Positions 1 to 24,508 of a stretch of DNA of 24,508 nucleotides are shown here, one piece after another (within the stretch, counting starts at the first letter, position 1; every line of letters begins with the position of its first letter). This DNA comes from a bacterium (GTDB lineage: Bacteria; SAR324; NAC60-12). Made by a program: the position numbers and the translations under genes. Below the pieces are notes generated by a model, which saw only the letters and a program-made list of their open reading frames with translations, did not search any database and was not told the DNA's origin. The DNA is taken from positions 1 to 24,508 of the forward strand of contig CBDDTI010000411.1 of NCBI GenBank assembly GCA_965233585.1, in the 5' to 3' direction.

Positions 1-63
1 TCTAAAATGTTGATCAAAATAGCAAATAATGTTCACGTAATAAAAATATAAATTTCAAATTAC

Positions 64-265
64 CTGATCTTAATTGATGTTTTTTATTTGAATTCTTCTT
101 GGAGTTCCTAGTTTCACGTTTCTTCTTACCAATCTTTTTATCATTTTTTTCTGTCTCCTTTTTGGTCTTCTTCTTTTTCTCCTCCTGAATAATCTTATGA
201 TTGTCCTCTTTGGCATCTTTGATGCGAGAATTTAATTTTCTCTTTTTTATTGGTGATTCCTTCAT
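64..265 (-). CDS. First exon of a Lys-rich (NLS-like) protein of unknown function, probably continuing beyond the left edge
   Basis: ATG at 265 and TATAAA at 311-306 on the minus strand. Donor AG|GTAATT at 63 and acceptor TTTTAG ending at 2 give a 62-nt intron, the same size class as the pPolB introns. Confidence 0.5.
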
Positions 266-479
266 GTTCTTTTCTTAAATGCGGGTTATTTACTCTAAAC
301 TCAAATTTATACTGACATTCAAAATAAAAATTCCATTCTTTTAAACCTTTTTAAAGTTTAATGTCTACCACCAACATGCGCTAGTTGACGCCCTAAAGGA
401 CCCAACACCGTCCATGTGTGAGGGCAAGTGTTCGATACGATCATTGAAATAAAATTTCAATTAAGAAACTAAGCTTGTG

Positions 480-783
480 ATCAAGAAATTTAAAAACTCA
501 AAATGACACGAACATAAATTTTCCGTTGATTGAAGTATTTAACGGAGATTAGATGATGTACATTGCATTGTCAACCAAGCACGTGTTCAAGGAATTTTAA
601 AAACTCAAAATGACATGAACATAAATTTTCCGTTGATTGAAGTATTTAACAAAGATTAGATGATGTACATTGCATTGTCAACCAAGCACGTGTCCAAGGA
701 ATTTAAAAAACTTGAAATATCATGATCATAAAATTTTCATTGATTTAAGTATTAAACTGAGATTAAATGATGCACGTTGCATC
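480..783. repeat. About three copies of a 107-bp tandem repeat in the divergent intergenic region
   Basis: CTCAAAATGAC at 497 and 604, with diverged CTTGAAATATC at 711. Copies 1 and 2 are nearly identical and each has CACGTG. Confidence 0.85.
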
Positions 784-920
784 GAGAATCAGTGACCATA
801 AATTTACTGTCAGAAATTTGATTGTTCAGGGTGTTGGGCAGGATTTTTCTCGTGCAGTTATTTCCTGGTGCGATTGGTCTAGAAACCGTTTAAAAGTGAG
901 CGCCTCACCGCTTAAATTTC

Positions 921-958
921 TATAAAAGTCAGGATTTATATTTTCCATTCCGTCATTC
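921..958 (+). promoter_or_regulatory. TATA box and possible initiator for the rightward replication genes
   Basis: TATAAAAG at 921-928, CCATTC/TCATTC Inr-like motifs at 945-958, first ATG at 1017. Confidence 0.5.
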
Positions 959-1016
959 CATTTTCGTTCATTTACCAAGAAAAGTCTTCTACCCCAAGTC
1001 AATTCTCAAGGTAAAA

Positions 1017-1799
1017 ATGCCTGGTCTTAACAATTCTGAATCTCGTCAAGTAATTCATGACTCGCAAGGGTTAAGGGTTACAGTACGTATTGCTGATGAT
1101 TCAACATCAAACTCTAACAACAACAACAACAACACCGCCGATGATTCAACATCGGACCCTACAATCAATAATAATAACTCCGATGATTTGACATCGACCA
1201 TCAACTCTGATGATTTAACATCAGTCTCTCCAACTGTTGTACCGATTGGACGAGGTGAGAGGTTAGCGAGACCAAATAACGTCTCAAACCCCCTTTTTGC
1301 TGGACGCGGAGTTGGACGAGGTGGGTCTGTCCGCAACACCTCAAATATTTCGAATGTCGGGCGTGGTGTTGGTCGAGGTCAACCAATTCAAAGAAATCCT
1401 CAACCATCTACTTCTGCTCCAACGGCTGGGCGGGAGGTTGGAGGCGGTGCTGGCAGGGGTGGAAGATATTTTCACCCTTACCGTCGTCCAGCAACTCAAA
1501 CTTCGGCCTCTACCATAAACGGTTCTCGTTCAAGTTCCGTTATTTTTATAAACAGCGATGGGGAAGAATTTGAGGAGGAGGAGGATTTTGATGAGACGGA
1601 TTATGACTACCACTATTCTACTTGTGTCGAACATTTATTCAACAGAAGAAGAGTAATTTTCGATATTAATGAAAGATATGCTGAGTCTTTGATTCAACGT
1701 CAAATACGATCACTTGAGCGACAAAATCTTTGGCTTCGAAATGAATGCCAAAGATTAAACACTCAATTGCAACGATGTAGGGAGTTGTTGTCTTCTTAA
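1017..1799 (+). CDS. Disordered RG/RGG-rich protein with acidic patch and C-terminal leucine-zipper-like coiled coil
   Basis: 260-aa ORF with GRGVGRG repeats, RYFHPY (PY-NLS-like), EEFEEEEDFDE and a heptad pattern in IRSLERQNLWLRNECQRLNTQLQRCRELL. Confidence 0.7.
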   Translation: MPGLNNSESRQVIHDSQGLRVTVRIADDSTSNSNNNNNNTADDSTSDPTINNNNSDDLTSTINSDDLTSVSPTVVPIGRGERLARPNNVSNPLFAGRGVGRGGSVRNTSNISNVGRGVGRGQPIQRNPQPSTSAPTAGREVGGGAGRGGRYFHPYRRPATQTSASTINGSRSSSVIFINSDGEEFEEEEDFDETDYDYHYSTCVEHLFNRRRVIFDINERYAESLIQRQIRSLERQNLWLRNECQRLNTQLQRCRELLSS

Positions 1800-1884
1800 G
1801 ATTTTTGAGTTCATAATGTATATATTATAAAATGTAGTCTCAAATTAATGTTAAAATAAATTTTGATTTCAGAATTTTGTAAGA

Positions 1885-2604
1885 ATGCCGAAATCTTACG
1901 TGTGTCCCGAATGCCAAAAATCATTTGACAGAAAATCTTCTCGCGACAAACATCATTTATTCCGTCATCGCGAAACTACAAAATCTCGAGCTCGGACCCC
2001 ACTCAATCAGTCGTTTCAATGCCCATTTTGTAAGAACGAAGTAAGTTCTTTTAAATCAAGAAAAGATTTAGTCTCACACATTGACGCTTCTCATTTAGAA
2101 AATTTAAATTATTCATTGTACAAATCCGCACTTAACGGAAAAATCAAATTTTATCGAAAACACATTTTTTCAAAAGAAACACTTCAAGGATTTGTTGCAA
2201 ATAAAAAAAATAGACAAGAAATAGTTGACGTTATTTGTCACGAACTAAGTAAAACTTTTACGGTTAAAGTTGCCCTTATTTTGACAGCGGCGTATCAAAT
2301 TCCTGATTTGAATTCCGCTGCAGAGAAGAAGGACATTGAACTAGATACTACCAATATTGATGATACCTCTGATAAACCTTCTGATCAGTCGTCGCCTCAA
2401 ATATTGTCCAATGATCGAGATGTTTTTGCTCTAAGAACCAGCTACATTCAATTCACGTCTTTTGATTCATCCCGCTCGTTAAAAGGCAAAGTCCAAAAAT
2501 TATTACATAATTTAGTAAATAGAGAAGAAGATTTGTTAATGAGAGGTTCTGGATGGAGATTTGAATCTTTATCTTTTAGCGATATTCAAATTACTAGCAT
2601 TTGA
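1885..2604 (+). CDS. C2H2 zinc-finger protein with a putative terminal-protein domain (normally the pPolB N-terminus)
   Basis: Two C2H2 fingers (CPEC...H...H; CPFC...H...H). The C-terminal RGSGWRFESLSFSDIQI resembles the GSGW motif of Polinton pPolB N-terminal regions. AATAAA follows the stop. Confidence 0.7.
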   Translation: MPKSYVCPECQKSFDRKSSRDKHHLFRHRETTKSRARTPLNQSFQCPFCKNEVSSFKSRKDLVSHIDASHLENLNYSLYKSALNGKIKFYRKHIFSKETLQGFVANKKNRQEIVDVICHELSKTFTVKVALILTAAYQIPDLNSAAEKKDIELDTTNIDDTSDKPSDQSSPQILSNDRDVFALRTSYIQFTSFDSSRSLKGKVQKLLHNLVNREEDLLMRGSGWRFESLSFSDIQITSI

Positions 2605-2656
2605 TTTAATAAACTTATTTTGTTTTATTCAAAAAAATTTCAAATAAACTTTGGAA

Positions 2657-5600
2657 ATGGATTTTATAGAAATTCCACGTGATTTAAAGAGATCTAATTG
2701 CTTGGAATGGAAAACTCGTTACGATAAATTCAATTTTCTTTATCTGTACATTAGACATCTTTTTCCTGAGGAAACGGTTTCCGTTGTTGATTTTCGTCAA
2801 ATGCCGATAAAGTATCTTAAAAAGTTTAATATAAGAGGTTTCAAATTCCCTCTTCAATTTTGTAATTTAAAAAAATTCTTAAATAGAAACTCCCATTTAC
2901 CAATTTCAATTTCAGTTTTTTATGAGAGTGAAGGTCAAGTTTCAAAGTTAGGTTTTTTTACTAACAAAAACAACAACAGAAACAAAAACATTTTAAATTT
3001 GTTAATGATAAAATATGATCCTGAAATCTCTCTTGAAAATGAATCTCCATTTTCTCGCCTTGCAAAACCAATTCAACGCAAGAAAAAATCTTCTTGTAAA
3101 AAGATTGTCAATTGTAGTTCTAATGTCAAATTGGGTTTTTCTTCCAAGTTTAAAAAGATCAAGGATTTAAATCAACAGCACCATTTCTTTAAAATTACCA
3201 AAATCCAAGGTTTTTTGAATAATCGGGCCGGACTGTTGTCGGGTAAAAAAGCAGCTCAACAGAAGCACATCTATTGTGAAAAATGTCTGCTTCATTTTCG
3301 ATCCAAATCTAAAAAAGAAAAACACGAAAACACTTGCTGTGATAAACAACGTGCTATCTACCCAAGTAAAAATTCCTCCATAAGTTTTACCAATCATAAA
3401 CATAAATTTCATGCTCCTGTTGTTGGATTTTGTGATTTTGAATGTGTACTTCAAAGAAACAAAGAACGATCTAAATGTCAACTCTGTTTAAAAACTGAGT
3501 GTTTGTGTGCTTTTCCCACCAGTGACGATATAAACGTGCATAGACCAGTGGGGTATAGCTTGCTTTTTGTGGATTCGAATGATGAGGTATTTTTTCAAGA
3601 AGAATATGTAGGAGAGGATGCAGCCAAACATTTTTTGGATCGAATGCATTTCTATGAAAAAGTTGTTGACGAAAGAAAACAAAAATTCAGACATATTGTT
3701 AAAAATCAATCTAGTCCGCAAGAATGGCAAATGTATCAAAAAGCAAAAGTTTGTCATATTTGTGGTGGTCAATTCAAAAAGTACTCTAGAAATTACAGAA
3801 AAGTTCTAGATCATGATCACGTGACAGGGAAAATAATGGGCGCAGCTCATTCACTGTGTAACTTGACGAGATCCGGCCCCTTTCACACACCAATTTTTTT
3901 CCACAACGCTCAAGGGTAAGAAGTCTTAATTGGGTTTATTTATTAAACTAACACAAATTATGTACGCGTTTCAGATACGATTTGCATTTAATCGTGGAAG
4001 AGTTAAATGTTTCCAAATTTAAGCAAAATGTAAAAGTCTTAGCAAAAAACAGTGAAAAGTTTCGCACTCTTACATTGGGCAAATTTAAAATTCAAGATTC
4101 GTTAGAGCACATTTCTGGCAGTCTAGATGCACTTGTTCAAGATTTGAATCAGACCTCAAATTTTACCTTTCCCATTTTACAACAAATGGAAAGATATAAA
4201 AAAATTCCTGTTCGTCAAAAATCAAAAGCTTTAAAACTTTTAAAAAGAAAAGGCGTTTTTTGTTACGAACATTTCCAATCTTTAGAAGAGATGAAGAAAA
4301 GTCGAAACCTTCCGTCCAAAGACTCTTTTTATTCTGAATTAAACGAAGAACACATTACGGAAGCGGATTATTCCCATGCTCAAGAAGTCTTTAAATTGTT
4401 CAAATGCAAGAATGTGGTGGATTACATGATGCTCTATTGTTCTTTAGACGTTGTTTTGCTGTGTGAAGCATTTCTTCAGTACAGGAAAATGGTTATGGAA
4501 CATTTTCAATTGGATCCTGTTTATTATCTAGGTAAACTTTAATCTTTACTGTTGGATGTATCGTAATACTAAATTTGTTCTACCTAAATTAGGAATTCCT
4601 GGCTTGAGTTTTGATGTCATGCTTATGTTCTTTCAAAATTCAGAACAAGCTAAATCAGATAATAAGCTCACATCCGAATCTGAAACCTCCAAACCCCTCG
4701 GATCATTAGATGTCTATTCCGATCCTGAAATGGAGCGTTTTTTTACAAAGGGTATCAGAGGTGGGCAAAGTTTTATCGCTCAGCGTTATGCCAAAGGGAA
4801 TAGCAATCCTAGAAAAAGCGGCGATCACTTGTTATACATTGATGGTAATTTTATACTGTATTATCTGATGAAATCATTTTTGTTATGATCCATACAATTT
4901 TTCAGCCAACAACTTATACGGGAGTATGGAAACTTTAAAATTACCAGTTTCTGATTTCCAATGGGTTTCAAAAACAGAATTTAAAAATTGGACTGCCGAA
5001 GATATTATCAACATTCCTTCGCAAGACGATACTGGATATGCGTTCGAAGTTGATTTGCATTATCCTTCTCATCTTCACCAGGTAAATCCGATCTTTGTTG
5101 TGATACGTTATTTATTGTTTTGACAAGTTACATGATATCATTTTCAGGCACACGATCAATTTCCGCTGGCTCCGTATACAGACACGGTTTCTTTTAAACA
5201 TCTATCTCCTTACAATCGCCGTTTACTGAAACATCACTGTCCTCGAGATTATAGGAACAAAAGATACCGGAGCAAGAAATTGTTGAGCACTTTTTATGAC
5301 CGAAAAAAGTACGTGGTGCATCTGGAAAACCTGCAGTACTACTTGAAAAAGGGCATGAAGTTGCTGAAGATAAGAAGAGTCATGAAGTTTCGACAAAAAG
5401 CTTTTTTGAAGGAGTTCATCGAAAAGGTCACAAAGCTGCGATCAAATGCTCGCAATGACTTTGAACTCCGGCTTTTTAAACTTTTTGCCAACTCTACTTT
5501 TGGAAAATTTATTGGTGAGTTTTGAGATAAGATAATTTAATGATGTTGAGATTGTAAAAGACGCAAAAGCGTAATTTGACGCAGTCCATTTTTCTGTAAA

Positions 5601-8566
5601 AAATGAATTTGTTAAATACTCAAACGAATTTGGGGTCATTTTTTGTATTTTTTCTTTAATTTTGAGGCACAAGTGCGTGGTGGTACCGGCGACAGTTGCG
5701 GCAGTACGTCCTGCCGGCACCAACCACGCACTTAGCCTCATCAAAATCGTCATCTTCACCAATATCGGCTTCGTTGGCGGGGCTGACGTCGGCGGGGATG
5801 ACGTCGGCGGGGCTGACATCGGTGGGGATGACGTTGGCGGGGATGACGTCGGTGGGGATGACGTCCGGACGGACCGGCGACAAAGTCGGCGACGGAGGCG
5901 GCGGCCGTCCTGATCATCATGATCAAGCCTCTGGCAAGCCGTCTAAGACGGCCACCGCCCCACATCAGTGGTGGACGCGGCGGTGTCTCGCTCAATGGCG
6001 GGTCCGGCAGCAGCTTGAACCTCTCCTCCTCCTCCTCTTCCGTCCATTTCGCCCTCAACACCTCGTATTTCCCCCTCCTCATCCTTCCTAACTTTACCTT
6101 GTCCATTTTCCTTTTCCTTCTCCTTCTCCTCTTCCTTCTCTAAATTTGTTTTGAATTTTCCCGCATGGTTTTGTCAATTTTAGAAAATGAATCTCCAAAC
6201 CTTCACATATTAATTAGCAAATTATCTCATAAATATTCATAATATTAAATCAATATTAAATTAAAAATTCGCAAAATGAATTAATCAAGTACGCAAACTT
6301 TTGAAAAATCAATTTTTATAAAATGATGTGTTTATTTTGTAATCAAAAAGAAAAAGAAAAATGATCAAATTTAAATTTTAATTTTTTTTTGTAACTTTTC
6401 GAGCTGTAGACGGAGACCACACTGATGGAAATGCCGTTACTTGACGCACTTCTGGTGTTGGTGAAGGTTCCACGTGAGTATAGGGTTGTGGTTTAGATTT
6501 TTGTGTTGATTGTGAAGACAAATCAAAAGACACGCGATGAGAGGTCTGCTTTCGTGACTCCGACTCCGGCCTTTGTGGGACGGATTTGTACGGGGTTCGT
6601 GATGGCCAAGCAGGTGCTACGGGTCGCTCGGAAGATGCCCATGATTCTCCACCCAAAGCCGCAGAAGATGACCATGCTCCTCCAGTTTTAGTAGATGACC
6701 ATGCCCCCTCAGTTTTAGCTGATGACCATGCTCCTCCGCCCACAGCCCCAGAAGATGTCCATGCTCCTCCGGTTTTAGTGGATGACCATGCTCCCCCGCC
6801 CCCAGCCCCGGTAGTAGATGCGCTCTTCCACGACTCCGACCCTGATTTTTGCGGGACGGATTTGTACGGGGTCCGTGATGGCCAAGCAGGTGCCACGGGA
6901 CGTTCGGAAGATGCCCATGATCCCCCACCCAAGGCCGCAGAAGATGACCATGCTCCCGCAGTTTTAGTAGATGACCATGCCCCCTCATTTTTAGCAGATG
7001 ACCATGCTCCTCCGCCCACAGCCCCAGAAGATGACCATGCTCCTCCGGTTTTAGTGGATGACCATGCTCCCCCACTCCCGGCTCCGACAGTAGATGCACT
7101 CTTCCATGACTCCCGCTCTGATTTTTGTGGGACGGACTTGTACGGGGTCCGTGATGGCCAAGCAGGTGCCACGGGACGTTCGGAAGATGACCATGATTCC
7201 CCACCCAAGGCCGCAGAAGATGACCATGCTCCTCCGGTTTTAGTGGATGACCATGCTCCTCCGCCCCCGACCCCGGCAGTAGATGCGCTCTTCCACGACT
7301 CCGACCCTGATTTTTGTGGGACGGACTTGTACGGGGTCCGTGATGGCCAAGCAGGTGCCACGGGACGCTCGGAAGATGTCCATGATCCTCCACCCGCAGC
7401 CCCAGAAGATGACCATGCTCCCTCAGTTTTTGTAGATGACCATGCTCCCCCAGCCGCAGCCCCGGTAGAGCTACTGCCAGAAGTCGGACTTGAAGTTGCC
7501 TCCTCCTTGGCTGATTCTATTACTTTTAACCAAAAAGCTTTGCTCTTTTCCTGATCTTTTTTATCCATTTTGACTTAGTGTTTATTTTGTTGGAATTTTT
7601 GATGTCCGTTTATGTCGGGCTTTAAAAAAGGAATGATTTCAAATTGAAGTAAATTATAGTACATTGCTAATTACAGAGGAAAGTGAAATGTGATATGGGA
7701 CGGCTAGTTAGCTGAGGTGATTGCGCACATAATCAATTTTCTTTATTAAATAAATCTTATTTTGCATTTCAGAAAATGTTCGAAATTACTCTGAAGTGGT
7801 CCTTTGTGGTGATGAACAGAGCTTAAGGAAAGCCAGTCTTGGTCAACACATCAACAGTTTTCAAATCATCAATGAAAACTTGGTGGCTGTCAACAAGAAG
7901 CCGGCAATAATAGAGCTCAGGAAGCCTTTAGCTGTTGGATTTTCTATTTTGGAATTGTCCAAGTTGTTTATGTACAGATCGTATTATGACACGATTCAAC
8001 AACATTTTGGCGAAAAAAATGTGTCTTTATGTTTCTCAGACACGGATTCTTTTCTTTTAAAAGTAAGATGCAACAACTTGGAAAGGGAAATGAAAAAATT
8101 AGAGCACATATTTGATTTTTCAAAGTACCCCAAACAACATCCTCTTTTCGATGACAGTAGAGCCAATCAGCTTTTTTATTTTAAAGACGAACTAAAAGGC
8201 AGAGCTGCTATTACTCACTTTATAGGCTTACGTCCAAAATGTTATTCTATGAAAATTACTGATTTTTCAGACAAAAACAAAACAGAAGAAAAGAAAATTT
8301 GCAAAGGTTTAAAAAAATCTAGCATAAAAAAGCAATTAACCTATAACGATTACAAAAAATGTCTAAAACGTGCTGTTCTAATTTACAAATCTTTCAAAAA
8401 CTTAAGATCAAAGAATCATAAAATTCGGACATGTTTTCAAAGAAAGATTGCGTTATCAGCAATGGATTCCAAAAGACACATTTTGAATTGCGGATATCAC
8501 ACTTTATCACTAGGAAATTGTCTTATTGTCAACAACAAATCATCTAAATGCCCTATTTGTAAATAA
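2657..8566 (+). CDS. polB: Protein-primed family B DNA polymerase, 6 exons: 2657-3915, 3975-4531, 4593-4844, 4906-5081, 5148-5514, 7773-8566 (3405 nt, 1134 aa)
   Basis: Splicing rebuilds ExoII HNAQG/YDLHL, DPVYYLG/IPGLSFD, motif A YIDA/NNLYG, YPSHLHQ/AHDQFPLAP and motif B KLFANSTFGKFIE/NVR. Also present: ExoI DFE, ExoIII YCSLDV, motif C SDTDS, LRPKCY, KGL, and an endonuclease VII-like insert CHIC...DHDH...AHSLCN. Confidence 0.93.
3916..3974 (+). other. pPolB intron 1 (59 nt)
   Basis: GTAAG...CTAAC branch-like...TTTCAG; removal gives GG+A TAC GAT (G-Y-D) in frame. Confidence 0.93.
4532..4592 (+). other. pPolB intron 2 (61 nt)
   Basis: GTAAAC...ATTAG; removal gives YYLG-IPGLSF in frame. Confidence 0.88.
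4845..4905 (+). other. pPolB intron 3 (61 nt)
   Basis: GTAATT...TTTTCAG; removal restores catalytic motif A, D-A-N-N-L-Y-G. Confidence 0.93.
5082..5147 (+). other. pPolB intron 4 (66 nt)
   Basis: CAG|GTAAAT...TTTTCAG|GCA; removal restores LHQAHDQFPLAP. Confidence 0.92.
5756..6106 (-). CDS. Arg-rich, protamine/core-like ORF nested in intron 5 (frame uncertain, possibly a pseudogene)
   Basis: 116-aa ORF with RHPHR/RQPR repeats and MWGG|G. An in-frame upstream ATG at 6166 is cut off by TAG at 6142-6140, followed by RRKRRRRRKRK. TATAAAA at 6320-6314. Other frames are also partly open. Confidence 0.35.
   Translation of the reverse strand: MDKVKLGRMRRGKYEVLRAKWTEEEEEERFKLLPDPPLSETPPRPPLMWGGGRLRRLARGLIMMIRTAAASVADFVAGPSGRHPHRRHPRQRHPHRCQPRRRHPRRRQPRQRSRYW
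5772..5861. repeat. Six copies of a 15-bp GC-rich tandem repeat (CGTCGGCGGGGATGA consensus)
   Basis: Directly visible, with 0-2 substitutions per unit. Confidence 0.9.
6378..7568 (-). CDS. 396-aa Ser/Gly/Trp-rich repeat protein nested antisense in intron 5
   Basis: GTCAAA-ATG start, unique N- and C-termini, many GGAWSS units and four copies of ERPVAPAWPSRTPYKSVPQ. AATAAA on the minus strand at 6336-6331 follows the stop. Confidence 0.7.
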   Translation of the reverse strand: MDKKDQEKSKAFWLKVIESAKEEATSSPTSGSSSTGAAAGGAWSSTKTEGAWSSSGAAGGGSWTSSERPVAPAWPSRTPYKSVPQKSGSESWKSASTAGVGGGGAWSSTKTGGAWSSSAALGGESWSSSERPVAPAWPSRTPYKSVPQKSERESWKSASTVGAGSGGAWSSTKTGGAWSSSGAVGGGAWSSAKNEGAWSSTKTAGAWSSSAALGGGSWASSERPVAPAWPSRTPYKSVPQKSGSESWKSASTTGAGGGGAWSSTKTGGAWTSSGAVGGGAWSSAKTEGAWSSTKTGGAWSSSAALGGESWASSERPVAPAWPSRTPYKSVPQRPESESRKQTSHRVSFDLSSQSTQKSKPQPYTHVEPSPTPEVRQVTAFPSVWSPSTARKVTKKN

Positions 8567-8629
8567 ATAAAACATATTGTTACTTTTATTTAAGAAAAAA
8601 TTTTTAAATATTTTTCAAAAACTAGCAAA

Positions 8630-9324
8630 ATGGATGGTTTTGATTTAAGGTTCAGTATTCCTTCCAACATGTTAATTGTTGGCCCAACATCGAGTGGAAA
8701 AACAACGTGGCTTAAACATTTAGTGGTTGGTAGGCATGAATATTTTGCAACTCCGCCAGAAACAATGTTGTTGTTCTACAAAGAACCACAAAAAGCTTAT
8801 GAATACATGGAAGATGATATGAATCGAGACAAACGTTCAAACTCTCGTTTTCCAACATTTCGTAAATTTAAAAGTATTCCAAATTCGATTGAAGAACTAA
8901 AAGATATTTTGGAATCATATCCAAGAAAAATGCCCAAATTAGTTGTTTTTGATGATTATTTAGACGATGTTGGACAAATATTAAAACATTTTTTTACGGT
9001 TTTGACTCATCACTACAATTGTTTCACCGTTTTTCTGTGTCAAAATTTATTTGATAAAAAAGGTGATTTGCGGACATTAAGCATAAACACTCAGTACATG
9101 GTTCTTTTTAACAATCCTCGGGACAGAAGTGCGGTTGCGCATTTGGCTAAACAAATTTTCCCGGACGAGTCGGAATTTTAAATAAAGCATATAGGGAAGC
9201 TGTTAACGGTCGAAGTCATGGATATCTCCTTCTAGATTTCCATCAACAACAAGACGATAAAGTCAGAATTCGAAGCAACATTTTTCCGTACGAGGGTCTG
9301 ATGAAAGCTTACGTTACCGTTTAA
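8630..9324 (+). CDS. A32/FtsK-HerA family DNA packaging ATPase with a -1 frameshift near 9178
   Basis: Walker A GPTSSGKTT, Walker B VVFDD, HHYN..VFLCQN and RTLSIN. The conserved C-terminus (KAYREA...GYLLLD...RIRSNIFP) continues in the -1 frame to TAA at 9322-9324. Confidence 0.88.
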
Positions 9325-9372
9325 AGGATTTTCATATCTATTTAAGAAAAATAAAAAATTGCAACTGTCAAA

Positions 9373-9747
9373 ATGTCTAAAACATTAGGAAAAGCTAGTT
9401 CACTTTTTTATGTAATAAAAAAATTAAAACATCAGGATTGTGCCAATTTTTTAAGTCATTTGGACGATCGCGGAGTTGAATTGCTTTGTCGAATATTACA
9501 TTACGTGTTGAACGGTGACTTGCCCATACATGGCAAAGTACGAACACGTCTTCAAAAAAAGATAAGAGCTCATTTGTCAGAATTTAGACGTCTTGCTGCA
9601 CCACCGCGTCGTTCTTCCGACATTTCAAAAAAAAGAAAAATATTACAAAAAGGCGGAATTTTAGGAGTTTTATCAGCGATCGCCAGCACCGTCATCCCTC
9701 TTTTGGCCCAAATTATTGCAAATAAGAGTTCGCGACGTCGTCGTTAA
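9373..9747 (+). CDS. Basic virion core protein with a C-terminal membrane-active helix (adenovirus pX-like)
   Basis: QKGG|ILGVLSAIASTVIPLLAQII is an adenain-type site followed by a hydrophobic helix, typical of Polinton/adintovirus core proteins. Confidence 0.7.
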   Translation: MSKTLGKASSLFYVIKKLKHQDCANFLSHLDDRGVELLCRILHYVLNGDLPIHGKVRTRLQKKIRAHLSEFRRLAAPPRRSSDISKKRKILQKGGILGVLSAIASTVIPLLAQIIANKSSRRRR

Positions 9748-9749
9748 AA

Positions 9750-11211
9750 ATGAACTCAGGAGTAAAAATAAAACCACATGATGAAATGTATTCTATGTTT
9801 TTAGTACCTAAAAGATTATATTATTCATTAATAAAAAATACGGAAGACGATGAATCAAAAAAAGAACTTATTTCTATGAATGAAAAACCGGAAACAACCA
9901 ACTATATTGAAAATGCCATTAAATTTAAAAATCTACAAGACAGACAGAAAATAATCCAAACTGGGGATAAATTACTTCGTTTTGGGTCTGATAAATTACC
10001 GAATGTCACATCAATTGCCCAATCTGATAGCATGGGTCGTACTTACCAATCTCTTTCAAGATCACCATCCACTCAAATTCCTCAACGAGAAGAAATACAG
10101 AATGTAATGTCTCCTGGTCGAGTTACCCAAAAAGGTAGCAGTATTGACCGCGCTTACCACCCGGTTTTAAGATCACCATCCACCCAAATTACGCAACGAG
10201 AAGAAATACCAAATGCACTAACACCTGCTCGAATTGATTCCGATATGGATCTCACGGACGTATCTCTTTACAGAACACCCACTGAAATTCCCCAACAAGA
10301 AGAAAATAATTTACCTAGTACCCCCATTATTGAAAGAGAATTTGTTGCAGAAAAATCTCTTAGTCCTGAAAAAACAAAAAGTCCGAACGAATCAGCTTAT
10401 TCAACTCCTGTTACTACCAAACGAGAAGAATGGCGAGAAACACCTGTTTTAGAAGCGATGACGAAAAGAAATTCAAAAGGCAAATTAGTTTGTCCAGTTC
10501 CTGATTGTTGGAAGCAATATGTTGACGAAGGGCAATTGGGCAAACATTTGCTAAAAGATCATCCTAAAGATATAGCTTTGAAAGACAAAAAGACCATTAA
10601 AGGAATGATTTCCAGCCCTTACGCTAGAAGAAACAGCTCAAATGAAATGGATTACTCATACGCACTTTCCACAATAAAATCTCCAGTTGTGTTAAATTGG
10701 CGAAATACACCTATTGCAAAAGCAGTGAAAGAAAAGAATGCAGCCGGCAAAATAGTTTGTCCTTTTCCCAATTGCGGGAAGCAATATGTCGGCATTCCAC
10801 AATTTGGCAAACACATGATGAAAGAACATTATAAAGAATTGTCTGTAAGGGATCAAGAATAAAATTTTTGGAATGACCTCTACCCCTCGAAAAAGAAGAT
10901 TAAGAGGAATTGGAAGCTCTTCTCCTTCATTTCCACTCACACCTGTTAAAATACGATTTTCAGCCGGAAAAGCTAAATCAAAGGGTGCAACAAAAAGAAA
11001 TTCCACTGATGCTGACATGACTCCTGCACAAACCAAAATCAGATCAAAATCAATGAAAATGTCACAATCTAAAAGCCCAATAAACAGGGACCCTATTGAA
11101 GCTGGTGTGTCTCCTGTAAAAACCAGATCAAAAACAAGAAAAATGTCTAAATCAGAAGCTAAAGTAGATTCTGTTAAAAAACTTTTTTCAGGAAAATATC
11201 CAAAGTTATGA
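9750..11211 (+). CDS. Protein with two C2H2 zinc fingers and a basic SP/TP-rich tail; ORFs 9750-10862 and 10873-11211 are probably one gene with a +1 frameshift
   Basis: Fingers CPVPDC...H...H and CPFPNC...H...H. The internal repeat KDIALKDKKTIKGMISSP aligns without gaps to KELSVRDQE/KIFGMTSTP across the frame break at 10860. Confidence 0.6.
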
Positions 11212-11224
11212 AAGTAAAAATATA

Positions 11225-11707
11225 TTAACATTTATTTTCAATTTTTTTTATAAAGTGAGTTACAATTTTATCGTTTTCTGATTTGGGATTTTTTACAAAT
11301 AATTTAACAAATTGTTGAGGGGTCATTAAATTGTTGCCCACGGATAAACAAAATGCGCACGTGTACCATCCACAAAACAAAGAACGGAAACTCTGAATTG
11401 AGTGAGATAAGATAATTTTGAAGGAGTTTTTCTCTATCCAGGGTCGTAAAAACTTCATCAAACATTTGTTCCATATCGGTGGTAAAAAACCGAAAGAATC
11501 AAAATAATAGAGTTGATTTTTCTTGTTAATGTACATTGCTACGAAATGAGATCCTTCTTGATTTCTTTTGGATAAGTTAGCGATCAGGCAGCAAGGCAAT
11601 GAAAGCGGATCAGATGGCAAGTCGTCGACCGAAAATACCCCGATGAAATTCTTACATCTGGGTCGAATGTAATTGTTTAAAAAGATATTTGATAACCCAC
11701 CCTCCAT
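11225..11707 (-). CDS. Adenain-like cysteine protease (capsid maturation)
   Basis: FIGVFSVD, GSHFVA (His), YFDSFG (Asp) and IQS...FCGWY (Gln, Cys). Confidence 0.92.
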   Translation of the reverse strand: MEGGLSNIFLNNYIRPRCKNFIGVFSVDDLPSDPLSLPCCLIANLSKRNQEGSHFVAMYINKKNQLYYFDSFGFLPPIWNKCLMKFLRPWIEKNSFKIILSHSIQSFRSLFCGWYTCAFCLSVGNNLMTPQQFVKLFVKNPKSENDKIVTHFIKKIENKC

Positions 11708-11710
11708 ATT

Positions 11711-13060
11711 TTAATTGGTTCCTTTTATGACTTGTTGAAATTGATCTATTTTAATACCGGAGTTAAAAATAGATAAGGCCAGAACGTATATTGGATGGGG
11801 AGTGATTTGGGAAAAAGCCAACTCTAAATCTAAATTTCCATAATTTTCTGGATGAGTGTGGTACGAATTACATTGATCTGGTGTCAAGTCGGCCGCCAGA
11901 AAAAATCTTCCATTTATAAAAGCATCATACGTCAAGCCAATGGACTGATTGCCGTGCGAAATGCCTATACTGTCGTATAAATGTCGATACAAATCAACAA
12001 CGTCCCCCTCCTCAATATTAGGTTGAAAAGGTTTGGGAAATACGCATTGCCCGTTCTTTTTTAAATTAAACGAGGAAAGATTAAAGTGTTGAAAATTAAA
12101 AGGATTTTTGTCGGGAGCATGCGACATAGCCTGATTGTGAACCATCACAAAAAACACTTGTTTGGGTAATGTTCCATTAGCAATATTAGCGATGTTAAAA
12201 GACGACACGCCTTGAGGAATAACGTAATGTCTTAAACGTGTAGAGCTAAAAGGCAGGTAGCACGGTTCTTTTAAAAGTTTGTTTTTGAAACTTTCTCGTA
12301 TTATCAACGTAGGCAACACTTTTCTCATATGCAATTTGACATCTTTTAACACAATTTTGAAAGGTTTTGCTGCTGCAGGATCTTGAAGCAAACCAAATGT
12401 TTCAGCCGATCTAACCAATTTTATCTTGATATCCACATTTGGTGGTAAGAATCGATCAGTGTCAAACAGATCAACAGCTATACGCGAGTTAAAAAATACT
12501 TTTTTCCCGTTTAAAATCAAATTCTTTCTTTTTGTCAAAGAATTAGAGGAAACTTCTTCGGTAATTTTGGTGGTGGTAACTTCGTCTATAGTTTCGGGAT
12601 AATATCCTTCAGCAGCCAGATAAGTGTCTTTTACGTCAATATTGTAACTTAAATATGATTGTAAAAACATTCTCCAGGGGTAGGTGACCGCCGAACTTAA
12701 ATCAGCTACTTGAACACCGTTCAAATACACTTCTACTTGACTGAATAAACAAGCAGCAAAATGATTTACCAACGCGGTTTTACTTGCCTCCGTGACAAAG
12801 CCGCCGTCATCATTTGTCACTACAAAATGCCCACTGAGTCTGGTTTGACTCAGTATAAAAGAACACTCGTTGTCGCGAGGAACAAGAAATTCTACCGGAC
12901 CGGTGTTGGTGATAGAAGCCACGCTATTGTAAATAACGTGAGCCCCTTCCAATAGACCCGTTTCCACTTCTAAGGGTGCGTGAAGCGCTAAACCACTTTC
13001 TGTGCCATCGTTTTGTTCCACGGCCAATCCAGCAATTCCGCTTTTATCAGGCAAGCCCAT
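11711..13060 (-). CDS. Major capsid protein (double jelly-roll, hexon-like), 449 aa from ATG 13060
   Basis: Polinton MCP-like motifs GPVEF, LFSQVEVYLNG, FLPPNVDIKIKL, LPKQVF, NPFNFQHF, DLTPD and GNLDLEL. Confidence 0.88.
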   Translation of the reverse strand: MGLPDKSGIAGLAVEQNDGTESGLALHAPLEVETGLLEGAHVIYNSVASITNTGPVEFLVPRDNECSFILSQTRLSGHFVVTNDDGGFVTEASKTALVNHFAACLFSQVEVYLNGVQVADLSSAVTYPWRMFLQSYLSYNIDVKDTYLAAEGYYPETIDEVTTTKITEEVSSNSLTKRKNLILNGKKVFFNSRIAVDLFDTDRFLPPNVDIKIKLVRSAETFGLLQDPAAAKPFKIVLKDVKLHMRKVLPTLIIRESFKNKLLKEPCYLPFSSTRLRHYVIPQGVSSFNIANIANGTLPKQVFFVMVHNQAMSHAPDKNPFNFQHFNLSSFNLKKNGQCVFPKPFQPNIEEGDVVDLYRHLYDSIGISHGNQSIGLTYDAFINGRFFLAADLTPDQCNSYHTHPENYGNLDLELAFSQITPHPIYVLALSIFNSGIKIDQFQQVIKGTN

Positions 13061-13067
13061 ATCAAAG

Positions 13068-13610
13068 ATGGAAGTGATGGTCAGCAATGTTAAAATCAGT
13101 TGCAAAATTCGTCTCATCGACAGTGACAAAATTTCTTTTAATACCGATAATGTACTAAAACATTATAATAATTTTACTGTTGTTAAAAAAAAATATTCTT
13201 TTATTGTGTTTACTAAAACAAAGCAAAATCGAAATTTCCACGTAAATATTACTAAAATCCCTTCCACAGAGCATATACCAAAAGCATTAGACGAATTAAA
13301 ACTTGTTATAAGTAGTAAATTTATTACTGAAAAGTTTAAAATAGAAAACATGACTTGTTTGTGTCATATGTCATCAAAAATCAATTTATTAACATTTTAC
13401 AACAATTTGAAATTAAATGTAGATTTTGAAATTATCCAAAAGAGATACGACTCTGAGAAATTTCCTGGAATGTTTTTAACATTAAAAAAGTGTTCTGCTT
13501 TAATATTTTCGTCTGGAAAAATAGTAATAATTGGAGCTTCCTGCGAAAAAGACGCTACACAAGGAATAAAAATTATTTCTGAATTGCTGAAAAAATATAA
13601 AACTGAATAA
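13068..13610 (+). CDS. TBP: TATA-binding protein homolog (180 aa, core only)
   Basis: Second repeat FKIENMT...YDSEKFPGMF...ALIFSSGKIVIIGA closely matches the TBP signature. First repeat VSNVK...YNNF...FIVF...VNITK is diverged. Confidence 0.9.
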   Translation: MEVMVSNVKISCKIRLIDSDKISFNTDNVLKHYNNFTVVKKKYSFIVFTKTKQNRNFHVNITKIPSTEHIPKALDELKLVISSKFITEKFKIENMTCLCHMSSKINLLTFYNNLKLNVDFEIIQKRYDSEKFPGMFLTLKKCSALIFSSGKIVIIGASCEKDATQGIKIISELLKKYKTE

Positions 13611-13716
13611 ATTCAATATAATAAAAGATTACGTCGGATTATTTGTAAAATCAGTTAAATTTTGAACTTCGTACAATAAACAATGAAATTATGTTCAAAA
13701 ATTAGATTGGATTAAA

Positions 13717-14436
13717 ATGTGCATTCATCAATATATAATAGAAGACACCAGACAAGGAGACGTAGTGTGCACCGAGTGTGGTTTAGTTATTGATAAAATA
13801 TATTGTGATCCAAATTTAGAAACAAAATGGGAAAAAATAAAAAATTTAAATGAAGAATTTGAACAAAACAGCGAACATTTAAAGAAGGAAAAAAATATTT
13901 TAAAAAATTTATGTAATAAATTACATTTAAATAATGATGTTACAAACACTATTTTTAACTTGTGGTCAGAAATAGTAGCGTGGCATTATCAAAAAAATGG
14001 AAAAATTAAAATTAATCCAAAAGGCTTAATTGCTATGGCATTGTATCAAAGTTTAATAGAGGAAAAAATTCCCCGCCCAATAAGTCACTTGTGTCAGGAA
14101 ATTGGTATTAGCCCAAAAACGGTATGGCGATGGATAAAATTATACAGACAAGATTCGACCAACACAATTAAAACAGAAAATTCTATAAAAGCAAAAGATA
14201 TGGCAGAATATTTTTTACAGCCTCTACAGTTAAATTATCAAGAGATGACAACTATAAAAGAAAAACTAAATAAAAATGAAAATAGTTCTTTTGCTCCTAG
14301 GACTTTATTAGCAGCATGTGCTTATGCCTTTTTAAAAGAAACAAGAGCACTATATCCGAGCGTCAAAAATACAGCTCGTATTTTAGGCGTCAGTGTTATG
14401 TCTTTATACAGATGTCTTAAAAGTCTAGAGCAATAA
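13717..14436 (+). CDS. TFIIB: Transcription initiation factor TFIIB homolog (239 aa)
   Basis: N-terminal Zn ribbon CIH...EDTRQGDVVCTECGLVI, then two cyclin-like repeats (LCNKLHL...AMALY...IPRPISHL; APRTLLAACAY...TARILGVS). Confidence 0.9.
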   Translation: MCIHQYIIEDTRQGDVVCTECGLVIDKIYCDPNLETKWEKIKNLNEEFEQNSEHLKKEKNILKNLCNKLHLNNDVTNTIFNLWSEIVAWHYQKNGKIKINPKGLIAMALYQSLIEEKIPRPISHLCQEIGISPKTVWRWIKLYRQDSTNTIKTENSIKAKDMAEYFLQPLQLNYQEMTTIKEKLNKNENSSFAPRTLLAACAYAFLKETRALYPSVKNTARILGVSVMSLYRCLKSLEQ

Positions 14437-14444
14437 GAAAATAT

Positions 14445-14846
14445 ATGAATTACCACAGCGGCTTACGTTGGCAACGAGGCTCGGGAATCGGATCACTTTT
14501 TTCCGGAATTTTTCGTGGTTTAATGCCGGTAGCAAGATCAGCGGTAAAAACTATTGGAAAAGTGGCTAGAAGCGCACCGATAAGATCCGCAGGTAAAGCT
14601 TTAAAAAAAGAGGCGACAAAGGCGGCGGTAGAAACTGCATTAGAGGCTTTGGAGGGTCAACCGGTCGGGAGAAAAGCTAAACAACGATTAAAATCAGCTA
14701 CTCGCGGTATTTTGCTTAACGCTGCTAGACAAGCAGATACCAACAACGAATATCGAGCTCAAAATTCGAGCAGAAAGAGGAAAACACCGTCAATTGCTAA
14801 ATCTAGGAAAAAAAGACGGAGAATAACTAAACAACCCTTGTTTTAA
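14445..14846 (+). CDS. Basic core protein with an N-terminal amphipathic helix (pVI/pVII-like)
   Basis: QRGS|GIGSLFSGIFRGLMP is typical of Polinton core proteins; Arg/Lys-rich C-terminus. Confidence 0.75.
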   Translation: MNYHSGLRWQRGSGIGSLFSGIFRGLMPVARSAVKTIGKVARSAPIRSAGKALKKEATKAAVETALEALEGQPVGRKAKQRLKSATRGILLNAARQADTNNEYRAQNSSRKRKTPSIAKSRKKRRRITKQPLF

Positions 14847-14852
14847 AAAGAA

Positions 14853-15935
14853 ATGACAACAAAAGAGATTTTTTTAAAAGAATATGCAAGACCAGGCTCA
14901 CCAATAGCTTTTGCATCTCCTGCGTTGATTTATTATTATTATGGAAAAAAAATTCCTTTAACGACAATTGAAGAATGGTTAAAGGGAACTGATTCTTACA
15001 CACTTCATAAACAACCAAAATTACCTAAACCTAGAAATCCAACATTTGCTTATCATAAGAGATATCAATTTCAAATTGATCTTATAGATTTAGGAAATTT
15101 GATCGAAGAAAATGACGGGAATAGATACCTTCTAACAGCTATTGATATTTTTACACGATTCGCGTTTGTAGAACCCTTAAAAAATAAAACAGCAAAAACT
15201 TTTATGGAGGGATTTGAGTCTATTATGAAAAGAGCAAAAAAGTTTCCTCGTAGAATTTTAGCTGATAAAGGTGCAGAAATAAAGAATAAATTGTTTCAAG
15301 CCTACTGCAAAAACAATAACATTCTTCTATTACACAGCAACAATTTTGTGCACGCCCCTTTTGTGGAAAGATTTAACCGAACTTTAAAAAATCTGATGTT
15401 TAAATACATGACTCACGAAAATACAGATAGGTACATCGATGCATTACCTTTTCTTGTTCATACCTACAACCATCGTAAACATCGTATGATTGGAATGTCA
15501 CCCGCTGAAGCCGAGCTCCCCGGTCGGACTTATTTTATTAGAAGAAAACAGGAATTGCATTATTCAAAGTTTAAGAGAAAAAGACCAAAATACAAAATTG
15601 GTCAAACCGTGCGCATTAGCATAATGAAGGGAAAATTTGACAGAGGTTTTACACAACAATTTAAGGAAGAAATTTTTAAAATAAAATCAATTTTTACTCG
15701 TTTGCCTAAACCTACTTATGAATTGGAAACTTTAGAACAGGATGAAACTCTGGAAGGAAATTTTTATGAGAGTGAACTTACTCCCGTGAATGAGCCAGAA
15801 TTATTTATGATTGAAAAAATTTTACGAACAAAAAAAGATAAAAAAACAGGTGAAAAAATGGTTTTGGTGAAATGGAAAGGGTATAAAAACCCCAGTTGGA
15901 CATATGAGAAAGATGTAGTTGATGTGTCACAATAA
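14853..15935 (+). CDS. int: Retroviral-like (rve) DDE integrase with C-terminal chromodomain
   Basis: YTLHK, QIDLID (D), IDIFTRFA, ADKGAE (D), VERFNRTLK (E), YNHRKHRMIGMSP and chromodomain LVKWKGY...SW. Confidence 0.95.
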   Translation: MTTKEIFLKEYARPGSPIAFASPALIYYYYGKKIPLTTIEEWLKGTDSYTLHKQPKLPKPRNPTFAYHKRYQFQIDLIDLGNLIEENDGNRYLLTAIDIFTRFAFVEPLKNKTAKTFMEGFESIMKRAKKFPRRILADKGAEIKNKLFQAYCKNNNILLLHSNNFVHAPFVERFNRTLKNLMFKYMTHENTDRYIDALPFLVHTYNHRKHRMIGMSPAEAELPGRTYFIRRKQELHYSKFKRKRPKYKIGQTVRISIMKGKFDRGFTQQFKEEIFKIKSIFTRLPKPTYELETLEQDETLEGNFYESELTPVNEPELFMIEKILRTKKDKKTGEKMVLVKWKGYKNPSWTYEKDVVDVSQ

Positions 15936-15941
15936 CGTGGA

Positions 15942-17693
15942 ATGGATTATAACATTTATTGCGTGTCAAACGCTGGTTCCAATACGGACGTCAAAAATAC
16001 TTTAAATTCCTTTACCAATTTATTTCCGCAAAATTTAGATTTGAAAAATAGAGAATGGGAAATTGGAATAGTATCTATGGGGTTACATTATAATTACAAC
16101 CAATTAACCATGACAAAAGGTCAAATCGGTGTCATAACGCTAAAAAACGAATTAACATCTATAAATTCTTCAGAAAAGGAGATAGAGACCGAGATTTTAA
16201 ACCAGACAAAATCTGTTTGGGTTTTGCCTGATTTAGATGAAGAAGATCTGTCAGTATATAGATTAATGCAAAATTTGATGCAATTTATTTACAAGGAAGG
16301 AATGAAAATGGTTAGTGGTGACCTCGAATCAGACGGTGAAACTAAAAGATTCTACATAATTGAAGAAGGTCCTAAAAAAGAAACCGAAAATGAGACGGAA
16401 AATGAAAATTACAATCATAATAGATACTTACTAATTCATCAACAGTTAATAAAAATTATAAAGTTAAGATGTTATAAAGACAGAGTGTTTTTTTCTGGAG
16501 AAAAATCAATTAAATATTTTGGTAACGAATATGTGTATTATCCGTTACAAAAAAATTTTAGGTTTCAAACCATAGCAAATAAAGTGACTTCCGTTTTGAA
16601 ACCCGGTTTAGTTCACGTAAAATCAAATATTATTTCCGACGTTCCTAACAGTGATAATTATTCCACAATTATGTTTACAACAACTTTACCTAAGCAAATG
16701 GAGGGTCATTATTTTTACCATAATGTAAAAAAGGTCAGATATTATCAAGTGCGGCAAACCAATATTGAGACAATAAACTCTCAATTCACAGATGCTTTTG
16801 GAAATCTTTTGAGCTTAAACGAAGGTCAACCGTCTCTAATTCATTACCATTTGAGAGAGAAAGAAAAAAACATGGATCACGAATTGAGACACGTGCGAAT
16901 CGATTCGAAAGTAGATGCCAAATTGGATTACGAAAATACAAATAGTAGCTTTTGGGTGCATTTAAAACATCCACTGCATTTAAATCCAAACGCGAAAATT
17001 GCCCTGATGGATATTTCTTTTCCCGACAGCATATGTAGCATTCCAGAATCAATCGCTAATGAACCAATAATAATAAAACTGGTTAAAGGTCAAAACATAG
17101 AGGAAGAACACAAATTGAATATACCAAAAAATTATTTTTGTGACTCTAACGATTTAACAACGGCAATGAATGATTTATTGACAGAAGAATTAAAGAAACT
17201 AGTATATTTTGAAAACGTTAATGGATATTTAAGAATTACGGCTAAAACTGATCAAATTTTTATAATTGGATTTCCACAAAGCTTTTGTCCGATTTTAGGA
17301 ATGTACGATTACCCCAATGAAGAAAAACAAAGAGTTAGTGATCAAAACAACTACCATTTTTTTGCTGTGAGAAATTACTCAGTTTATCAAGCACCACAAC
17401 CGATAGACATTTACAAACTGTATCCTGGTGTTATGATTTGTTATGCCAATTTTGTTCAGCATTCTATTGTCGGAGACAAATTTTACCCAATACTTAGAAT
17501 TATTCCCACGATTGGACAGTCAAAACAAAATGACTACTGCTCGATCCATTTTGAGCATTTAGAATTTATCAAATGCAATGTTGATTATTTAGACAACATG
17601 AAGATCGAATTGAGGAGATTGGACGGAGACTTAATTGAATTCGACAACGAAAAAAGTGTTATTTTAAATATTGTAATTAAAAACCCAATTTAA
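15942..17693 (+). CDS. Minor capsid (penton-like) protein with two tandem domains
   Basis: N-terminal motif SN...NTLNSFTN...LDL...WEIGI recurs as DS...NTNSSFWV...LHL...KIAL. C-terminal motifs SNII...IETI...TDAFGNLL and ANFVQHSIVGD...ILRII...LDNMKIEL...DGDLI also recur. Confidence 0.75.
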   Translation: MDYNIYCVSNAGSNTDVKNTLNSFTNLFPQNLDLKNREWEIGIVSMGLHYNYNQLTMTKGQIGVITLKNELTSINSSEKEIETEILNQTKSVWVLPDLDEEDLSVYRLMQNLMQFIYKEGMKMVSGDLESDGETKRFYIIEEGPKKETENETENENYNHNRYLLIHQQLIKIIKLRCYKDRVFFSGEKSIKYFGNEYVYYPLQKNFRFQTIANKVTSVLKPGLVHVKSNIISDVPNSDNYSTIMFTTTLPKQMEGHYFYHNVKKVRYYQVRQTNIETINSQFTDAFGNLLSLNEGQPSLIHYHLREKEKNMDHELRHVRIDSKVDAKLDYENTNSSFWVHLKHPLHLNPNAKIALMDISFPDSICSIPESIANEPIIIKLVKGQNIEEEHKLNIPKNYFCDSNDLTTAMNDLLTEELKKLVYFENVNGYLRITAKTDQIFIIGFPQSFCPILGMYDYPNEEKQRVSDQNNYHFFAVRNYSVYQAPQPIDIYKLYPGVMICYANFVQHSIVGDKFYPILRIIPTIGQSKQNDYCSIHFEHLEFIKCNVDYLDNMKIELRRLDGDLIEFDNEKSVILNIVIKNPI

Positions 17694-17704
17694 ATTTTAT
17701 TCTA

Positions 17705-18028
17705 TTAAAACGTATCATTTAAAAACAATGAATTATTGGTAAAATTTACTAAAGAAAGTTCTAAAGTACGATTTGTTAAAGCAAGCGATTTTAGAGCGTT
17801 ACAAGTTGATACCGATATCAACCATATACAAGCACAAATAGAGATAATCATAGTAAAGATCATTCCAATCACAGCACAAAAATCAGTGCAAGGGTCAGAG
17901 TAAAAACGGCTGAGGCTAGAAGATCTTGGCAAATCTTGATGAAATTGATCCAATTCTTCAAAACGATGGTTTGGTTCTGAGCGTTGATGTGTATTTGGGT
18001 TCATCTTTAACCAAATGTTGTTGTTCAT
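17705..18028 (-). CDS. Small single-pass membrane protein of unknown function
   Basis: Hydrophobic FCAVIGMIFTMIISICACIWLISV followed by several N-x-S/T sequons. ATGA overlap with the upstream ORF. Confidence 0.55.
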   Translation of the reverse strand: MNNNIWLKMNPNTHQRSEPNHRFEELDQFHQDLPRSSSLSRFYSDPCTDFCAVIGMIFTMIISICACIWLISVSTCNALKSLALTNRTLELSLVNFTNNSLFLNDTF

Positions 18029-18429
18029 ACTTCTTCTCCATCAACTGAGTGTTGTTCCAAACAAAAATCTTTGCACAACAATTTCATGCAAAAAGACGCA
18101 TAAAAATGAAACACTTTTAGTTCGTTTTGGATTTCACGATACCACCACAACCTGGTGGCTGAGTCGCCAGAAATATTAGGTTTTCCAAGAAGTTTGTCTT
18201 TGAAACAGGTCCTGTAGTTTACCAATTCACTGTCCAATGATTCCAAAGACTCGTTGATTCTGCGAAGATGAGCAGAAATGCGACGCATACAATGCACGAT
18301 GTGAGTTGGATCTGAAGTATTGTAAATACCGGCTTCGTCAGGACCAGAATCCCAGTCAGAATTATGCGGCGATCCTGATGTTGGTTGGTTGTTGACTTGC
18401 CCACACATGCTGCACGACTGAAACAACAT
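18025..18429 (-). CDS. Hypothetical protein, 134 aa
   Basis: ATG-initiated ORF with CxxC and a helical segment; its stop overlaps the next ATG. Confidence 0.5.
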   Translation of the reverse strand: MLFQSCSMCGQVNNQPTSGSPHNSDWDSGPDEAGIYNTSDPTHIVHCMRRISAHLRRINESLESLDSELVNYRTCFKDKLLGKPNISGDSATRLWWYREIQNELKVFHFYASFCMKLLCKDFCLEQHSVDGEEV

Positions 18430-18490
18430 TTAACATAGACCCAACTAATAAATAAAAGCGTGCTCGGCAAATATTTGGATGAGTTGGTGA

Positions 18491-19085
18491 TCACAATTTA
18501 ATGGTACTTGAGCAAATCCAAATAAATAAAAATTTTGGAGTTAAACAAGTGCCAAAAAAGTATGAAGATTAGATGTTAACATTTTCGGAGTGAAGTAGTT
18601 GCTCACAATTTTGTAACTTTTATGTGGATTCAAATATTAAAATTAAAGATTTAAATCGCGCACAAAAGTTAAAAAAGTGTAAGACGTTGATCTTGATGAT
18701 GAAATGTGATGAAGGTTGACTGTGATTTAACGATGTTTATGCTAAATAATTGCTCACAATTTAATTACTCTTGTGGCGAGTGTCATATATGATAAAACAT
18801 TATGAGACCCGTACAAGAGTAAAAAAAGCATGAGATGATAAGCAGTGTCCGGATTTTAGAGTTGAGTAATAGCTCACAATTTTAATGCCAAATGTGACAG
18901 GTCAAATTTAATTTAAAAATTTAGACCTACACACATTTGTCAAAAAAGCATGAGAAATAAAGATGGTCTTCGGAGTTATCTTGAGTGTAGTAAAAACTCA
19001 CAATTTTAAAATAAATGTGAGAGATAAATTATAATTAAAAAATTTAACCCCTCACATTTATCAAAAAACTATGAGAAAATAGATG
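18491..19085. repeat. Five degenerate 110-150 bp repeats
   Basis: TCACAATTT at 18491, 18603, 18754, 18874 and 18998, each followed by an AAAAAAG(C/T)ATGA-like block. Confidence 0.65.
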
Positions 19086-19381
19086 TCTTGATAATTGAAA
19101 CGGTTGAAAACGACTGTGAGTTGAATTTTTAACAGGATTGGATGAAAACTTTGATACGCGCGATCAAATTTTTGTCTTATCAGAAACAACTTTGGAAATT
19201 CTTCTTTTTAAAATTTAGAGTTTGAAAAATTACATTTGAGCGGGTTTGGAGCAAAAAGGACGGAATTTTTAAACATTTTTCATTCTTAGAACCTTTCTTT
19301 GCGCTTTTAAATCGAGAACAATTTGACAATGGAGAAAAATAGATGTTGCAACAAGCCTGTAACCGACTTGTTTTCGTCTGC

Positions 19382-19669
19382 AATCGGCTTGCAACAGGCT
19401 CGATTGAGCCTGTAATCGGCTTGCAACAGGCTCGATTGAGCCTGTAATCGGCTTGCAACAGGCTCGATTGAGCCTGTAATCGGCTTGCAACAGGCTCGAT
19501 TGAGCCTGTAATCGGCTTGCAACAGGCTCGATTGAGCCTGTAATCGGCTTGCAACAGGCTCGATTGAGCCTGTAATCGGCTTGCAACAGGCTCGATTGAG
19601 CCTGTAATCGGCTTGCAACAGGCTCGATTGAGCCTGTAATCGGCTTGCAACAGGCTCGATTGAGCCTGT
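19382..19669. repeat. Nine perfect copies of a 32-bp unit (AATCGGCTTGCAACAGGCTCGATTGAGCCTGT) with an internal hairpin
   Basis: Period 32. Each unit holds ACAGGCTC-GATT-GAGCCTGT. An inverted copy of about 60 bp from 19361-19420 lies at 19703-19762. Confidence 0.95.
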
Positions 19670-19926
19670 TGCAAATTGCAGACGAAAACAGGCCGGTTGC
19701 AGGCCGATTACAGGCTCGATTGAGCCTGTTGCAAGCCGATTGCAGACGAAAACAAGCCGGTTGCAGGCCGATTACAGACGAAAACAGGCTCGATTGAGCC
19801 TGCAACAGGCTCAATGTAGATGCCATCAAGGTGGTTTGAGAGCGCTTTAAGATGGTTTTCATGCGTAAACGGATGGTTAAAAGCCCGTTTTAGACTGTTT
19901 TAAGGTGTTTTGAGAGTGTTTTGAGA

Positions 19927-19978
19927 AGAAATGTGCCTACATCAAGCTCGAAAGAGCCTGATGTAGGTACATTTCTCT
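19927..19978. other. Terminal hairpin (23-bp stem, GAAA loop) and putative right terminus
   Basis: AGAAATGTGCCTACATCAAGCTC-GAAA-GAGCCTGATGTAGGTACATTTCT pairs at 21 of 23 positions (plus one G.T and one mismatch), followed by terminal CT. Confidence 0.75.
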
Positions 19979-22139
19979 ATAACAACCTTTTCCTTTCTTT
20001 CTGCAGGAGCTGGAATCGTGTGGGCCGGTCTTTTCTGACGGGGGTGCCTCGGGTGCTTCAATGGCTGGCCGGGATGCTGCTATAAGCTTGCACCTCTGAA
20101 GGGTCGGAGCAGTCGTAGGCTGTAAGATGGTAACGGGCTTCCACGGTGCCATACCCATTCCGGAGGGTGAAACGGTCGGCGGAGAGAACGGAGAGGAGTC
20201 CTATCAGGGATCCTAGAGTGGTGCTCCGATGGATGCGGCTGGTGGAGGAGGTGATGACTAGTCCCAGGAGGAGAACACAGAGGTTGGCTCGGAGACCCAT
20301 GTCGGCCCGGTAGGATGGTATAAGTGTAGTCGTTGTAGAATCCGGAGCGGGCAGCAGTGGGGTACTTGGGAACGGCGACTCGGGTAGGATCGTGACGGTA
20401 ACAATCGCCCAGGGCGAGGCTGGAGTGTGGTCTGATCCTTGCGGGGTCCTCAGCACCCGTTCTTGTGTCTCCCAACTTGATTTCAATCGGCAAAACAGAG
20501 TCGTTCCTTTCCACCACGAGAGGTCAGTCACTGTGAGATCTCGGTGAGGAGAGAACAGACGAATCGATTTGTAGAAGAGAGAACTTACAAGGTCGTTTTG
20601 TTCGGATGTTACAGCGACAACAAGGTTCAAGTCACGACAATTGGGCCAATGAGACATAAAGGTGGCAACACAATTCCGATCGTGGCGAGCATGCCACAGC
20701 CAGGGTCCACGGGGAAACCACAAGATCCCTATCTCGTCACATCTGGTTCTGCCTCTTCTCTCTCCTAATCTTGGGGCGCCTAAGGGCATCACTGCTCTCC
20801 TCCAGGCGTCTCGTTCTGAGCATCGGACCTCGGGCCTGGAGTGGAGATCGATGAGGATGGACTCCTCACACTCTCTTTTCCACTCTGCTGTACAGGATTG
20901 ATTTACCCTTCTAATGGGGATCACTCTCTTCCCTCCTGTGTGGCAGAGAGCGGCCACGGTCACTTCGTCGTATGTGGCGGTGTCCACATCGTCCCATGGT
21001 TCATGCCCGGCGCCGGCAGAATCCTCATCTTCCCCAATAGCAGCCACCAGCTGTCGTTGGCCAGAGCTCTCGCCCACGAGGGGCAGGACGTTGGTGGCCT
21101 CGGCGAACCTCACTTCCCTCGGACCATTCACGGTCGCCCGAGATGATGGATACCGCGCGGGTAACCCTTCACTAAATGGAGCAGCACAAGTCCACACAAT
21201 TAACAAGCCCACGAGGCAAGGGTGGTTCGTTCCCGGAGCATTGAGACGAAACTCACACTTGGGGCAACAGTACACAAGGCGGAATTGGTTCCTCTCCGGA
21301 GTATTCGGACCAGGATCACAGTGGAGGTAACAGTACATTGAAATCACTCTCATTTCATTATCATCTACTGCCAGATTGCATGAAGCCGCGGCTGTATTCT
21401 GGATATGCCCACTTGTCAAGTGGGAGCACAAGATTATAAGTACAACACTGGGACACAGAATTGAAGTCACAAACGTAAGGGTCTCTTGGGTGATTTGATC
21501 TTTGGCACTTGGCGAAGGAATAGGGACTCCGGAGCCGCTGGAGGGTGCATCTTTCATCTCCCTGGGTAGGCGGGTTCCTTGTATCGATTCCGTGGATTCG
21601 AAGAGTCCTCCCCGTCCACAGGGGTGATCTGCGTGGGGATCGTTGTCCGCCCGGAGCCAAGGGGTGTGAGCGCGACATCCTCCCCGGAGAATCACCAACG
21701 GAAGGCCCTCTCTCTCTGTAGAGCTCCGCAGACCGTGGGCTCTGTAGTTTTGAGGCACTAGCGGCATTGGACTCCAGGCTGTGTCGAGGTGTCGTGAGTG
21801 GGAACCGATGGTGTAACAGTCCTGTGTGGTAGGCGGAGCAAGGAGTTGAGGACTACCTCCGGCTTTCAGAGGAGAATTTTGAACTAGCGGGGCCGCTCCC
21901 CCTAGAGGCACCTTCGCATCGATAATCAGGGGATCACGCCCGCAGGCAGCCCAGGCACCCACCCTTTGACAGGGCATTCGGAGAAGGGGAGTAACTCGAG
22001 CTCTTACATGCGCTTCTTCCCATGTCCTCCGGGACGTCCGACGAGGGCAGAATCCGGGGAGGCCGGCAGCGAGCGGCCGCGGGCAGGGGCACAATGGTGA
22101 CCTGCGTACAGCCCCGCGGGGTGGAGGAATGGGGTCCAT
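19979..22139 (-). pseudogene. Degraded env/viral glycoprotein-like reading frame of a GC-rich element, truncated at the Polinton junction
   Basis: Hydrophobic segments precede LTAYDCSDP...H*STRG...FQLLQKERKR, with an in-frame TGA where a Cys is expected. This resembles the YDC...C...QLLQ N-terminus of chuvirus-like/retroelement glycoproteins. The upstream part of the ORF is not recognisable. Confidence 0.45.
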
Positions 22140-24508
22140 TCCTTAGCGTTACCCCACAGCACCGGCCTTTTCTCGGGATGAAGACACCATCCCAGACGCG
22201 CCGGGGTTTTGAGCATCAGCCTTCCTAGGTCCTCCATTCTTCTTGAGAGGGCTAGGCCGTGCCTCTCTCGTAAGGGGAGGCGGTCATTGACGGTCGGCTG
22301 GGTTTTCAGGGCGGCAATTGCCGTTGGTAAATCATGCTCCGGGGGACGGGTCCGGTGGGGAAAAGGACAGTAGGGATGGACCCCCCTATCTACTGTCCTG
22401 ACTGAAAATCCAGCCCGTCGCTCCTGTGGCTGGGTCCGGCCCGGAGGTGGGGCGGCATGTCACTAGCGGACGACCCCGGGGACAAGGGTTGTGGAGGTGT
22501 GCGAACAAGGTTCTGCAAGTCCTCAGCACTGGGTTGGGGTCGACCTCGGAGGATGGAGCGCACTCTGGAGTAGAGGGTTTCTCTCCGGACTTCTTCTGAG
22601 GTGGAGGGCAGGGCAATGTCCTCCCATTGTCCGCGAGAGGTCTCCATCCGGACCACGCTGCCGGCATTCCACGGGGCAAGCGGACGAGCTATTGGGGTCA
22701 TGATTCCTCATTTAGCGCGGGGTTTCAGGAGACTCCTCCTTCTCCCGCTAGGTCCGCGTAGGTGGCGGGGTGCGCGGAGAAGTCCTTCCTCCCGCATACG
22801 GATCCTGATCAAGTCGTCTAGTAATTGGAACCGCTCCTCATAAGCGTCCAGCATTTCGGAGCAACTCCTTGGTCCGGCAAGAGTGATGTCCCGGACGGCA
22901 TCATGGGCGGAGTCCCGCATGCACGCGTTGGCGTACCGTCGGGCGGTGCGGTCAGGCCACCGTTCATGCTCGTGAAGGGTGTTTTATCCTTGGGGTGGCG
23001 CCTGTGGGATGGTTGTTTGACCTCTCTGTGAATATCCTCCAATATGGTGACCTGTTAATAAACCTCCATATTGACCTCCCTTTAAACCCCCCCATAAGGT
23101 GAATCCAATTTGTTCTTTGTTATTTTATTCAGCCCATGTTGATGGTAGTAATAAGGCATATACAAGAACTACATGACTTCACTATATGAGTACACACACA
23201 AGAATGACAAGTACACAATAAAACTAAAGGTCTTCACATGATGACTATACTTAAGAGAGTGATGGTAACTGTTGCTTTGATCTTTAATGTTGATTCTTTT
23301 CTAGGTGGAGAGGTGTGGCTTGGTTCTTTGTTCCCTGGTGTGTGTTGTTGATGACCTTGCAGTTGGCTCTAACCCATTTGCTTGGCTGGTCCAATCTAAT
23401 TGCTTGGCTGGTTCAATCTAACAGTTCTTTTACCTCTCAAGTTAACTGTATCCAGGGGAATGAACCAAAGTGTTGTCTGGCTTGTACATAACAAAGGAAC
23501 ACAAGGAACACAGGCAGGTCATCTGCCTCTTGACATATTTTAATAATCATTGATAAATATACATAATGGCAAGAGCCGGATATGAAGCATCACCCCCCTG
23601 CTAGAAAGCAGTAGAGATGAAAAGGGGAGGTTTTTTTATAAGCTGGAAAAATGATTGGGGACACTGCTTATCGATGTTGACTGGTGATTGGTTTTTGTAA
23701 TTAGTGCCGATGTGACTGCTTGGTGGGTTGGGATGGCTGACATGATGTTGTTGGCCTACAATGGTCGAAGGGCTGAGCCACCTTTTTTTGGGATAGGGCT
23801 TTCCTGAAAATTGAATAATAAATAAGTGGGGGAACACAACTTTGAATACCATGGTCAATGATTAAACAATATACACAAGTTCTAATTTGAAAAAGGTACA
23901 AATATGATCATAGATTGAAACTTATCTTTGTGGATGGATTGATGGTGTTCACATCTCTATGATTGACAGATAGTTGTTGAGCTCATGTGGCAGGGTCTTT
24001 GAGCAGGTTGCATCTCAATTGACAGAAATGAAGCAGCTGATTTGGATGAAAAAGTGCAGCGAAGTTGAATCTGGTTTAGACAGCTCCTTTGAATGAAGTG
24101 ACTCTCCCTCTAATTGGTGGTTGCTTGTGTCTTTGGATGGAAATGAAGTGAATGTTATGGGTGCTGAAGATGTTGCAGCATCAAGATGGAATTGGGTTTA
24201 GATTGCCTCTTTGCCTGTAGTAATCTTTCCTCTAATTGATGAATGTTGGTGTCTTTGGATGAAGGCAAGAAACCAGTGTTTTCAGTTGGTCAGCGGTGAT
24301 TATTTTTTGAAGCTTTGTGTGGACGCTGAAAACAGGTGGAGAGATGGCAGGAGGAGAGCTTTGAAGTAAAACATGTTTGCTTTGGTTGTGTGAACCGTTG
24401 GTTGAGAAAAAACGCGGGCGCGATTGTTTTTTTTTGTGTTGAATATGGGGAGTTGAAGTTAATCCAGGTGATGTTGCTTCTTCACAAAAAACGTGGACGT
24501 TGATGCAG

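Follow-up and report, generated by a model that had tools for sequence, protein, structure and literature searches.

Why does a mobile element carry two genes on the opposite strand of an intron in its essential DNA polymerase gene? The question is raised by contig C411, a stretch of 24,508 nt that we analyzed at its full length and call the window. The initial annotation, made from the sequence alone, had described at 5515..7772 an antisense gene cassette nested in a 2.26-kb polymerase intron. Here we ask what the element is, whether the cassette belongs to it, whether its genes are real, and what the layout could mean for the element and its host.

A Maverick/Polinton copy in a bin filed as bacterial

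The window comes from a 12-Mb assembly of 747 contigs (G000) that is filed as a bacterial genome bin and was scored 92.5% complete as a prokaryote genome. The assembly clearly holds eukaryotic contigs besides bacterial ones; they number in the hundreds, with several Maverick families among them. A sequence search of 40 bacterial relatives of the bin gave no match to exon 6 of the polymerase gene. We identify the window as a Maverick/Polinton copy carried by a contig of eukaryotic origin; the host is a eukaryote, probably an animal.

The copy occupies bases 1 to about 19981, the window including its right end only. A blastn search with the window matched 45 contigs, the closest at 95 to 99% identity, and sister copies that have both ends are 23 to 24 kb long. 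Terminal inverted repeats of 476 to 614 nt (80 to 96% identity) are present in all three sister contigs having both ends, and none of these three end pairs has a target site duplication of 4 to 8 bp (6 bp in vertebrates), a count to be read with the caution that repeated 23-kb elements may be collapsed or chimeric in the assembly. Unusually for an element of the protein-primed kind, its ends read TG..CA. The terminal repeat has a near-perfect palindrome at its tip (19927-19978), with a folding energy of -20.1 kcal/mol as single-stranded DNA (z -9.2).

Besides the polymerase, the element encodes a retroviral-type integrase with a chromodomain (14847..15935, plus strand; Pfam rve, E 2.6e-9, above cut-off; Chromo, E 3.5e-5), a putative packaging ATPase (Pox_A32, E 4.9e-4) and a putative adenain-like protease (Peptidase_C5, E 0.0064), the last two matches lying below the curated cut-off. 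The major capsid protein (11711..13060, minus strand) has no Pfam match and was recognized as a double jelly-roll protein by a structure model (pLDDT 71.6), which in Foldseek matches the capsid proteins of PBCV-1, an iridovirus, mavirus and Sputnik (E 3e-15 to 1e-12). The short-intron sister families described below (L016-L020; C98, C93, C58, C426 and C593) contain two tandem, diverged capsid paralogues, about 53% and 39% identical to the single capsid gene of the window. The element also encodes a TBP domain protein (PF00352, E 1.4e-16; 12984-13610, plus strand), which adjoins a gene for a TFIIB-like protein (zinc ribbon, E 3e-8; 13687-14436, plus strand); our literature search found no paper on TBP or TFIIB in Polintons. 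The ATPase frame (8594-9330, plus strand) is broken near 9160 in C411 and unbroken in contigs from four sequencing runs, which suggests long-read indel errors in the assembly.

A polymerase gene with five introns

The gene for the protein-primed family B DNA polymerase (pPolB) spans 2657..8566 (plus strand) and has six exons, which were defined from Pfam matches, exon boundaries and phase arithmetic. Exon 1 carries an Endonuclease_7 domain (Pfam), and exon 5 matches PF03175 (E 5.3e-6, above cut-off). All five introns are GT-AG; four of them are short (3916-3974, 4532-4592, 4845-4905 and 5082-5147, plus strand; 59, 61, 61 and 66 nt), and with the intron 1 donor at 3916 the exon lengths sum to a multiple of three. 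Intron 5 (5515..7772, plus strand), the one that bears the cargo, is 2258 nt long, runs from GT to AG and is in phase 1. It lies between exon 5 (5148..5514, plus strand), which ends just after motif B, and exon 6 (7773..8566, plus strand), which contains motif C (SDTDS), and so separates these two catalytic motifs.

Among 11 copies of the window's family, pN/pS is 0.03 in exon 5 and 0.10 in exon 6; hence, selection acts on the enzyme both before and after the 2.26-kb intron. Exon 6 has 129 database relatives at E <= 0.001, and in 26 of the first 80 of these the junction of exons 5 and 6 is continuous (62-72% identity), which fixes the spliced product of the gene. Searches with exon 6 gave one distant locus in metagenomes and no match in the viral contig database. 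Exon 6 has no ATG within its first ~70 codons. The contigs from the four sequencing runs cover the introns and contain no splice joint; the runs behave like DNA and are therefore silent on expression. A loose end in one of them (run X6, at 1346) resembles what we take to be a template-switch adapter.

The intron 5 site in sister elements

A search with exons 5 and 6 yielded 51 paired copies that could be compared at the intron 5 site. No intron is present in 12 of them (the distant ones), 14 have an intron of 55-74 nt, and the remaining 25 have one of 941-2322 nt. Short and long introns interrupt the same codon in the same phase, and the splice ends are conserved in all 25 long introns. The initial annotation had pointed to sister elements as the place to look for a short intron or different cargo, and the site does show both, as well as the intronless state. 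In a quick tree of 70 exon-6 rows (21 chosen contigs and database proteins, after omission of three short or stopped rows), a single clade (SH-aLRT 97) unites the 11 long-intron rows with two database proteins of unknown intron size. This clade is nested in a group with a support of 83, which also holds short-intron families and four junction-continuous proteins. On the simplest reading, a small intron would have been gained, lost in a few lineages and enlarged once, the direction from short to long being only moderately supported (83).

All 26 strong matches of a profile made from the gene B tail and all 14 of a gene A tail profile are at the intron 5 position, three of them on copies cut by a contig end. 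The profile search found no free-standing copy of either gene in the 12-Mb bin, which contains only a small part of the host genome, and gene B had no match in genome contig or viral contig databases. The repeat listing of the window contains no terminal inverted repeat inside intron 5, no transposase family in Pfam matches the intron 5 ORFs, and no Rfam family lies over the intron, in agreement with the first reading of the sequence, which had seen neither terminal repeats nor a transposase. The data support a cassette that is part of the element, as opposed to a separate transposon, an introner or a one-copy host insertion; the last had been named at the outset as the finding that would speak against a nested cassette, and it is largely contradicted.

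The AT-rich spacers described at the outset were confirmed, with a GC content of 0.34-0.47 in windows over the spacers versus 0.52-0.60 over the nested genes. The spacers of intron 5 are less variable (0.078-0.106 per nt) than the genes (0.139 and 0.264), and low GC with fewer CpG sites may account for this lower variation.

The load of the site differs between families. The 941-nt intron of C288 contains a 96-aa Pro-rich ORF (L007:1118-1405, minus strand) behind an upstream region of the gene A type, together with a remnant of the gene B tail and a duplicated 3' non-coding motif. We considered this ORF as a repeat-less gene A and rejected it (BLASTP E 1.9, no profile match). The database protein P0131 is a single ORF in which the N terminus of gene A, with WG repeats, is joined to the helix and tail of gene B. 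This fusion and the unrelated ORF in the gene A slot of C288 indicate that the load of the intron site changes.

Gene A encodes a Trp-containing repeat protein

Gene A (6378-7568, minus strand) is supported by its ORF, its repeats, a profile and selection. It is the 396-aa minus-strand ORF noted in the initial annotation, and the poly(A) signal assigned to it there would be the AATAAA 42 nt after the stop codon (6331..6336, minus strand). The protein consists of a short Trp-containing N-terminal segment, Gly/Ser/Ala/Thr-rich repeats (encoded by 276- and 189-nt units) and a conserved C-terminal block of 28 aa; G, S, A and T make up 57% of it, and it has 27 Trp residues. No known family or fold matches protein A, and neither gene has a match in the ESM Atlas or a Pfam family. 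Seven database homologues were found, all of them family members.

Among copies of the window's family, pN/pS of gene A is 0.32 (p 4.5e-13), p values here being too small because repeat homogenization makes sites non-independent. Transitions give 0.28 and transversions 0.73 (p 0.2, not significant). The four non-mirror frames have pN/pS values of 0.94-1.65, and no frame other than the minus frame and its mirror has a synonymous excess; hence, the ORFs exceed what chance would produce. The mirror frame has the signal because it shares third positions with the gene A frame. A Pfam match to STb_secrete on the mirror frame was dismissed as low-complexity noise. Between the window's family and the C224 family, the gene A tail has 10 synonymous and 3 non-synonymous codon differences. 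The tail is present in 13 of the 25 long introns, and the 11 introns of 1.0-1.35 kb have no gene A. Its absence from these introns and the unrelated ORF in the 941-nt one mean that neither gene A nor its repeats are essential.

The Trp residues are regularly spaced. In the window, 18 of the 26 gaps between them measure 9-12 residues, and this spacing was found in all five natural stretches examined, despite differing repeat units, a regularity that tandem repetition partly explains. Diverged relatives of gene A with other repeat units keep a Trp period of 11-12 and use WG; three of them have 9-13 WG/GW dipeptides, versus none in the window's gene A. W-motifs (WG/S/T or G/S/TW) include 22 of the 27 Trp residues in the window's protein, compared with 18.4 in composition shuffles (p 0.11). 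Of 78 non-synonymous changes, 1 falls on a Trp codon versus 7.2 expected (p 0.005, with homogenized repeats). Tape-measure proteins have a hydrophobic helical make-up, which was the basis of a comparison with protein A; it is absent from A, and this candidate was rejected despite the 11-residue Trp period.

The conserved C-terminal block contains T-A-R-K, a motif noticed after the fact, with a chance rate of 4e-4 in a 28-aa block; P0144 lacks it. We take the motif to resemble the histone H3 lysine-9 region, so that the block might be regarded as a weak lead towards an H3 mimic; a comparable viral claim is reportedly disputed (PMC10833455). That viral histone H3 mimics exist is stated in an excerpt of PMC10208167.

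Gene B encodes a small protein with a Cys/His tail

Downstream of gene A on the minus strand, the initial annotation had seen a second GC-rich ORF region. The region is present, and in fact it is one gene of about 150 aa (gene B, 5656..6106, minus strand; ATG at 6106, stop at 5656-5658), supported by a profile, selection and a structure model; in the window, a single frameshift near 5870 splits it into two overlapping ORFs. Most sister copies have gene B as one ORF of ~150-170 aa (C96, C579, C705 and C228 are examples with a single frame), only some being frameshifted like the window's copy, and the break is not shared by contigs from three of the four sequencing runs. An assembly error is plausible since the window's ATPase gene is also broken in a way that the runs do not share. 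An upstream ATG at ~6166 was rejected as the start, as its frame relative to gene B varies among copies.

The protein has a basic and acidic N terminus, an amphipathic helix, a spacer encoded by a 15-nt repeat (5772-5865) and a C-terminal Cys/His beta-hairpin. In 24 of the 25 long introns an ORF terminates with the C-terminal motif, the 25th holding a remnant only, and the three families that carry this tail have largely unalignable intron DNA. The gene B profile found 17 database representatives, of which 16 are family members and one (P0137) was rejected as low-complexity noise. The database relatives share the basic and acidic N terminus, the amphipathic helix, a variable spacer and the Cys/His tail. 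Many members also have a Tyr-x-x-hydrophobic motif beside an acidic run, which we presume to be a sorting motif. A protease site that would release the helix was rejected as a feature of gene B; it is seen only in the window's family and is not conserved.

In the window's family, pN/pS of gene B is 0.46 (p 4.8e-5); transitions alone give 0.50 (p 0.001), and transversions alone give no signal (1.57, p 0.86). The tail (last 80 codons) has a pN/pS of 0.20 in 11 copies of the 1.0-1.35-kb family, and between families it shows 8 synonymous versus 4 non-synonymous codon differences. Net length changes are multiples of three in 7 of 10 copies. The structure model has a mean pLDDT of 54; the tail forms a short helix and a beta-hairpin at pLDDT 82-90, and the rest is mostly disordered. 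The hairpin is a probable metal-binding structure. Fold searches with this low-confidence model returned nothing at Z >= 2 and nothing at E < 0.2, and papillomavirus E7 rows that recurred weakly were not significant.

Candidate promoters

A non-coding block upstream of gene B (6150..6230, minus strand) is conserved in three families. It contains an initiator-like TCATT (A at 6188), which in the 1.0-1.35-kb family is preceded by a TATA-like box ~28 nt upstream. The upstream region of gene A (7570..7740, minus strand) has blocks in common with the C224 and C288 families and overlaps the branch-point and acceptor region of intron 5. From their position and conservation, we infer that the upstream blocks of both genes may act as promoters. 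The initial annotation had the second ORF region preceded by TATAAAA. The motif is present (6314..6320, minus strand), beside the poly(A) signal of gene A, but since it lies ~130 nt upstream of the block conserved across the three sister families, it probably belongs to AT-rich sequence at the 3' end of gene A and is not the TATA box of gene B.

What does the nested cassette do?

We propose that, in one lineage of Mavericks with introns, a ~60-nt spliceosomal intron in the essential polymerase gene has become a site for cargo. We give this reading, which covers the architecture and the presence of accessory genes and not a named target, a probability of about 0.78. The host spliceosome would very probably remove 5515-7772 from the polymerase pre-mRNA and join motif B to motif C. 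The two accessory genes would be transcribed from the opposite strand, with a separate core promoter of Pol II type and a separate poly(A) signal for each, and the antisense orientation would keep the poly(A) signals of the cargo from shortening the polymerase transcript. The intron would be the sole place inside the essential gene where cargo costs no coding sequence. Judged by their codon substitutions, both nested proteins are shown to be maintained by purifying selection. Splicing, antisense transcription and a function of the cargo are what we infer, with host modulation as the most likely function.

The targets of the cargo are a more speculative matter. By analogy, protein A might be a disordered multivalent Trp-motif decoy that binds or titrates small-RNA silencing factors of the host (the Trp pockets of Argonaute, or CCR4-NOT), which is our best guess within host modulation although one of low probability. 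It draws on the description of W-motifs as Trp in an S/T/G-rich context, namely WG/S/T or G/S/TW, with additive action (PMC5314787, in part) and on a plant virus, whose P1 protein (SPMMV) uses WG/GW motifs to block Argonaute (PMC2904775, in part). Like GW182/TNRC6 and SPMMV P1, gene A encodes many Trp residues in a G/S/T-rich low-complexity chain, with WG in its diverged relatives. However, it has no homology to GW182; a Pfam search gave no UBA, PAM2 or RRM match at E 0.05, and A is not a GW182 member. Also against the decoy, the window's copy lacks WG/GW and has no more motifs than its composition predicts, and one family does without A. No Piwi-domain gene was found in the contigs of the assembly, and we found no Maverick-encoded silencing suppressor in the literature. 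Gene B would encode a small adaptor with the amphipathic helix and the probable metal-binding hairpin. An extended version, in which the intron holds an anti-silencing module, appears unlikely: A would sequester Argonaute/Piwi or CCR4-NOT by means of Trp hooks in an array able to expand, the T-A-R-K block could mimic the H3 lysine-9 region, and the TBP and TFIIB encoded by the element might read the antisense promoters.

We rate a scaffold for condensates or virions roughly equal in likelihood to the Trp-motif decoy. With the same architecture, A would be a structural or compartment protein, either an internal component of the virion or a low-complexity scaffold whose aromatic stickers hold replication or assembly condensates together, and B a membrane or egress helper, much as UL16 and UL17 are virion proteins. 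Sticker-spacer phase separation favors regularly spaced aromatics in a Gly/Ser chain, which suits the Trp pattern of A; moreover, the capsid gene of the element is a true double jelly-roll one, and B combines its helix with the Tyr-x-x-hydrophobic motif beside an acidic run. We nevertheless consider this role doubtful: sister families whose capsid genes are intact have no gene A or neither gene, the protease-type cleavage site ahead of the B helix is confined to the window's family, and A and B evolve much faster than the polymerase exons. Could the cassette instead be mainly regulatory? Antisense transcription, which the initial annotation had suggested could damp polymerase expression, would then collide with the polymerase transcript or slow its splicing, as a latency or early-late switch. 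The overlap of the putative gene A promoter region with the acceptor end of the intron (in the 1.0-1.35-kb family it is the putative gene B promoter that overlaps) and the low variability of the spacers would suit such a switch, but the latter may have its cause in base composition, and families with 55-74-nt introns persist in many copies with no cassette. Interference does not require selection on A and B at the protein level; this selection means that the proteins themselves matter, so that interference cannot be the whole purpose. We regard a mainly regulatory cassette as improbable.

Two further alternatives question the architecture itself. The segment might not be spliced out, the polymerase being dead here or made as two separate pieces. 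The contigs of the four runs contain no splice joint, though these runs look like DNA, and a plus-strand AATAAA lies at 7749, just before the acceptor. Against this, the 25 long introns, which match the short ones in site and phase, keep their splice ends, selection on both exons is strong among copies that are 95-99% identical, and exon 6 lacks an early ATG, which makes an unspliced segment very unlikely. We see hardly any room for a dispersed host repeat or transposon, recently inserted, whose ORFs would be chance products of GC-rich tandem repeats or in which the mirror frame (6541-7554, plus strand) would be the real ORF. Such tandem repeats do make up most of ORF A, the mirror frame is open for 337 codons with the same synonymous excess as the gene A frame, and only a small part of the host genome is in the assembly. 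Yet the gene B tail recurs in 24 of 25 long introns over three diverged families, the strong profile matches of B (26) and A (14) are confined to the intron 5 position, and the mirror frame has no ATG and leaves the conserved C-terminal block of A outside it. The reading of intron 5 as a cargo site with two selected accessory genes is the one we retain.

Comparison with known systems

The element shares with Mavericks/Polintons (polintoviruses, adintovirus-like elements) the pPolB, rve integrase, double jelly-roll capsid, terminal inverted repeats, length of about 23-24 kb and, putatively, the packaging ATPase and adenain-like protease. It differs in its five spliceosomal pPolB introns, one of them gene-bearing, its TBP and TFIIB-like genes and its TG..CA ends. 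Intact vertebrate Mavericks have intronless core genes and end motifs of (AG)3 or (AGT)2, according to an excerpt of PMC8097293; the five pPolB introns and the TG..CA ends depart from this description. In protist Polinton-like viruses, introns are introners or group I introns (10.1101/2025.03.18.643946 and PMC12220804, both in part), that is, host intron-generating transposons or self-splicing introns, and the available portions of these sources describe no antisense protein genes in a polymerase intron. The nematode Polinton paper (10.1101/2023.08.22.554363) mentions no such layout in the portion available.

The closest architectural likeness is the herpesvirus UL15 gene, as the initial annotation rightly pointed out: there, a long intron with opposite-strand genes divides an essential enzyme into two parts, and its load is lineage-specific (PMC3079670, in part). 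There is no homology between the two loci: no family matches A or B, and B has no significant viral fold match. The enzyme is a terminase there versus a polymerase here, where the cargo is orphan and fast-evolving and, unlike at the UL15 locus, sister elements still show the empty and intronless states. The E2B polymerase/terminal protein unit of adenoviruses, a related virus group, is a looser parallel. Adenovirus late genes lie antisense within E2B introns, which are mostly in leaders, whereas the intron described here splits the catalytic core. That the E2 region encodes the polymerase and that both strands are transcribed is stated in an excerpt of PMC7851563.

Our search, which mostly covered literature outside subscription journals, turned up no report of antisense genes nested in the polymerase intron of a Maverick, and the layout is apparently undescribed. 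Because Mavericks are usually annotated as intron-free, ORF-based surveys would call the polymerase of this lineage broken and miss the cargo. One assembly shows three states of a single site: no intron, a tiny intron, and an intron that bears genes and varies in its load. Such a natural series for the origin of a UL15-like nested layout in a DNA virus is rare. It also provides two selected orphan proteins and a route to asking whether Mavericks counter host small-RNA silencing.

Other features of the window

Upstream of the polymerase gene, a low-complexity ORF and a C2H2 zinc-finger ORF occupy 900-2604 (plus strand). An acceptor-like TTTCAG immediately precedes the ATG of the zinc-finger ORF, and further splicing may connect the genes in this region. 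The element has sub-terminal tandem arrays at 477-782 (107-nt unit), 18821-19089 (123 nt) and 19378-19669 (32 nt); the word ACTCA(A/C)A is common to the first two and also occurs near the 5' end of intron 5. Adjoining the element, the minus strand of 20058-23000 contains GC-rich ORFs, one of 694 aa with no Pfam match, which we take to resemble a fragment of an LTR element with an envelope-like gene.

Follow-up and report, generated by a model that had tools for sequence, protein, structure and literature searches.

Five predicted spliceosomal introns in the protein-primed DNA polymerase gene of an animal-type Maverick/Polinton element

Animal Maverick/Polinton elements share with the element described here, which lies on a 24,508-nt stretch of DNA (the whole of which we call the window), a protein-primed family B DNA polymerase (pPolB) and a retroviral-type (rve) integrase, joined in the window to a chromodomain. 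The window further holds candidate ORFs for their A32/FtsK-like ATPase, their adenain-like protease and, judged by look-alikes that carry a double-jelly-roll domain, their capsid. Unlike them, the window element has a separate N-terminal ORF and no terminal inverted repeats (TIRs) were seen within the window. Adenoviruses, nuclear dsDNA relatives that also use a protein-primed PolB, produce their replication-gene mRNAs by host splicing, although their genome organisation differs and no interruption of their pol coding region within its catalytic motifs is known. Penelope-like retroelements that contain introns are likewise mobile and keep spliceosomal introns, but they are retroelements with unrelated enzymes.

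In the available text of PMC8097293, the ORFs of intact vertebrate Mavericks lack introns, which matches the position of Kapitonov and Jurka 2006 as cited there, and the accessible part of bioRxiv 10.1101/2022.07.12.499685 describes nematode Mavericks with intronless core genes and GC-rich cargo that contains introns. The statement that endogenous viruses “do not contain introns” serves, in the portion of PMC10120064 that is accessible, as grounds for using prokaryotic gene callers. A preliminary description of this locus had remarked that Polinton genes are usually described as intronless or intron-poor, and in the available text of these three sources the core genes of Maverick/Polinton elements are called intronless. 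In contrast to the intronless core genes of vertebrate and nematode Mavericks, the polymerase gene of the window appears to contain five introns, and the Polinton/Maverick literature on introns, as far as its text was available, yielded no report of spliceosomal introns in a Polinton polymerase. Dinoflagellate introner-bearing Maverick-Polinton-like proviruses also have spliceosomal-type intervening sequences within integrated elements (PMC11957031, available text), whereas the four short introns of the window are mutually unrelated and occupy positions common to diverged relatives.

Our analysis indicates that the window very probably holds an animal-type Maverick/Polinton pPolB with five U2-type spliceosomal introns, whose 1134-aa product would require host splicing. 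The unusual point is the presence of introns in a type of element whose usual descriptions, and the searches made for it, assume that there are none. The gene region (2657-8566, + strand) consists of six open segments in differing frames which, once joined, begin with ATG and run without interruption by stops for 3405 nt, or 1134 codons plus the final stop (Table 1). The preliminary description had proposed that these pseudogene-like fragments join at canonical GT-AG sites into a single 1134-aa frame, with four introns of 59-66 nt and one of 2258 nt; we reproduced the coordinates and the frame, and recomputed the lengths as 59, 61, 61, 66 and 2258 nt.

Table 1. Predicted features of the polymerase gene and of the surrounding element (window coordinates).
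Feature	Coordinates	Strand	Remarks
Upstream ORF, 239 aa	1885..2604	+	C2H2 zinc fingers; matches N-terminal ~200 aa of uninterrupted pPolBs
pPolB exon 1	2657..3915	+	Ends in phase 2; ExoI, HNH/Endonuclease-VII-like domain, first half of ExoII
Intron 1	3916..3974	+	59 nt; GTAAGA..TTTCAG; within ExoII
pPolB exon 2	3975..4531	+	ExoIII YCSLD
Intron 2	4532..4592	+	61 nt; GTAAAC..AATTAG
pPolB exon 3	4593..4844	+	End falls within motif A (..LLYID)
Intron 3	4845..4905	+	61 nt; GTAATT..TTTCAG; within motif A
pPolB exon 4	4906..5081	+	From ANNLYG.. on
Intron 4	5082..5147	+	66 nt; phase 0; GTAAAT..TTTCAG; two in-frame stops in window copy
pPolB exon 5	5148..5514	+	Pfam DNA_pol_B_2; motif B KLFANSTFGKF at exon end
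Intron 5	5515..7772	+	2258 nt; GTGAGT..TTTCAG
Intron 5 segment	5515-5659		GC 0.28
Intron 5 GC-rich block	5660-6140		GC 0.60; 15-nt repeats
ORFs of second nested block	5656..6106	-	Two overlapping frames: 5756-6106 (from ATG), 5656-5913
Intron 5 segment	6141-6377		GC 0.20
Intron 5 GC-rich block	6378-7570		GC 0.55; 276-nt repeats
Nested ORF, 396 aa, ATG to stop	6378..7568	-	Low-complexity; built of 276-nt tandem repeats
Intron 5 segment	7571-7772		GC 0.31
pPolB exon 6	7773..8566	+	Motif C SDTDS, then KCY, then stop
A32/FtsK-like ATPase ORF	8630-9181		Pox_A32, E 4.4e-4, below cut-off
Adenain-like protease ORF	11225-11707	-	Peptidase_C5, E 0.0064, below cut-off, weak
Capsid-like ORF, 449-472 aa	11711-13129	-	Atlas look-alikes only, score 0.98
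TBP-domain ORF	13002-13610		E 1.2e-16
TFIIB zinc-ribbon ORF	13717-14436
rve integrase and chromodomain	14853-15935		PF00665, E 2.5e-9, above cut-off

Neither stops nor frameshifts interrupt any of the six exons. Each of the five introns, by contrast, contains stops in the incoming frame, and the length of four of them is not a multiple of three; we count it in favor of spliceosomal-type introns that the 1134-codon frame is open only once the five GT..AG intervals are removed. Every interval begins with GT and ends with AG and has the extended consensus, the acceptor being TTTCAG in four cases and AATTAG in one, and the four short introns have a GC content of 23-29%. About 4% of arbitrarily chosen position pairs in the window have a GT..AG pair no more than 6 nt away on either side, which over five junctions gives a chance of 1.2e-7 for GT..AG and of 1.4e-13 for GTRA..YAG.

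The predicted protein has the makings of a protein-primed family B polymerase, with a Pfam match of exon 5 to PF03175 (DNA_pol_B_2) at the cut-off (E 6e-6), a match of exon 1 to PF02945 (Endonuclease-VII/HNH; E 8.8e-6), Exo and Pol motifs, and hundreds of homologues, some of which carry PF03175/PF02945 themselves. We assigned the names ExoI, ExoII, ExoIII and motifs A, B and C to what we take to be the corresponding motifs of protein-primed PolBs; Exo I-III and Pol A-C are named as a motif set in the available text of PMC10748475. In the translations, introns 1, 3 and 5 lie within or next to ExoII, motif A and motif B, as had been claimed: intron 1 cuts ExoII (FFHNAQG|YD), intron 3 cuts motif A (LLYID|ANNLYG), and motif B (KLFANSTFGKFI) is followed by one split codon and then by intron 5. 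ExoI (CDFEC), ExoIII and motif C are uncut, each lying inside an exon.

Spliced alignment to uninterrupted pPolBs, a check that the preliminary description had called for, gave a net indel of zero in the great majority of comparisons. We assembled 406 proteins (120 from a search with exon 6, the best 150 of 2322 from exon 1, 43 from exon 5, 77 from exon 2, and 17 cluster members) and compared all of them with the window by tblastn, taking two abutting matches as spanning a junction. Among the matches listed, the net indel was zero in 134 of 149 spanning homologues at junction 1 (the other 15 comprising one of -6, two of -2, nine of -1, two of +3 and one of +8), in 32 of 37 at junction 2 (non-zero in five), in 39 of 43 at junction 3 (non-zero in four) and in 149 of 152 at junction 5 (non-zero in three). 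Junction 4 was bridged by a single match in 171 of the homologues listed, the gap taking in 18-22 of the intron's 22 codons. The uninterrupted homologues that align over every junction are 1100-1300 aa long; in one of 1295 aa (P0002), the residues flanking the junctions are 592|594, 783|782, 847|844 and 1025|1026.

Among the matches listed, no uninterrupted relative exceeds about 47% identity at exon 5 or 41% at exon 6. The relatives that share the junctions, at 40-99% identity, are present in the protein collections only as exon-sized ORF fragments, and this holds for every listed relative with more than about 50% identity; the 77 relatives found with exon 2, for example, are about the size of that exon. 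We infer the sharing of introns from the end points of these fragments, although in an individual instance a frameshift could produce the same end point. At donor 1, the ORFs of at least 14 relatives stop within three residues of 3915, and eight of those listed (P0121, P0122, P0123, P0125, P0127, P0136, P0270 and P0271; 40-62% identity over exon 1) end exactly at 3916, as a phase-2 GG|GTAA reads as a stop. Among the matches listed from the 406-protein set, fragments also end within three residues of donor 2 (24), donor 3 (5) and donor 5 (15), and start within ten residues of acceptor 1 (69) and acceptor 4 (12). Three relatives (P0383, P0391 and P0392) end at the intron 3 donor.

For introns 2, 4 and 5, conservation of position is accompanied by precise presence or absence among relatives, as read from protein fragments and not from DNA. 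Intron 2 is absent in P0383, P0394 and P0400, and the same three proteins stop at or near donor 3. Intron 4 is exactly absent in seven relatives (P0298, P0299, P0301, P0303, P0304, P0305 and P0307), while six others (P0297, P0302, P0308, P0313, P0318 and P0320) read in frame through their own stop-free copy of it; in relatives that keep this intron, the head preceding exon 5 ends in Q (CAG). Around intron 5, we surveyed the tails of 30 relatives with at least 50% identity to exon 5. In 22 of them ..FGKFI is followed by G and then K/N/E/R, or by a stop, as G|GT(A/G) encodes, and beyond those residues the tails are unrelated AT-rich read-through; of the rest, one continues with IVKK, six fail to extend in frame as far as the junction and one (P0312) is uninterrupted. 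P0312 and the shorter P0327 are precisely without intron 5 and read FGKFIENVR (followed by KY in P0312), which is the predicted splice product. On this sequence evidence, the five introns are real, lineage-conserved and of spliceosomal type, and their removal in vivo is predicted.

We also built an exon-5 tree of 42 rows and 121 columns. Its rows are the window, 29 relatives that reach 50% identity or more and have 85 or more aligned residues, and the 12 best homologues with a length of 1100 aa or above; P0327 was too short to be included. The 30 intron-bearing rows stand apart from the 12 uninterrupted homologues with weak support (75/90), and because the base of the tree is so weakly resolved, its minimum of three changes for intron 4 and two for intron 5 fits gain and loss alike.

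The 1134-aa frame falls short of the whole ancestral polymerase, the N-terminal domain being a separate ORF. The upstream zinc-finger ORF has zf-Di19/zf-C2H2 matches in Pfam, below the cut-off, and the N-termini of 31 of the 406 homologues align to it, colinear with exon 1 (among the matches listed). Its stop codon (2602-2604) is separated from the pPolB ATG by a 52-nt spacer, no GT donor precedes that stop in the sequence of the ORF, and the ORFs of close relatives likewise start at the pPolB ATG. Taken together, the N-terminal alignments, the stop without a donor and the shared start indicate that in this clade the N-terminal domain is now a separate ORF.

The genes around the polymerase form, as far as the ORFs can be classified, the set of an animal-type, adintovirus-like Maverick/Polinton, most of which appears to be carried by the window; its host is probably an invertebrate. 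The integrase is of the retroviral type expected of Maverick/Polinton elements. The look-alike clusters of the capsid-like ORF, which are mostly from Arthropoda and Echinodermata, carry DJR-like_dom (double-jelly-roll) on 15-24% of their members. A TBP-like gene is listed for related viruses in a figure legend of PMC8502044, in the text available, and a literature search combining Polinton, TATA-binding protein and TFIIB found no paper. A tRNA scan of the window gave no genes. The reading frame of the packaging ATPase may be disrupted: it seems to change near 9150-9185, where the ORF stops at 9181 and a 58-codon stretch in another frame runs from 9151 to 9327. The end of that stretch resembles a C-terminal sequence that we take to be typical of Polinton-type ATPases, and Pfam gave only a chance-level match to this piece. 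We found no TIRs: no inverted repeat pairs the left side of the window with the right, and the ends may lie outside it or be lost. Given the missing TIRs and the apparent frame change in the ATPase, the window copy may be truncated or decaying, and so not fully intact.

Intron 5 is about 35 times longer than its neighbors, with its donor GTGAGT and acceptor TTTGCATTTCAG intact, and we read it as an old short intron at a conserved site that has been enlarged by foreign-looking GC-rich DNA, possibly with nested genes. Nematode Mavericks also have poorly conserved GC-rich blocks against an AT-rich core (bioRxiv 10.1101/2022.07.12.499685, accessible part), whereas in the window such blocks sit inside a polymerase intron and not in intron-containing cargo. 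In the second nested block, tandem repeats of 15 nt occupy 5772-5865. Over 6541-7554, most of the extent of the 396-aa minus-strand ORF, the + strand is open as well, and codon-position GC does not distinguish which strand, if either, would code at 6378-7568, as both open frames share the wobble position. No Pfam family matched the nested ORFs, and the 396-aa ORF had no usable Atlas look-alike. We saw no convincing bounding inverted repeats or transposon-like ends of intron 5, and its comparison with the rest of the window gave matches of only 14-16 nt by blastn and none by tblastx. Its length, the AATAAA-like strings and the long ORFs inside it mean that splicing of the window copy might be poor.

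How the intervals arose, and whether the gene that they interrupt is functional, can be read in several ways. A pseudogene with random insertions whose GT..AG ends are coincidental would find a parallel in vertebrate Mavericks, where GeneWise “introns” are treated as insertions in degraded copies (PMC8097293, available text); this explanation is close to refuted, given a chance of about 1e-7, the zero net indels in most junction comparisons, and the recurrence of the same junctions in dozens of diverged relatives whose exons are conserved while the read-through tails are not. Domestication of the polymerase as a host gene, with ordinary introns acquired afterwards and element genes merely as neighbors, is also very improbable. 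Several introns and a split-off N-terminal domain do recall host-gene evolution, but a full set of element genes adjoins the polymerase (ATPase, protease-like and capsid-like ORFs, integrase), and the polymerase belongs to a multi-copy family in which exon 2 alone retrieves 77 clusters at 90% identity, several with 10-36 members. Introners or other small mobile elements deserve mention, as introners are reported in about 25% of dinoflagellate integrated Maverick-Polinton-like/giant-virus elements in the text available of PMC11957031. The four short introns, however, are not mutual copies (their gapped, AT-rich alignment has a mean column identity of 61%), intron 5 lacks bounding inverted repeats and similarity to the rest of the window, and the positions are common to relatives down to about 40-60% protein identity among the matches listed, which argues for old introns over recent insertions; an introner origin thus seems improbable. 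Self-splicing group I or II introns were considered and rejected, since no Rfam family matched anywhere in the window at gathering scores and four of the five intervals measure just 59-66 nt. Not being mutual copies and having no Rfam match, the short introns are best regarded as ordinary spliceosomal introns.

A more substantial alternative accepts the introns as real in the family and holds that the polymerase gene of the window is dead, a decaying fossil in which 2.2 kb of GC-rich DNA in intron 5 leads to mis-splicing or premature termination. The length of intron 5 against the 59-66 nt of the others, its foreign-looking repeats and ORFs, the ATPase frame that appears, from its putative C-terminal motif, to be disrupted and the failure to find TIRs would all fit a dead copy. 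An insertion within an intron need not damage the gene, however, the frames of the six exons are uninterrupted, and the splice sites of intron 5 are intact. The nearest relatives, P0287 (99%) and P0288 (96%), terminate at the identical stop a short way into intron 5. We consider a dead copy unlikely, while giving it appreciable weight.

Under the preferred reading, that of a Maverick/Polinton pPolB with five spliceosomal introns, the polymerase gene would be transcribed in the nucleus and the host spliceosome would remove the introns to yield the 1134-aa polymerase. Because the elements copy themselves as DNA, acquired introns would pass to all descendant copies. Accordingly, the intron positions recur throughout a clade of related elements, with introns 2, 4 and 5 precisely absent in some, and at the conserved site of intron 5 the window copy has grown to 2.26 kb through two GC-rich blocks that bear repeats and whose ORFs run on the opposite strand. 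What the analysis shows is the anatomy of the sequence, its colinearity with intronless homologues and the junctions common to relatives; the dependence of the replication gene on splicing, current expression of the window copy and the timing of the introns are matters that we infer from the sequence. Conserved introns in a core replication gene would be a sign of long nuclear, splicing-dependent expression, and their positions could act as markers for dating and tracing the lineage.

The use of the finding is chiefly as a warning for ORF-based surveys. The expectation that such surveys would miscall this gene is borne out by its closer relatives, which are present, among the matches listed, only as exon-sized pieces. 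Surveys of endogenous viruses with prokaryotic-style ORF callers (PMC10120064, accessible portion) would score a clade of this kind as broken or miss it, and the same would follow where GeneWise “introns” are treated as damage (PMC8097293, available text).

A broader proposal, which we put forward tentatively and hold to be possible though rather doubtful, is a clade of animal Mavericks with a “eukaryotised” replication gene, in which at least five conserved spliceosomal introns run through the catalytic motifs and the N-terminal domain has split off. Its virion module would be intron-free and accompanied by TBP-like and TFIIB-like genes of its own, hinting at two expression regimes, namely host-spliced replication and element-directed structural transcription. 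If such a clade exists, those members that precisely lack intron 2, 4 or 5 would document loss via spliced transcripts, an indirect proof of splicing. The preliminary description had held that the capsid, protease, integrase, TBP and TFIIB genes have no introns, and a blind scan agrees: looking for neighboring ORFs that a short GT-AG intron would connect, it found no pair that needs one in the gene block at 8.6-18.5 kb. The same scan recovered introns 2, 3 and 4 of the polymerase, and it proposed others solely where GC content is high, within intron 5 and at 20-21.6 kb.

The N-terminal region of the pPolB polymerase looks like the product of a gene fission, as judged by comparison of the window with 406 homologous proteins (tblastn). 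The N-terminal ~200 residues of uninterrupted homologous polymerases match, colinearly, the zinc-finger ORF that lies upstream of and separate from the pPolB ORF, and this relationship is seen in 31 of the 406 homologues. The polymerase ORFs of close relatives begin at the ATG equivalent to position 2657, and the apparent fission is therefore read as common to these relatives. Within exon 1, the HNH/Endonuclease-VII-like domain is placed between the exonuclease motifs ExoI and ExoII, and PF02945 is also present in several polymerase homologues.

Features in and around the polymerase gene and in the downstream genes of the element
Feature	Position	Strand	Remarks
C2H2 zinc-finger ORF, 239 aa	1885-2604	+	separate from pPolB ORF
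HNH/Endonuclease-VII-like domain (PF02945, E 8.8e-6)	3710-3880 (exon 1, aa 352-407)	+	Pfam
GC-rich tandem-repeat block, 15-nt units	5660-6140		within intron 5
GC-rich tandem-repeat block, 276-nt units	6378-7570		within intron 5
Packaging ATPase ORF	8630-9181		stop at 9181
TBP-domain and TFIIB-like protein genes	13002-14436
rve integrase with C-terminal chromodomain	14853-15935		Pfam

Two homologues indicate that some relatives are rearranged. P0001 (488 aa), a relative of exon 6, matches this exon through its first 228 residues only, its other 260 residues having no match anywhere in the window. In P0324, a piece resembling exon 5 is fused to a second, short segment that matches minus-strand sequence at 14334-14402. 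Both GC-rich blocks of intron 5 carry ORFs open on the plus and minus strands, and the second is spanned in its entirety by a minus-strand ORF of 396 aa, running from ATG to stop.

Downstream of the polymerase, the reading frame of the packaging ATPase may change near 9150-9185, because a second open frame (9151-9327), which differs in frame from the ATPase ORF, resembles what we take to be the usual C-terminus of these ATPases; a Pfam search of this C-terminal piece gave no supporting match. The TBP-domain protein is matched by Pfam over a single repeat (E 1.2e-16), and the zinc ribbon of the TFIIB-like protein scores 33 bits, above the cut-off (29 bits). For related viruses, a figure legend of PMC8502044 names a TBP-like gene, and our literature search found no paper describing a Polinton, TBP and TFIIB together. 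The integrase chromodomain (PF00385, E 3.5e-5) falls narrowly under the cut-off.

Outside the element genes, at 19291-19810, a 32-nt unit is repeated in tandem about 9 times (99% identity). This array has an inverted partner array and is followed by about 3 kb (19900-23000) of 53-62% GC with ORFs in several frames, over which Pfam returned no match. The array and the GC-rich region may represent host flank or another element. To the left of the element genes, a 107-nt tandem repeat is present in 2.9 copies at 477-782.

Follow-up and report, generated by a model that had tools for sequence, protein, structure and literature searches.

Why should an integrating element of about 20 kb carry a TBP and a TFIIB of its own when it carries no RNA polymerase? 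The question arises from two adjacent genes in the stretch of DNA analysed here (hereafter the window: 24,508 nt, the whole of contig C411 of assembly G000). A sequence-only reading had described them as co-oriented TBP and TFIIB frames inside a Polinton or adintovirus, and had proposed that they form a viral promoter-recognition module, perhaps for late promoters. Profile matches, recovered folds and a conserved gene order confirmed that both genes are what they were taken for and that they lie inside the element.

Mavericks, or Polintons, have terminal inverted repeats (TIRs), span 15–40 kb and are associated with a target-site duplication of 6 bp. The window contains gene types of this group (integrase, A32-like ATPase, adenoviral-type protease and family-B polymerase), and its bases 1 to ~19981 are 96–99% identical to sister copies, the complete ones measuring 20.6–24 kb between TIRs of 430–620 nt. 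The right terminus of the element lies at ~19981 and the rest of the right side is flank; the left TIR is off the contig, and the window has the right end only. Judging from window positions 19930–19981 and the sister termini, the element reads TGTAG...CTACA, with TA for the final CA in the window, and the flanks mostly start with AC. Many copies are nested in one another and, with termini uncertain by a few bases, none of the six TIR pairs showed an exact target-site duplication of 4–8 nt. The genes and the right end are arranged as follows:

1885..8566, plus strand: family-B DNA polymerase gene in several pieces (weak PHROG match; motifs in the sequence)
8630..9181, plus strand: A32/FtsK-like packaging ATPase (PF04665 E 4e-4, under the cut-off; 183 aa versus 231 aa in sister copies)
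9373..9747, plus strand: PZ-like protein (conserved position; the PZ label is our assumption)
9750..10862, plus strand: C2H2 zinc-finger protein (ZF), behind PZ (370 aa versus 486 aa in C523)
11225..11707, minus strand: adenovirus-type cysteine protease (PRO; PF00770 E 0.006, under the cut-off; position conserved)
11711..13060, minus strand: putative major capsid protein (MCP; probable start 13060, with the frame reaching 13117)
13068..13610, plus strand: viral TBP (180 aa, two-lobed saddle)
13717..14436, plus strand: viral TFIIB homologue (239 aa; zinc ribbon, two cyclin-like repeats, C-terminal helix-turn-helix)
14445..14846, plus strand: basic core-like protein, directly behind TFIIB (no informative family match; presumably PW-like)
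14853..15935, plus strand: retroviral-type integrase with chromodomain (INT; PF00665 above the cut-off, PF00385 E 3.5e-5)
15942..17693, plus strand: probable minor capsid protein (mCP), presumed from size and position (no informative family match)
19355..19981, unstranded: right terminal repeat region, containing a 32-nt tandem array (the region makes up the 430–620-nt TIR of complete sister copies)

The putative MCP gave a full-length profile match (97%) to a capsid-like gene from a Polinton without TBP and no match in Pfam, PDB, PHROGs or NCBIfam. Since the ATPase and zinc-finger frames (8630–9181 and 9750–11211) are shorter than in the sisters, the window copy may be partly decayed. Tandem repeats of 107 nt occur near the left end (467–805), and the right end holds ~123-nt repeats and a 32-nt palindromic array (18583–19056 and 19291–19809). 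The flank (19982–24508) is GC-rich and nearly unique, with a 693-aa frame lacking a Pfam match (20058–22139, minus strand), and its end presumably resembles a retroelement envelope gene. An opsin-like exon beside one relative indicates that the host is probably an animal. G000 itself is a mixed bin of animal Maverick contigs and gene-dense contigs (C295, with bacterial rpoB/rpoC, and C745–C747, of similar density); other Polinton-like elements lie on C304, C322, C581, C657, C155 and C389, and relatives likewise turn up in a giant-virus MAG and in a bacterial one.

The polymerase gene is broken at identical places in sister copies, and breaks occur in distant relatives too. GT donor-like motifs were found at four of the piece ends, and the breaks are probably spliceosomal introns; vertebrate Mavericks, unlike the clade of the window with its split polymerase gene, are described as intron-less in the passages concerned of Barreat 2021 (PMC8097293). 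The largest polymerase gap holds, in antisense, a Ser/Gly/Trp-rich repeat frame of 396 aa (6378–7568, minus strand) that is intact in several near-identical copies and has no informative family match.

Both folds assumed by the sequence-only reading were recovered. The viral TBP matched PF00352 with 60.8 bits (curated cut-off 22.9) and showed the two-lobed saddle with no extra domain in its 180 aa, at ~20% identity to cellular TBP. In the window it has the four intercalating phenylalanines F36, F48, F132 and F147 and the central asparagines N7 and N94. To follow these residues we used 47 clusters formed at 85% TBP identity, of which G000 contributed 7 and other sources 40: N94, E130, F132, P133, G134 and F147 were invariant in 47/47, F48 in 46/46 and N7 in 42/42, and residue 36 was Phe or Tyr in 45/45. 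The C-lobe stirrup is kept in the window as Y127-D-S-E130-K-F132-P-G, and E130-x-F-P-G in all 47 clusters; its acids in the window are D128 and E130, and at position 128, that of the first acid, 45 of the 47 have Asn. The N lobe is remodelled, with a shortened stirrup and the polar residues K9, H58 and N60 family-invariant on its sheet. By comparison of the lobes, K9 and N60 stand in place of cellular valines and the C-lobe threonine has become Val or Ile, tentative equivalences that for the N lobe rest on secondary structure. From these residues, the viral TBP would be expected to have an altered specificity relative to cellular TBP.

The zinc ribbon of the viral TFIIB matched PF08271 with 33 bits (cut-off 29), and its C-H-C-C ligands are conserved, with C2, C18 and C21 present in 47/47 clusters and H4 in 46/47. 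Two cyclin-like repeats and a C-terminal helix-turn-helix follow (model helices 52–238, aligned by profile to residues 104–290 of human TFIIB); PF00382 scored above the cut-off in the relative L001 and under it in the window. Ribbon and core are 44 aa apart in the window and 29–50 aa in the family, versus 87 in human TFIIB, indicating that the B-reader and B-linker are reduced and that the protein is a TFIIB homologue and not a canonical TFIIB. Profile E values, from few PDB taxa, were 1.8e-18 for human TFIIB, 1e-8 for yeast, 2e-6 for TFB and 4e-5 for Brf1. The recognition helix is kept (S226 in 37/39 and R232 in 39/39 clusters), and the window also has the arginine through which TFIIB touches TBP in cellular pairs, a residue present in just 7 of 41 clusters.

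Analysis of the distribution of the two genes showed that the same 35 contigs of G000 carry both, and that wherever a contig is long enough the protease and capsid genes point one way (PRO<, MCP<) and TBP>, TFIIB>, core>, INT> and mCP> the other. The G000 families stand at TBP identities of 95–100%, 74–88% and 34–40%. Four of the 39 capsid-bearing contigs were without the pair, namely another Polinton, a rearranged copy, a truncated copy and a weak match. A metagenome scan yielded 77 loci, some of them duplicates. Where the flank was long enough, TFIIB lies behind TBP in 64 of 67 loci and the capsid gene is arranged head-to-head with TBP in 58 of 63. Among the exceptions, one inspected locus looks archaeal and at L084 no capsid gene accompanies the pair. 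The latter locus (L084:986-2250) is a divergent adjacent TBP and TFIIB on a 3.4-kb contig with no Maverick genes detected, and its TBP, although on a long branch, groups within the Maverick TBPs.

The sequence-only reading had set against itself the possibility that the pair consists of recently captured host genes in neutral decay, which would agree with the two broken copies among 41 for each gene and with dN/dS values above those of the integrase (0.06–0.10). By hand count, however, 39 of the 41 G000 loci are unbroken for TBP, and likewise for TFIIB. Both genes are under purifying selection, with dN/dS of 0.17–0.28 for TBP (7 pairs, 1 saturated) and 0.14–0.23 for TFIIB (8 pairs), close to protease and capsid. 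Tree distances of TBP and TFIIB followed those of MCP and INT (rho 0.89–0.92; 26 clusters with all four genes), and the 47 clusters keep one gene order at a median TBP identity of 36%. In a tree built without any giant-virus sequence, a branch with 100/100 support separated 21 Maverick TBPs from 25 cellular-type ones. Given also the ~20% identity to cellular TBP, such a capture has next to no probability and was rejected. The TBP–TFIIB pair is real, old, conserved and clade-defining in these Mavericks.

We also compared upstream regions. A consensus box, TAT(C/T)TAA(A/G), was first spotted by eye upstream of MCP, where it occurs in 35 of 46 windows (3.0 expected); it was also present before ATPase (10/24) and PZ (8/24), and elsewhere in TBP 2/42, TFIIB 1/47, PRO 0/30, INT 0/38 and polymerase 0/11. 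Against circularity, de novo motif discovery was trained on ATPase, PZ and mCP upstream regions only, with MCP held out. The resulting motif, aC(A/T)(C/G)TATTTAAA, reached an LL of 156 versus 37–48 on three shuffles, and its matrix, with a site threshold of 9 bits, recovered 36 of 46 held-out MCP regions (2.7 expected, maximum 6). The training classes gave mCP 17/33, ATPase 14/24 and PZ 13/24, and the other genes ZF 3/20, core 2/38 and INT 1/38, with no site before TBP (0/42), TFIIB (0/47), PRO (0/30) or polymerase (0/11). A reciprocal matrix, trained on MCP sites chosen with the first one, found mCP 12/33, ATPase 8/24 and PZ 12/24 (about 1 expected). Site density was 5.2 per kb upstream of capsid and packaging genes versus 0.2–0.5 elsewhere. 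These counts come from related sequences and hence are not independent; the same pattern was seen in 15 lineages less than 50% identical (MCP 13/17, 0.9 expected). The box is missing upstream of roughly half of the mCP, ATPase and PZ genes, and almost always upstream of the core (2/38) and protease genes, also virion-related, which would need read-through.

The MCP and TBP start codons are –7 to 87 nt apart, which places the capsid box antisense inside TBP. The Leu codon under the box is TTA in 35/35 sequences, versus 7/34 to 15/26 at five other Leu columns, indicating that the site is fixed by DNA and not by protein. Upstream of TBP, canonical TATAWAW occurs in 15/42 (3.0 expected) and TCAGT, which we take to be an arthropod-type initiator, in 22/42 (11.9 expected, maximum 20), with a spacing of 31–35 nt in 6/13. 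In the window the candidate boxes are:

13135..13143, minus strand: candidate late box of MCP, a TATTAAAAG variant, 83 nt upstream of ATG 13060 (5.3 bits)
8587..8594, plus strand: candidate late box TATTTAAG of the packaging ATPase, 43 nt upstream (5.8 bits)
9339..9346, plus strand: candidate late box TATTTAAG of PZ, 34 nt upstream (8.7 bits)

The boxes of the window's own lineage are divergent, all three being below 9 bits. The MCP candidate lies antisense in TBP codons ~23–26, at a site orthologous to that of relatives, the minor capsid gene has a canonical TATAAAA in place of the box, and there is no TATA within 150 nt of the TBP ATG. The data suggest that the TBP–TFIIB pair and its matching box are a switch for virus-building genes. 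They support the promoter-recognition module of the sequence-only reading through folds, conservation, selection and a gene-class box, and a box common to capsid and packaging genes only lends independent support to its guess at late promoters.

The box is itself TATA-like and A/T-rich, and could be read by host TBP or a TBP-related factor, with the viral pair serving mainly as a decoy, to tie up Pol II or to sit on the promoters of the host (host shut-off); a B-reader/linker down to 29–50 residues and the loss of the TBP-contact arginine from most TFIIBs would fit this. We regard it as unlikely, because the DNA-binding face of TBP and the recognition helix of TFIIB are invariant and the box differs from TATAWAW at positions 4–5, while the same elements have canonical TATAWAW before TBP and polymerase. 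In addition, the capsid and ATPase genes of the five TBP-less Polinton-like contigs of G000, a small control set, scored below 9 bits. One of the TBP-less contigs, C155, has two sites of at least 9 bits upstream of non-capsid genes.

Taken together, the results make it likely, as far as sequence can tell, that the pair is a two-protein viral core-promoter module that turns on capsid and packaging genes via host Pol II. A clade of animal Mavericks of ~20–24 kb, without RNA polymerase, would thereby possess a virus-specific core-promoter module of two genes. At first, TBP, TFIIB and the polymerase would be made early from host-type promoters by host factors. Motif pattern and altered residues suggest that the viral TBP would then bend the non-canonical box TAT(T/C)TAA(A/G), which in this model it would prefer over TATAAAAG; the viral TFIIB would dock on the C-lobe stirrup, which is conserved, and its helix-turn-helix may read C(A/T)(C/G) upstream of the box. 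Lastly, as suggested by the invariance of the zinc ribbon and by the probable presence of spliceosomal introns, the ribbon would recruit host Pol II in the nucleus, and major capsid, minor capsid, packaging ATPase and PZ would be switched on as a late class.

As to the polymerase used, the sequence-only reading had seen no RNA polymerase subunit in the window, and this held: Pfam matched no RNA polymerase, VLTF or capping gene among the 20 window frames, and the ADFDGD motif was absent from every related locus. Together with the donor-like motifs at the polymerase breaks, the lack of a polymerase subunit points to nuclear Pol II. Alternatively, the pair and box could work, as virophage promoters do, with the RNA polymerase of a large DNA virus that co-infects as a helper. 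The nearest viral structures to the TBP are giant-virus TBPs, the nearest clusters by language-model features are labelled Nucleocytoviricota (few members with taxa), and the one relative in IMG/VR is filed in a giant-virus MAG. That contig is itself a Maverick, though, the spliceosomal-type donors imply nuclear Pol II transcription, and the sole RNA-polymerase motif in G000 is that of bacterial rpoC; we therefore consider a helper polymerase improbable. Less probable still is an action outside Pol II, in which the pair would serve Pol III in the manner of TFIIIB (TBP/Brf) or would tether the integrase encoded next to it and so direct its targeting. The pair is co-oriented with core and integrase, and targeting of the Ty3 integrase by TFIIIB is a precedent (PDB 7q5b is among the structure matches). 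The profile, however, is far nearer to TFIIB (1.8e-18) than to Brf1 (4e-5), and such an action would leave a gene-class-specific box upstream of protein-coding genes unexplained.

Recruitment of host Pol II by a viral module has partial parallels. According to the passages concerned of their reports, chloroviruses (PBCV-1; PMC7019647) and Ariadnavirales (bioRxiv 10.64898/2026.08.29.747986) lack RNA polymerase, are transcribed in the nucleus by the host enzyme and express early their own TFIIB, together with TFIID in chloroviruses. The Maverick clade resembles chloroviruses in having its own TFIIB and TBP and no polymerase, but is not a member: chloroviruses are Nucleocytoviricota of 280–370 kb with TFIIS, VLTF2/3 and capping enzymes (same passages of PMC7019647), and for ariadnaviruses the passages of that preprint list just TFIIB and VLTF2/3, whereas here a ~20-kb integrating Maverick has the adjacent pair and nothing else recognisable. 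In the late pre-initiation complex of beta- and gammaherpesviruses, as the corresponding passages of PMC12529657 describe it for KSHV ORF24, a viral mimic of TBP, whose DNA face is more polar, sends host Pol II to late genes via the non-canonical TATTWAA, and early genes have host-type promoters. The Maverick TBP and its candidate late box resemble these, and any likeness between the boxes would be convergent. The herpesvirus complex comprises six viral proteins, and ORF24 is large, binds Pol II itself and is without the TFIIB-binding acids (same passages), whereas the Maverick TBP is compact, retains the glutamate of the stirrup and is paired with a viral TFIIB. Membership in this complex was rejected on the 180-aa TBP without an extra Pol II-binding N-terminal domain, and membership in the Nucleocytoviricota transcription systems on the absence of multisubunit RNA polymerase, VLTF and capping genes.

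Orthogonal, co-evolving viral TBP–TFIIB pairs in large dsDNA viruses are described in the relevant passages of Ravarani 2020 (PMC7221094), and share with the Maverick pair the presence of both factors per genome, the retained DNA-binding phenylalanines and the diverged host-regulator surfaces; poxvirus VITF-3 differs in working with a viral polymerase and in its three-lobed TBP (PMC12917281, passages concerned). The main text of Ravarani 2020 does not contain 'Transpos', and its relevant passages have no Polintons. Mavericks, Polintons and adintoviruses are credited in the relevant passages of PMC8097293 and PMC8502044 with eight core gene types (pPolB, INT, ATPase, PRO, major and minor capsid, PZ and PW) and TIRs, and the present clade shares core gene types and TIRs with them. 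The sequence-only reading did not know the two genes as standard Polinton genes; in the literature covered, 'TBP' occurs for Polintons just in one figure legend, of Starrett 2021 (PMC8502044). TFIIB, the pair and a promoter box are absent from the main texts (TFII, 0 hits in PMC8502044; TATA and TBP, 0 in PMC8097293), a term look-up in other Polinton papers gave no mention of TBP/TFIIB or TATA, and none of the titles and abstracts covered describes the pair in Polintons; an earlier annotation may exist in supplements, figures or Repbase.

We lean, by a narrow measure, towards a stronger statement: that this clade would possess the smallest virus-specific Pol II initiation system known to us, two proteins orthogonal to host TBP/TFIIB with their cognate promoter antisense in the TBP gene. 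If so, integrating animal elements of ~20 kb would have an autonomous early-to-late cascade, possibly with negative feedback, as capsid transcription runs antisense through the 5' end of TBP. Viral TBP/TFIIB systems would extend from large DNA viruses to integrating elements of ~20 kb, which bears on how large DNA viruses acquired such factors. The pair and box also bear on the timing of Maverick capsid genes and on helper-free particle formation; Maverick particles have not been observed according to the abstract of Barreat 2021. With a conserved pair and a box restricted to capsid and packaging genes, a late programme becomes open to direct reporter and binding assays, and the clade provides dozens of natural factor–promoter sets for studies of TBP specificity and for orthogonal Pol II promoters.

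We also detected further genes in relatives. A conserved gene in L001:830-1378, L048:5932-6537 and 14 other clusters, absent from G000, has an acidic/lysine-rich N-terminus and a beta-beta-beta-alpha-like C-domain that resembles PC4/Sub1, a resemblance to which sequence search gave no confirmation. Distant families (L004–L009, on G000 contigs C98, C382, C58, C593, C93 and C213) have two tandem major-capsid paralogues, and in L007 and L008 each of the two has its own TATTTAAG box.

What the first reader, a model, noticed from the sequence alone, without database searches (positions are those of the whole stretch)
13068..14436. Polinton/adintovirus encoding its own TBP and TFIIB
Seen: two adjacent, co-oriented, intact and intronless ORFs with TBP and TFIIB signatures lie between the MCP gene and the core protein/integrase genes, so they are inside the element. 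Known: viral TBP/TFIIB homologs occur in large DNA viruses such as Nucleocytoviricota; I do not know them as standard Polinton genes. No RNA polymerase subunit is visible in the window. Inference: a minimal viral promoter-recognition module that recruits host Pol II to viral (perhaps late) promoters or competes with the host factors.
Basis: partly seen in the sequence, partly recalled or inferred. Interest (0 to 1): 0.95.

Follow-up and report, generated by a model that had tools for sequence, protein, structure and literature searches.

The report
Polinton virus with own TBP–TFIIB pair
An integrated Polinton/Maverick-type virus carries two adjacent, intact genes for divergent copies of TBP and TFIIB, the two factors that mark a promoter for RNA polymerase II; the pair is conserved and under selection in distant relatives, so these small viruses probably bring their own promoter-recognition kit.

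Summary
ORFs at 13068-13610 (180 aa) and 13717-14436 (239 aa) are a TBP homolog and a TFIIB homolog by Pfam, PDB sequence search, AlphaFold2 models and Foldseek. They lie between the capsid gene and the core-like and integrase genes of a Polinton whose polB and ATPase are disrupted.

The pair is not a recent host capture. Five of five distant loci (TBP 33-38% identical) keep the order TBP, TFIIB, small basic protein, integrase. The one pair of loci not saturated at synonymous sites gives dN/dS of 0.13 for both genes.

The TBP belongs to a large family: at least 98 clusters at 50% identity among the best 150 hits. Its N-terminal repeat is degenerate and it separates from canonical TBPs with 100/99 support. 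The TFIIB keeps its zinc ribbon and both cyclin repeats but lacks most of the B-reader/B-linker.

The best reading is a private promoter-recognition module that recruits host Pol II. This is inferred, not shown; the complex prediction could not be run.

One paper's figure legend lists a TBP gene in related viruses. I found no report of TFIIB or of the pair.

I rate it a new variant of a known kind, interest about 0.7.

The parts
13068..13610 (+). vTBP, 180 aa: an asymmetric TATA-binding-protein homolog. The N-terminal repeat (residues 1-88, 13068-13331) is degenerate. The C-terminal repeat (residues 89-177, 13332-13598) is canonical.
   Evidence: Pfam PF00352 matches at E 1.1e-16, in the C-terminal half only. 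The AF2 model has pLDDT 91.1 and pTM 0.81. In Foldseek against PDB, ranks 1-44 are all TBP chains, aligned over about 195 columns, TM 0.59-0.72, 17-27% identity. hhalign of the N-half against the C-half of 99 family members gives probability 91.8%, E 7e-7, over 76 columns.
13611..13716 (+). AT-rich spacer of 106 nt between the TBP stop and the TFIIB start. In the distant loci the two ORFs overlap by about 34 nt instead.
13717..14436 (+). vTFIIB, 239 aa. It has a zinc ribbon (residues 2-26, up to 13794), a short linker (27-51, 13795-13869), cyclin repeat 1 (52-150, 13870-14166) and cyclin repeat 2 with a C-terminal helix-turn-helix (159-238, 14191-14430).
   Evidence: Pfam ribbon PF08271 matches at 33 bits against a cutoff of 29. 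C2, H4, C18 and C21 are invariant in 17 of 17 and in 14 of 14 aligned sequences. The AF2 model has pLDDT 73.5, with 80-89 in most 10-residue blocks of the cyclin repeats. In Foldseek against PDB, ranks 1-35 are TFIIB, TFB, Brf1 or Brf2, with cyclins after that. The profile of 14 sequences matches human TFIIB at E 1.5e-17 in one stretch, 22-290.
11711..13060 (-). Major capsid protein (double jelly roll), divergent from vTBP. The two start codons are back to back, 7 nt apart.
   Evidence: The Atlas lead is PF21738. There are 178 homologs, including proteins named 'F54H12.2-like'. The L003 ortholog matches PF21738 at E 2.9e-4, below cutoff. The sequence is shown.
11225..11707 (-). Adenain-like cysteine protease.
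   Evidence: Pfam Peptidase_C5 matches at E 0.0064 in the window, below cutoff. The orthologs in L003 and L004 match at 21.6 and 27.1 bits against a cutoff of 21.3.
14445..14846 (+). Small basic protein (133 aa) with a conserved glycine-rich N-terminus. It is a putative virion core protein and always follows vTFIIB.
   Evidence: It has no Pfam match. An ortholog is present in 5 of 5 loci. dN/dS is 0.075 for L001-L004. The 'core' role is inferred.
14853..15935 (+). Retroviral-type integrase (rve) with a C-terminal chromodomain.
   Evidence: Pfam rve matches at 2.5e-9 and Chromo at 3.5e-5. The same architecture occurs in L003 and L004.
15942..17693 (+). Conserved 583-aa protein of unknown function that closes the syntenic block (605 and 628 aa in L003 and L004).
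   Evidence: It has no Pfam or PDB sequence match. Its nearest Atlas clusters are unnamed Preplasmiviricota proteins. tblastn with the L003 ortholog gives E 1.5e-18.
2657..8566 (+). Protein-primed type B DNA polymerase in pieces (about 2810-3910, 3973-4533, 4935-5480 and 7970-8560). There is a frame change near 3.9 kb and about 2.5 kb of foreign GC-rich repeat DNA between 5480 and 7970.
   Evidence: tblastn with the L003 polB pieces; composition; tandem repeats.
8630..9315 (+). A32/FtsK-type packaging ATPase, with a frame change near 9160-9180.
   Evidence: Pfam Pox_A32 matches at 4.4e-4. tblastn finds two pieces in different frames.

Best explanation
The window holds an endogenous Polinton/Maverick-type virus, adintovirus-like, with disrupted polB and ATPase. 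Its conserved gene block runs protease and capsid on one strand, then vTBP, vTFIIB, a core-like protein, the integrase and a protein of about 600 aa on the other strand.

vTBP is a saddle-shaped TBP. Its C-terminal repeat is close to canonical; in cellular TBP this is the half that TFIIB binds (recalled). Its N-terminal repeat has diverged. vTFIIB keeps the zinc ribbon, which in cellular TFIIB docks on Pol II (recalled), and both cyclin repeats, which in cellular TFIIB bind TBP and DNA (recalled). It has lost most of the B-reader/B-linker.

Most likely the two proteins form a virus-specific TBP-TFIIB-DNA complex on element promoters. These promoters would carry a TATA-like box with an altered half-site and a virus-specific flanking element read by the C-terminal helix-turn-helix. 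The ribbon would then bring host RNA polymerase II to the complex. This would give the element a private promoter code that works without host TFIID and may escape host regulators of TBP.

Shown here: homology, folds, conserved synteny, purifying selection, and the absence of any polymerase gene. Inferred: mutual binding, DNA specificity, Pol II recruitment, and which genes are driven.
For: Identity of the two genes:
- TBP: (family profile against PDB TBPs, 2.6e-21 to 3.3e-13).
- TFIIB: (E 1.5e-17 to human TFIIB, covering ribbon through second cyclin repeat).

Conserved module:
- 5 of 5 loci found with the TBP profile in genome contigs encode TBP, then a TFIIB-like protein, then a small basic protein, then the integrase.
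- The two loci with long flanks also have protease and capsid genes divergent upstream and a protein of about 600 aa downstream.
- Their TFIIB-like ORFs reach the Pfam TFIIB-repeat cutoff: 23.8 and 27.2 bits against 23.6.
- Ten capsid homologs at 54-98% identity share a longest-contig length with a TBP or TFIIB homolog. That they share a contig is inferred.

Selection:
- For the pair L001-L004, TBP has dN 0.078, dS 0.582, ratio 0.134. TFIIB has dN 0.089, dS 0.673, ratio 0.132. The integrase ratio is 0.046.
- Full-length ORFs persist down to 27-38% identity.

Functional residues in 99 family members:
- The two central Asn are kept (N7 98%, N94 96%).
- Three Phe are kept (F48 95%, F132 100%, F147 98%).
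- E130 in the C-terminal stirrup is kept in 76%.
- The zinc ligands of TFIIB are invariant.

Single deep family:
- All 62 asymmetric TBPs separate from 29 canonical TBPs at UFBoot 100 / SH-aLRT 99. The quick tree of 139 rows gives 99.

Precedents for viruses that lack a polymerase:
- Chloroviruses encode putative TFIIB, TFIID and TFIIS and have no RNA polymerase gene (PMC7019647, passages read).
- The herpesvirus TBP mimic ORF24 recruits Pol II to late promoters (PMC7498053, abstract read).
Against: - No binding, DNA-specificity or expression data exist. The complex prediction was never run.
- vTFIIB has only about 25 residues between ribbon and first cyclin helix. Human TFIIB has 46 more residues over the same aligned span. 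In cellular TFIIB that region sets the start site and helps open DNA (recalled), so a canonical initiation role is doubtful.
- Two DNA-facing valines of the first TBP repeat are replaced in the whole family: K9 100% against V 86% in canonical TBPs, and N60 100% against V 89%.
- The fourth intercalating Phe position is ambiguous: Y33 is aromatic in 60%, or F36 is F/Y in 95% if the loop is shifted.
- No shared promoter motif emerged. The best 7-mers upstream of 66 ORFs reach only p about 1e-4 to 1e-3 uncorrected.
- In the window the TBP start lies 7 nt from the capsid start, so its promoter is not evident.
- dN/dS rests on one unsaturated pair. 9 of 10 TBP pairs and 14 of 15 TFIIB pairs have dS > 1.
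Confidence: 0.6

Rival explanations
1. Decoy or regulator. The pair competes with host TBP and TFIIB, and vTFIIB without a reader/linker forms dead-end complexes. It would act to shut down host transcription or to repress the element itself, not to start transcription.
For: Most of the B-reader/B-linker is missing (the AF2 linker 29-51 has pLDDT below 50). The ribbon and core domains needed for competition are conserved.
Against: A decoy needs only one protein, yet both are kept together in 5 of 5 loci. The DNA-facing changes K9 and N60 are fixed in the family, which suggests a new specificity rather than loss of function. The C-terminal helix-turn-helix is among the most conserved segments.
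Confidence: 0.15
2. Non-transcriptional DNA handling. The TBP-TFIIB complex marks a site on the viral genome or on host chromatin for replication, packaging or integration. Some retrotransposon integrases are aimed at TBP/Brf1 complexes in a comparable way.
For: The pair sits directly upstream of the core-like protein and the chromodomain integrase in every locus. A Ty3-TFIIIB targeting structure is among the fold matches (rank 35). This is a resemblance only.
Against: No feature specific to such a role was found. The retained zinc ribbon makes sense mainly as a polymerase contact (recalled).
Confidence: 0.08
3. The pair recruits RNA polymerase III (Brf-like use) or another polymerase for small viral RNAs.
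For: TBP plus a TFIIB-family factor is also the Pol III solution. Brf1 and Brf2 chains appear among the fold and sequence matches.
Against: The profile scores human TFIIB at 1.5e-17, against Brf2 at 7.7e-5 and Brf1 at 2.7e-4. There is no Brf-type C-terminal extension. Rfam found no RNA gene in the window.
Confidence: 0.07
4. Recent host gene capture that is decaying neutrally and happens to be intact in this copy.
For: This copy is degraded elsewhere, in polB and the ATPase. 11 of 35 TBP homologs and 22 of 43 TFIIB homologs in the close family are shorter than full length.
Against: The proteins are 17-27% identical to any solved TBP and 14-20% identical to the solved TFIIB, TFB and Brf chains at ranks 1-29. 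Synteny is conserved at 27-38% identity. dN/dS is 0.13. The family is monophyletic with at least 98 clusters.
Confidence: 0.02

Closest known systems
Cellular TBP-TFIIB promoter complex (eukaryotic Pol II; archaeal TBP-TFB)
   Same: Same folds and domain order. TBP is a two-repeat saddle. TFIIB is a ribbon plus two cyclin repeats. The central Asn pair, three Phe and the four zinc ligands are conserved.
   Different: Pfam does not recognise the N-terminal TBP repeat (33 of 33 family proteins and 2 of 2 loci scanned). Two DNA-facing Val are replaced by Lys and Asn. Both genes are carried by a virus of roughly 15-20 kb.
TFIIB and TBP-like genes of Nucleocytoviricota, including chloroviruses, which have no RNA polymerase
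   Same: These are virus-encoded general transcription factors. The best viral fold matches of vTFIIB are giant-virus TFIIBs (27 hits at E<=1e-3). Chloroviruses combine putative TFIIB and TFIID with the host polymerase (PMC7019647).
   Different: Those genomes are 100 kb to several Mb and carry many other transcription genes. Here the pair is the only transcription machinery seen, in a small integrating element. Identity to these proteins is 12-21%. No phylogeny against them could be made.
Beta/gamma-herpesvirus TBP mimic (KSHV ORF24, HCMV UL87, EBV BcRF1) and the viral pre-initiation complex
   Same: A nuclear dsDNA virus without its own polymerase uses its own TBP-like protein to read non-canonical late promoters and bring in host Pol II (PMC7498053, abstract).
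   Different: The herpesvirus protein contacts the Pol II CTD through its own N-terminal domain and has no TFIIB-like partner. Here a separate TFIIB homolog would do the recruiting. No sequence relation was tested or seen.
'TBP' gene drawn in MELD viruses with adintovirus-like PolB (Starrett et al. 2021, Fig. 5 legend)
   Same: A TBP-like gene in a midsize linear dsDNA virus related to adintoviruses (PMC8502044, legend and section 3.4 read).
   Different: The figure is not held, so the virus and the protein are unknown to me. The text says nothing about TFIIB, a conserved pair, or function. That section concerns non-animal datasets.
Poxvirus VITF-3 and asfarvirus TBP/TFIIB-like factors
   Same: A divergent TBP/TFIIB-like pair encoded by a virus (PMC12917281, abstract start seen in the listing). 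A poxvirus pre-initiation complex chain is a weak fold match (rank 48, E 1.4e-3).
   Different: Those factors serve a virus-encoded multisubunit polymerase in the cytoplasm, and no such polymerase is present here.

Membership tests
TBP (PF00352 superfamily) | Two tandem TBP repeats forming one saddle | tested here: met
   Full-length Foldseek alignments to TBPs cover about 195 columns with TM up to 0.72. The internal repeat is recovered by hhalign at 91.8%. Pfam itself sees only the C-terminal repeat.
TBP (PF00352 superfamily) | Central Asn in each repeat and four intercalating Phe on the DNA face (roles recalled) | tested here: inconclusive
   N7 98%, N94 96%, F48 95%, F132 100% and F147 98% are kept. 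The fourth Phe position aligns with Y33 (aromatic in 60%) or, if the loop is shifted, with F36 (F/Y 95%). K9 and N60 replace canonical Val.
TBP (PF00352 superfamily) | Binds and bends a TATA box | not testable with these tools
   No binding assay or DNA-complex model was available.
TFIIB family (TFIIB/TFB/Brf) | N-terminal zinc ribbon with four ligands | tested here: met
   PF08271 matches at 33 bits against a cutoff of 29. The pattern C-x-H-x13-C-x2-C is invariant in 17 of 17 and 14 of 14 sequences.
TFIIB family (TFIIB/TFB/Brf) | Two cyclin-like repeats after the ribbon | tested here: met
   Foldseek ranks 1-35 are TFIIB-family chains. The profile aligns to human TFIIB 22-290 at E 1.5e-17. 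PF00382 is below cutoff in the window (18.8 against 23.6) but above it in L003 and L004 (23.8 and 27.2).
TFIIB family (TFIIB/TFB/Brf) | B-reader and B-linker of about 60-70 residues between ribbon and core (length recalled) | tested here: not met
   Only about 25 residues (27-51) lie between them, with pLDDT below 50. Human TFIIB has 46 more residues over the same aligned span. The loci proteins are shorter still, at 207-214 aa.
TFIIB family (TFIIB/TFB/Brf) | Binds the TBP C-terminal stirrup and Pol II | not tested
   The complex prediction was never accepted or answered. E130 of vTBP, aligned with the canonical stirrup Glu, is kept in 76%.
Polinton / Maverick (adintovirus-like, Preplasmiviricota) | Protein-primed PolB, rve integrase, double-jelly-roll capsid protein, A32-type ATPase and adenain-like protease | tested here: met
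   All five are present. PolB and the ATPase are disrupted in this copy.
Polinton / Maverick (adintovirus-like, Preplasmiviricota) | Terminal inverted repeats bounding the element | tested here: not met
   No long inverted pair spans the element within the window. The ends may lie outside the window or be degraded.
Herpesvirus viral pre-initiation complex (vTBP) | Homology to the ORF24/UL87 family and its five partner proteins | not tested
   This is only a functional analogy. No such chain is among the Foldseek PDB matches listed.

The most novel reading that the evidence does not exclude
The vTBP-vTFIIB pair may be an ancestral, standard gene module of a large clade of Polinton/Maverick viruses. 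It would define a private promoter code, with an altered half-site read by the diverged N-terminal TBP repeat and a virus-specific flanking element read by the TFIIB helix-turn-helix. Element transcription would then be independent of host TFIID and insulated from host TBP regulators. These would be the smallest viruses known to nucleate their own pre-initiation complex. The family could also bear on where giant viruses obtained their TFIIB and TBP-like factors.
Probability: 0.3. Interest if true: 0.85.

Novelty: new variant of a known kind. Interest (0 to 1): 0.7.

Why it matters
How Polintons and Mavericks get their genes transcribed is essentially unknown. They are among the most widespread DNA viruses or transposons of eukaryotes.

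A conserved, selected TBP-TFIIB pair gives a concrete and testable answer. It points to specific proteins, a predicted interface and candidate promoters.

It would extend virus-encoded general transcription factors from giant viruses down to integrating elements of roughly 15-20 kb that have no polymerase.

The asymmetric TBP and the nearly linker-less TFIIB are also natural experiments on which parts of the basal machinery are dispensable.

Tried and rejected
- Shared promoter motif:
  - A 13-mer lies upstream of two genes (8587 and 9339). It has 12 matches at up to 2 mismatches against 5.0 expected.
  - An unbiased 7-mer test on 66 upstream regions gave nothing that survives multiple testing.
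- Terminal inverted repeats: none were found that bound the element.
- Genome-contig scan with the TFIIB alignment: 19 pattern matches, none confirmed.
- Names for homologs: 26 proteins were looked up in three calls. Only one carried a name, a canonical TBP. Hosts and taxa of the family therefore stay unknown.
- Rfam on the window: 0 matches.
- PHROGs: only weak TFIIB-region hits.
- PDB sequence search with the 583-aa protein: 0 hits.
- Origin of the TBP: archaeal TBPs score higher than eukaryotic ones (79 against 60 bits). Both of their repeats match the viral C-terminal repeat, so I draw no conclusion from this.
- Literature:
  - Searches found no report of TFIIB in Polintons, Mavericks or adintoviruses.
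  - Term look-ups in five further papers also found none.
  - Figures and bioRxiv supplements could not be seen.
Full report
**What is in the window.** Standard-code ORF listing and Pfam show a Polinton/Maverick-type element between roughly 1 kb and 18.5 kb.
- polB pieces, 2657-8566, + strand.
- An A32-type ATPase, 8630-9315, + strand.
- Two small ORFs and a C2H2 zinc-finger protein, 9373-11211, + strand.
- An adenain-like protease, 11225-11707, - strand.
- The capsid protein, 11711-13060, - strand.
- On the + strand and tightly packed: the two ORFs of the finding, a small basic protein (14445-14846), an rve plus chromodomain integrase (14853-15935) and a 583-aa protein (15942-17693).

The capsid assignment rests on an Atlas lead to the double-jelly-roll domain. 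It also rests on 178 sequence homologs, among them proteins named 'F54H12.2-like' in insects.

This copy is degraded. tblastn with the proteins of a related locus shows a frame change in polB near 3.9 kb. About 2.5 kb of GC-rich tandem-repeat DNA lies between polB pieces (5480-7970). There is also a frame change in the ATPase near 9.17 kb. No inverted repeats bounding the element were found.

**The observation.**
- The 180-aa protein matches Pfam TBP at E 1.1e-16, through its C-terminal half only. It matches 35 of 35 PDB sequences that are TBPs.
- The 239-aa protein matches the TFIIB zinc ribbon above Pfam's cutoff and the TFIIB repeat below it. Human TFIIB is its best PDB match.
- Stops precede the ATG at 13717, and distant homologs begin at the same Met-Cys, so the ORF is complete.

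**Folds.**
- With a 25-sequence alignment, AlphaFold2 gives a confident TBP model, pLDDT 91.1 and pTM 0.81.
- Foldseek against PDB returns TBP chains at ranks 1-44. The alignments are full length, about 195 columns, TM 0.59-0.72, with only 17-27% identity.
- The TFIIB model is less confident overall, pLDDT 73.5 and pTM 0.42. Most 10-residue blocks of the two helical repeats are at 80-89.
- For that model, Foldseek ranks 1-35 are TFIIB, archaeal TFB, Brf1 or Brf2. Cyclins come only after that.
- A profile of 14 TFIIB-like sequences, including five from distant loci, matches human TFIIB at E 1.5e-17. The match is one collinear stretch from ribbon to second cyclin repeat, human residues 22-290.
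- That is far better than the same profile scores against yeast TFIIB (1.2e-4), archaeal TFB (2.8e-5), Brf2 (7.7e-5) or Brf1 (2.7e-4).

**How the proteins differ from the textbook forms.**

*vTBP is asymmetric.*
- Pfam sees only the C-terminal repeat in the window protein, in 32 of 32 sampled relatives, and in the L003 and L004 orthologs.
- The N-terminal half is still a repeat of the same fold. hhalign of the N-half against the C-half of 99 family members gives 91.8% probability, E 7e-7, over 76 columns.
- I compared 99 family members with 29 canonical TBPs column by column:

| Window residue | In the family | In canonical TBPs |
|---|---|---|
| N7 | N 98% | N 96% |
| N94 | N 96% | N 100% |
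| F48 | F 95% | F 89% |
| F132 | F 100% | F 100% |
| F147 | F 98% | F 96% |
| K9 | K 100% | V 86% |
| N60 | N 100% | V 89% |
| K63 | K 75% | G 100% |

- The fourth Phe position is ambiguous. It aligns with Y33, aromatic in 60% of the family, or with F36 (F/Y in 95%) if the loop is shifted.
- The C-terminal stirrup Glu (E130) is kept in 76%.
- From recalled structural knowledge, the C-terminal repeat is the half that TFIIB binds. The N-terminal half binds TFIIA and several regulators. The pattern therefore fits a TBP that keeps its TFIIB side and has freed its other side. That reading is inference.

*vTFIIB is shortened.*
- It keeps four zinc ligands (C2, H4, C18, C21), invariant in 17 of 17 and 14 of 14 sequences.
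- It keeps a strongly conserved C-terminal helix-turn-helix.
- Only about 25 poorly predicted residues separate the ribbon from the first cyclin helix. Human TFIIB has 46 more residues over the same aligned span.
- Most of the B-reader/B-linker is therefore absent.

**Relatives and conservation.**
- Word-indexed searches found 35 TBP-like proteins at 44-98% identity, 24 of them full length at 177-189 aa. They found 43 TFIIB-like proteins at 44-92% identity, 21 of them full length. None carries a name.
- Ten capsid homologs at 54-98% identity share a longest-contig length with a TBP or TFIIB homolog. This suggests, but does not prove, that they lie on the same contigs.
- The exhaustive profile search found 3349 proteins at E<=1e-3 and 645 at E<=1e-10.
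- Of the best 150, 98 are proteins of about 178 aa that match the profile in one full-length stretch. Another 35 are canonical TBPs with two or more stretches, and 17 are partial. Each is a representative of a 50%-identity cluster, so the asymmetric family is large.
- I built a careful IQ-TREE tree of 91 rows: the window protein, 8 family members, 4 loci, 49 of the 97 asymmetric representatives (every second one), and the 29 canonical proteins of 250 aa or less.
- In that tree all 62 asymmetric proteins separate from the canonical ones at UFBoot 100 / SH-aLRT 99. A quick tree of 139 rows gives 99.
- The canonical sample is unlabelled. It is simply the canonical TBPs that score best against the viral profile, so the source of the capture is not resolved.

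**Direct test of synteny and selection.**
- The second genome-contig scan, with the TBP alignment, returned five contigs binned into three bacterial MAGs. They are evidently foreign to those bacteria, with about 30% GC and Polinton genes.
- Their TBPs are 33-38% identical to the window's.
- In 5 of 5 the order is TBP, then a TFIIB-like protein (207-214 aa, same zinc-ligand pattern), then a small basic protein, then an rve integrase. One TBP is cut by the contig end.
- The two loci with long flanks also have protease and capsid genes divergent upstream and a protein of about 600 aa downstream, plus polB and the ATPase elsewhere.
- Nei-Gojobori estimates are usable for one pair only, L001-L004:

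| Gene (L001-L004) | dN | dS | dN/dS |
|---|---|---|---|
| TBP | 0.078 | 0.582 | 0.134 |
| TFIIB | 0.089 | 0.673 | 0.132 |
| Core-like protein | 0.044 | 0.585 | 0.075 |
| Integrase | 0.039 | 0.852 | 0.046 |

- The other 9 of 10 TBP pairs and 14 of 15 TFIIB pairs have dS above 1 and are saturated. All their ratios are below 1.
- The pair is therefore an old, selected module and not a decaying recent capture.

**Mechanism.**
- No polymerase subunit was seen in 26 window ORFs or in 24 ORFs from the loci. Transcription must therefore use a host polymerase.
- The much better fit to TFIIB than to Brf factors, and the lack of a Brf-type tail, favour Pol II.
- I propose that vTBP and vTFIIB assemble on element promoters and recruit host Pol II through the ribbon. 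DNA specificity would be shifted by the changes in the N-terminal repeat and by the viral helix-turn-helix.
- In the alignment, the window residues opposite the human positions that I recall as base-contacting are M228 and Y231. This is a recalled lead only.
- The missing reader/linker is the main difficulty for this reading and keeps the decoy or regulator rival alive.
- I could not identify a promoter motif. In three loci, TATA-like runs lie in the 51-52 nt between the capsid and TBP starts. In the window those starts are only 7 nt apart.

**What is known.**
- The legend of Fig. 5 in Starrett et al. [quoted passage not shown] The figure is not held, so I cannot say which virus.
- Seven full-text searches and term look-ups in five further papers found no TFIIB in Polintons, Mavericks or adintoviruses.
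- The viral fold library returns only giant-virus TFIIBs and one archaeal rudivirus factor among named hits. Eleven of the 27 hits at E<=1e-3 are unnamed.
- Functional precedents are chloroviruses, which have no polymerase gene but encode putative TFIIB, TFIID and TFIIS (PMC7019647). Another is the herpesvirus TBP mimic (PMC7498053, abstract).

**Verdict.** The identification is supported and extended, while the function is plausible but untested. I rate it a new variant of a known kind: virus-encoded general transcription factors, here as a conserved two-gene module in small, polymerase-less, integrating viruses, with an asymmetric TBP and a nearly linker-less TFIIB. Interest is about 0.7.

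**Left open.**
- Whether the two proteins bind each other (the complex job never ran).
- The host and the taxonomic range.
- The source of the capture.

Noticed in passing
window 5480-7970 (repeat ORF 6378-7568, minus strand): GC-rich DNA (45-47% against about 30% around it) sits between polB pieces. It has 276-bp tandem repeats (2.5 copies, 92% match) and a 396-aa repetitive Gly/Ser/Trp-rich ORF on the minus strand with no Pfam match. It looks like a foreign insertion into the element.
   Followed up: partly
window 2810-8560; L003 2119-6313; L004 1010-5415: polB is split into the same three successive ORFs in the window and in L003 (859 + 167 + 192 aa), with non-coding gaps of 173-359 nt in L003; L004 shows a similar split (839 aa plus three smaller ORFs). 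Conserved breaks suggest introns rather than damage. An Endonuclease VII domain lies inside the polB N-terminal part in all three.
   Followed up: partly
window 13058-13070: The capsid gene and the TBP gene start back to back, only 7 nt apart (11 nt in L002, 51-52 nt in L001, L003 and L004). In the window each promoter must therefore lie inside the other gene or far upstream.
   Followed up: partly
window 8587-8599 and 9339-9351: An identical 13-mer lies 43 nt and 34 nt upstream of the ATPase ORF and the next ORF. It has 12 matches at up to 2 mismatches against 5.0 expected. It is a possible promoter element, but two exact copies are not enough to decide.
   Followed up: partly
window 19378-19786: A 32-bp unit is repeated 9.1 times at 99% match. 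It is followed by an inverted, more diverged copy of the array (arms 82-86% complementary).
   Followed up: no
window 20000-23000: The right flank is 56-62% GC and has a 693-aa ORF on the minus strand with no Pfam match. It is probably unrelated host or other DNA and not part of the element.
   Followed up: partly
window 477-782 and 18821-19089: Tandem repeats of 107 bp (2.9 copies) lie at the left of the gene block and of 123 bp (2 copies) at the right. They might mark degraded element ends.
   Followed up: no
L001-L005 (whole loci): Five contigs binned into three bacterial MAGs are Polinton-type eukaryotic virus DNA, with about 30% GC and capsid, integrase, TBP and TFIIB genes. This is binning contamination.
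   Followed up: yes
window 1885-2604 and 9750-10862: The element holds two C2H2 zinc-finger proteins. The L003 and L004 polB proteins also begin with a C2H2 finger. These may be further DNA-binding regulators.
   Followed up: no
L003 10474-10507; L004 10462-10495; L001 1411-1444; L002 616-649: In the distant loci the TFIIB ORF overlaps the end of the TBP ORF by about 34 nt, and the next ORF overlaps TFIIB by 7 nt. This hints at co-expression from one transcript.
   Followed up: no
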